Shown in pieces: positions 1 through 64,000 of a stretch of DNA of 64,000 bases. The position numbers and the translations under genes are program-made. The first letter of the stretch is position 1. Each line of letters opens with the position of its first letter. The DNA lies in assembly GCF_031769215.1 (NCBI RefSeq), contig NW_026782932.1, positions 186,001 through 250,000 of the forward strand, read 5' to 3'. The DNA is from Ylistrum balloti. Lineage: Eukaryota. The notes beneath the pieces are model-generated. The model was not told where the DNA came from and searched no databases. It was given only the letters and a program-made list of their open reading frames with translations.

Positions 1-183
1 TTGACACTCGTATTTTGATGAGTAACTTACATTGAAAAGCTCTCTCAGATTTCATATTTCGCGTAATCTTTAAGTACAAGGAAAACGCCCAAGTAAATTA
101 TTTCTTTGTATTGGAACAATGAAGATGTACATATAAGTTAATTTTATGTCATAAAACAAAAAAAATATTTTAAAAATGTGTAC

Positions 184-260
184 CTGCCATCAAACGTTGT
201 AATATGAGGATCATTGAGAGATGTACACATTGACCTGTGGTCATTGTCCTTAGCAACCAC
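184..260 (-). CDS. Exon, start of vWF type D domain (MCTSLNDPHITTFDG)
   Basis: C...DPH..TFDG signature; AG|GTACAC donor. Confidence 0.9.
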
Positions 261-1034
261 CTGATGAGAAAATCAGAGTATTTGTTGGTATTTTTATGTT
301 ACAAAAATAAAAGCAAATACTCTAAAATCGAATACATTAATGCAGCACTTACCATTAAAATATAAGTAGATCCTTTTTACTGAATGATATTTATAAGTGT
401 ACTTGTTAATACTGAAATTTATAAATATGACAGATATTAATGGAGTAATGAGAATGCTTTTGAAGTTATTTCTATCTATTATTGCAACGATTCTGCGACG
501 AGATCCTTACATCAATACGACCAATGTTGACAGTATGTGAAGTACTGGTTACTATTGGAGGTTGCCTGGGGTAAGTCACGTGAACCTGGACGGTCACGTG
601 AGTACTGTGGTCACGATCGTACATGTTATCCACCATAGCCGTGATTGGGATCTGGAGTAAACCCTGCCAATTAGATTGCGAAAGAGAGGCTCCGCATGAC
701 TCCGGCCTCGCGGTCTGACTCGGACCTTTCCATCCGATTACAACTTGTGGTAGAACCCATTGTCTACATTTCTTGTCATGGCGGTCGTAGTCAGTGTGAG
801 TGTGTATGAGGACCGTACACTGTCCCTTACATCCCCGACAGCAGAACATATGTGGAGGAGCTGTGGAGTTTACGGTGATATACTGGGGAACTCGGCCCTC
901 TGTCAGTACCAATTTATCAGTCGTTATCAACTACAAAGAAAACACCTATGATTCTATAACAATGTTTTGCATATCATGAAGAAATTAATAACTTAAATCA
1001 AAGAAAATAATACTTGTTTTATGGCTGAAGCGTT

Positions 1035-1071
<37 letters not shown>

Positions 1072-4000
1072 CGACGACGACGACTACGACGACGACGATG
1101 ATGATGATTGAAATAGTTATAAAATGTATTCATTTTAATTTTTTATATATACATTTTAATTGTTAATATGAATCTATAATAATCATGTCTATTTTACCTT
1201 GATAGTAGGGGTGAAGATGGCACTGGTCAATTTAATTGTCAGTCCACTTTGACCTTTAAATCGAGCCTGGATGGAACACGTGACCTGAGAAGACACATTC
1301 GGACATAACATAACCACAGGTGATCCCTTATTAGTATCTAATATCTGAAGTATTTTAATCATTTTAAAAGGAACATTACTTATTTAAAAAATACACGTTA
1401 TCGTTTTTGTTTTACTACACTGACTTGATAAAATATCTCAGAGATTAAATAATTAATAAACATTAGGTACTTTAAGTATATCAACACTCACTTCACCTTC
1501 ATTGCTAGGTTCATTGAGTAATTTAATTTCATACCCTTTTGTTGTAAAGATTGTCGTTGATGCTTGCAACTGCAAACTTGTAATTATCTGTCATTCCCGA
1601 TACGATATTCATTAATTCACAATTTTCGTTGATGTTGAGGCAGACAATAAATTCTACATTTTGCTGGAATGACTTCTCGAAAGAGCAGGTGAAGAATGCA
1701 GCTCCTTGTCCGTCTACTATGGGTAGAAGGGTAGGACGCACGTTGTAAATTGGTAATCCAGGTTTAGTGGGACGTGGAGTAGTGGTAGGGGGTGTCGTAG
1801 GCTTAGGGGTAGTCGTGGGTAATGTAGTGGGTTTCGGAGTAGATTTTGTCGTAGTTGGCTGCGGAGTTGTAGTACTAGGTGTAGTCGGGCTTGGTTTCTT
1901 TGTGGTCTTTGGTGCTGGAGTTGTGATATCATCTGTGTAAAAAAAAGTTAGCCTAGCAATCAGTGTTATCGTATTGCATACAATCAGGAAGGTAAATACC
2001 AATTGATTTCAATCATCGAAGATATTTTTAGTGTACCTATGGATATTGTTTTGTAAATCGTAAATGACATGTCCTGTTCACTTATATACCTTTACATATC
2101 CAGCCTTTGTGACAAACATCTGTTGTTGTTGCCTTCTTCGTAGTAGTAGATGTCGTAGTTGTAGAAACTGGTTTTAGGGTAGTGGTAACTGATTATGAAC
2201 ACAAGAAAAACACATTTATTTTTTTAAAAAAAGTCACAAATAAAGATTACTTCCAATCTGTATTAAGTAAAAACATCTACATTCTTCGAACATAAATATC
2301 GCAATGTAGAGAAAATATGAAATACCAGAGAGATAATGATAAACTTATATAACAGTCCGGGAAATATTCAATGGTTTGTTACGTTGATATTTGAATGATA
2401 AACAAATGTGCAAAGCATACATAACGCAGTCGGCTCTCACCAGGTCATCAAGAAAAGTTTTAGTTAATTAACAGAATTTTTAAGTAAACTATTCTTAAAT
2501 CGGATAACGTTTAAAATTAGTTTCAATGATGACAATGATGCCGGGAACATACTTTCTGTATTAACTTATTAGAATAAATCTGATTTAATTCATCTCCTCT
2601 CTCGGCCTGTTTTGCATTTCAACAGTATAATTTTTTGAATGTGATATACAAGTACAGTAACTCTAATTTGACGTCAGAAGTATTTCAGCCATTACCTACC
2701 TTTACTTGGAGGGAAGCCAATGATGATATCAATATCGATTATAATATCAATCCACACATGCCAGCATTTGATGGACTTGAGATAGAAATCTACCTGAGTG
2801 ACTGTATTCACTGTTGGTGGCTGTCCCACATAAAGATGCTGGTTGGTGTTGATGGCCAACTGATGAGATATCTGTGTTGTACTAAAATCTACAATCTTCT
2901 TGTCTACATACAAAATCAAACCTTTGTCAAGAGCCCACGAGACGACGATGGAATTGAAGGAGGATATCGTTAGTTTTCCCCTTGGAACAGACGCGTACCA
3001 CGACACAGTGGAGGTAGACACTATACATTGAATCTGGCCAAACCTATAGACAAGTGCCACTCCTGTTCCGTCCGTTCTCTCCCCACCACTTGACATTATT
3101 ATAGTATTCTCCTGAAGTAATTTAAAGGACACTACGACCTCGAAAGTGATTCCTGACTGACACCTATCAAGGTTGCCCAGACACATGTTGTTGTGTATGC
3201 CGAAGTCAATGTAATGTGTCGTTTGCGTGATATGGAGAGCCTCCTCTTTTTTATCCACTGTAGCACCACCGTGTACTTGTAGCGTAATGTTATCAGATGT
3301 TATTAGATTCGTCTGGCTGATTTGGGTGAATGACCAGTTGTACGAAACCATTTGCTTATTTGGTGTAGTCGTCGGTGCCTTTGTTGATGGAGACGTTGTC
3401 GGTGCCTTTGTTGTAGGAGACGTTGTCGGTGCCTTTGTTGTAGGAGACGTTGTCGGTGCCTTTGTTGTTGGAGAAGTTTTCGGTGCCTTTGTTGTTGGAG
3501 GTTTCGTTGGTGCCTTTGTTGTTGGGGTCTTTGTCGTCGGTGCTGCTGTTGTTTCTAAATTAATGCAACAACTGATCGTCATTTACAGAAATGCTTGGTA
3601 AAAATAATGAGGGTGTTCCATTTCAATGGACATTTGGAAACAATATCATTATCAAAGTTTTACATACATTAGAACTTGTAGGTCAGAGTTCCGACTACTG
3701 AGTTAATCAAATGCGTATTATCAACAACAATTTTGTTTTGTAAGTAAATGGATTGAACAATGGGAAATGCCTTTATTAGTTCTCTACAATACGTTACGAC
3801 AGGATTATAGATTTATAAAAAAATGATATAAGAGGAAATAGGACGTATCCACACATCATATGGATACACATTTTCCTCTTCTGAGTTGTACACTCAAATC
3901 GATAGCAATATCATAATGACATATAGTGTGGACAATAAAACAAACTTGATAGATCGAAAGAGAAAAACTACACGGCGACTCTTGAGAAAATACAAGACAA

Positions 4001-7000
4001 CTAACAGAGTTTGTTTCTAACAGGAAAGCTTCGACACTAGCCATGTATAATTTAAGCAAGTATCTTTTTATCTAAATTAGCATAATACAAAACTACAGTA
4101 CAGTATTTTCATTTAAAATGACTGAAAAAGATTCCAAACATGATTGAATGATCAAGTCACTTAGAATAAAGCTAGATAACAATATTGACAATGATTTTCT
4201 ACTTTAGGAGTCATTATATTTGCGTCTGAAAATTATTCTCGCCGTTTTATGGCCATAGATATAAAGTGTCTTTCATTCCATTTTAATTTCGTTCCAGTTC
4301 ATCAACTTTTACATAGATACATTTGTGGAATTGGTAAGTAGTTGTTTAGTATCATGCAGGCCAATTTCTGATTTAGACAAGGCCAATGTTTTAAGAGATC
4401 CGACCTTTTAGATTGAGAATTTTGATTAGACTGTCCACAAAATGGTAAGATCACTGTTATTTTCCCTACCTCAAGTTTTTTTCTTTAAAATCGGCAGAAC
4501 TTCAATTACATTTTGAATTCATTACCATAGACTCTGCCGTCAGGACTTCAGTTTTACTGCATTAAGCCATTTTGCCAATTGCCAAAGCAGAAAATTGAAG
4601 CAGATCACATGGTTTTAACACAACATGGAGAATGGAATATCTTATTGTGATAAAATGAATTTCATAACTAAATCATATTGCCCAAACCTGCAGATTTCTT
4701 TATCATTAAGAAGAGGAAGTTAACCCTGATATCCTTTTCATGAAATAGAATAGATCGGAAGACCGACGTCGAGGTATCGATATTATCACTAGACGTAGAT
4801 GAAACATTGTCAACAAGCAAGACGCTCACATTTGCCCAGTGGATGATGACTATGCTATAGATTCATTTTAAATCGTAGTTAACCTGTCGCTGATTTAACG
4901 ATACCACTTTCCCCCGTTTAGATTATTTACACTATATAGTAATTTTAAGTCACGTAACGTGTCTTTGGGTTCATTTCTTATATTTCTAAACTTTGCCTAG
5001 TGACTTGGAATGATAACAGTAATGTTTCAGAGGATAGCAGTTATTGATCAGAGGGATTGGTTAATACTTAGTGTGAAATGAAATCACTTCCTTTAATGAT
5101 CAGTTGTTGCGATAAATCCTTTCTGTGAATCGACTCCTTCAAGTTAAATGTAAAACCAAGGACTTTAGATCAAACGTCGTTCATATCATATGTTTAGAAA
5201 GAACAGGCCTTACGTGCGCTTATCATATTTTACCCTTAAAGTAATGAGGAAATGTAATCGACTTTTCTAAAAAAAAAAAAAAAAATCCACACGTCCAAAT
5301 AAAGAAATAGAAACAGAAAAGATGACATTGTATGCCTGTGTTTACGTCCTGTACATGGAGATTCACAGTTAAAAGACAATTGTATACCGAACTTAGTATC
5401 AGTCGAATAGTGCATACGAGAGTTTGAATGGGAACTATTATACATTCATAATATCTACTGTAACACAGATTATCTGGGAGGATATTTAAAAATGCAACCA
5501 TATATAATTCTACGATATGTCAATTGATCATACGATATTTAGAAGCATTTGCTTCAAGTATACAGTAATATATATTTTGGAATAAAGAGTATCTTACAGA
5601 GTTTCGCATTCATTTCTGTACTAAAACAGAGATATCATGTACTCACGCTTCTTGGTCGGGCTTGGTGTTGGTTTGACCGTAGTATAATCTACAATAGAAT
5701 GTAAATACATAAACGACTAAAATCCATAATCTTTTAGGTTAAGTTTCTTTGTAGATTATGAAGTATTTTCTGTTAATAAATAAAGAATTACTATATCACA
5801 TCAGATATTATCATTATAAGATATTTTCCGTTCCTGAAAAACTTTATCACAACTTATTGCCTGGCAATGGTTCATTCAAAGGAAACATGATCTCCATGTA
5901 CATCAGATAAAGCACTTGAACAATAGAAACAAGTGATATAATAAGGATACATATGTTAATCTTCAGCAAAATCGTTATTCTTGACAGGATCAAAAGTTGT
6001 CTCTTTTTTTTATTATTTCCTCCATAATCAGCAATTACTGATGTGAACGTTTCATAATAAATCCTGTTTGCGAAAAACAATGACTGACTTAAATACAACT
6101 ACAAATACAAAGGTAAAAAAAATCACTTTAAAATATAACAATTTTTCGCTACCTTGAATTATATGTTCGTGAATGAGAACATCACGTGATGCTGTCCAGG
6201 CATACAGGTTTCTGATATCAATGAAAGTGGTGATGGAGGATCCGTGACCTTTTGCAATCAGTAGAGAGTGAATGTCTGGTTGTGTAGGGTTGGGGAGTTT
6301 TATAGTATGATTCATGAAGAGATGACCATCAATGTAGACAATGAATCCATCAACTTCATTCCAGGAAACTTGGTACGTGTGCCATTCTGTGTGACTAAAA
6401 TGAATTTTTAATTTCGAAGTCCACATAAATTTATTCCATTTTACAGCACAGTACAACTCTCCCATCCAAAGATACAGTGCTATACCGGAAGTGTTTAACT
6501 GATCACCGCCGCTTGAGAAGATATACTGTTTATCGGTGATTGTAGAATTGAGGAATTTTATTTCTACACTCAATGTGAAACCATTATCACATGTCGTAAG
6601 GTCTTGCAAGCACTGCATGCCAGTATTCGGCAGTTCTACATATTGTCCAGTCGTATTGAGAACAAGAATGGCATTTCCATTAGCTTCCGGCACAATGCTG
6701 GGTTTCCCATATACGGTGAAGTTGTGAAGGGGTGTTATCAAAAGGTTGTCTTTTATCTGTATGAAAGTGAAGTTCAAATACTGGATTGGAGCTTTCGTTG
6801 TGACTGTAATAAAGAAGATACTCCTTTTATTTCACAAATAGTTAGAAGTGTTTTGATTACCTGGACATTATTACATGAAGGGACTTATTTGATAAGCTGT
6901 GTCAGATTTAAGTTCTTTGATAATGTTCAATATTTACAACTGCGTTGAATCGTCTCCATATAAAGCGTGCCAACACGAATATGGTCATTTGTATCGCGTA

Positions 7001-10000
7001 AGAGTAAATGGTCTTCACATTACTTATACCGTGATGTAAATGTGAAGACATTTGACGCATTACTTATACCGTGATATATTTTTGAAGATACATGACGCAT
7101 TACTTATATCGTGATATAAATGTGAAGACATTTGACACATCACTTATACCGTGATATAAATGTGAAGATACATGACGCATTACTTATACCGTGATATAAA
7201 TGTGAAGACATTTGACACATCACTTATACCGTGGTGTAAATGTGAAGACATTTAACACGTGATATAAATCTGAAGACATTTGACACATTACTTATACCGT
7301 GGTGTAAATGTGAAAACACTTGACACATTACTCATACCGTGGTGTAAATGTGAAGACATTTGACGCATTACTTATACCGTGATGTTAATGTGAAGATAAT
7401 TGACGCATTACTGATATCGTGGCGTAAATGTGAAGACATCTGACGCATTACTTATACCGTGATGTTAATGTGAAGATAACTGACGTTTTACTTATACCGT
7501 GATGTAAATGTGAAGATAATTGACGCAATACTTATACCGTGATGTTAATGTGAAGATAACTGAGGTTTTACTTATACCGTGATGTAAATGTGAAGATAAT
7601 TGACGCATTACTTATACCGTGATGTAAATGTGAAGACATTTGACACATTACTTATATCGTAAGTAAAAATGAAAGGAAAAAAAAATCAGCATCATTTTCT
7701 CTTACTTTGCTTCCATGGCATCGCCTAGTGTTTCCGTTATAACTAATCAATTGAACTCATCGCTATTTTTACGATATGTATAAGGTAATCTGGTCGTTGA
7801 ATGATTATGTGCGATAATCATATGTTTAACAAGTTTTCTGTACCTGCCCGAATGCACACCGAGCTGTATGTTTTTATCCTATTCAAATATTTTGCAATTC
7901 TATAACATGAACGCAAGCTTGATTAGGAAGTACTTATGATTGTCAAGACCGTATGTAGTATATGATATCCCTGTTTTATTTTATACCTGCAGATGACGTC
8001 GACTCTGCCAGAGGAGTTGGTGTCGTATTAGGTTTTGTTGTCATTGCTGAAATAAACAAACGAAACCGAATTTGAAACGAATACGACATTAATCAAACAC
8101 GTACTGCCCTAGGCAACAAGAATGATCTCCAGATTTATCCTTTATTTTATATATACTGTACCATCGATAATTTAATAAATATACAGATATTTTTATTCCT
8201 CTTTGTATTTTGTACAACTCGATAAAGGTGATAATCTGAAAAGGAATACTAGTATAATGATAACATTGTTTTTATATTGATAATCTGAGTGATCTGTTTT
8301 AGTGTCATCCAAATACAGAATACCTTTGTAATATCCCTTGTGTAATATATATTACATTAGTATAGACTGGCAGTATCCATCTCATATACGTACATATAAA
8401 AGCATAAATAATCATTAGAACAGAGGATTACACTGAAGTTTTGAGCTGGTGCTAATGACTAATCTTACTGTCTCGTTAATACATACCAATGCTACCCCAT
8501 ACCACGATCCAAGTCACCACCGTAAGAGAGGAGGTATGTGTTGTTAAACTTATTGTGAAGCCATGAGTACACATATCGGTCTTTTGCAAACATGATTGGA
8601 AAGTCTTCTTGTAAACTTTATTTTATTTCATTTTTTCTCCTTACAATGTACATAGTTGCATCAAATAACAATTGAAATTGGATTCGGAAACAAGTTTGAC
8701 AACTTATATTAATCCATCTCCAGTTAGAAGAGACGCATGCGGAATTGAGGACGTAGGCTGTTATTATAAGATAATATGTGAGAAAGAATAAATCAATATG
8801 CTATCTTATAGATAAAGAACAAAAAGAAAATAAAAGGGGGGAAGAGGGGTGGGGTGGGGGGGGGGGGGGGTGTTGTTGCTCAGTTATACCTCAAGTACAG
8901 AATTTACTATGAAAACACAGTAAAGACCGGCCCAGACATGAATGTATTGGAGAAAAGAGACATCATTCAAATCTTTTGGAGTTAAGGATATAATCCTGAG
9001 TACATGAAAAAAATAATGCATTTTCGTCATATGACAGCTCGTCATCACCGAATAGTAACAGTTTAGTAGTTATTGGACGATTTATTGTAGAAAAGGAACG
9101 TAAACGAAATCGAGAGAAAAGACGACAATGTAACAGATAATGATCATTGGAAAGTCTTGTTGTCAACAGATACATAAGAATTGGTCCCATTCAACAGTAC
9201 TGCCTTCCCGCCTGACGGGGAATTCGATAGTGTCACATGACAATGTATATTTAACCTCAAAGACGAAGTCGTTTGAATGATGCTCCCAACAATATTTTTA
9301 AACCCAAAGATCCCTGCAAATATGGTATCTTTTACTGAAGAGCTTTTTATCGTAAAATTACTAGCGGTACAAAATATGTTGCGTTAACTATATATGATAG
9401 CATAACTACTGATAGTTAAATTACTTAGGTGTATCATTTTAAAAGAAGTCGCAGATAGTACTTTTTATAAACTTAGCTGAGGTATATTAATGGAAGGCTA
9501 TACTCCAGCATTGTAGACAGTAGAGCCAGGTTAAACCTGCCAACACTTCAGACTGACCTACGAGGCCCTCGTATCTTATTTGTTAATTTTTCTTCACAGT
9601 TCAGTTCTCTGTGGTAATTCCGTAGGGTTCTAATTTTGATAAAGTGACTTCATTTTCGAGTTATATACCGACCGCCGTGAATGAAGCAGAATGTTATTGA
9701 TAATATCTGTTCTCTACTGACATTAGACCCTTTGTAATTGGTTATCGAGGCTCTCCTGCACACTGATGTATATCGCACAGATGTCGTGCATGTTCTATAT
9801 ATATCAGGCCCAACAAATGACAATACAATATATCTGTACTATGTACTTATTTGGTATAAACCATATCAATTAATAACATTTCACATAGCATTATATATAT
9901 ATATACCTAAATTGAGATATGTTATCTAGATTTGTCATAGACTAAAGCTTTTCAATAAAAATGTAATTAAATGTTTGTAGTGAACATGTCTTGCCATTAT

Positions 10001-13000
10001 CATTAATTGTCTGGCTGGTAATGTCATAATTCCATTAAAAGATCACACGAATACATCTTAAGGTTAATGGTATTCTACACTAATACAGTCAATTTAATTA
10101 GACAATAAATACCTGATGATGACACTGTCGGTTTAGCAGTAATTGGTGTTGTGGTTGGCACTGAAATATGAAAATATTTGATATATTAATACTACTATGA
10201 AGTATACACGTCCCGTGAAATATGACAATATTTGATGTATTAATACTACTGTAAAGTATACATGTCTTGTAAAATATGGTAATCCCTGATACATTAATAC
10301 TACAGTAAAATAAGCACGCCGTTTGAAATGCATTACCCATGAATAATTAAGAAAATAATTGCCTTTTGGTTGTTTTGGTCCGTTTGAGGGCTTTTGTAAA
10401 AGTACTAAGGAGTAAATAAAAAAATACCTGTGATGACTCCTTGATTCACCAAGTCTGTTCTCTTAGCGTCGTAAGTTTTCAGGCCAGTGAATTTCATCGA
10501 AACTTTCGTGGACGTGCTGATGTAACCATAACCCAGAGATATCTCCCTCATGGTTATGGTAGTTGTCGTAGGGCGTGGTTGGGGACGAGTCGTGCTGCCA
10601 ATAAGCATACCGTTGTTTAGAAGTTCGATTCCAACAGAGGAACTCCACGAGATCTCAAGATGCTGCCAGATGTTCAAAGCGAGATTGGTGGTGGTTTGTA
10701 GCCTCCATATGAGGGTATCGGTGGATACTATATAGTGTAGCTGGTTGTTTGCATAATACAGTGCTAGACCAATGCCGTCTGGGCGGTCACCGCCATTAGA
10801 AATGATGTAAGTGTTTTCCTCAAGCTTGTCAAACTTAACGTTCAAGTTGATAGTAAAACCAGAGGTACAACTTCTAATATTTTGGAGGCATGATGGGAAA
10901 TTGCTATTACTGACGGTCACGTAACTATTAGCACCATTTACGTACACTGCCTGCCCGAGACTTGTGGTTGACAGAGTCACGTGTCCATGAATGTTGAAGG
11001 TCAAGGTTGTCGTTGTTTGGATCACTTGTTTGACGATGGATGTTATTTCAAAAACAGTCGTCGTTAGCTTCGTTACTGTTTTAAGATATTAATAAGAGCC
11101 AATGATATTGCTGAACAATAGCTTTCACGGAAGATATTATTACGGATATTCAATTTGAATTTGATTTGTTTGCATTTAGTTTTATGTGTTTTTAATGTAC
11201 AATTTATGCACCACGCGCCTACTCTAAATATGTAACACTCACCACTGCAGTCAGACCCGTAATAACCATGTGTACAGGAACACTGTCCCTCGCCAACACA
11301 TGTCCCACCATTCTTACAGAAATCAACAGGACACAGCGCTACAACCATCAACATATACACATTATAGGTAATATTACCATAGACGTAAGATAAGCTTGTG
11401 AAGACATACAAACCATACCTATTTCCACACCTTTTTATTTGTCATTGTTTTATTTCGTAATTGAAGTAATGTTTTGATGTTTTGTCTATCCAGTTTGTGA
11501 AACAATTTGAAAACAATAGGTTTTCCTCGCCAAGGATGCATTTCTGTTACTGATAACACCACTAGCCTATGATATTGTTATATGTCTCCACATTTCAATC
11601 AATTCTGACCTCCGGGTAGAAGTCTAGACTACCTAGAAGAACAACTGCATTAATAAGAAGAAGTACTAAAACAATATTTCTCTCTTCATTCGGAGGGGAA
11701 ACATATTTATCAGGTGAAGAATTGTGGTAAATGACGTGTTCCAGGATGTGAAATGTTTCATTGTGTTGGTATGTGTATATAAATGTCTACCGTTCATTTT
11801 GCTATCTAATACAAGCCTGAATTTCTTACTTGAAGGATCACAACCTAGGACATCAAACCGGAAACAAGGAGAAACCTGACTCGTGAGAGGGTAAACCCTC
11901 AAGGAATCAATGGCGACAGGGGGTGTGAAAACCAGCCAGAACTTTCCAATAGAACTGTTTGATATTGCTTCCAGGGACTACAACAGAAATAAGATCATTT
12001 CGAGAGGTCAACATGTTAGAGATAGTCTGGCTTTTATCAACTCAAGCTACGTAATCAACATGATCTTCTAATATCGGTTTACATTTTATAGGAAATTTAA
12101 AATGTCATAGTTTGTTTGAAGCACTTTGAAAGAAAGACGGATGATTTACATATTTAAATTATGACGTAACGGTAAATACATCAATAGATACAACGTTAGG
12201 CGAATAACTTAATGTTCAGTCTAGTGCTACGTCTTTCTTCTATTACTCAATGAAAGAGCGAGAAACAACAGATGAGCTCATAAAAGGAAGCATGAAAATA
12301 TTAACATTATCAAAGATTCTTTTTCTTCAAAACGTGTTGTAATTACCGTATGATGGTTCCTCCTCAAACTTTTCATAACGAAAAACTCATTGAAGCACTA
12401 TTATCAAGACATTTAATTTTTGTTTTGTGCAGACAATGTTCATATTGTTTGATACCGACTTCTATCTTTACCACGAAGACGATATTAACTGACAAGTTTA
12501 CAACAATAAGAGTGAAGTTTAGATGATGCAAACTACATCTATGTCGTGATTTCTGTGAAAATTACAATAATTTCACAAAGATTGCAAAAGTTTTACCGTC
12601 GAAGAAGTATTTGTTTCACCAAAGTTATTATTTACAAATTATTTTCATCATAATCTTTTGACTCAAACAATATCTTATCTCAAACATTTAAACATTTTGG
12701 TACACTCTGAGGTTTTCCTCTTAGCTGTGTGGTTTGATACCTACAGGTGCTACAACCCTCCATTGTTTGAGGGAATCCTCTTTCAAGATAATCTCAAGGC
12801 GGAAAGTCTTCATGTAGGCAGCAGGTGGAGTGAAAACTCCGGGCATTGATGGGGGCTGGATCTCAAGACCCCCAAAGGCCACTGGTGACGGGAACGACAC
12901 CTCGTACCAAGGATTCGGATCAGTTAGGGAAGGACACCAGCCACTGATAATATCACCTGTCAATAAGTTATGAAAGTATCATTTGTCGGGTATTTATCTT

Positions 13001-16000
13001 CTAAATGTCTTTATCCCCCTAGCTAGATATCATTTGTTAATTCAAAGTTTTTGGTTTTTATATGTTGTGTTTCGTTTTTTGTTTTGTTTTTGTTTTTGTT
13101 TTGGTTTTTTTCATCTGAAAAATGTTAAGTATAAGCATTTTAAGCATAAAAATAAGTTGATTAGTTTTTGCAACGTTTTGAATACGATTTATTTGTGAAT
13201 ATCTGAAATTTTGTAGAAACAGTTCATTTAACATTCTCACCTTTACAACAGTAGTTAAGTCGACCCATGTCCTTGGTTTGGTTTTGGGCAGAAGATGACA
13301 CCAGCAAATGATCAGATGTCAAGGTCTTATCTGCTAAACCTTGTCTTACCAGACATGCTAGAATACCAATCAAACAATCAGGTTTACGCAAGGAAGTAGA
13401 GAAAAGACATCTAAGAAATGAAATATTTCATGTAAAAGTCGTAATAGTAATCCCAACACTAATCCCTGTCTTTAACTCCTGTTAATTTGACTTTATCATG
13501 GACATTATGAAATACAGAAGAAGATTTATTCTATTTGTGAAAACTTATCTCCAGCTTGCTATAGCGATCAAACATTATATACGATTAAAAAAAAATGTTT
13601 AAAGAAATATGTTATTTTTTGAAAATAAATGCTTGAGTGTTTTTTCGTGAAAACTTTTGCAACTTAAAGTTAGATATATCTTCTACACCTTTCTTGCTTT
13701 CTTTAACAATAAGAAGGAGACCGATGTTATTACAGACGTTGCAGTAATGTTACAAGTAAAGCATTTCTTACCGCCTTGAGGAGATTCACCTGTGACAAAT
13801 ATGAAAAGAAAACATATATCCATTGTAAGACCAAATCGCTTTTTTGAAATAAATTTAGCAGAAAATGACAGCATTTCCTTCATGACATGTTTATCCAATT
13901 CTGGGTAAATATACAAACATAATCATGATGACTACCGCGATATATCAACAAATATTTAATCCAGTACTTACTCTTTTCCATTTCACAGTGATCACCAGCA
14001 AAACCATATGGACATTTACACGTGGCCTGCTGTAAGCATTGTCCTCCATTTTGACATACGGGACATATATCTATTCAAATAAAAACAAATATAATCAAAC
14101 GAGCGAACGACTACGGTAATGATTTTGACGTTATTTATACAAACGGAATCTGTATATGTTGATCTCTTAACGGATGTATATTTTATTAATCGTTTCAAGT
14201 GTCAACAACTTATGGTCCGTAGGTGATGCGATTTAAAACGTCCTTTCAGGACATGAAATTAAAACTGAAGCGTTTTAATGTATATAATACCTTTAGGAGT
14301 ACATCCAGCCAGTTGTAGTCTCATGCATGGCTTGTCGTCAAAAGATAATATATTTATCTTCATTTTGATGATATTAATGGCTTCGGTATTCACAATAGAT
14401 ACTGAATAGTGTTGAAGATTTGTATCCTGATGAAAACAACATTGATATGATAAACAATTGTTTGCTATACATATCACAAAATATTTGATAACAAATCTGA
14501 CGACTTACGAAATTGGAACGATTCATTCAGTATATCTATGTATTTCCATTTCTGTTTACAGACAGTTTTAAAATACATTCTTAACATAACATTTAACATA
14601 ACTGTCAGAACTTCTGCTTACGTATTTCAAAAATGTCCCAGAGGTATTTATTTCAGCAAAAGTGATTTGAAATGACTTTGAATAAATTAATCATTTGGCT
14701 GGAAGAACGCTTCACCACTCATGGCAATTAAAACGTTATACATATTTCTATCAATATATTGCATATGAATTAGCGGTAATTCAAAATTGTTCTTATCATT
14801 ACGCCCGAACTAAGATCATAAACAAAATAGCCATGGTTACAGAACATGTCAATTCTTTGTCATGATAGTTCTTTATGGTAAAAACAGTTTACACAAAATC
14901 ATGGTTGTAAATGGTAATTTTTTCAGTCTCTAGTTATTTTCCAAAGCCACAAGAAGCTCTGGCTCAAGTTTTGTAACGTGTGTACCATAGCTATCTCATA
15001 TATATACGATATACAACAACCAGCTGTTTTGTAAATTCTATATCCATAACGACTTATCGTATTTACAGTTTCCATTGAAGTTATAACGTAAACACGACCG
15101 TCGATCGCTTCCAGACAGCATGTTCCATTGACCTAAATGCGTTGAAGTTATATTTTCTTTTTGGTTGTTCTGTGAGAGTTGTATTCAACATTTTTGTTTT
15201 GCCCATATTATTTTTATGAATTTTCCTCGGATGATTTAAAAATTTTGTATGGCTTAGGAAAATAGACGAGTTCAAAATGATATGTCAATCAGTTATACTA
15301 CAATGAACCAGCATGTAAGGTGTGCCACTGTCAAAACTACATATTCCCGTTGTCGTGGAGCTGTCGATATGAACATACAGGGTATAATGCTATACCTAGT
15401 TGTGCCAACTTGTGATAAAATCATGTGTGTACACCAGGAATACATGAAATAGCTTCCACGTTTATAGAAATGACTGAAGGTGTCGTTATAGCATACACTG
15501 AGGTCTTCATTGTCTTTTCTAAGAGTGCGAAATGTCCACTGACTGCTTTATAAAACAATGTTTTTTTATGATGAGATTAGAGTTGTAATGCAGATACTTA
15601 CATAGTTATTCACGAGCTGGTTCCACTTGGTATGTTTATCAAACATAGTCAAGATTTGTATCATCCTTGGATTGCCTGTTTTAACACCACCCATTATTCT
15701 GATCTGGTGAACCATAGTTGGTTCTGCAAAGTCTATTTGAACCCATGTGTCATTGGCAGTGTTGTCACCACACCACCCTTGTCCTGTTCGGTACAAGAGA
15801 AATGGTATTACAAGGAATATATTCCTATGTCTTACACGTAATACAACAGCTCCTAAACTGTTTTATTAAATCATACATTGACACCTACTTGAAAACAAAA
15901 GAATAATAATGCAAAAATAATTGTTCATAAAAGGAAAGAATTTCAATAATAGCTATTCAGTAACATTTTCGAAAAAAAATTTAAAAGGTGCCACATCGGT

Positions 16001-19000
16001 TTATTACAGTGAATCTTAATTAAGCCTAATTTAATATTCATAGGATTTGTGATATAAACCGACCGTCTTGTGTTATTTCTGCCTTGTCAGCGGTATTCGT
16101 GGACACTGCTATCATATCTAATGATAGTTTCCCTTCCTTCCAAAGGTCGTCCATACAAACTGAAATGTAAAACAAGAGTAAACATACAACCTACAGATAT
16201 ATAAGCTTAAGATGAGTCACACTGTTTACATGGTAGTAATTACGACAAAAGATAATTAAATCCGTATGCTATTTTGTGTCGTCTATGAATTTTCATTGGT
16301 TATGCGATTATGACACGTGTAAGTTTTTTTTTAATTCAAGAGAGCCTTTGCTGAGCCAAAAAGATAAAAACGTACATTGCATTTCAAATAGAAACGCTAG
16401 TAACATACTTTTCATCACACGATCGATTAGGCAGGCAAAGCTGTAGAAAATACACATCTCCACACCAGACTTAAGTGAATTCATCATCTCTTTTTATTAA
16501 CATTGATATACAAGTATTTCTGGATTTTAAAATGATCATGGATGACACCGACAACGAGAAAATATATCATGATTTGTATAGAAATCTCGTCCTACAGATA
16601 TACTGCTTTACAAGGGAGATATTCAGTAACCACATTGGTTTCAAAATTCAATCCCTAATGAGTTCTTTTAAAATCAATAAAACTAGGACAAAATATTAAT
16701 AAGAAAAAGAACAAACGAAAGAATTACATGGAGACTCCTAAAAAAGTAGAATAAGAATAAGACAATGTGTTCTGGAAGAGTAGGCATCTTCTACTTCATC
16801 GACGACGCCCACCATGTAAATATTAGTCAATACAAGTAAGCTATCAAGGAATGAAAAATTCAAAATAGGGAAATTGAAATTATCACGCTTATCATACAAC
16901 TTCTTGGCATCTGTCCATGTCATTGGAAAAGACCGAGATAAGAGTCTGGCGCGCCCTTGATTTCCAGTTCCGGTGGGTATATACGATGGACATGGTCAAT
17001 AAATTTCTTATTTAAAGACGTCATCAATATATCTGAAAGTCAAATTAAACGACATTACAAAGTCTTTGTGACCTGATTGATGCGCTCTTCAATAAATTCA
17101 ACATCGTATGAAAACATTAACAAGTCAGCAACAGAGGAAGATCTTGCCTACAAACTCGACACTCGTATGTTTCTTCTTTAATTTGGACGTAATTTTCACG
17201 ATATATATTTCAGTATAATTACAGTCATGTATTTGGTTCTTGGATAAAAACCTCTCAAGAGAACGCAAGCGTTGTTTCAATTGATAATCTGGTACGGCGC
17301 TCTAATAGATTTCTCCCATCACCTTTCATTTAGAGTTGCTTCCATATTAAATGGTCTATGTCACCACCCTAATAATAGAGTTTTCCAATCACCTTTTTAT
17401 TTGAGTTGTCCTCACACTAGCAAATAAAGGCCTATCCTACTTACAGGGTTGTCCTACAACGTAGTCTGTGTTTTGCAGTGTTTGTTTTTTTCATTCACAT
17501 AATCAAATAATCTTGTCATCCTGTTGTCCACCAGATTGGAAACACGAATAATCTAAGTCATCAACTGGCGGACGAACTGATAACAAAGGCTTTTAAATGT
17601 TGAACGGTGATCAAAATCACGGGGATGTTTTACGGTTCATAGAGATCTCGTTCTTTGTACGATATGAAGTTGGACGTGTTTGACGAGGTTTAGTAAATCT
17701 GTTGGTTCCGTTGCTATACACCTTGCTCTTATTTGAGAACGTGTCATTTCTTACTTGGACTGACAAAGGTTTACATGATGAATATCGTCGATAAAGCAGA
17801 AGATGCTTACTATTCCAGAACACCTCTTTCAGGATTATACGTGTGCATCTTTCTTTTCTTCATATTCTGACCTATATTTATTGAAATAGAGATTAGATTA
17901 CAGTGATGTTGGCATGTCGGAATTTTTCTTGTTTATTTAAGTTGTTTATAATTGATATCAGTATGAATGCTTCAATATCTGAAGTTATTTGGTCTATCTA
18001 TGTCGTAACGGAGCAACACCTAATTCAAATTAAATTATTTGAAATGAAAATCCATCTATCTTCCATGATTAAATTATACGTATTCGTTTGTCACTTCTCA
18101 CAATGCTGTCGTTATAAATCTTATCAGTACCAACACACATTTCTAGACAGAAATACCTCACATGTCATTTATTGGATATGAGCTGTTATGTTACACGTAC
18201 ATTGTACGTATATCTCACTCTTCTGATAACAATGCAGCCTACAAATTACTTTCTCATTATTTACCCTCTGTGTTCAGGCTGGATCAGTGTCGGAATAATA
18301 AAAAGTGTCAAACAGTTCGACTTATATACTTATAACTTCCGATGATACATAAAACTAACAAAAGTCATGATCATGAAAATCTATAATTTTGTTATTTTTC
18401 ATCTAATTTACGGTACATTACGCCGTCTGATATACAAGTGATTTACGGACACCGTCATCACACTCATGTTTGAAGTTAATCTAAAATGTCTGGTGACAAA
18501 CATTATTGTATGAACCTACAGTCGATCAGTAAACACTTATCAATTCTTCAGATTGATTTATCATATGTTTCCTTACCTACCACCCCTTGTTTTACGTAAC
18601 TATTTACGTATGGTGATCCACTCTGTCAGATGAAAGGTGGGTTTTATGTTTATGATCGCTATAACCTAGTTGCGTGGGAAGCACTACGTCACATAAGGTA
18701 TATCTTCACCCTGGGTGACCATGGTGATTTGTTTCTTTACCTCCAGCTTCATATCGCACAAGGAATACGAATATTTCTCAATGAGACCATTATGACGACC
18801 AAACGTTTTTCATCAACCTGCATCTTTTGAAAACCCATGTCAGTTAGTTGACGAATTCTTGCACAAAAATGGTAAAACTGGGAACAGCTCATTGTATATT
18901 GAATCAACTGCGACATGTAAACAGGTCTAAGATGCAGGAATATTGCAAGAAATGGAAAATTCAAAATAGAGAAATTGTAATCATCACGTTTACATACAGT

Positions 19001-20702
19001 TTGGTGGAAAACTGCCAACGTTGGTTTCATTGTTTGAAAAGATCGAGATAAGCGGCTGATGTAGAAGAGTCTGTCGTGTCTTTGATTTTCAATTCTGGTA
19101 TATATACGATAGAGGTCGACAATAAATTTTAAGTTATTTAAAGACAAGAAGACATCAATATATCCGAAAGTGAAATTAAACGACTTTGCAACGTGTTTGT
19201 GACCTGTTTTGATAAGCCTAATATAAAAAACGAAGTCAGCCAAGAGAGGCACAGTTAGTTCCCATAATTATGGCAATGGTCTCATGGAAAATCTTTCCAT
19301 CAATTCGAAGAAGATGTTGTCAACTGGAAACTCGGTCATTTTGATGATGTCGTCCTCCGTATATTTCATCTTTTGATTTGGACGTATTTCTTTTACGAAA
19401 TAGTATAGCTCACAGCCATTTATTCACGCCTTCGTTCACTATTCTTGGAGAAGAAAGCTTTCACGACAAGAGAATGAAGGCGTTTTTTCAGTTTAGAATG
19501 GGTTATTGTGGTTTATAGGGTGAAAAATTTAAATGTCCATAGAAGAAATGTTTTTAGAAGAGGGTGTTGCAATTGGCCAAAGTTATTTGGAGTTATTGAA
19601 ACTCCAAACGCTATTAATTATCAGTATCACCTTTAAACTGTAACCCATATTTGATAGTACTAAGAATGGTAGTGAGTAGTTTTGACAAATGCTTGGGTGA
19701 ACAGCTAGACGAGTCAGCCATAAAACTTTGTTCATATGGATTCTTGTGAAGTTTAGCAATATAAACGGAGGAGGTCTGTATCCTTAATACCAATCAATAA
19801 TCTGAATGGTTGTGATACTGAAGCATGATTTGCCAATATTTCATCTTTGGAAAGATTGCATAATGTATAGGTGGGGTTTCTGTTTATAAACAATTGGGGA
19901 TAAAATTTAGAGTTTGGCGATGCTATTGGCGAACCCAAATTCTTTTCAATTTTTTTTCAAGTTGAAATAAACTGATTTTATCCTACTCAAATTTAGATAA
20001 AACTATACCTTTTTATCTTCAATCCATTTATTAGTAAGAACATGAATATACCAGGATCACTGTATATATCTAAGTCTGTGCAATTATCAAGTACAAATGA
20101 ATATTTTAAAAAGTATTGAAATCAATTTTGCAATTTATATCTTAGTTTTATCTATTTGGAAAAAAAATACCTGTACATTTTTGTGATTAACTTGTTCTCT
20201 TTCATAGTGTAATCACCATACTGCTGTTATTGTTCCCATTAAAATGTAGTCAGGACTAACGATATTTTATGCATTTAGCGTAGTTAAATACATATTATAA
20301 AAGGAAAATATAATTGGATAAAATGTATGAATTTATCATCAGTAGGCAATACTGAATATTTGTAATTTCTTTTGTGTCTTGCTGGAGACATCTTAATTAA
20401 ATATTTATGATTTTCGAATCTCAAACCAGCATAATGTTTTAACAAATCGAATTGTATACAAAAAACATTCATATACAACACGCAGCGATACAAAACAACC
20501 ATGCAACATTAACAGCAAAGTAAACAACAACAACATTAACAGCAAAGTAAACAACAACAACATTAACAACAAAGTAAACAACAGCAACATTAATCAATTT
20601 TAAAATTATTAGATATACATTATACTGAGACTTACCTTTTTCGTTTAGCACGCAAGACGCTAACCCAATAATGGTGAGGAGAAGTACCGGCTGTGCTATC
20701 AT
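184..20702 (-). CDS. Large secreted modular protein, 5'-partial model of ~21 exons: SP-FA58C-EGF-FA58C-EGF-3x ConA/LamG-like with Pro/Thr mucin spacers-VWDE-like region-vWF type D domain (continues off left edge)
   Basis: GT-AG exons chain in consistent phase from ATG at 20702 to MCTSLNDPHITTFDG at 184-260. Exons sum to ~4,556 nt (~1,518 codons) with no stops. Domains recognised from motifs, not from an HMM search. Confidence 0.85.
511..930 (-). CDS. Exon, pre-vWD region (TAMVDNMYDRDHSTHV)
   Basis: ORF 472-930 starts exactly at the tttgtag acceptor; GAT|GTAAGG donor. Confidence 0.85.
1035..1108. repeat. (ATG)n/(ACG)n compound microsatellite, intronic
   Basis: Read directly. Confidence 0.95.
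1198..1284 (-). CDS. Exon, VWDE-like region (VTCSIQARFKGQSGLTIKLTSAIFTPTIK)
   Basis: tctcag acceptor, AAG|GTAAAA donor; resembles the segment upstream of the vWD domain in VWDE-type proteins. Confidence 0.8.
1535..1932 (-). CDS. Exon, Pro/Thr mucin tract plus start of VWDE-like region (PTLLP...FFTCSFEK...VEFIV)
   Basis: Lies in ORF 1529-2002; AGG|GTATGA phase-0 donor fits the next exon. Confidence 0.85.
2090..2188 (-). CDS. Thr-rich exon ending VCHKGWICK
   Basis: aatcag acceptor, G|GTATAT donor, phase 1-1. Confidence 0.75.
2700..3554 (-). CDS. Exon, TTKAPTTSP mucin repeats plus ConA/LamG-like domain 3
   Basis: ORF 2692-3582; CLGNLDRCQSGIT, MSSGGE, GVALVY. The donor could be at 2700 or 2706, both phase 1. 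Confidence 0.88.
5647..5688 (-). CDS. 42-nt Pro/Thr linker exon (DYTTVKPTPSPTKK)
   Basis: ttgtag acceptor, C|GTGAGT donor, phase 1-1. Confidence 0.7.
6153..6803 (-). CDS. Exon, ConA/LamG-like domain 2
   Basis: ORF 6052-6777 extended to the ttacag acceptor; CLQDLTTCDNGFT, FSSGGD, GIALY, WHTYQVSW. Confidence 0.88.
7018..7660. repeat. 40-bp minisatellite (cattacttataccgtgatgtaaatgtgaagacatttgacg), ~16 units, intronic
   Basis: Read directly. Confidence 0.93.
7987..8046 (-). CDS. 60-nt Pro/Thr linker exon (AMTTKPNTTPTPLAESTSSA)
   Basis: tttcag acceptor, G|GTATAA donor, phase 1-1. Confidence 0.7.
10113..10160 (-). CDS. 48-nt Pro/Thr linker exon (VPTTTPITAKPTVSSS)
   Basis: tttcag acceptor, G|GTATTT donor, phase 1-1, mucin-like composition. 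Confidence 0.7.
10170..10330. repeat. Degenerate ~54-bp tandem repeat, ~3 units, intronic
   Basis: attaatactac..aagtata motif recurs at ~54-bp spacing. Confidence 0.7.
10428..11075 (-). CDS. Exon, ConA/LamG-like domain 1
   Basis: ORF 10405-11025 extended to acceptor. CLxxxxxCxSGFT, ISNGG, GLALYY, WQHLEISW motifs recur in the other two copies. Confidence 0.88.
11243..11338 (-). CDS. Exon, EGF-like domain 2 (CPVDFCKNGGTCVGEGQCSCTHGYYGSDCS)
   Basis: Six-Cys EGF pattern; G|GTGAGT donor. Confidence 0.9.
11830..11977 (-). CDS. Exon, FA58C-2 C-terminus (FTPPVAIDSLRVYPLTSQVSPCFRFDVLGC)
   Basis: F.PP...R..P...C.R.D.LGC motif; A|GTAAGA donor. Confidence 0.9.
12745..12956 (-). CDS. Exon, FA58C-2 core (GWCPSLTDPNPWYEVSF)
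   Basis: Lies in ORF 12721-12963; W-C-P...PW.EV.F motif; phase-0 donor CCT|GTAGGT fits the next exon. Confidence 0.85.
13241..13357 (-). CDS. Exon, start of FA58C domain 2 (ACLVRQGLADKTLTSDHLLVSSS...GRLN)
   Basis: C...G...SS...RL opening motif; AG/GT boundaries, phase 1-1. Confidence 0.85.
13772..13789 (-). CDS. Candidate 18-nt micro-exon (SESPQGG linker)
   Basis: tttgtcacag acceptor and G|GTAAGA donor, symmetric phase 1. The model also works without it. Confidence 0.4.
13972..14070 (-). CDS. Exon 5, EGF-like domain 1 (CPVCQNGGQCLQQATCKCPYGFAGDHCE)
   Basis: Six-Cys EGF pattern with CxNGGxC and CxCxxGFxGxxC; phase 1-1; missed by the ORF track. Confidence 0.9.
14291..14426 (-). CDS. Exon 4, FA58C-1 C-terminus (KPCMRLQLAGC)
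   Basis: C-x-R-x-x-L-x-GC end motif; phase 0 to phase 1 fits both neighbours. Confidence 0.85.
15602..15783 (-). CDS. Exon 3, FA58C-1 core (GWCGDNTANDTWVQIDFAEPTMVHQIRIMG)
   Basis: Discoidin W-C...W.QIDF motif; cag acceptor and TAT|GTAAGT donor. Confidence 0.85.
16064..16159 (-). CDS. Exon 2, start of FA58C/discoidin domain 1 (VCMDDLWKEGKLSLDMIAVSTNTADKAEITQD)
   Basis: tttcag acceptor, open in phase 1, weak donor G|GTCGGT. Equivalent to the exon opening FA58C domain 2. Confidence 0.6.
16760..17330 (-). mobile_element. Second degraded Penelope-like RT fragment with 3' tail
   Basis: KLYDKRDNFNFPILNFSFL; nucleotide similarity to 18950-19490; tail gtcgtcgatgaagtagaagatgcctactcttccagaacac. Confidence 0.72.
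18700..19960 (-). mobile_element. Degraded Penelope-like retroelement RT relic
   Basis: Frameshifted segments NPTYT..LSKDEILANH, KLHKNPYEQSF, SFNFTFGYID, KRDDYNFSILNFPFL, VYMSQLIQY. Boundaries approximate. Confidence 0.75.
20503..20595. repeat. 27-bp tandem repeat (aacattaacagcaaagtaaacaacaac), ~3.5 units
   Basis: Read directly; just inside intron 1 of the modular gene. Confidence 0.85.
20636..20702 (-). CDS. Modular gene exon 1, signal peptide MIAQPVLLLTIIGLASCVLNEK
   Basis: ATG, hydrophobic stretch, then G|GTAAGT phase-1 donor that fits the next exon. Confidence 0.75.
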
Positions 20703-21767
20703 TTTGTTACTATTTTGATTATTTATTATTTTGGACTTCAATACAACTACACGTTACAACGTTGTTATGGCAAAATTGATCTTCTTCATTGTTCACTGTG
20801 TAAATTGTTAAGTTGAAAATCTTTTCTTTAAAGTTCGTGTCCAACAATTAAAGCAGGGAAAGAATTCGTTTCACACACGTAAATATTTGTTATTCCATCA
20901 AATTCTTCCGACGAAAGTCACAGGCACACACAAGGATACTTATTCCGGAGACTTTATAGTCTTTGAACTGTTACCCCACCCATACCTACTATTTTAATTT
21001 TGATTTGGATACGTCATACTCTAGATATATGTCTTAGCAGGTCGTTTAAAGTTTAGAGAAGAGGCAATCCAAGTCTCTATCAAAGAGCAATGCTAACCTT
21101 TGTGACTGTGTGATTTATAAACGGGTCCCTGTATGGGTCAATATTGGTTGTGTGGGTGCCTGTCGCTTGGAGAAGATAACGTCACAACACAGGTTATGAA
21201 TTTCTGTCCCGAATTTATCCATCGGTAATCGTACAGTAGACAATCTTGTCGATATATCAAGTTCATCGAGTTCCATATATTAAAATCTAAGTGAACATAT
21301 CTTATCGATAGTTAAACCATTAGTAAACATTCAGATGTGTCAAGCTTAGAAAAAAAGCTTAGCCATTTCGGAAACGCCCACTACGTTCTAACATGAATTA
21401 ATTTTGTGTCAAAATCAACAATAACATGTGAAAGGAGCATAAATCGTGTATTATCCAATTATGGGACAGTATGGTCTACCGTGTTACGATATAATGATTT
21501 AAAGATAGCTGTCAAGTGAAATTGATTGATATACAAATTTATCTGCTGATGTCATAAAATCCTTGTAAACTTTATAACCCTCTCTTATCTGATGATGATA
21601 ACATTCAATAATCTTACTCTTAAAACACATATAGACATATACAAATCAATACAAAAGATATATGTTGGCTGATGAACTAAACAATTCGATGAGTGGAACA
21701 AATTTTCCTTTGATTTACTATGTTTTACATGGCTGTGACACTTACTCCATCGGAACACCTGGTCTTA

Positions 21768-24070
21768 CAGTTGTGAGATCGCACAACGTACCAAAAATAG
21801 CGTGCGCACATCGTGCATACACCGTGCGCACATCGTGCGTGTATCGAGCGTGTATCGTGCGTGTATCGTGCGCACAAATGTGCAATGTGTGATTCTCTGT
21901 GCGGTTTAGTTCGATCGGTTGATTGATATTGCGAAATTATCAAAAAAACGGAATGTGTCGTATGAAATCGAAAATGAGGCGTGCATCATCTCGTATACGG
22001 AAATGGATGCTGGTCGACGATTGTCACCTTTTGCGAAGGAAAAGATCGTTATATACCACACCATTTGACTCTCTGGCCCGCAAAATAGTTGAAAAGCTGA
22101 GGGATGGTCATCAGATTGTAACAATACGCCAATAAATAAATAAATTATTGTATCAGCTAGCTTGAACTCCTTCTCAATATGTTATATGTTGAAAAACTTG
22201 TAATGTTGTACTTATCGTCACACGCCATTATAATGTAATTATATATTATGATTAATAAAAACCTTCAACCTTAAAACCATATTATAGTGCTACATGTAAC
22301 ATAAGAAAAACTCTTAATTAAAGTTTTATTATACAAGTGTGATTTTAGTAGTACATGTATATACTTTACACATTACTATTTTAGTTTCATATCATTATTC
22401 TAAAGTATAATTATAAATGCTATGATTGTAAAAATTGAATATTGTTGTTCGGTACTGGTACATCTCATGAGAGATGTGTTTTTAGTAAAAGTTTTGTGAT
22501 TATTCTATTTTAGGCTAGAGAGTCTGTACAAAGTATATGTACTTGATCAATGTACTTTTATGTTTCTAAAACAAGTGACACTTAAATGAAATATATCTTA
22601 TCTGTCTTTACATTTTTGTGGTCTCTATAGAATTACAAGTTATTTTATTCTTCAAATGGATTTTATTAACTGTATCTTTAACTATACTTTAATAAAATAA
22701 ATTATTGATTGATCAACTTTGGTTGATGGCAAAAGCAATCATATCAGCAGTTTAAATTGTCGTTGACATAATATAATGACATACTTGATATACTGTAAAA
22801 ATAAAAACTAAAAATATTGGAAAAACGATGGCCCCAGTTTCACAAATCTTCCTTAAGGAATTTTCCTTAGCTTATAATTATCATACATTGCTCATCGAAA
22901 AACATTTCATACTGTTAATTAAGGAATGGAGTTTCTTTAATTGTAAGTTTTTCCTTAACTTATGTAAATGGTTATGTAATTTGGGAGTTAAGATTTTTAA
23001 AAGTTAAGGAAGATTGGTAAAACTGGGGCCTGAATGTAACAAAATAACTTTTAATGTGAAATAAATTCAAAGTGTATTTTATCAATAGGATTAAGTGTTG
23101 CAAAATTTAACAAAATTTACCTACAAAATATAGTTAAAATGAAACTTCTACAATTTATTTATCTCTGGTTAAAAATAAACCAAGAACAGTTCAAAACATT
23201 TTGGGAATATTGTGTGTGTATAGATGGAGTAACACTTCTAATACACGCTGTAAAAAGTCAAATGATAAACTTCGGGTGTTTGTAATTTTAATCAGTGCAG
23301 TTGGCGAGTCCTATCTGCTTGACGTTGTATATTGAAACTGTAGGCCTATAATAAGTTAATAGCTGATCGAACAATTACACATATTGGATTCTTCAATTAT
23401 CTGCAAAGTTATGCACATGTGCAATAAAATATAATATCAAAAGCTATACTTACCAGTAGTTATCAGTTGGTCTAATCTAACTAGCTGCGAGTCAGGGAAT
23501 AAATTGTGACATTGACCGATTGGTGTCGTAGCACTGGCTATTTCATTGTTATAAAAACACAACATGGCATGTATAATATTCTTGTGTGTTCTGACGCTGA
23601 TAGTATATAATTGCGCTTGGAACGTATACTCTTAACAATATGCAGCATGGCTTCTCATTGTGACACGTTTCTTAGGCCTAATTAGGTCTCGCGCCTCGTG
23701 TTGTGAGTGTCACAGATCGAAGCGGTCCGTCTAAGAGCCCTGGTTGTGTGTTTACAAGCGACTGCCTTAATGCGAGATCTTGTTGAAAACGTAACAAACA
23801 ACTGGCGACAAAGTGAATTTTTATTCTTAAAAGAAAATTCAAGATTGATCAGTTTACCTTGGTCACGACAACACATGAAGTATATTAATATAACAATCGT
23901 TCCGCACATTTGAACTTTATTCATAACCAATTCCTAAATTTATATAAACCACGATAGCTAACGTTTGGATCGTCCATCGTGCGCCCATTCGCCTGCACGA
24001 TGCAATCGCACATTGTGCAGACATCGTGCTCACACCGCACATCGTGTAACGTTGTGCGATCCCACAACTG
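21768..24070. mobile_element. Non-autonomous TIR DNA transposon (Tc1/mariner-like), 2,303 bp
   Basis: 22-bp TIR cagttgtgagatcgcacaacgt with one mismatch at the right end, TA on both sides, subterminal catcgtgcg-type repeats at both ends, no transposase ORF. Confidence 0.85.
22830..23030. mobile_element. ~200-bp MITE nested in the TIR element
   Basis: 27-bp imperfect TIR ggccccagtttcacaaatcttccttaa / ttaaggaagattggtaaaactggggcc; no clean TSD seen. Confidence 0.75.
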
Positions 24071-25059
24071 TATTATCCATGTATTTTGTCTCCGAGTAAA
24101 TCTTTCATTTGATCATATTTTGCCATAGTTATATTTCAGTTCACTCTGAATTATGATTCTGTTGATATGTCGGTATTTTCTTACCAACTTTCGAAAGCTA
24201 CAGTCAGTTTAAGACCCATTTTATAAACTAAGACTTGCCAGAACTTGAGATTACTTTCCACTACTCCGTGACCTATCTGCATGATCTAACATGTAATTTA
24301 ATTGAGACAATATCAATCATGTTGGATGCAACATTTTAATGCAGTGAAATACCTTTCAACATATGAACAATTTGGATAACACAACATCACATTAGTGCGG
24401 GCTTCGCTCTTCATACATGATTAAAATAAGAGTTTTTGTAACATATGGATGTAAAGATAAATGGCTTTTATTGTTTAACATCTACAAATATTCTCTTCGT
24501 GCACTGAATAAATTAACAGTAAATAGCAAAGTTACCTGGTAAACATAAAATGTCCCTTGATCTGTTGACAACATTTCTGGTGTTGGCTGTAGTGTATGGT
24601 GATAGTGTTTCGCCACACCAGGTGATATCATCACCGATCCCTTAGCTGTGCTTGTGTTTTGCAACCTCATAACGTGAACTGTGTCAGTCATTGCAAATAG
24701 GATCCGCTTTCTATATATCTGTTATATTTCATCGCAAACTTCAAGACGGCAGATCCATTATTCCGTTTTTCAAATATTTCGAATTCCTAATTCATTATTT
24801 CTAAAGTTATCTGTATGGCTAACCAGAATCATGCGTTTTGAGTATGTTACTGTCGAATTCTCTTGTCTACAACTATGCTTGGCGGTCAAAGCGTACAGCA
24901 AAACCGCAACAACCAAAATTGATCAATTGCTGTAATATTTTGAAACAATCCAGTTCAAATTCATGTTTACCTTTGATGTGAACAAGCATATGTAGATAAG
25001 ACAGCACATAATGGCACTATCCTAGATCTACACTTACCTAGAGGTAATAGAAAGCAGCA

Positions 25060-28000
25060 ATGATGAGTTGGATAACAAGAGTGGTGTTGACAGTTTTTCT
25101 GCTCGTGGGTAAGCTTTTAGACACATATTACACCATGTTACCATGATAATCCAGAACTTGAGTCACTAGAATCGTCAAACTTCTATATCAGTTTGGAAAT
25201 GCATTCATTGAATATTGGTTCAAAAGACAACGCAACCATCACTACAAATGGGCGAACAAGTAATAATACTGCATCCTAATACTAATTTAGAGTATTTAAT
25301 CAAAGCGTTGGATTATTATTCATTCTGCCACGTGAACAATATGTTACGATGGTAACAAATATAAATTAGTATTGAGTTTAGGACAATTTGTTATGCGCAT
25401 GTTTGTTCTATTTGTCCAATTAGCACACATGCGCAACGTTTTTAAAACTTCCCTCATCAGATGTTGATTCAAAGAAAGTATGCTTGTTCCTTTTGCTGTT
25501 TTAAACCGATCGGCATTTTCAAGTAAGGAAACACGCTGGCATTTTCTTTTTCAAATGTTTCTAAATCTTTCATTACTTAAGGTTCATGTACAAATGTGGT
25601 ACTAAGGCATGGCATCTGAACGTAACAACATGTGTGAAAGGTGTAATATTCAGAACTCAGTATCTTATTGTCTTTTAAAATGCTGTCTTGTCATTATTTG
25701 CCAGAAATTACATTTTCCCACCAACTTTCAATTATATGTTTTCATTGCATTAGCAACAAGCAAAGCACAAATACTTGGAAAAGTTTCACCATCGATTTAG
25801 GACAACCAGGTAAAAACGGTCTGTTATATTATTTAAATGTTGACTTACAAAAAGGTATCAATGTGCTTGCTCACCTACAGAACATTCTTCTCTGTCTTAT
25901 AGCTGTCTATTATAAGAATAATGGTTTAAAAGAGTTTTCCACACTTAGACATTTGATTTGAAAACAAATACAAATTAGAGCCATCTGAAACACCTTTATT
26001 TTTCTCGATTGTCTGTATTGTGTTATGATTGTCCACACGGTACACCTCGTACCTCCTGATGATATACTGGAAGATGATTGGATATTTTTATATCAGATAT
26101 CTATTTTTAGTTCACAACAAATGTTTGAATTATTTACGACCTATTATTATTATTATATGTAGTCATACATTTACCTAAAAGACGTCTCTAAGATGGTATA
26201 CTCATGTAACACATGGAGCAATTGCTTTAAACAGCTAGTTAGAGAGTGCCTTGCGATCTTTTGACTGTGTTGTACCATTTCAATCCTTCTACTCCATGCT
26301 GTCGTATATCGAAGTGGACTACCACGATAGTTGATATTGAAAGGATGTAGAAAGCATAGTTTGCAATTCCTAACACAGGCCAATAGTGATTATAAATCTT
26401 AAGTTTATCTGTAATTCTAGCTAGTAGAACGTATATTTTGTTTGCTGAGTACATGATATATGTTTAACTTATTAACTTATTTAGGAGTCATGTGCATAAT
26501 CATAATTACAGAAATGTGTTTGTTATCTGCTGCCCATTTCCTTTTGTCTTTAAAAACTCGACATTGAAATATTCTGAAATGAAACAAAAATGTGAAAATA
26601 TTAGGAATTCATGAATCACCTGAGTGTATGTTTGTTTTCAGTAACCCCGGCACCTGTTGCGCCCAGTACCACGACAGGACCGCCCATATGCAAACATTCG
26701 TTTGTTAACTTAGGAGGGTCTTGCTACAAAGGTGTTAAAGTTGCAGCAACGTGGCCAGAGGCGCTGGTATGTCATTGCAGCGCTATAGAATATTACATTG
26801 TCATTCCTTGAATATAATAAGATTTTTTATCATTTATAACTCAAAACAAAAGTTGGAAGAAGAGATTTCCATGTCACTCAATATCCAAATATGACCAAAA
26901 GAAAACAATACATGGAGATTCACGAAATTTTAGGGAGAAAAGGACAAAATGTTCCGGAAGATTAGATGCCTATTGTTTCATTGACGACACAAACCATGTA
27001 AATCTGCTAACACGTCCAGCATCATAATATATCTGGTTATTTGTATTAATCATGTAACTATGGTTGCAGGCGTACTGTGAGGTGTTTGGAGCAGAGCTAG
27101 CAATCATCACTTCCCAAGAAGAACAGACCGCTATAGAAGGATATCTCGGCTCTTTAAATGATCGTAAGCATTTAATATCTAATCGATCACTTTTGGTTTT
27201 CCTCAGTCGCCTCCAAGGTTTCAAGATCTGGGCCCTTATCAGCAATGACGAGTTATGGAAATACGGTATAGCTTTATGCTGTCTGATGTATTATTTGACT
27301 TACGTTATCTAACTCTAAAGGTTTTTTGCTATGAACTCGTGTGTCTTTCGTACAAATAACTGAATCCACTGACCGTGTCAGCCATTTCATTATATACGTG
27401 TTTGTGTAAACCTATTGTCTAAAGGTCGGTCATAAGGTATGTGCTGTACCACTTCTTTTGTTGTAAAATGAATGTGTTTGAAGAATTTATATCATGTATA
27501 GAAACCAACTCCGGATAGAACATCCTCCATAACGATTTTGGAAAATGTCAATTGATATACCAATGGCTTGAGTTTTCTGATTTTCAATGATGTAGTTTTC
27601 ATTGTAGCTGAGTATGGTAGTGACAAATACCATCAGTACTGGTTCGGAGCAAATGATATAATAACTGAGGGGGACTGGAAGTGGGCAGTTACGGCAAAGT
27701 CTCTCAACTATACCAACTGGCACAATGGTCATCCGGACAATGGCGGTGACGACAGCGACTATGACGAAGAACACTGCGCGGAAATGTCGCAGAAAAATAA
27801 CTGGCAGTGGAATGACAACGGATGTGAGGAGGAGAAGCATTTCCTTTGTGAAATGATGTGAGCAAAATAGAAAACGTAACGAAAGGGACACGATTCCCTA
27901 TGTACCTATTTGTATTTATGATTGTTTTGTTTTTTTATTAAAGGAATGAGCTATCTCGCGTACTGACCTAATGAAACTATCATTGTTGAATACCAGTTAA

Positions 28001-28209
28001 ATAAAAGATTTATGAACAAAATCAGCATTCAAACTCAGAACCGATACAACTTTGGTAAAATATTAACCCAAAACGCGAATAGGACGACTAGATGTTCCAT
28101 CATGGTCAGCTATGACTTTGTAACACGTGTTCTAATACAGAGCCGAAGAGAAAATAACATTAAAGCCACATTAACATCTGTGATACTATGTTTCAGTGAC
28201 GAAGAATAG
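25060..28209 (+). CDS. C-type lectin gene A (perlucin-like, HPD/WND). Exons 25060-25108, 26642-26766, 27070-27163, 27608-27857, 28197-28209; ~176 aa
   Basis: Signal peptide MMSWITRVVLTVFLLVG; CTLD motifs GSCY, WPEA, YC, WFGAND, EGDWKW, NW, EHC, WND, FLCE; splice phases consistent. Exon 5 (IDEE stop) is less certain; without splicing the stop is at 27859-27861. Confidence 0.88.
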
Positions 28210-31024
28210 TGAAGGGCCACAGCATTGTTACTTGTGACCTACCATTCAGGTATACAAACTTTGTACTGATCTGAATAGCACAAAAATATATACTTAACAT
28301 TTTTTAATATCTGGGGCACTTTAACGGAATTTCTCCTCTTCTCTTTGCCATGTTACCTTATGGTTCTTTGTAACCCACTGCATAATATCATATGACATAC
28401 ATGTATTAGCCATATTAGCATATGGCAAACGTTTATTTCTCACTAGATATAAATATCATATGACGCAATTGAATTATGTTCCTTTTGTTAATACTTTGCT
28501 TTATTTTACAGGACCATGCTAATCAAGATCAAAATACAATTTGCAATTCAGCATGCTACAAATTATATAGAAAATAAAATTAATCCTTCATATCTTTGTT
28601 CTTGACTTTATTATATGAAATGATTTGTTAAAAACGCTTGAGATTTTTGCATCAACGTTAAAAGCAACAATAATATAAAAGAAGTCAGTTCTGCAGTCAC
28701 CTCCTTGGTTTCAATGTTTAGGCCCGTAGCATCACTAGCGAGTCACAGAAAGACGAAGCAGCTGTTTAATTCATAGTTATGCTCTACTGTGTCTATCTCT
28801 TAATTTGTACTTAAAAGTGTTATTCACTTGTGTGTCTTGTGTTCAATCTTTGAGATCACAGGTAGTACACACAGCTAGTACAAACTTTAGTCCCTGGTAC
28901 GTTTTCAGATGTATATAAAACTTATGGAAATTTATTGAAATAACGGAAGTAGATTATCAATCATTTATTTGGTATCATAGTGAAAAAACCCAATACAACG
29001 ATACAATATTCGGTAAAATACCAAAAGCCAAACGTTTGCATTGAAGTTTGTTATCACGATGTTCTTTGTTCATCTTTAACTACCTCACTAATTTAATTAC
29101 TGGCAATATAACAGTAATCGTGCGTTTTTTACAGCCTTTTGTGGTGCAGATTCCCATTCTGATTGATATATTCATTGTTCTCGATTGAAATGTATGTCAA
29201 TGTCTATATTGACATGTCTATATTTGCATGGCTGGTGTCATTGATGCAACCCTTCCGAAACACCTGGTTTTATTCCCTCTGTATTTCATAAAGTGCTCTC
29301 GTGTAAAGTGTTATTTTGTTCAAATTTGAGTTTAACTCAGATTTTGTTGTCATATTGAATATATCTTTGTTTTCTTGTTGGTTTTGAAGAAAAAGAAAGA
29401 ATGGAAATGACTGATGTACTTGAATGCTATGTGGTGTATTGCAATCTCGGGTCACTGTACAGCACAGTCAGATACAATGTAGAAACATTTCTTGAAGTAG
29501 GTCACCGAGGAAATCTAAATGTCCTATTTCTCGGTAAGATTTAGGGAGGATATGTATAAATAGCCATAGTGTCAGGGTTGTTACTTATTGAAGACATATG
29601 CCAATCCACGTTTGTCTGTTTCATATCGTTGATATAAGGGAACTTCACGTACAAGAAACACATACACCTTTAAAAGTATAAATATATACCGCTATTCACA
29701 GTGAAATACAGTTACCTGCAATGTATTAAGATAAAACATCGTGTAGACAGAGGCAGCAACACCATTCAGTATTCAATATTCGAATCAAGTGCGGAATAAA
29801 TATATATTATTTTCGTCTTTCTCATTTTTTTTAAACAAAAAATTATCTTGAAATCTGTTTACTTTTATTTCTTTGACAGGTCTGGTTGTTTTAAGATATT
29901 CTTACAACATACTTAACACGGAAAATTAGTACAACGTAGAACTGACTTGTTCATAGAAAGAAGGACAAGAAAATGCTCAATACCACACTAATTAACAGAC
30001 ATGAGTGTATCTTGTTGGAAATGTTTTCATCATAAATCGTAATTGATAGAAAATCAAGCAAAGTTGATTGAATATTGCCATCATTTCAAATCGTTATTTT
30101 CCTGAATATATATTTCCTTACATCTATATGTACGATAAGCAAAGCGTTTCTCTTATTTAGAATTATTTCTCTGTATACACGTTTGAGCGATAAATGTACA
30201 CTTCTTGACTTTGATCACGCTAGGTCACCTTTGCTGTCCATCAAACCACGACTGACAAATACAGTTCAAGGACACAGTAGAGATAATCTCACGTTTGTTT
30301 GACTACTTAACACGTCCTTCGTATCAAAAGCAAACCCAAACCAAATCGATGATTAATCCATTTTTAAATAAACAATGACTTATGTTAATATAGCTGTCAA
30401 CATTACCGTATCAGACAGAGCCGTTAAACGAGTTAGGATTGCTTTCTTTATCATCAGAGGAAACGTTTTGTATGATAAGTTCAATCTATAATTGTATTGT
30501 TATGATCTCATGAATGTACGGTGCACACCCGGGACAAAAGTTTTATCACCTTTTCATTACAGATGATAAATATACCCATCTGCTAATACTTAAAATATAT
30601 CCGCGAAAAGGATATGTTCAAATGTCTTTTTCAATTTCAACTATATATATAAACTGCCATGTATGTAGGCGTGATTTTAAGAAACAGACCAATAGTCCAG
30701 AAATATTCTTTTGAGAGGAGGGCAGGACAGGTTATACAGTTTAAACATTAATTAAATATTAAATATATGTTAAAAAGTAACAATACAACAACGAAAATGT
30801 TTTAGTTTTTTTAATTCAGTTAAATTCAGGACAATATAGAAGGACCAATGTATTGGGTATAAATAAAATTTCTTGAAATCGGTAAAATCTAAGAATTATT
30901 TAGGAAAACCGTAAGTACACATGTAAGTATTTAAGAAAAGTTACCCTCCTTCTTCAAAAGTACCAATTGGTCAATTAAATAAGATCTTTTTACCTTCATT
31001 AATTATTTAATGACCATACAAGTA

Positions 31025-31160
31025 TGTTACTTTCCTTCCATTAACTGGCCATGAAGGTAGGTTACCTTTGCCTTTCCATAGTTAATAACTGGCCATGACG
31101 GATGGTTACATTTACCTTCCCATAGTTATTAACTGGTCGTAAAGGTAGGTTACCTTTTTT
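31025..31160. repeat. 44-bp minisatellite, ~3 degenerate units, upstream of B1
   Basis: Same unit as 43745-47113 with paralogous flanks. Confidence 0.8.
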
Positions 31161-33029
31161 CTCTCTCATATTGACTATTTGACCAGAAAAATGAGTTTCT
31201 TCCTCTCCCATAAAAGGTTAGTTACTTCTCCCCTCAAGTTGTTACTAACTAAACATTAAGGTAAGAAAAAAGTGATTTCTTCATCATCCGCCTACATCTA
31301 TTTCTCTCTTCTTACAATGGAGATCAACCAGGAAAACTTTCCACCAAAAAAGATTACCACATCACTAGGCATATAAAAATGTTCTGTGTATTTTTGACAT
31401 CGGCTATTTTTATGTCAACAGATATACCAGGTTGTAAATTCTTTTTGTTCTTCACGTTTTTTATTTCTTTATCAGGCAGCAGTACACAGTTTCTCGGTGT
31501 GGCCATGGGTGATTTTTTGTTCATTAGATTACCCCATTATAAAGGTTTTAATTAAAAATGAAAAAAAAATCCTTGCTAAAATTGGTCCTGTCATGTTAAA
31601 GTGGACAATGTGGAATTTCATTTTTTTCAGGATAATATTTTAGCTTTGTGTGGGAGATTACTATTTGGGCAGTCTTGAATCTGTGTCTACGCACCAAAAC
31701 TAGCTTAACAGGAAGAGAAATTTTCATAGTGTGTACATGTGGTCATGTTATGAAGAATTTCCGAGTTGGAATTTGCTGAAATGTAAGTACTTTGTTACCA
31801 TGACAGTGTTGTTGATTGTAAGATAGGTGTTTAGAAGTAAATTTCTTCTAGAAAGTTATAGTGTTAGGTTGGAATTAGCAGTATTTTTGCATTTTTAGCA
31901 TTTTTTCAGTAGGTAACCATGACAATCAAATGTCAGAAAACAGAGGAAATTTTTTTTACACAAATTTCATCCCTCTAATGTTAATGTAATTGTTATGTAG
32001 TTTATAACTATATATACATGTAATGATGTATTTTTCATAACCCATCTGCTATACCTGTATATCTCAAGCATGACAAATAACTTCAGGTAAAATGCAAATT
32101 AACTGTTTACTTCTACCTCAATGAGTCGACATTTATTAATTACATCACTACCTAGATTACGTTGAGACTACCTGAAGATAACATCAGTAAGACAACGATC
32201 AGTTCTGGACAACCATGGAGTAAAGGTTAATAAAGACATTAGGGACATTTAATGCCATACAGCATCCATCATTATCTTTTACTTTGGCAAATAAAGAAAA
32301 GTATTTGGAGAAAACAAACACAATAAATTGATATTTTAAATGAAAACATTAGTCAAAACATTCACGATTTTCTTGTAGTATTGTTTGATATACACAACAA
32401 TATCTATTCAACCCGCTTTGAAATTGTTGTCTATAATATGATATCCAGTTTGAACCAACACGACATGGATGCTCGCGACAGGAGCTGTCAGTTCAGCGGG
32501 AACATCTGTTTATCATGGTCTAGTGAAACTAGTGACTAAAAAGTGTTTTGACGTTTTCCGAAATCGATTAATGGTTGATATCATTCCTAACTTAATTTTA
32601 AATATCAAATTTGATTAACCCTTAAAACATTATTTTTTATTATGGACAGATTGGTGTTGATGAAAAAGTCAAGTTACGTGTACATTTTGTAAATGAAATC
32701 GTTCCAGTCATCAAAAACGAGACAGAGAAATGGACACTAAGCAGAATCGAAGTAGGTTTTCTAATGTATCACGTGATAACGCCTATGTAATACTAGTATT
32801 AAAGAATAAAAAAATTTCTTTATAAGATATGGTCTTATTTACTGTGCACATATTATAACAAATGATTTTTAGCATTTGGTTGGAGTTTCTTCGTTAATGA
32901 GTTAAAACCCTTGATAAGCTTCGGAATTCGTGCCAAGTTGATTGGTTATAGACAGTAAGATTAAATGTTTATGCAACAATGTAGAAATATGTCGGTTTCC
33001 AACCTTCAGAAACAAGATAAGATGTAAAC

Positions 33030-36000
33030 ATGGTGCCGACAACACGTTGTGGTTTTCTCATCCTGATTGTAGCACTAGTTGAAGGTAATTTACCATTTCA
33101 TCGTTTAAATTTAGAAAACAACTTGGCACCAATATCACCAAATAACAATCCATTGTCGTAATTGGAAAAAAATGTGTTTGATTTGATTTTACATGGCTTG
33201 AGAGACGGGGATGACTAGGGTTGTTAAAATGACGTTGTACATCCAATTTTGCGATTTCAAAACGCAAACTCTACGCGGTGATATTTTTTCGATCAATACA
33301 CTTTCTTATACTTTATGTATATTGTATGTAAAATGTCATGATATTCTAGCGCGCGTGTGAAATTTATGTGACCGTATTTCCACGTTAACAGTATATATAG
33401 ATATATAATGAAAGTTGTCTGTTCAGAAGGTTCTACATTAAATATCAGTAGACCACACTATAACAAGGATTATGAAGTCTTCCAAATGGGGTCTTCTTCT
33501 TCTTATTATTATTATAATCATTATTCCCGCGACACTAGTTTCAGAAATCGTCCGTTCGATTGAAACGACACTTTGCACGAGCATAGATGGTAGTGCAGAG
33601 TTGTTCATTCTGCGATTCTTTTTTCCGACATCAAACATGGCGGCCAAAGCCTGTGATTGGTTAAAGCGTAATAGTCTATAACTAAAACACTGTTTGTCAG
33701 ATTTAAATGAAACTTGATGTGAATATTGATGACCTTGTCAATTGTTTTAAAAATCCAAGATGGCCACCACAGAAAGTAAACTTTAAATGTTTTCCAGTTT
33801 GGATGAAAATTTAACAGGTGTGGTCTTATACAAGGAACACAACGACGCAATCAGTTTTAATAACAAAAATGTTTGTTCAACTTTGAAACTGTGATGATGT
33901 TAATGGTGTGTGTCTAGGGTCTTGCCTGCGTTGATAATCAATTGATGCTATCTATTGTCAGGGTCGTCTGCAGAAGTCTGCTGACTAGCCACTGGTTTAC
34001 ATCAGTCATGCATGACTGACTCTCTAGTTTAAAGTATGTACATCATGCCGTGTATTAACAAAATATTGTAAGAAAGATAATGTTTTCATCATAGAAGTGA
34101 TTTTATGAAACCCAAGTATATCAGCTTTATAAAAACAATTACCAGAAGCTATGCATTTACTTTAAAGCAATCTTAATCAAATATTGTGAAGAAACACTAC
34201 GTTATCATTATATAATATCAAAGGGTATTTAGATGTACTAATTGATATCAGTCTTTTACATATACGCCTGATGCCCTCTGTTTATTTTAAACAGCGTGGT
34301 GTTATAATAGCAAAGTGTATATAATGTGCAAATTGCTATCAATTTGATATAAATACTTAATACCCCATTTTATTTCAAAGTCTAAATAAAATACTATGTT
34401 ATCCTTAAATAATGTGGTTTAATGAAACCAATTTGATATACAAAAGTACATAATGCCCTTTGGTTATCTTGAACAGCTGTAACAAAATATTGTGAAGCAA
34501 TACTGTGTTATCATTATTCAATGTGGTGTTATATTAAAGTGTATTTGAATGTACTAATTGCAATCAATATGAAAATTGAAAGTACTAAATGCATCCTGTT
34601 TATTTTAAAGTCTTAACAAAATATTTTGAAGTAACACTATGGTATCCTTATATAGCGTGATGTTATTCTACCATTTTTTATTTATATAAGTAAATCGTAT
34701 TGTTCTAGTTGTTATCAGTCTGATCTATGAAAGTACTGTGTACTTTGAATAGTCCTAACAAAATACAGTGAAGCGTTACGACTTTTAGTTACCATCCATT
34801 TTGTCACGTATCTATTGATATAGTATTGTTTTACCTCATGTTATACATTTTCATGTATCTGAGGATCCAATAAACTTGAAACTTGAAACTTATTTTGCTC
34901 TAGTGTAGAAAGGCTCTGCGAAAGCGGGTGTAGTTTTGGGACTTGTGTAACGGTTTCCGTTACAGTTAGATATTGTTACGATTGACATGGTGTTGTCTAT
35001 CTAGATTGGTTTTAATTTAAATTGTTCTGCTAATATTACTTCTCGATCGGTTGTTTCAGTTAATGGCGAATGTCCAGATGGTTTCATCAAACATAACACG
35101 TCTTGCTACGACATTCCTCACGTGAAAGCAGACTGGTCTCAGGCAACGGTAATCACTTATCATAGATGCTATAGGACTTTAAATTCACAATGAAACGTGA
35201 AAGTGTATGGAGTTGGATATGGCGTAGAGAGTTGGAGTATGGTGTAGATTACAAAACGTCTGACATGGAGAGTTGGAGTATGTTGTAGATAACAAAACGT
35301 CTGACATGGAGAGTTGAAGTATGTTGTAGATAACAAAACGTCAGACATGGAGAGTTGGAGTATGGTGTAGATAACAAAACGTCTGACATGGAGAGTTGAA
35401 GTATGTTGTAGATAACAAAACGTCTGACATTGAGAGTTGGAGTGTGGTATAGATAACAAAACGTCTGACAATAGAAGCAACCTTGTACTAAAACTGACCA
35501 CCATTGTATCGGTGCATACGATCACATTTTTTATATTCAGAGAAAATCCAATCAAATTTTCAGTGGAGCATTTTCCTGTATCAATATTCAGGTTATGATT
35601 CATCACAGGACTCTAACGTATCTAATTTTACGTTTTGTAAAGTGCTATTGACTGTCTTTAGGACTCTCTTGTTTATACGGGTTAACTTATATGTTGTCCT
35701 TATTTAATCACCAGGTAGTTTGTAATGAACTCAATGGTCACCTACTGGAGCTCGATGACGCGGCAGAAGAAAGCTTCGTACATGGTTTCCTTTCTTTGCA
35801 CTGGAGTGAGTAGAACATGTTAACATTTTCTATCATAAAACAATTAAGTTTATTAAAGACAAACAATAAAACAAGGAAAAATAATCATCAAAAGAAATTT
35901 GAAAAAAAGAGAAATGGGAAGAACGGACCAAAAGGGACATCTACTCCACCTACTGAACCAGTACGAGCGATTACTTCCCAATATCAGTAACCCTTGGTCA

Positions 36001-39000
36001 AGTATTGATAGCTACCTGGGATTATCCATTATCTCGGATACCAGAATTGTTTTCCTATGAAGATAATTTGTGAATTTTTGGCTCAATATCAGCCAAATGT
36101 AATGTGAAAAGAAATGGGAACATGCTTTATATAAAAAAAATTCGTAATTAAGTAGGGAGTGAATTTCATCTAAGAGATTATATAATGATAGTATGTATGT
36201 TTCAACATAACATAGCAGGATCAGAGAAAGTAGAAACCCTGAAACCTTGGTAAGTCATGCATCAGTTTCAGGGAGGGAACGAAATAGTGGCGCAGTGGTA
36301 ACGCACTCGCCATTCACCTAGCCGTCCGGGAACGGACGTGAAAAGGTTAGGGATCACCTGCAATTGCGAAACAAGTTATTTCAACTTATACTAATCACTC
36401 TTGTATGCCCCGATGTAAAGATATGATATTGAAATAAGAGACATGTGTTGAATAATCTAATACCGACTAAAACATTTTGATACAAGAGACGTTTCCAATC
36501 TCTAAGTAATCTACATATGTGTTTCCTGTGTGTATCTTTTCAAGGAATGGTATGTTTAAACGTGTCATTTGGTGAACGAGGAAAAATCTCCTGGAGGGGA
36601 CATACATTTTTTACGTAAAAGAGGAGAAATTGTGTGGCATGGATTTTTTTCTAAATACAATGACAACTGAAATCACAAGTTCTTTATGAATGCACATGTA
36701 CAAATAGAAAAAGCAAAACAGGACAATAATAGTGTGTATTGAATCATGTAAGTAGTAGCACACTTTCTATTGGAGCTTATTTCACACCTTTGGAAGTGAC
36801 TGTTTAGGTCAAACTTTGGGAAGTATACGAATGGAAAAGGACAAAGAATAATACACAAATCATATCTGTTATTTAGATAACATTAAAGTAAATATCATTC
36901 AATTACCGACGAAGTTTATTTTTTGAGTGAAACTATTTGTATAAAACTGACATTGGAACTATGATTTTCAATTTGACTCGGAACACATTTTATATCGCTT
37001 TACTGGAAATATTTCAATGTCAATCATTTTGAACGAAAGTCAGCATCAAATATATTTATTTTTCATTGATAGAAGAGGCAGAAAGCCTAATTACATATGA
37101 TTAAAGGAGTGAGCCTTAGTTCATCGTTTCTAAAATCCATCGTGAATAGATAACAAACTTTTGTGCTTGTTTAAACAATTACAAATCTTTTTTTTATTCA
37201 TCAGATACAGATACTCAATAATTGATGTGACATATCAATGTATGTCTGTTGTATCATACATTAAAGAATATCCTTGAAAACAATCCTGTTATATTGTTAA
37301 ATGATAGTGTCCATATTCTGTTAGAATTATATTTCATTGAGTTCTCTTTAAACTCAACAAAGCTTATCATTCATGTCAATTGATGTACCTTTTTCTCCAT
37401 ATTCGTTTTCTTGATTTTCAAATCATTATATTTTGTAGGACCTTCAACTTTGGTATTAAACTTCAGCGAATTACTACGATGGCTTTGTATGGTCAATGAT
37501 AGCTAACTTTTTCATAGTATCACATTCCCTGTAACTGTCATTTGCTTCAGAAGCCTACAACCCGCCCGAATTCTGGATCGCCGGAAATGACATTTTAGTT
37601 GAAGGTACCTGGGAGTGGGCATCGGGGAAACCAGTAACCTATTCGAATTGGGATGACGGCGAGCCTAACAACGGAGGAAACGACGATAATAACGAACATT
37701 GCATGGAAATGTCACAGAGAGATCAATGGAAGTGGCACGATCAGGAATGTGAAGAAGATCGTTATTTCGTATGTGAGGTTCCGTAAGTATCTTGTAAGAA
37801 GTGGGGCATATTTCATGTAAAGGAATCCGGACTAAAAGGAGGGACATATCTTATGTAAGGTACTCCGTTAAGTATATATAGCATAAGAGATTCCGTACTA
37901 GAAGTGGAGACATATTTCATATAAGAGATTCCGTACTAGAAATCGGGACAAGATTAATATAAGAGATTCCGTACTAGGAGTGTGAACATCTTTTATATAG
38001 GAGATTCCGTACTAGGAGAGTGAACATGTTTTATATAAGAGATTCCGTACTAGAAGTGGAGACATATTTCATAGAAGAGATTCCGTACTCGAAATCGGGA
38101 CATGATTAATATAAGAGATTCTGTACTAGGAGTGGGGACATGTTTCATAAAGATATCCCTTACTAGAAGTGGAGACATATTTCTTAGAAGAGATTCCGTA
38201 CTAGAAATCGGGACATGATTGATATAAGAGATTCCGTACTAGGAGTGGGGACATGTTTCATAAAGAGATCCCGTACTAGAAGTGGAGACATATTTCATAG
38301 AAGAGATTCCGTACTAGGAGTGTGAACATGTTTCATATAAGAGATTCCGCACTAGGTGTGTGAACATGTTTTATATAAGAGATTCCGCACTAGGTGTGTG
38401 AACATGTTTTATATAAGAGATTCCGCACTAGGTGTGTGAACATGTCTTATATAGGAGATTCCGTACTAGGAATGTGAACATGTTTTATATAGGAGATTCC
38501 GTACTAGGAGTGTGAACATGTTTTATATAAGAGATTCCGTACTAGGAGTGTGAACATGTTTTATATAAGAGATTCCGTACTAAGAGTGTGAACATGTTTT
38601 ATATAGGAGATTCCGTACTAGGAATGTAAACATGTTTTATATAAGAGATTCCGTACTAGGAGTGTGAACATGTTTCATAAAGAGATCACGTACTAGAAGT
38701 GGAGACATATTTCATAGAAGAGATTCCGTACTCGAAATCGGGACATGATTAATATAAGAGATTCCGTACTAGGAGTGGGGACATGTTTCATAAAGAGATC
38801 CCGTACTAGAAGTGGAGACATATTTCATAGAAAGATTCCGTACTAGGAGTGTGAACATGTTTTATATAGGAGATTCCGTACTAGGAGTGTGAACATGTTT
38901 TATATAGGAGATTCCGTACTAGGAGTGTGAACATGTTTTATATAAGAGATTCCGTACTAGGAGTGTGAACATGTCTTATATAGGAGATTCCGTACTAGGA

Positions 39001-40594
39001 GTGTGAACATGTTTTATATAGGAGATTCCGTACTAGGAGTGTGAACATGTCTTATATAGGAGATTCCGTACTAGGAGTGTGAACATGTTTTATATAGGAG
39101 ATTCCGTACTAGGAGTGTGAACATGTTTTATATAGGAGATTCCGTACTAGGAGTGTGAACATGTTTTATATAAGAGATTCCGTACTAGGAGTGTGAACAT
39201 GTCTTATATAGGAGATTCCGTACTAAGAGTGTGAACATGTTTTATATAGGAGATTCCGTACTAGGAGTGTGAACATGTCTTATATAAGAGATTCCGTACT
39301 AGGAGTGTGAACATGTTTTATATAGGAGATTCCGTACTAGGAGTGTGAACATGTTTTATATAAGAGATTCCGTACTAGGAATATGAACATGTTTTATATA
39401 GGAGATTCCGAACTAGGAGTGTGAACATGTCTTATATAGGAGATTCTGTACTAGGAATGTGAACATGTTTTATATAGAAGATTCCGAACTAGGAGTGTGA
39501 ACATGTTTTATATAAAAGATTCCGTACAAGAAGTGGGAACATATTTTATATTAGCGATCCCGTACAAGAAGTGGGGACATATTTTATATAAGGGATCCCG
39601 TAATAATATGTTTGGTTTTATTAGCGGAGACGTGTCTCAAATAAGAAATTTCTTACTAATGTAGCCATGAGCATGTGTTCGCAATTTGGTTCAAAACTGA
39701 TATATCAAATCTTATTTGCCTCATATTTTTGCCGTTGAAGAGAAGGAATCGTATTATGTAATTATTTATCAAGTAGAATTCACAGGTTAAATATTCACCA
39801 AAATAAATAAGACAGAGGTGAAAAACAATTGTCATCTTTCAGTCCCCTAAATTATTGAAGGAAAGCACATATGTGGAAAATATATAAAATCCTTAGCGTA
39901 AAGTATGGGAAATTAAAGTTCAGTCAAAAATACATTACATTCAGTATTGCCAAAAGTTGCTTTAGTTCCGAACCTGACCATACAAACATGTGTTTCTGTC
40001 AATTGCGAATTTAAATGGAATATCTTATTTAGAAAAAAAATATGTATGTACGATTTCATACGAAAACATAAACATAATGATTTGTTATGTAAATGAAGGG
40101 ACACATACTGTGTCGCCTGTAAATGTTTATTGTGATTATTTTGATATCAAGTTATTCATCAGAAATAAGAAACCCAGTGTATACTGAACCAGTTAGTGTC
40201 TCAGAAATACCTCTGTTATATTGGTTTGGTTGTATATTGCTAATCTTTCTAGTAACAGATGTTCTTTAAGGATGGTCTCCATATAGGTGAAAAATGTTCG
40301 TGCTAACCTCCATAAAGTGTTATCACACTGAAGAATACTGTCGTTTACGATGACATGGTAATTAGTTCAACCATTGAATAATAGGAATAGGAATTGTATG
40401 TTTATAAAACTGATGAAATAATTTATTAATTAGTACTTCATGTTTGTCAGTATTTTTGGTTTACTATCGAAATTATACGAAGGACACTTTTCGATGCAAA
40501 TTCAAAATGACATACAGCATAGCAAAAAATCCTATACATTTGTTTTGTTTACAGGGTTACAGACGCCATTGGTGGCTTCGCACCAATAGGCTAA
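33030..40594 (+). CDS. C-type lectin gene B1 (EPN/WHD). Exons 33030-33084, 35060-35148, 35715-35805, 37551-37782, 40555-40594; ~168 aa
   Basis: Signal peptide MVPTTRCGFLILIVALVEG; CPDGF..SCY, WSQA, FWIAGND, EGTWEW, NWDDGEPNN, WHD, FVCE. Exon 5 VTDAIGGFAPIG stop is conserved in B2. Confidence 0.9.
34800..34892 (+). mobile_element. Possible 3' end of a LINE-like element
   Basis: AATAAA followed by a short repeated (acttgaa) tail, inside an ~860-bp segment present only in unit 1. Confidence 0.3.
35225..35470. repeat. 41-bp minisatellite in B1 intron 2, ~6 units
   Basis: Unit ggagagttggagtatggtgtagataacaaaacgtctgacat. Confidence 0.92.
36283..36362 (+). mobile_element. Paralogous SINE head in B1 intron 3, B-box deleted
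   Basis: A-box TGGCGCAGTGG at 36288; the segment holding the B-box in the B2 copy is missing. Confidence 0.55.
37885..39600. repeat. 38-bp minisatellite in B1 intron 4, ~45 units
   Basis: Unit gagattccgtactaggagtgtgaacatgttttatataa. Confidence 0.95.
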
Positions 40595-42234
40595 TCATCG
40601 AGATGTCACGTGCTTTCATGCCTCGCGCTCACTGTGATGTACCCAGAGTTTGTTATATTAAACAATACATGGTATTTGGAATCAAATGTTGTTGTGTTGT
40701 AGTTGATGTTTTAGTTGCATGAATTTAAAATGGAAGTATGTTTTGACTTGGATTCCAAATTGTGGATAAAATCCGTTTTAGAATAAACGGTAATCCTCTT
40801 TTGGTTAACTTGTTTTTTATTTACAACGCACCTGAATTGATCAAAATAACTACAAAGCCCATGGCAAATCACTTTTAGATATATTCGTGACGTTTCGTCT
40901 TTAAATATCGCATTAAGCCACCAGAATTAGGAATCAAGGACACGGCGATCTCTACGTCAGCCGATTATATTTCTCTACAACGAAACCAACAAGGATATTT
41001 TCCCATTCTTTTGATAAACGCGATAAATTCAAATTTGCTATTGTGAATTATATATTTCTGGATAGCAATAGTCCTGCATTATCAATCTATGATATTCACA
41101 TGTCACAGTTGATTCGATATTCTAGGGATTGTATCTTGATTTCCGTGCAAGATGTCGGCAAGTGACAGATGAATTCACAATGCCAAGTTTCTAGAGATGC
41201 ATGTTGATGAAAACTATAGGTAAGTTTGTACGGCTGTTTCAATGAGCTCATCAAGAAGTATTCTATTTCTTCTTGTGTAATGAAGTTGGGCATGGACGAT
41301 GCTCGTTAGTTTGGTCTTTAATTCCGTTGTTTGTATACATTGTTTTCACGTGAGAACATGACATTATTTACTTGGATTGTCCAAGATTTACACGGCGGCT
41401 GTCGTCGATGAAGCCGAAGACGCTTACCCTTACGGATCAGCTGGTCTTATCGTCCTTGAATTTTTCCAGGTGTATGAATTTAAACGTACTTTCCCACAAT
41501 ACATTTTATCCGGAATGTGAATAGATTTTATTCCAGTCCGTAAAGGTTATCTGTCTGCATTGTGCTAACAATCAACAGGGACGTTCAATTGCTACACGAG
41601 AAAACTAGCCCTTGTGCGCTGTCAGATATACATTAGAGTCCTGTCGTTTAAATGTTTTTATCTTACTGACTTTCTGTTGGTGCATCCGATCTAAACAAGC
41701 TCGCATATAAGTGGTCTGATAGTTTTGTACTAATGGCAAATAGTGCCATTTATGGTATGTACCGTTATCGTGTCAGATATCGTATAACTGGACTGGTATA
41801 TCTGAGTAGTCATTCAATAGAACAAAAATATTCCTGTCTGAATTTACACAACAAAAATGTTCGAACCGTTTCATCATGTACATGTAATACAAAAAACTGA
41901 TATAAAGCATAGTTGATGGCCAACGTTTGTTGAATGATATACATGTGGTATAAAGTTCCACCGAGTCTGACCTTACAGTCATGAAGTATTGATGAACCAT
42001 GATGATAATGATTAACATAGAACCTAATGAGGTATACTTGTACATTGTACTTATTATTCAGCAAACAATGCATTAGATGAGGTATTACAATTCATGATAG
42101 GTAAAATTCGCTGCTTTTCTACATAAAATTCTCAATCACGATTCGAAATAGTTTAATTTACAGATTAATATAATAAGAAATCTTAATGATGATTGGAAAA
42201 CAAGCTTGAAGCTTATATCAAGTCCTCTCAAGTT

Positions 42235-42600
42235 AAAACTGTAGGGTTACATAGTGCCGAACACAAGGTAAAACTGAACGGCTACAGTGTGCCGAACACA
42301 AGTGCCAAACACAAGTGCCGAACACAAGATAAAACTGAACGGTTACAGTGTGCAGAACACAAGTGCCGAATACAAGGTAAAACTGTGATGTTACAGTGTG
42401 CCGAACACAAGTTAAAACTGTACGGTTACAGTGTGCGGAATACAAGTTAAAACTGTACGGTTACAGTGTGCCGAACACAAGTTAAAACTGTACGGTTACA
42501 GTGTGCCGAATACAAGATAAAACTGTACGGTTACAGTTTGCCGAGCACAAGTTAAAACTGTACGGTAACAGTGTGCCGAACACAAGTTAAAACTGTACGG
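42235..42600. repeat. 35-bp minisatellite, ~10 units, cut by the duplication junction
   Basis: Unit acagtgtgccgaacacaagttaaaactgtacggtt. Confidence 0.93.
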
Positions 42601-43066
42601 CGGTAACGACACAGACTATGACGAAGAACACTGCGCGGAAATGTCGCAGAAAAATAACTGGCAGTGGAATGACAACGGATGTGAGGAGGAGAAGCATTTC
42701 GTTTGTGAAATGATGTGAGCAAAGTAGAAAACGTAACGAAAGGGACACGATTCCCTATGTACCTATTTGTATTTATGATTGTTTTGTTTTTTATTAAAGG
42801 AATGAGCTATCTCGCGTACTGACCTAATGAAACTATCATTGTTGAATACCAGTTAAATAAAAGATTTATGAACAAAATGAGCATTCAAACTCAGAACCGA
42901 TACAACTTTGGTAAAATATTAACCCAAAACGCGAATAGGACGACTAGATGTTCCATCATGGTCAGCTATGACTTTTTAACACGTGTTCTAATACAGGGCC
43001 GAAGAGAAAATAACATTAAAGCCACCGTTACAAACTGTGATACTATGTTTCAGTGACGAAGAATAG
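42599..43066 (+). pseudogene. 5'-truncated copy of CTL gene A (3' half of exon 4, intron 4, exon 5)
   Basis: 42599-42714 matches 27742-27857 with 4 substitutions. No acceptor or upstream exons; fused directly to the 35-bp minisatellite. Confidence 0.85.
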
Positions 43067-43744
43067 TGAATGACCACAACTTTGTTACATGTGACCTACC
43101 ATTAAGGTATACAAATTTTGTACTGATCTGAATAGCACAACAATGTATACTTAACATTTTTAATATCTGAGGCACTTTAACGGAATTTCTCTTCTTTGAT
43201 ATCACACATCACACACTATTAGATATTTCTTATGCCAGCTTAAGACACACGAGTATAACTAATAATTTCAGTATAAGCCCTCAAGTACATCGCCTTCTTT
43301 ATTATACAGTATACGACATCCATGAATTGTATTCTCTATAATATCAGCATGTGACAAAGATGTTAGATATTAATTGGTATGTATAGTTCTTAATAATTGA
43401 TTTGCATAATCTTTGTCATATTACCTTATGGTACATTGTAACCCACTGCATAATATTATATTAGCCATATTAGCATATGACAAACGTTTATTTCTCACTA
43501 GATATAAATATCATATGACGCAATTGAATTATGTTCCTTTTGTTAATACTTTGCTTTATTTTACAGGACCATGCTAATCAAGATCAAAATACAATTTGCA
43601 ATTCAGCATGCTACAAATTATATAGAAAATAAAATTAATCCTTCATATCTTTGTTCTTGACTTTATTATATGAAAAGATCCTTGCACCTGAAATAGTCAT
43701 TTAATGACCATACAAATAAGTTACTTTCCTTCCATTCACTGACC

Positions 43745-46700
43745 ATGGAGGTAGGTTACCTTTACCTTCCCTTAGTTTATAACTGGCCATGAAGGTAGAT
43801 TACCTTTACCTTCCTATAGTTAATAACTGGCCATGAAGGTAGGTTACCTTTACCTTCCCATAGTTTATAACTGGCTATGAAGGTAGGTTACCTTTACCTT
43901 CCCATAGTTAATAACTGGCCATGAAGGTAGGTTACTTTTATCTTTCCATAGTTAATAACTGGCCGTGAAGTTAGGTTACCTTTACCTTCCCATAGTTAAT
44001 AACTGGCCATGAAGGTAGGTTACCTTTACCTTCCCATAGTTAATTACTGGCAATGGAGGTAGGTTACCTTTACCTTCCCATAGTTAATAACTGGTCATGA
44101 AGGTAGGTTATTCGTACCTTCCCATAGTTAATAACTGGCAATGAGGTAGGTCACCTTTACCTTCTCATAGTTAATAACTGGCCATGAAGGTAGGTAACCT
44201 TTACCTTCCCATAGTTAATAACTGGCAATGAGGTAGATTACCTTTACCTTCCCATAGATAATAACTGACCGTGAAGGTAAGTAACCTTTACCTTCCCATA
44301 GTTAATAACTGGTCAAGAAAGTAGGTTACTCGTACCTTCCCATAGTTAATAACTGGCCGTGAAGGTAGGTTACCTTAACCTTCCCATAGTTAATAACTGG
44401 CAATGGAGGTAGGTTACCTTTACCTTCCCCTAGTTAATATTTGACCATGAAGGTAGATTATCTTTACCTTCCCATAGTTCCATAGTTAATAATTGGCCAT
44501 GAAGGTATGTTACCTTTACCTTCACATAGTTAATAACTGGCCATGGAGTATTTGACCATGAAGGTAGATTACCCTTACCTTCCCATAGTTAATAACTGGC
44601 CATGAAGGTATGTTACCTTTACCTTCACATAGTTAATAACTTGCCATGAAGGTATGTTACTTTTATCTTCCCATAGTTAATAACTGGCCATGATAGTAGA
44701 TTACTTTTACTTTCCCCTAGTTAATATTTGACCATTAAGGTAGGTTACCTTTACCTTCCCATAGTTAATGACTGACCATGAAGTTAGGTTACCTTTACCT
44801 TCCGGAAGTTAATAATTGGTCATGAAGGTATGTTACCTTTACCTTCCCATAGTTAATAACTGGTCATGAAGATAGGTTACTCGTACCTTCCCATAGTTAA
44901 TAACTGGCAATGGAGGTAGGTTACCTTTACCTTCCTATAGTTAATAACTGGCCATGAAGGTAGATTACCTTTACTTCCCCATAGTTAATAACTGGCCGTG
45001 AAGTTAGGTTACCTTTACCTTCCCATAGTTAATAACTGGCCATGAAGGTAGGTTACCTTTACCTTCCCATAGTTAATTACTGGCAATGGAGGTAGGTTAC
45101 CTTTACCTTCCCATAGTTAATAACTGGTCATGAAGGTAGGTTATTCGTACCTTCCGATAGTTAATAACTGGCAATGAGGTAGGTCACCTTTACCTTCTCA
45201 TAGTTAATAACTGGCCATGAAGGTAGGTAACATTTACCTTCCCATAGTTAATAACTGGCCATGAGGTAGATTACCTTTACCTTCCCATAGATAATAACTG
45301 ACCGTGAAGGTAAGTAACCTTTACCTTCCCATAGTTAATAACTGGTCATGAAAGTAGGTTACTCGTACCTTCCCATAGTTAATAACTGGCCGTGAAGGTA
45401 GGTTACCTTAACCTTCCCATAGTTAATAACTGGCAATGGAGGTAGGTTACCTTTACCTTCCGAAAGTTAATAATTGGTCAAGAAGGTAGATTACCCTTAC
45501 CTTCCCATAGTTAATAACTGGCCATGAAGGTAGGTAACCTTTACCTTCCCATAGTTAATAACTGGCCATGGAGGTAGATTACCTTTACCTTCCCCTAGTT
45601 AATATTTGACCATGAAGGTAGATTACCTTTACCTTCCCATAGTTAATAACTGGCCATGAAGGTAGAGTACCTTTATCTTCCCATAGTTAATAACTGGCCA
45701 TGAAGTTAGATTACCTTTACTTCCCCATAGTTAATAACTGACCATGAAGGTAGATTACCTTTACTTTCCCCTAGGTAATAACTGACCATGAAGGTAGATT
45801 AACTTTTCCTTCCCATAGTTAATGACTGACCATGAAGTTAGGTTACCTTTACCTTCCCATAGTTAATAACTGGCCATGAAGGTAGGTTACCTTTACTTCC
45901 CCATAGTTAATAACTGGCCATGAAGGTAGGTTACCTTTACCTTCCCATAGTTAATAACTGGCCATGAAGGTATGTTACTTTTATCTTCCCATAGTTAATA
46001 ACTGGCCATGAAGGGAGGTTACTCGTACCTTCCCATAGTTAATAACTGGCCGTGAAGGTAGGTTACCTTAACCTTCCCATAGTTAATAACTGGCAATGGA
46101 GGTAGGTTACCTTTACCTTCCGAAAGTTAATAATTGGTCAAGAAGGTAGATTACCCTTACCTTCCCATAGTTAATAACTGGCCATGAAGGTAGGTAACCT
46201 TTACCTTCCCATAGTTAATAACTGGCCATGGAGGTAGATTACCTTTACCTTCCCCTAGTTAATATTTGACCATGAAGGTAGATTATCTTTACCTTCCCAT
46301 AGTTCCATAGTTAATAACTGGCCATGAAGGTAGATTACCTTTACTTCCCCATAGTTAATAACTGGCCATGAAGGTAGGTTACCTTTACCTTCCCATAGTT
46401 AATAACTGACCACGAAGGTAGATTACCTTTACTTTCCCCTAGTTAATAACTGACCATGAAGGTAGATTACCTTTACCTTCCCATAGTTAATAACTGGCCA
46501 TGAAGGTAGAGTACCTTTATCTTCCCATAGTTAATAACTGGCCATGAAGTTAGATTACCTTTACTTCCCCATAGTTAATAACTGACCATGAAGGTAGATT
46601 ACCTTTACTTTCCCCTAGGTAATAACAGACCATGAAGGTAGATTAACTTTTCCTTCCCATAGTTAATGACTGACCATGAAGTTAGGTTACCTTTACCTTC

Positions 46701-47113
46701 CCATAGTTAATAACTGGCCATGAAGGTAGGTTACCTTTACTTCCCCATAGTTAATAACTGGCCATGAAGGTAGGTTACCTTTACCTTCCCATAGTTAATA
46801 ACTGGCCATGAAGGTATGTTACTTTTATCTTCCCATAGTTAATAACTGGCCATGAAGGGAGGTTACTCGTACCTTCCCATAGTTAGTAACTGGCCATGGA
46901 GGTAGATTACCTTTACTTTCCCCTAGTTAATATTTGACCATGAAGGTAGGTTACCTTTACCTTCCCATAGTTAATAACTGGCCATGAAGGTAGAGGACCT
47001 TTACCTTCCCATAGTTAATAACTGGTCATGAAGTTAGATTACCTTTACTTCCCCATAGTTAATAACTGGCCATGAAGGTAGGTTACCTTTACCTTCCCAT
47101 AGTTAATAACTGG
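43745..47113. repeat. 44-bp minisatellite, ~76 units, upstream of B2
   Basis: Unit aaggtaggttacctttaccttcccatagttaataactggccatg. Confidence 0.96.
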
Positions 47114-48633
47114 ATATTTGACAAGAAAGGTCAGTTTCTTCCTCTCCCATAAAATGTTTGTCACTTTTCCCTCAAGTTGTTTCTAACTAAACATTAAGGT
47201 AAGAAAAAAAGTTATTTATTCATCATTCGCGTACCTTTATTTCTCTTTTTTTCTACAATGGAATTCAATCAGGAAAACTTTCCACCAAAAAGATTACCAG
47301 GTCTCTAGGCATATAAACATGTTCTATGTATTCTTGACATCAGCCACTTTTATGTCAACATATGATACTTTTACATATTACATTTGCTTAACTTTTTTCC
47401 AAAGCCAAATGTTTATTTCAGCTGAATAGCTAGATTAATGTCAATGAGTCGACCTTTATCAATTACATCACTACCTAGATTACGTTGAGACTACCTAAAG
47501 ATAACATCAGTAAGACAACGATCAGTTCTGGACAACCATGGAGTAAAGGTTAATAAGGACATTAGGGACATTTAATGTCATACAGCATCCATCGTTATCT
47601 TTTACTTTGGCAAATAAAGAAAAGTATTTGGAGAAAACAAACATTAAATCGCTACAAGACAGCTTAAACTTATATTGTATTATCAGTCGCTTTTGTGAAA
47701 TGTTTCATCTTAATCCTTTTTCGGTTATTGTCTCTTTCTGTTACCTTTGCCATTTAACTTGTTTATGAATAGAGTTGAAAATGATATCGTCAAGTTAAGC
47801 AATGTTAAATTGTTATCTGATATTTCTGCTTAAAATTCCATGCGAGAAAACGACACAATTTAATACACTACAAAAGGTATTTTAAAATAATCAGCCAATA
47901 TTGTTGTGATTATGCATTGATTGTAAGCTACGGAACTGCTCTAAAATAAGATAACCGCCAAAACCGGTACGTTTACGGGATCCCTTAATATACATTGTGT
48001 TTGAAAGGTACAACTCGCTTTCCATTATCTATAATGATGACATGTAACGATCACACGATGACATCATTCCAGATGAGTTGCTGAGGCCTGTTTCAAAGTT
48101 AATGGTGAAACATTAAGAGTTAAACAAAAAACTAGTGGAACTAAAAAGTGTTTTGACGTTTTCCGAAATCGATTAATGGTTGATATCATTCCTAACTTAA
48201 TTTAAAATATCAAATTTGATTAACCCTAAAACTTTCTTTTTTATTATGGACAGATTGGTGTTGATGAAAAAGTCAAGTTACATGTACATTTTGTAAATGA
48301 AATCGTTCCAGTCATCAAAAACGAGACAGAGAAATGGACACTAAGCAGAATCGAAGTAGGTTATCTAATGTATCACGTGTTAACGCCTATGTAACACTAG
48401 TCGAAAATGATAAACAATTTCCTTTTAAAATATGGTCTTATTTACTGTGCACATAGTATAACGAATGATGTTTTAGCAATTAGTTGGAGTTTCTTCGTTA
48501 ATGAGCATAAACCCTTGATAAGCTTCGGAATTTGTGCCAAGTCGATTGGTTATTGACACCAAGATTAAATGCCTATACAACAATATAGAAATATGTCGGT
48601 TTCCAACCTTCACAAACAAGATAAGAAGTAAAC

Positions 48634-51600
48634 ATGGCGTCGACAACACGTTGTGGTATTCTCATCCTGATTGTAGCACTAGTTGAAGGTAATCGTTTAA
48701 ATTTAGAAAACAACTTGGCACCAATATCACCAAATAACAATCCATTGTCGTGATTGGGAAAAAAAATGTGTTTGATTTGATTTTTCATGGCTTGAGAGAC
48801 GGGATGACTAGATGACTAGGGCTGTTTAAATGACGCTGTACATCCAATTTTGCGATTTCAAAACGCAAACTCTACCCGGTGATATTTTTTGCGATCAATA
48901 CACTTTCTTATATTTCATGTATATTGTATGTAATATGTCATGATATTCTAGCGCGCGTGTGAAATTTATGTGATCGTATTTTCACGTTAACAGTATATAT
49001 AGATATATAATGAAAGCTGTCTGTTCAGAAGGTTCTACATTAAATATCAGTAGACCACACTATAACAAGGGTTATGAAGTCTTCCAAATGGGGTCTTCTT
49101 CTTCTTATTAATATTATAATCATTATTCCCGCGACACTAGTTTCAGAAATCGTCCGTTCGATTGAAACGACACTTTGCACGAGCATAGATGGTAGTGCAG
49201 AGTTGTTCATTCTGCGATTCTTTTTTCCGACATCAAACATGGCGGCCAGAGCCTGTGATTGGTTAAAGCGTAACAGTCTATAACTAAAACACTGTTTGTC
49301 AGATTTAAATGAAACTTGGTGTGAATATTGATGACCATATCATTTTATTTTTTAAAAATCCAAGATGGCCACCACAGAAAGTAAACTTTAAATGTTTTCC
49401 AGTTTTGATGAAAATTTAACAGGTGTAGTCTTAAACAAGGAACACAACGAAACAATCAGTTTTAATAACAAAAATGTTTGTTAAACTTTGAAACTTTGAT
49501 ATTGTTAATGGTGTGTGTCAAGGGTCTTGCCTGCGTTGATAATCAATTGATGTTATCTATTGTCAGTGTCGTCTACAAGAGTCTGGTGACTGGCCACTGG
49601 TTTACATCAGTCATGCATGACTGACTCTCTAGTTTAAAGTATGTACATCATGCCGTGTAGAAAGGTCTTGCGAAAGCGGGTGTAGTTTTGGGACTTTTGG
49701 AACGGTTTCCGTTACAGTTAGAACTTATTACGATTGACATTGTGTTGTCTATCTAGATTGGTTTACATTGGAATTGTTCTGAAATAAATTGCTAATATTA
49801 CTTCTCTATCAGTTGTTTCAGTTAATGGTGATTGTCCAGATGGTTTCATGAAACATAATTTGTCTTGCTACGACATTCCTCACGTGAAAGCAGACTGGTC
49901 TCAGGCAACGGTAATCACTTATCATATGTGCTATCTGAAAATCATGTAAGGACTTTAAATTCACAATGAAACGTGAAAGTGTATGGAGTTGGATATGGCG
50001 TAGAGAGTTGGAGTATGTTGTAGATAACAAAACGTCAGACATGGAGAGTTGGAGTATGGTGTAGATAACAAAACGTCTGACATGGAGAGTTGGAGTATGT
50101 TGTAGATAACAAAACGTCAGACATGGAGAGTTGGAGTATGGTGTAGATAACAAAACGTCTGACATGGAGAGTTGGAGTATGGTGTAGATAACAAAACGTC
50201 TGACATGTAGAGTTGAAGTATGGTGTAGATAACAACGTCTGACATTGAGAGTTGGAGTGTGGTTCAGTTAACGAAACGTCTGGGATGGAGAGTTGGAGTG
50301 TGGTGTAGATAACAAAACGTCTGACAATAGAAGCAACCATGTACTAAAACTGACCACCATTGTATCGGTGCGTACGAACACATTTTCTATATTCAGAGAA
50401 AATCCAATCAAATTTTCAGTGGAGCATTTTCCTGTATCAATATTAAGTTACAGGACTCTAACGTATCTAATTTTACGTTTTGTAAAGTGCTATTGACTGT
50501 CTTTAGGACTCTCTTGTTTATACGGGTTAACTTTTATTTTGTCCTTACTTAATCACCAGGTAGTTTGTAATGAACTCAATGGTCACCTACTGGAGCTCGA
50601 TGACGCGGCAGAAGAAAGCTTCGTACATGGTTTCCTTTCTTTGCACTGGAGTGAGTAGAACATGTTAACATTTTCTATCATAAAACAATTAAGTTTATTA
50701 AAGACAAACAATAAAACAAGGAAAAATAATCATCAAAAGAAATTTGAAAAAAAAGAGAAATGGGAAGAAAAGATCAAAGTTAATCAATAGCTCGTCTGTA
50801 ATACGTCCCGACTGGAAATGACGCAATAACCTACATACTGCCGAATCTTCACCTCGAACGGACCAAAAGGGACATCTACTGCACCTGCTGAACCAGTACG
50901 AGTGACTACTTCCCAATATCAGTAACCCATGGTCAAGTATTGATAGCTACCTGGGATTATCCATTATCTCGGATACCTGAATTGTTTTCCTATGAAGATA
51001 ATTTGTGAATTTTTGGCTCAATATCAGCCAAATGTAATGTGAAAAGAAATGGGGACCTACTTTATTTCAGAAATTTCGTAATTAAGTAGGGAGTGAATTT
51101 CATCTAAGAGATTATATAGTGATAGTATGTATGTTTCAACATAACATAGCATAATCAGAGAAAGTAGAAACCCTGAAACCTTGGTAAGTCATGCACCAGT
51201 TTGTAGTCTGGTGGCACAGTGGTTAACTCCCTTGCCTTTCACCTAGCCGTCCGCAGTTCGATTCCCGGAACGGACGTGAAAAGTTAAGGGATCACCTGCA
51301 ATTGCGAAACAAGTTATTTCAACTTATACTAATCAATCTTGTATGCCGGATGTAAATGCATGTGTTGAATAATCAAATACCGTCTAAAAATATTTTCTAT
51401 GTAATCTACGTATGTGTTTCCTATGTGTTTCAAGGAATAGTATGTTTAAACGTGTCATTTGGTAAACCAGGAAAAATCTGACATACATTTTTTACGCAAA
51501 AGAGGAGAATTCTTCTTGCATGGATTTTTTTCTAAATACAATGACAACTGAAATCACAAGTTGTTATGAATGCACATGTACAAATAGAAAAATGAAAACA

Positions 51601-54056
51601 GGACAATGATATTGTGTATTGAATCATGTAAGTAGTAGCACACTTTCTATTGGAGCTTATTTCACACATTTGGAAGTGACTGTTTAGGTCAAACTTTGGG
51701 AAGTATACGAATGGAAAAGGACAAAGAATAATACACAAATAATATCTGTTATTTAAATAACATTAAAGTAAATATCATTCAATTACCGACGAAGTTTATT
51801 TTTTGAGTGAAAATATTTGTATAAAACTGACATTGGAACTATGATTTTCAATTTGACTCGGAACACATTTTATATCCCTATACTGGAAATATTTCAATGT
51901 CAATCATTTTGAATGAAAGTCAGCATCAAACATATTTATTTTTCATTGATAGAAGTGGCAGAAAGCCTAATTACATATGATTAAAGGAGTGAGCCTTAGT
52001 TCATCGTTTCTAAAATCCATCGTGAATAGATAACAAACTTTTGTGCTTGTTTAAACAATTACAAATCTTTTTTTATTCATCAGATACAGATACTCAATAA
52101 TTGATGTGACATATCAATATATGTCTGTTGTATCATACATCAAAGAATATCCTTAAAACAATCCTGTTATATTGTTAAATGATAGTGTCCATATTCTGTT
52201 AGAATTATATTTCATTGAGTTCTCTTTAAACTCAACAAAGCTTATCATTCATGTCAATTGATGTACCTTTTTCTCCGAAGTTGCCGATTTTCTACTTTTT
52301 AGCGTTGATTTTTTCCCAAGGGGAAACGGTATGCATGTAATTATGAAGTGTTTTAAAAGCAATTTACATATTCGTTTTCTTGATTTTCAAATCATTATGT
52401 TTACTGTAGGACCTTCAACTTTGGTATTAAACTTCAGCTGTTGCACGATGGCTTTGTATGGTCAATGATAGCTAACTTTTTCATCGTATCACATTCCCTG
52501 TAACTGTCATTTGCTTCAGAAGCCTACAACCCGCCCGATTTCTGGATCGCTGGAAATGACATTTTAGTTGAGGGTAACTGGGAGTGGGCATCGGGGAAAG
52601 CAATAACCTATTCGAATTGGGATGACGGGCAGCCCGACAACGGAGGAGACCACGATCATAACGAGCATTGCATGGAGATGTCACAGGGAGATCACTGGAA
52701 GTGGAACGATCAGGAATGTGAAGAAGAGCGTTATTTCGTATGTGAGGTTCCGTAAGTATCTTGTAAGAAGTGGGGCATATTTCATGTAAAGGAATCCGGA
52801 CTAAAAGGAGGGACATATCTTATGTAAGGTATTCCGTTAAGTATATATAGCTTAAGAAGCAAGGGTAAATTTCATATAGATAGAGATTCCATACTAGGAG
52901 TGGGGACATGTTTTATATAAGAGATTCCGTACTAGAAGTGGGGATATGTTTCATATAAGAGATTCCGTACAAGAAGTGGGGACATGTTTCATATAAGAGA
53001 TTCCGTACTAGAAGTGACGACATGTTCCATGTAAGAGATTTCTGAGTAAAGCACCAGGAGTGGGGAATAATATAATATATTTGGCTTTATTAGCGGAGAC
53101 ATGTTTCAAATAAGAAATTTCTTACACCTGTAGTCTTGAGTATATATTCGCAATTTGGTTCAAAACCGATATATCAAATCTTATTTGCCTCATATTTATG
53201 CCGTTGAAGAGAAGGAATTGTATTACATAATTCTTTATCAAGTAGAATTCACAGGTTAAATATTAATAAAAAGAAATAAGACAGAGGTGAAAAACAACTG
53301 TCATCTTTAAATTACCAAAATTATGTCAGGAAAGCACATATGTGGAAAAGATATGAAATCCTTAGCGTCGAGTATGGGAAATTAAAGTTCAGTCAAAAAT
53401 GCGTTACATTCAGTATTGTCAACAGTTGTTTTAGTCCCGAATCTAATCATACAACATTCCTGTCAATTGTGAATTTAAATGGCATATCTTATTTAGAAAA
53501 AAATCTGCATCTGCAATTTCATATGAAAACATAAACATAATGACTTGATATGTAACTGAAGGGACACATACTGTGTCGGCTGTAAAGTTTGTTGTGATTA
53601 TTTTGATATCAAGTTATTCATCAGAAATAAGAAACCCAGTGTATACTGAACCAGTTAGTGTCTCAGAAATACCTGTTATATTGGTTTGGTTGTATATTGC
53701 TAATCTTTCTAGTAACAGATGTTCTTTAAGGATGGTCTCCATATAGGTGAAAAATGTTCGTGCTAACCTCAATAAAGTGTTATCACACTGAAGAATGATG
53801 TCGTTTACGATGACATGGTAATTAGTTCAACCATTGAATAATAGGAATAGGAATTGTATGTTTATAAAACTGATGAAATAATTTATTAATTAGTACTTCA
53901 TGTTTATCAGTATTTTGGTTTACTATCGAAATTATACGAAGGACACTTTTCGATGCAAATTCAAAATGACATACAGCATAGCAAAAAACCTATACATTTG
54001 TTTTGTCTGAATATAGGGTTACAGACACCATTGGTGGTTTCGCACCAATAGGCTAA
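48634..54056 (+). CDS. C-type lectin gene B2 (QPD/WND). Exons 48634-48688, 49822-49910, 50560-50650, 52520-52751, 54017-54056; ~168 aa
   Basis: Paralog of B1 with identical exon sizes and intact frame; NWDDGQPDN, WND; exon 5 VTDTIGGFAPIG stop. Confidence 0.9.
49995..50325. repeat. 41-bp minisatellite in B2 intron 2, ~8 units
   Basis: Same unit as 35225-35470. Confidence 0.92.
51205..51300 (+). mobile_element. tRNA-derived SINE head in B2 intron 3
   Basis: A-box TGGCACAGTGG at 51212 and B-box GTTCGATTCCC at 51256; no complete cloverleaf. Confidence 0.65.
52880..53045. repeat. 38-bp minisatellite in B2 intron 4, ~4 units
   Basis: Paralogous position to 37885-39600. Confidence 0.85.
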
Positions 54057-55504
54057 TCATCGAGATGTCACGTGCTTTCTTGCCTCGCGCTCACTGTGAT
54101 GTACCCAGAACTTGTTATATTAAATAATACATGGTATTTGAAATCAAATGTTGTTGTGTTGTAGTTGATGTTATAGTTGCACGAATTTAAAACGGAAGTA
54201 TGTTTTGACTTGGATTCCAAATTGTGGATAAAATCCGTTTTAGAATAAACGGTAATCCTCTTTTGGTTAACTTGTTTTTTATTTACTATGCGCCTGAATT
54301 GACCAAACTACAAAGCCAATGGAAAATCACTTTTAGATATATTGATGACGTTTCGTCTTTAAATATCGCATTAAGCCACCGGAATTAGGAATCAAGGACA
54401 CGGAGATCTCTACGTCAGCCGATTATATTTCTCTACAACGAAACCAACAATATTTTCCCACCATTCTCTTTGTTAAACGCGATAATTTCAATTTTGCTAT
54501 TGTGAATTTTACATTTCTGGATAGCAACATTAATGCATTATCAATGTGTGATATTCACAAGTCACAGTTGATTCGATATTCTAGGGATTGCATCTTGATT
54601 TTCATGCAATATGTCGGCAACTGACAGATGAATTCTCAATGCCAGGTTTCTAGAGATACATGTTGATGAAAACTATAGGTAAGTTTTAATGATCTTATCA
54701 AGAAATATTCTATTTCTTGAACTTTACCAGGTGTATGAATTTAAACGTTCTTTCCCACAATACATTTTATCCGGAATGTGAATAGATTTTAAACCAGTTC
54801 GTAAAGGTTATCTGTCTGCATTGTGCTAACAATCAACAGGGACGTTCAGTTGCTACACGAGAAAACTAGCCCCTGTGCGCTGTCAGATATACATTCGAGT
54901 CCTGTCGTTTGAATCTTTTTTTATCTTACTGACTTTCTAATGGTGCATCCGATCTAAACAAGCTCACTTATAAGTGGTCTAATAGTTATGTACTAATGAC
55001 AAATGGTGGCATTTATGGTATGTACCGTTATCGTGTCAGATATCGTATAATTGGGCTGGTATATCTGAATAGTCACTCAATAGAACAAAAATATTCCTGT
55101 CTGAATTTACACAACAAAAATGCTCCAACCGTTTCATCATGTACATGTAATACAAAAAACTGATATAAAGCATAGTTGATGGCCAACGTTTGTTGAATGA
55201 TATACATGTGGTATAAAGTTCCACCGAGTCTGACCTTACAGTCATGAAGTATTGATGATCCGTGGTGATAATGATTAACATAGAACCTAATGAGGTATAC
55301 TTGTACATTGTACTTATTATTCAGCAAACAATGCATTAGATGACATATTACAGTTCATGATAGGTAAAATTCGCTGCATTTTTGCATAAAATTCTCGAAT
55401 CACGATTCGTAATATTTTTATTTACAGATTATAAATATAATGAGAAATCTTAATGATAATTGGAAAACAAGCTTGAAGCTTATATCAAGTCCTCTCAAGT
55501 TATA

Positions 55505-57105
55505 ACTGTACGGTTATAGTGTGCCGAACACAAGGTTAAACTGTGCAGCTACAGTGTGCCGAACACAAGGTAAAACTGTGCAGCTACAGTGTGCCGAACA
55601 CAAGGTAAAACTGTACTGTTATAGTGTGCCGAACACAAGGTGAAACTGTGCAGCTACAGTGTGTCGAACACAAGTTAAAACTGTACGGTTACAGTGTGCC
55701 GAATACAAGTTAAAACTGTACAGTTATAGTGTGTCGAACACAAGTTAAAACTGTACGGTTACAGTGTGCCGAATACAGGGTAAAACTGTAGGGTTATAGT
55801 GTGCCGAACACAAGGTAAAACTGTACTGTTACAGTGTGTCGAACACAAGGTAAAACTGTACTGTTATAGTGTGTCGAACACAAGGTAAAACTGTACTGTT
55901 ACAGTGTGCCGAACACAAGGTAAAACTCTACTGTTACAGTGTGCCGAATACAAGTTAAAACTGTACAGTTATAGTGTGTCGAACACAAGTTAAAACTGTA
56001 CGGTTACAGTGTGCCGAATACAGGGTAAAACTGTACGGTTATAGTGTGCCGAACACAAGGTAAAACTGTACTGGTACAGTGTGTCGAACACAAGGTAAAA
56101 CTGTACTGTTATAGTGTGTCGAACACAAGGTAAAACTGTACTGTTACAGCGTGCCGAACACAAGGTAAAACTGTACTGTTACAGTGTGTCGAACACAAGG
56201 TAAAACTGTGCAGCTACAGTGTGCCGAACACAAGATAAAACTGTTCGGTTACAGTGTGTCGAACACAAGGTAAAACTGTACAGTTACAGTGTGTCGAATA
56301 CAAGGTAAAACTGTACTGTTATAGTGTGCCGAACACAAGGTAAAACTGTACGGTTACAGAGTGCCGAATGGAAGTTAAAACTGTACCGTAACAGGAATGC
56401 CTAATACAGGGTAAAACTGTACGGTTACAGTATGCCGAACACAAGGTAAAACTGTACGGTTACAGTGTGTCGAATACAAGTTAAAACTGTACGGTTACAG
56501 TGTGTCGAATAGAATTTAAAACTGTACCGTAACAGTGTGCAGAATACAAGGTAAAACTGTACGGTTACAGTGTGCTGAATAGAATTTAAAACTGTACCGT
56601 AACAGGAATGCCTAATACAGGGTAAAACTGTACGGTTACAGTATGCCGAACACAAGGTAAAACTGTACGGTTACAGTGTTCCGAATACAGGGTAAACCTG
56701 TACGGTTACAGTGTGCCGAACACAAGATAAAACTAGACGGTTACAATGTGTCAAATACAAGGTAAAACTGTACGGTTACAATGTGCCGAATACAAGTTAA
56801 AACTGTTCGATGACATTGAGCCGAAAACAAGGTAAAACTGTACGGTTACTGAGTGCCGAATGCAAGTTAAAACTGTACGGTTACAGTATGCCGAATCCAA
56901 GTTAAAACTGTACGGTAACAGTGTGCCCAATACAGGGTAAACCTGTACGGTTACAGTGTGCCGAACACAAGATAAAACTGGACGGTTACAATGTGTCAAA
57001 TACAAGGTAAAACTGTACGGTTACAGTGTTCCGAAGACAATGTAAATTTGTACGGTTACAGAGTGCCGAATGCAAGTTAAAACTGAACGGTTACAGTGTG
57101 CCGAT
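55505..57105. repeat. 35-bp minisatellite, ~46 units
   Basis: Same unit as 42235-42600. Confidence 0.95.
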
Positions 57106-57414
57106 TTTTTTTAGGCTATGAAAGCACATAATTCTATTACAACGCGGAAAGCTTTCCGAGATATCGACACAACATGATATATTGGTCGTGAATATTGATA
57201 CTGTTGGCATTTCTTCGTTTATAAACACAATAGGGATATGGATAATCCTACCTGTCATTTTATAATAAATGTACCAAAAATAGTTCTACATTGTAAGTCT
57301 GAAAGCATGGTGTCCTCTCGTGTAAAACGTGACGATATAATAAAGAGGTTTTAATGTATAGTACATAAATGAATGGCATGGTAATATGTACTGCAACAAA
57401 AGAAATTTGTATCA

Positions 57415-59380
57415 AACTATTATTGTCCGGTAAAATATACTGTTAAAACCGAGGAAATCTGTATCAAATCATTATTGTTCTATATAAATGTACTGTTAAA
57501 ACCGAGGAAATCTGTATCAAACCAGTGTTGTTCGGTATAAATGTTCTGTTAGAACCGAGGAAATCTGTATCAAATCATTGTTCTATATAAATGTACTGTT
57601 AAAACCGAGGAAATCTGTATCAAATCATTATTGTTCTATATAAATGTACTGTTAAAACCGAGGAAATCTGTATCAAATCATTACTGTTCTATATAAATGT
57701 ACTGTTAGGTCCGAGGAAATCTGTATCTAATCATGACTGATCTATATAAATGTTCTGTTAAAACCGAGGAAATCTTGTATCAAATCATTCTTTTTCTTCA
57801 AGCGTCTGGTCTGGTCTTGCAGACATCGACGATCATGGCTCTCCATTCTTCCCTGTTCTCGGTCTTTCTCATAAGTTCATTGTTAGTGTCCTCTTTATTC
57901 GTCGTAAATTTGTTTAAGCTGTCTGTGAATTTTGTGCGTTGCCTTCCTCTGCTCTTGTTTCCACATATTTTGCCACTCCATAACAGTTTCTCTTTTCCCT
58001 CAGCCCTGATTATATGGCCGAAAATTTTGAGCTGTCTTTCTCTGATGTTGTTGAGAAGGGATCTCTTGTGTTCAGCCGTTTCCATTCCTTCTGCATTTGT
58101 TTTTCTTTTTGTCCATGAGATTTTCATGATTCTCACGATGAACCACATCTCCACTGCTTCTAGTCGCTGTTCTGTGTCCTTGGTTAGGGTCCAGCATTCA
58201 CATCCGTATAAAGGAATGGGCTATACGTATGCTATCATAAAATGGATCTTTGTCTTGCGGATTATGTTACTGATGATAAAAATGCATTTTATGTTGTTAA
58301 AAGTTAGATTGACCTATTCTCTTCTTGATTTCTGTGTCACACTTGCCATCCGGGGTGATTGTACAACCAAGGTATTTAAAGGCGTTTACTTGTCTGATTC
58401 TCTCTCCTTTACAGGTTATGTGAGGTAACTCATTAGGCTGAGTGTACGATGCTTTTTACATTCAGCTGTATTCGGTTTCTTAGGGATTGCAATGTAGATG
58501 TACTTCTTCATATCTGTCGGAATCTCTCCTGTGTCATATATATTGTTCAGTAGTTGTGTGACTGCCTTAATTCCCACTTCATCTAAGGCTGTTATCAGTT
58601 CAGATGGGATATCATCAGGTTCTGGCGCCTCTACACTTTTCATCTTGCTGAGTGCATGTCTCACTTCGTCTTCCATGATTATGTGGCCATCTTCGTTGCT
58701 AATATGAGGAGGTGGACCTCTGTCGTCATGGTATAAGTCTTCGATATATTCTGACCACCTGTTTAGAATATCTTCTTTTTCCATGAGTATTTCCCCATCT
58801 CTCGACTTTATGCAACCTGTTTTTGTAGATGATTTCTTCCTTGCCACATCTTTTATCTTTTCATGCATAAATTTGTTATCAAAATTTGCATTCGTTTGCA
58901 TTTCCTTGCACTGCATATTTATCCATTCTTCCTTGGCTTCATTACATTTTTTCTTATCCAGTTTGTCGAGTTCTTTATACTTATTTCCATCTGCTTTTGC
59001 CTTTCTCCTGTTTTCCATTAGCTTTAAAATCTCAGAGCTCATCCACTTCTTATGTTCCTTTCTATTTATGACTGGTGTATGTTTTTTTGCTGCCACGCTG
59101 ATGCTATCTTTCATCACCTGCCAATTTTCCTCTGTAGTGGTGAGTTGGTCTAGGCCATCAAATTTGTTTCCTACTTTGATCTTGTATTTTTCTTTGATTT
59201 CTTCGTTAGTTTGTAGCATGTTTATTTGCAGTTTTGGTGTTCTTTTTGCTTTTGACAACTTTTTCAATTTTGGTCGCATTGTCCCGACAACTGGGACATG
59301 GTCACTTCCACAGTCTGCACCTGGCATGGACTTACAAGATCAAATCATTACTGTTCGGTATAAATGTACTGTTAAAACTA
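57415..59380. repeat. 53-bp minisatellite (~7 units, 57415-57789) interrupted by an RTE LINE and resuming at 59339-59380
   Basis: Unit gaggaaatctgtatcaaatcattattgttctatataaatgtactgttaaaacc. Confidence 0.9.
57790..59338 (-). mobile_element. RTE-clade LINE, 5'-truncated with RT core deleted, 11-bp TSD
   Basis: ORF 58416-59327 has PGADCGSDH (endonuclease end) and IPKK...CKKHRTLSLMS (RT start). It jumps to FKYLGCTITPDGKC and the C-terminal MWF..RIMKISW...GHIIR...RGRQR. AAG-rich tail; TSD ATCAAATCATT at 57779-57789 and 59339-59349. Confidence 0.9.
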
Positions 59381-61565
59381 AGCTACAGCAAGTTCATAAC
59401 TTATATACCACATTCTAAGTTATAGGCGTGTTTTTTTCAGATTTATGAGGAAATGTTTAGATCTCTGTATTTTAGGCGAACAAATATAAAAACTTTGAAA
59501 CGACTTTATAATCTCTCAAACAAAAACAAATTTTCAATACTTGAAACATATCACGAAGAAGTATATTTTGGCAGGTTAAAGTAATATTGTGAAGGGTAAA
59601 ATCAAATGGAGTTAGATATTCTCTTTATCAATTTACCTGTTTATATCTTTTTGTTCCATTTCACCATTTTAATTCGTGACGTAACATTATTATCCATAAG
59701 ACATCACAATCGATTTCTGACTGGCACAGCCAAAAAAAGCACTCCAGGTTATATCACAAGTATGACATACTCGCTTTATATTAAATGGGCAAATTCACTG
59801 GATAAGGGGACTGTGTGATAAACAAAGGATATAAGTGTTCATGTAATTTGGAATAACCTACAAATGTTCAATAATTTGATAGGGTATGAACCTTTACGCA
59901 AGTTGTATATGAAATTATTAAACAGTTTGGATTAGTTCCATATACATCGGCACGAGTGCTATATTCTATTCATCATTCAACACGATTCCATTTTCAGATA
60001 AGTAAAAACTTTCCACAAGGCAGATTTGGATTCGAACGGTACTTTTCACTACAGAAAAGTATATGATGTCATCCAGACGTGATCTACTATTGACGTCACA
60101 ATACTATCTCTACTACAGTTGTCGTTCTTTAACAGTCACAATACACTTCGGTCTCTCCCAGAGTGCATTGCGGCACCTCTGTATACGGCTCACACCATTT
60201 CAAGATCCCTGAAAAGCAAATTTGCATCAAATAATAAAGTATTTCATAATTTGTCCTGCTTTGTTATTGGTATTATTACAGAGGTGCTTTATGACTGATA
60301 GGGAACGACAACTCTGGTAGAGATTGAATATACCTCTGTAAACGGCTCACGGACTACCAATAGTTGACTTTGCGGTCAGGGAGAAAGTTTAAAGTCGTGC
60401 AAACCTATGGCAGCATCCCTGACAACACCAACGAAGGTCACAGCCGTAAAATGTATGCTAGCGACCAGCATAAAAAACATCATTTGTGCCTTTTAAGAGG
60501 TTATGTGCAATGTTGTAGTCAAATTACCATCAGTTATCACTGACATCACATCATATCAACATGTATCAGTGGAAGTACAAATGTAAACGCCACGGAATGT
60601 GACTGTTTACTCAAAGTTAATCTTCCGCGAAATAATCCATCACGTTTGTAACATATAAACTAACGCAGTAATTTTCCAGATAAACAAAAGTCTAGTTTTA
60701 AATAATGATACAATCAACAAAACAGAAAAATGATGAAATTCTTTATTTGACACAAAAAGACTTTTCAGTAATCATGAAATGGCGCGAGTCGTTTACAGGG
60801 GTGTTATTGGGGTACCGCAATGCATTCTAGGAGAGAATGGTCACCACTGGATAGTGTTTTTACACATTTGAATTATGTTATATGACCAGGTAGGTAAAAG
60901 AAAACGTTTTAGTCCTGTAAAGCGTTTATAACGATTAAATCACAGAACTTGATATAAGCAAACAAAATTATAATAAACATGTCATACGAAAGTAGACAAA
61001 TCAGGACATGAAGCTTATAGATATTCAACGGAAAATTAGAAATGAAATTATGAAATTTTATAAAAATCTTGCATATGCTAAAATTTTAAAAAGACCTTTT
61101 CAAACAAATTGCACCGAAAATACTTTTTGTAAAGTGTACAACTATTAAATCACATTTGTAACACATTCTCTATTTTTTGTCAAAATAAATAATGTCCAAG
61201 TCATAACTGCATTCATCATTGACGTACAGGTAAAATGGCAAAGTGTCCGACAACAAGCATTTGAGGGGGTGTGGCATTTCGTTTGAATTACAAATGACAC
61301 CAAAAGCATAACATAGGTCCATACATGTTCTTCCAAATATAACATAAATTCCTAGATTGAAAACATTTTTTTGAAATTATGGAACGAAACAAAACCAGTT
61401 TGAAATACGGTATGCGTTTGTCGGAGCCCTGCAATCATACTTATCTGACTTTCATGACAATAGGAACCAGCTGATAAGAAAATGTGATATTACAGAGACA
61501 AGGTAGCATTCTTTATCGGTGAAGGGGTTGGTTTAATCTTCACAACTAATTCTATTGGAAACGAA

Positions 61566-63495
61566 ATGGCATTGATCACTGCTTTGTCCTTACTTCTGTC
61601 AGTGACATCCCTCTGTGAGTATAATTGTTCGTGGCAATATGATGTCACTACCTTTATATTCCGATGTATCTTAACGCAGCAAGATTTTAGTGTTATGTTT
61701 GTAATATGTCAAGAAATAATTAATAATAATACACATATAATACAATACAAAATTAACATCTTCAAAGTAAAAATTTCAACTCCTCCGTTCATTTGTAATA
61801 TTTTATCCTATGGTTTTGGAGAATCTAGATCTTAGTTCCGTTGTTAAAATCAAAATTGAATTCGGATCGTGTCCAGTTTTAGAAAGATCAGATTAACTCA
61901 AAGTGATTCTTTAACAACAGTTTTGCTTTTAAAATCTTATTCTCATTTGATGATGTGGTATCATTTCGATGGACCTTTGGATATGCAGGTCTACAATTCT
62001 AATAATTTTAGGTTCATATTAAAAGTAGGTCACTCTGACCTACATTTTGACCACTGGCCTACGTCAAAGTACATGACCAATCTTCCTCACCACTAATCTT
62101 GGTAACCTCATTCTTGGGATAAGGGTTTATCTTGATGCGAAGTTGGTGATTCTGGCTTATATATGACCTTTGACCTACATCAAAAGAAAAAAGTTTGTTC
62201 AGGTCCTTTCCCCTTCATTAGTAGGAATATGGGCTCACCTTGGTTAGACGGCGTGTGGCGTATAAAAAAATTGGTCACTTTGACCCACACTATGACTTCA
62301 TATCTGGTGTATGGTAAGGCGGTAGTTACAGAACATCTCTATTGTTTTTCATTTTGTTACTGATTATATTCACTGTAGGTGTGGCGGAGTGTCCGGATGG
62401 TTTTGTGAAACATGGTGGATCCTGCTACAAAATAGTGCGAATAAAGGCTACTTGGCCTGAAAGTGATGTAAGTATAAACGATAGTGTGTTTAATCAGATG
62501 ATGACTGCATTTTTTTTTTAATTAAGTAGATGCAAGCGTACACCGAAAGTACAAGTGTATATTATATATGTGTAGTGTGTCATTATGTAAGTTAGATTTT
62601 ACAATGGTATGATAATACGCAAATAATGGATAGCTATAAGACTTGCATACTATCCCCAGGAACTGAACACAAAGAGACGGAATAAGTGAAGATCCAACAT
62701 ATAAACAATTCCATTAAAAATCACAAAACCTCAAGTCCAAAAGTTTAGGAAGTGTATGGAAATCCAGCTTTTCGACATTCTTCATCATCATTATTTTTGA
62801 TGAGTGCTGAAAAAAAATTGATACTGTAAATTTCGATAGAGAGATCGTTTTGGTTTATGTAAGTGATACAGGCCCTTTATTCCTAGATTTACTGTCGTGC
62901 TGTTGGTGCAGACCTTGCAACCATTGAAACTGAAGATGAACAACATTTCATTGAGGGCCACCTAGCGACAAATGCCGGTAAGATGGGAATGGTTTAGAGA
63001 GACTGAAACGTTTTTCAAATGCTGTTTTTATCATTTATTTATATCAAAGCGACACCTGGTAAAACGATTGTTTTATCGTATACATTTATATCTCGTGTAT
63101 CACCTTATGAACAATAAGTGTTGGATTTCACTGAAATATACACATAAAGTGGTTAATTAATAACTTTAGATACGGAAATCCTTATCTGTTGATTAACAGT
63201 CCAGTTAACTTTGTGTGCGTGTGATGTCATGGCGTAGATCACTATGTTTCTTTCAGATGCGTATGATCCTCCCAGATTTTGGTTCGGCGGAAACGATTTT
63301 GCTGAGGAAGGCACGTGGGTGTGGCTTAAATCCAAGACACCGATAAGTGCCCAGAGTTACACGAACTGGAGAGACGGGGGGGTGCTGCCTATCGACTCGG
63401 ACGAGAATTGTCTGGATTTATCCCGGACACACCACTGGAGGTGGAACGATCATGAGTGTGATGATCATTTCTTCTTCGTCTGCGAAAAAGAGTAA
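61566..63495 (+). CDS. C-type lectin gene C (non-canonical motif, WND). Exons 61566-61614, 62379-62467, 62887-62977, 63257-63491 (stop 63493-63495 if unspliced)
   Basis: Signal peptide MALITALSLLLSVTSLC; CPDGF..GGSCY, TWPE, YC, FWFGGND, EGTWVW, ENC, WND, FVCE. Exons 2 and 3 match B in size (89, 91 nt). A fifth exon was not confidently located. Confidence 0.88.
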
Positions 63496-64000
63496 GTCAT
63501 GTCTCATTCTACAGAAATCGTTTCCACAAAGTATTAAAGAAAACAATTCTTGTATATAATATTAACATTGAAAGTGAAAGGATTCTGCTTAAACTATGTT
63601 TAATAATCTTACTGTAACTGTATGTTAAACCAAGTTAAATAAAAGTGTTCTGTTCTGATTCACAATATTCCTTTAAAAAAAAAAAAAAAAGGGGGGGGGG
63701 GGGGGGGGGGGGGGGGTCGAGTAGATTTGTGTAACACAACACTACTTTTTTCAGTAATTACAGGAAATCCCTAACGATTTTAGTGATTTCGTGAAGTTAC
63801 TAAGTGAATTAATTATTTCACGAATTCACTGAAAGGTTTAGTGATTTCACAATCTTACTGTAACATATATGCCATAACAGTTTTGTTCTAATACATAGAA
63901 AGGCTAAGAAGTAATGCTAAATCTAGTCTCTACAAAAGGTTCATAGTTTTAATTGCTTAAATGAAAAATGAAAAACAACTGGTTATACCCAGGATCGAAA

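What the first reader, a model, noticed from the sequence alone, without database searches (positions are those of the whole stretch)
37551..52755. Recent paralogs B1 and B2 have switched sugar-specificity motifs: EPN/WHD versus QPD/WND
Seen: the genes have identical exon sizes and an identical 91-nt exon 3. Exon 4 differs at 19 of 232 nt by hand count, 13 of them amino-acid changing. These include GAG>CAG and AAC>GAC (EPN vs QPD) and CAC>AAC (WHD vs WND), plus changes in the adjacent loop. Known: EPN to QPD is the classic engineered change that converts mannose-binding protein to galactose preference, and QPD/WND is the galactose-type signature. Inference: a natural mannose-type versus galactose-type switch caught shortly after duplication, a clean case of neofunctionalisation with both frames intact.
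Basis: partly seen in the sequence, partly recalled or inferred. Interest (0 to 1): 0.82.

Follow-up and report, generated by a model that had tools for sequence, protein, structure and literature searches.

The report
Scallop lectin twins with swapped sugar motifs
Two neighbouring, 88%-identical secreted C-type lectin genes of the saucer scallop really do carry the mannose-type (EPN) and galactose-type (QPD) sugar-site signatures. The EPN copy is the changed one, but a real change in sugar preference is untested, and such motif swaps between lectin duplicates are already known.

Summary
The window is Ylistrum balloti contig JAUZWB010000633.1. B1 and B2 are the adjacent RefSeq genes XP_060084595.1 and XP_060084596.1 ("perlucin-like", 168 aa). 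Both have five exons of 55/89/91/232/40 nt. Exon 3 is identical. Exon 4 differs at 19 nt, 13 of them amino-acid changing, and these include EPN/WHD versus QPD/WND.

The genes lie in a ~15 kb tandem duplication whose junction fuses a satellite cut mid-unit to the middle of an exon of the upstream lectin gene. Four resequenced individuals each carry two exon-4 forms. Paralogy is therefore likely (about 0.9) but not proven.

Mizuhopecten yessoensis has a single B gene in the same gene order, with QPD/WND. So B2 keeps the ancestral site and B1 is derived. Five of B1's six own amino-acid changes fall in the 27-residue EPN-to-WND segment (p≈0.001).

No dN/dS exceeds 1 (0.58 overall, 0.42 in exon 4). 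Expression is untested. WHD replaces a Ca2+/sugar ligand. In bivalves these motifs predict specificity poorly. A crayfish EPS/QPS duplicate pair with mannose versus galactose binding is already published.

Verdict: a real, tidy new member of a known kind. Neofunctionalisation is plausible, not shown.

The parts
33030..40594 (+). Gene B1 (XP_060084595.1, perlucin-like, 168 aa). Exons are 33030-33084, 35060-35148, 35715-35805, 37551-37782 and 40555-40594.
   Evidence: The spliced translation is identical to P0003. The gene span matches NCBI's. Pfam Lectin_C E=5.6e-21.
48634..54056 (+). Gene B2 (XP_060084596.1, perlucin-like, 168 aa). Exons are 48634-48688, 49822-49910, 50560-50650, 52520-52751 and 54017-54056.
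   Evidence: The spliced translation is identical to P0004. The gene span matches NCBI's. Pfam Lectin_C E=3.5e-19.
37661..37669 (+). B1 codons 116-118, GAG CCT AAC = EPN. This state is derived.
   Evidence: The outgroup has CAG CCT GAC.
37733..37741 (+). B1 codons 140-142, TGG CAC GAT = WHD. This state is derived.
   Evidence: The outgroup and the in-window paralogs A and C all have WND.
52630..52638 (+). B2 codons 116-118, CAG CCC GAC = QPD. This state is ancestral.
52702..52710 (+). B2 codons 140-142, TGG AAC GAT = WND. This state is ancestral.
27742..42598 (+). Tandem duplication unit 1. It runs from the middle of exon 4 of gene A, through B1, to a 35-nt satellite that is cut mid-unit.
   Evidence: Self-BLAST and the junction sequence.
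42599..57104 (+). Tandem duplication unit 2. It holds the dead 3' fragment of gene A, a 44-nt satellite, B2 and the full 35-nt satellite.
42599..43196 (+). 3' fragment of gene A: the last 38 codons of its exon 4 plus the downstream flank. It marks the duplication junction.
   Evidence: 95.7% identical to 27742-28340. tblastn hit. No gene is annotated over it.
25063..30035 (+). Gene A, the upstream C-type lectin (192 aa), with motif HPD/WND.
60882..64000 (+). Gene C, the downstream C-type lectin (191 aa). It runs off the window. The EPN/QPD tripeptide is deleted and WND is kept.
37883..39602 (.). 38-nt satellite inside intron 4 of B1, 45 copies. B2 has 4 copies at 52882-53040.

Best explanation
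B1 and B2 are true tandem paralogs of a small secreted single-domain C-type lectin. They were made by a ~15 kb duplication in the Ylistrum lineage. The protein has a signal peptide, a long-form six-cysteine carbohydrate-recognition domain and a 12-residue tail.

Shown: B2 keeps the ancestral galactose-type Ca2+-site 2 (Q116-P-D118, E127, W-N141-D142). On the B1 branch, five single-base substitutions (Q116E, D118N, D122N, H123D, N141H) rebuilt that site and its loop into EPN ... WHD, while the fold residues stayed untouched. Both genes have been kept open by selection.

Inferred: in C-type lectins the EPN and QPD residues hold the Ca2+ ion that binds two adjacent sugar hydroxyls. They also set the hydrogen-bond donor/acceptor pattern that favours equatorial 3-/4-OH sugars (Man, GlcNAc, Fuc) or galactose-type sugars. 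B1 has therefore most likely shifted or broadened its ligand range relative to B2. This would be ordinary diversification of a bivalve pattern-recognition or mucosal lectin repertoire. A strict galactose-to-mannose switch is only one possible outcome, because WHD removes the canonical Asn ligand.
For: Gene models equal the RefSeq proteins. The CTLD family match, the six cysteines and the site alignment to EPN/QPD and WND of solved CTLDs hold.

Duplication: direct repeats of 27742-42598 and 42599-57104 have 5.4-6.7% non-coding mismatch. At the junction a 35-nt satellite, cut mid-unit, is fused to the middle of exon 4 of gene A with about 2 nt of microhomology and no N. Each of four DNA runs from two studies and two organism labels holds two contigs over 37573-37855. 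One has 7 differences from B1 and the other 20-21, at about equal depth.

Outgroup: M. yessoensis has one B gene between the A and C orthologs, and it carries QPD/WND. After polarising, 5 of 6 B1-branch amino-acid changes lie within residues 116-142, binomial p=0.001.

Selection: 0 indels in the CDS against 4.7 expected. dN/dS was about 0.07-0.11 before duplication and 0.47 after, over exons 2-4. Distances to the outgroup are equal, 51 and 52 of 231 nt.

EPN/WHD also occurs in razor-clam lectins ScCL and SgCTL-1, and ScCL is reported as Ca2+-dependent (PMC12842671).
Against: No binding data and no RNA evidence exist. dN/dS is below 1 in every partition. The N:S contrast before and after duplication is only p=0.07-0.18 on raw counts. 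The clustering of all 19 exon-4 differences is not significant (p=0.11). The 15.6% divergence of the loop tract (p=0.005-0.009) was delimited after looking. His at the WND Asn position may weaken Ca2+ and sugar binding. Bivalve EPN lectins such as GYL and AiCTL-3 do not behave as mannose lectins (PMC12842671). The read data are contigs: the baseline depth is unknown, and I could not read the letters at the motif codons in the other individuals.
Confidence: 0.55

Rival explanations
1. This is relaxed constraint after duplication. B1's sugar site is drifting or decaying, WHD has already damaged the Ca2+ site, and the resemblance to a canonical EPN motif carries no functional meaning.
For: dN/dS rose from about 0.1 to about 0.5 after duplication without exceeding 1. 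In exon 4, dN (0.072) is about the intron divergence. N141H removes a canonical ligand. Expression is unverified.
Against: Neutral drift should scatter changes, yet 5 of 6 B1-branch changes hit the 27-residue site segment (p=0.001). Q-to-E plus D-to-N gives exactly the alternative canonical pair: about 1 in 56 by my count of single-base non-synonymous neighbours of CAG and GAC, if both codons change at random. Net charge is conserved across the five changes. The frame is intact with no indels (P=0.009). In the four runs, the contig close to B1 has no gaps over 283 nt. EPN/WHD recurs in lectins reported as active.
Confidence: 0.22
2. B1 and B2 are two divergent haplotypes (alleles) of one locus that the assembler laid in tandem.
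For: A linearised haplotype bubble would also give two direct units. The depth of each exon-4 contig (9-19) is about half that of the flanking collapsed contigs (18-27), and baseline single-copy depth was not measurable. Bivalves are highly heterozygous.
Against: The junction joins non-homologous DNA, a satellite cut mid-unit to mid-exon sequence, with about 2 nt of microhomology. It has no gap and lies in the middle of a 393 kb contig. Divergence between the units is 5.4-6.7% plus 71 indel events and very different satellite lengths. The reference differs from the resequenced individuals by only about 0-3%. All four individuals, under two organism labels, carry both exon-4 forms at about 1:1. 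That has probability of at most 0.06 for a two-allele locus at p=0.5.
Confidence: 0.08
3. The EPN...WHD tract was pasted into B1 by ectopic gene conversion from another EPN-type lectin gene, rather than built by point substitutions.
For: Divergence along the units is a mosaic (chi-square p=1.7e-13), so conversion does operate here. The tract 37660-37736 holds 12 of the 19 differences, including 4 synonymous ones.
Against: Only 6 of those 12 differences are on the B1 branch, 5 non-synonymous and 1 synonymous. That is far fewer than a diverged donor would import into 77 nt. Neither in-window paralog has EPN or WHD. The word search found no other close paralog in the Y. balloti proteome in the 65-206 aa range.
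Confidence: 0.05

Closest known systems
PcLec-EPS / PcLec-QPS of the crayfish Procambarus clarkii (PMC9638144)
   Same: These are two C-type lectins derived from a gene duplication. They differ mainly in the one exon that carries the E-versus-Q motif. The recombinant proteins are reported to prefer D-mannose and D-galactose respectively.
   Different: The crayfish motifs are EPS and QPS, and only the first residue is swapped. The scallop pair swaps both motif residues and also changes WND to WHD. The crayfish pair has binding and expression data and the scallop pair has none. The two cases are independent events in different phyla.
Engineered QPD mutants of rat mannose-binding protein A (Drickamer 1992; Iobst and Drickamer 1994; Kolatkar and Weis 1996; cited from my own knowledge). 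The PDB hit list includes MBP-A entries such as 1afa, 1afb, 1afd, 1bch and 1bcj, which I recall, unchecked here, to be these mutants.
   Same: The same two positions of Ca2+ site 2 are exchanged (E/Q and N/D) while the rest of the fold is kept.
   Different: The natural change runs the other way, from QPD to EPN. It comes with three further loop changes and N-to-H in WND. The engineered protein needed an added Trp and a Gly-rich loop for good galactose selectivity, and B2 has no such aromatic residue.
Bivalve EPN/WHD lectins ScCL (Sinonovacula constricta) and SgCTL-1 (Solen grandis), listed in the motif table of review PMC12842671
   Same: They show the same EPN plus WHD pairing in single-domain bivalve C-type lectins. 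ScCL is listed as Ca2+-dependent.
   Different: They are distant genes in razor clams with no known QPD/WND twin, and their sugar specificity is listed as not determined.
Perlucin and other mollusc single-CRD secreted C-type lectins (the NCBI name for B1, B2 and the Mizuhopecten ortholog)
   Same: They are small secreted proteins consisting of one long-form C-type lectin domain.
   Different: The name was given by automatic similarity. A role in shell formation, as for perlucin, was not tested here.

Membership tests
C-type lectin-like domain (Pfam PF00059) | Profile match above the curated cut-off of 22.6 bits | tested here: met
   B1 scores 75.7 bits and B2 70.0 bits, covering profile positions 3-106 of 107. 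Exon 4 alone scores 52 and 46 bits.
C-type lectin-like domain (Pfam PF00059) | Long-form disulfide framework of six cysteines, plus a WIGL-type core motif | tested here: met
   C23, C34, C51, C129, C145 and C153, and W87-I-A-G-N-D, are invariant in B1, B2 and the Mizuhopecten ortholog.
Ca2+-dependent carbohydrate-recognition CTLD (site 2: EPN/QPD, Glu, WND) | All five site-2 ligand positions occupied by Glu/Gln, Asn/Asp, Glu, Asn, Asp | tested here: met
   This applies to B2, which has Q116, D118, E127, N141 and D142. They align to EPN/QPD, E and WND of mannose-receptor-family CTLDs.
Mannose-type CRD (EPN + WND) | EPN tripeptide together with the Asn-Asp of WND | tested here: not met
   B1 has EPN but WHD: the Asn ligand is His141. 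B1 therefore works like an EPN-type site at most, and is not a canonical member.
Galactose-type CRD (QPD + WND + apolar stacking residue) | An aromatic residue next to the site that stacks on galactose (Trp in ASGPR and in QPDWG-MBP; from my own knowledge) | tested here: inconclusive
   The B2 loop between QPD and E127 is N-G-G-D-H-D-H-N, with no Trp, Tyr or Phe. His123 or His125 could serve, but the structure models were unusable at pLDDT 38-40.
Ca2+-dependent carbohydrate-recognition CTLD | Ca2+-dependent, sugar-inhibitable binding | not testable with these tools
   This needs recombinant protein.
Tandem segmental duplication | Two direct units joined head to tail at a breakpoint junction, present in independent individuals | tested here: inconclusive
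   The units and the junction are in the assembly. Two exon-4 forms are present in all four runs.

The most novel reading that the evidence does not exclude
B1 is an adaptive, naturally occurring re-engineering of a galactose-type lectin site into an EPN-type site. It was achieved by just five charge-balanced point substitutions confined to the binding loop. It includes a WND-to-WHD change that converges on the EPN/WHD lectins of razor clams. Both copies are fixed in the population. The pair would then be a natural counterpart of the classic MBP-A mutagenesis experiment, with every intermediate easy to rebuild and test.
Probability: 0.3. Interest if true: 0.55.

Novelty: new member of a known kind. 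Interest (0 to 1): 0.4.

Why it matters
Bivalves have very large C-type lectin repertoires with highly variable site motifs. How those motifs change, and what the changes do, is mostly inferred from distant comparisons. Here the ancestral state, the direction of change and the full list of steps are known. One branch carries five substitutions, all in the sugar-binding loop, and an intact twin keeps the old site. That makes a compact system for testing whether EPN/QPD and WND/WHD really set specificity in molluscan lectins. It does not reveal a new mechanism or a new kind of gene.

Tried and rejected
1. My first gene model was wrong. It used a start exon at 33472-33589 and the TAA at 37784 as the stop (177 aa). 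The RefSeq proteins and the Mizuhopecten ortholog show the start exon at 33030-33084 and a fifth exon after the GTAAGT donor that overlaps that TAA.

2. AlphaFold2 on B1 and B2 with an eight-row alignment gave pLDDT 39.6 and 37.6. The models were not used, and no fold search was run.

3. No RNA run holds the locus, so expression is untested.

4. Copy number from contig depth is inconclusive. The whole laid stretch lies inside the duplication, and Logan contigs collapse small variants. The rows for the motif codons were cut from the table of differences.

5. Protein word searches with exon 4 alone were limited by the length rule and found only a mis-framed Mizuhopecten model. Searching with that model reached the full-length proteins.

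6. The big representative search was not run. The family is not in doubt, and its 50% clusters would not resolve the orthologs.

7. The clustering test on all 19 exon-4 differences gave p=0.11. Exon 4 against non-coding divergence gave p=0.35. Neither supports exon-wide acceleration.

8. ARAGORN found no tRNA in the high-copy element at 36287-36420.

9. Synonymous changes were polarised with the outgroup, but dS to it is saturated (1.6-2.1). Only the amino-acid polarity is trusted.
Full report
**Where the window comes from**

The window has no N and about 35% G+C. Exon 4 of B1 first found a Mizuhopecten yessoensis lectin. Searching with that protein found two 168-aa "perlucin-like" proteins of Ylistrum balloti, XP_060084595.1 and XP_060084596.1. 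They are encoded side by side on contig JAUZWB010000633.1 of GCA_031769215.1. My spliced translations of B1 and B2 equal these two proteins exactly. The window is therefore saucer-scallop DNA, and NCBI already annotates the two genes as separate loci. Earlier notes of this scan had called the genome a saucer scallop, and I confirmed that here.

**Checking the observation**

- B1 has exons 33030-33084, 35060-35148, 35715-35805, 37551-37782 and 40555-40594.
- B2 has exons 48634-48688, 49822-49910, 50560-50650, 52520-52751 and 54017-54056.
- Exon sizes are 55/89/91/232/40 nt in both genes, and every intron is GT-AG.
- The two genes differ at 3/6/0/19/2 nt per exon, 30 nt in all.
- Exon 3 is identical.
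- Exon 4 has exactly 19 differences, 13 amino-acid changing and 6 silent. They include GAG/CAG and AAC/GAC (EPN versus QPD) and CAC/AAC (WHD versus WND).
- The proteins are 148/168 identical with no gaps.

One detail needs correcting. The TAA after exon 4 overlaps a consensus GTAAGT donor of a phase-2 intron. The gene then continues into a short fifth exon of 12 residues. The Mizuhopecten gene and genes A and C of the cluster are built the same way.

**Surroundings**

The window holds a lectin cluster in the order A (192 aa, HPD/WND), B1, a dead 3' fragment of A, B2, then C (191 aa, tripeptide deleted, WND kept).

B1 and B2 lie in two direct units, 27742-42598 and 42599-57104. Non-coding mismatch between the units is 5.4-6.7%, with 71 indel events. 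Four satellites have very different copy numbers in the two units: 44-nt 2.6 versus 76, 38-nt 45 versus 4, 35-nt about 10 versus 46, and 41-nt 6 versus 8. Divergence along the units is strongly uneven, from 1% to 12% per 300 nt (chi-square p=1.7e-13). This suggests gene conversion since the duplication. Identical exon 3 sits in one of the low-divergence blocks.

**Alleles or paralogs?**

- *The junction.* At 42598/42599 the 35-nt satellite is cut in the middle of a unit and fused to the middle of exon 4 of gene A, with about 2 nt of microhomology. In unit 2 the same satellite runs on to its natural end at 57104. That is a rearrangement breakpoint. It is not the long-overlap join expected of a haplotype artefact. 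It lies in the middle of a gap-free 393 kb contig.
- *Divergence.* The units differ several-fold more than the reference differs from four resequenced individuals, which is about 0-3% per contig.
- *Reads.* Logan contigs of four DNA runs (three samples of one organism label, one of another, two studies) were laid on 33400-37875. Each run has two contigs over 37573-37855. One is 283 nt with 7 differences from B1. The other is 284 nt with 20-21 differences and one gap, close to what B2 would give (18 differences). Depths are about equal: 13/15, 12/15, 19/15 and 9/11.

Fixed "heterozygosity" in all individuals is what paralogs give. For a two-allele locus it has a probability of at most 0.06.

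There are limits. Contigs give no linkage. The baseline depth is unknown, because the whole laid stretch is inside the duplication. The table rows for the motif codons were cut off. I put paralogy at about 0.9.

**Direction of change**

The M. yessoensis locus (L002) has the same gene order: A, an A-like pseudo-exon, one B gene, then C. The duplication is therefore younger than the split between the two scallops.

The single Mizuhopecten B protein has QPD and WND. Using its DNA to polarise the differences gives:

| Branch | Amino-acid changes |
|---|---|
| B1 | T98, E116, N118, N122, D123, H141 |
| B2 | D22, L32 (two steps), A106, I107, H125, G135, H137, E148, and probably D85 |

B2 thus keeps the ancestral site and B1 is the changed copy. 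Five of B1's six changes lie in the 27 residues from EPN to WND, out of about 148 mature residues (binomial p=0.001). For B2 the figure is three of ten (p=0.27). The five B1 changes are all single-base steps and leave the net charge unchanged.

Both copies are equally far from the outgroup, 51 and 52 of 231 nt in exon 4. Neither copy is racing ahead of the other.

**Selection**

- dN/dS between B1 and B2 is 0.58 for the whole gene and 0.42 for exon 4.
- Over exons 2-4 it is 0.47, against 0.07-0.11 for either copy versus Mizuhopecten, where dS is saturated.
- Constraint therefore loosened four- to six-fold after duplication, as is usual. The contrast on raw counts is only p=0.07-0.18.
- Exon 4 as a whole (8.2%) is not more diverged than non-coding DNA (p=0.35).
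- The loop tract 37660-37736 is more diverged: 12/77 against 7/155 in the rest of exon 4 (p=0.009), and p=0.005 against non-coding DNA. I chose that tract after seeing the data.
- The coding sequence has no indel where 4.7 are expected from the introns (P=0.009). The frames have been kept by selection.

Taken together, the site-specific clustering on the B1 branch and the exact arrival at the alternative canonical pair argue for a directed change of the binding site. Formal proof of positive selection is lacking.

**What it is and how it likely works**

Both proteins match Pfam Lectin_C over the full domain. They have the six cysteines of a long-form domain and the W-I-A-G-N-D core. They align with solved mannose-receptor-family, DC-SIGN, collectin and codakine domains, so that residues 116-118 fall on EPN/QPD, E127 on the conserved Glu, and 140-142 on WND. 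An N-terminal hydrophobic stretch serves as a signal peptide, and there is no unpaired cysteine in the mature chain. This points to a soluble secreted lectin.

From established knowledge of this fold (Weis and Drickamer's work on MBP-A), these five residues hold the Ca2+ that ligates two vicinal sugar hydroxyls. Exchanging E/N for Q/D flips the hydrogen-bond pattern from mannose-type to galactose-type sugars. On that basis B2 is a canonical galactose-type site, but it has no obvious aromatic platform. B1 is an EPN-type site in which the Asn of WND is His.

The same EPN/WHD pairing is listed for the razor-clam lectins ScCL (Ca2+-dependent) and SgCTL-1. WHD also occurs in several oyster lectins (PMC12842671). 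WHD is therefore compatible with an active lectin.

The same review warns against reading specificity from the motif. EPN-bearing GYL does not bind mannose, and EPN-bearing AiCTL-3 does not bind mannan and is inhibited equally by mannose and galactose.

My best reading is therefore a shift or broadening of ligand range in B1, with a strict galactose-to-mannose switch as one possible outcome.

**Comparison with what is known**

Motif plasticity among duplicated bivalve C-type lectins is well documented (PMC12842671). A directly parallel case has been published. The crayfish duplicates PcLec-EPS and PcLec-QPS differ mainly in one exon, and their recombinant proteins prefer mannose and galactose respectively (PMC9638144).

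The scallop pair is a new and unusually tidy member of this kind. It swaps both motif residues, and its outgroup, polarity and complete list of steps are known. It is not a new kind of system.

**What failed or was left out**

- Structure prediction gave unusable models, so no fold search was run.
- No RNA runs exist for the locus.
- The costly representative search was not used.

Noticed in passing
window 37780-37788, 52749-52757, 27850-27860, 63488-63496; L002 17318-17330: In every gene of the cluster, and in the Mizuhopecten ortholog, the lectin-domain exon ends at a phase-2 GTAAGT or GTGAGC donor. The second to fourth bases of that donor form an in-frame TAA or TGA. Retaining intron 4 would simply give a protein 12 residues shorter, so two C-terminal forms are possible.
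   Followed up: partly
window 42599-43196: A dead 3' fragment of gene A, made of the last 38 codons of its exon 4 plus flank, lies between B1 and B2. It is 95.7% identical to 27742-28340. It has three amino-acid differences from A and is not annotated as a gene.
   Followed up: yes
window 27598-27855; L002 1602-1859 and 5476-5718: The first residue of the sugar motif also varies in gene A. It is HPD in Ylistrum and NPD in Mizuhopecten. Mizuhopecten also carries its own extra A-like exon-4 copy with an in-frame stop between A and B. This suggests the region duplicates repeatedly and that motif position 1 is a hot spot (Q, E, H, N).
   Followed up: partly
window 63259-63486: Gene C has lost the EPN/QPD tripeptide through a five-residue deletion in the loop. 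It keeps WND and the cysteines. It may be a non-sugar-binding or non-canonical lectin-like domain.
   Followed up: no
window 31042-31157 vs 43738-47113; 37883-39602 vs 52882-53040; 42229-42600 vs 55496-57104; 35227-35470 vs 50003-50326: Four satellites (44, 38, 35 and 41 nt) have expanded or shrunk very differently in the two duplicated units. The 44-nt array has 2.6 versus 76 copies. In unit 2 this array replaces about 2.7 kb that in unit 1 holds the last exon of gene A.
   Followed up: partly
window 36287-36420 and 34050-34902: A very high-copy element in intron 3 has contig depth 22,000-38,000 against about 20 for its neighbours, with many inverted joints. ARAGORN found no tRNA in it. An 853-nt repeated element is inserted in intron 1 of B1 only. 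Contigs that skip it exist in all four runs.
   Followed up: partly
P0001 (OWF40329.1, Mizuhopecten yessoensis): This deposited 118-aa model is mis-framed. Its first 27 residues are exon 2 read in another frame, and exon 3 is skipped. The RefSeq model P0002 (170 aa) is the correct form.
   Followed up: yes
window 7016-7667 and 57402-57797: Two further tandem arrays lie outside the finding. Self-BLAST copy offsets suggest a period of about 40 nt at 7016-7667. Tandem Repeats Finder gives periods of 53 and 156 nt at 57402-57797.
   Followed up: no
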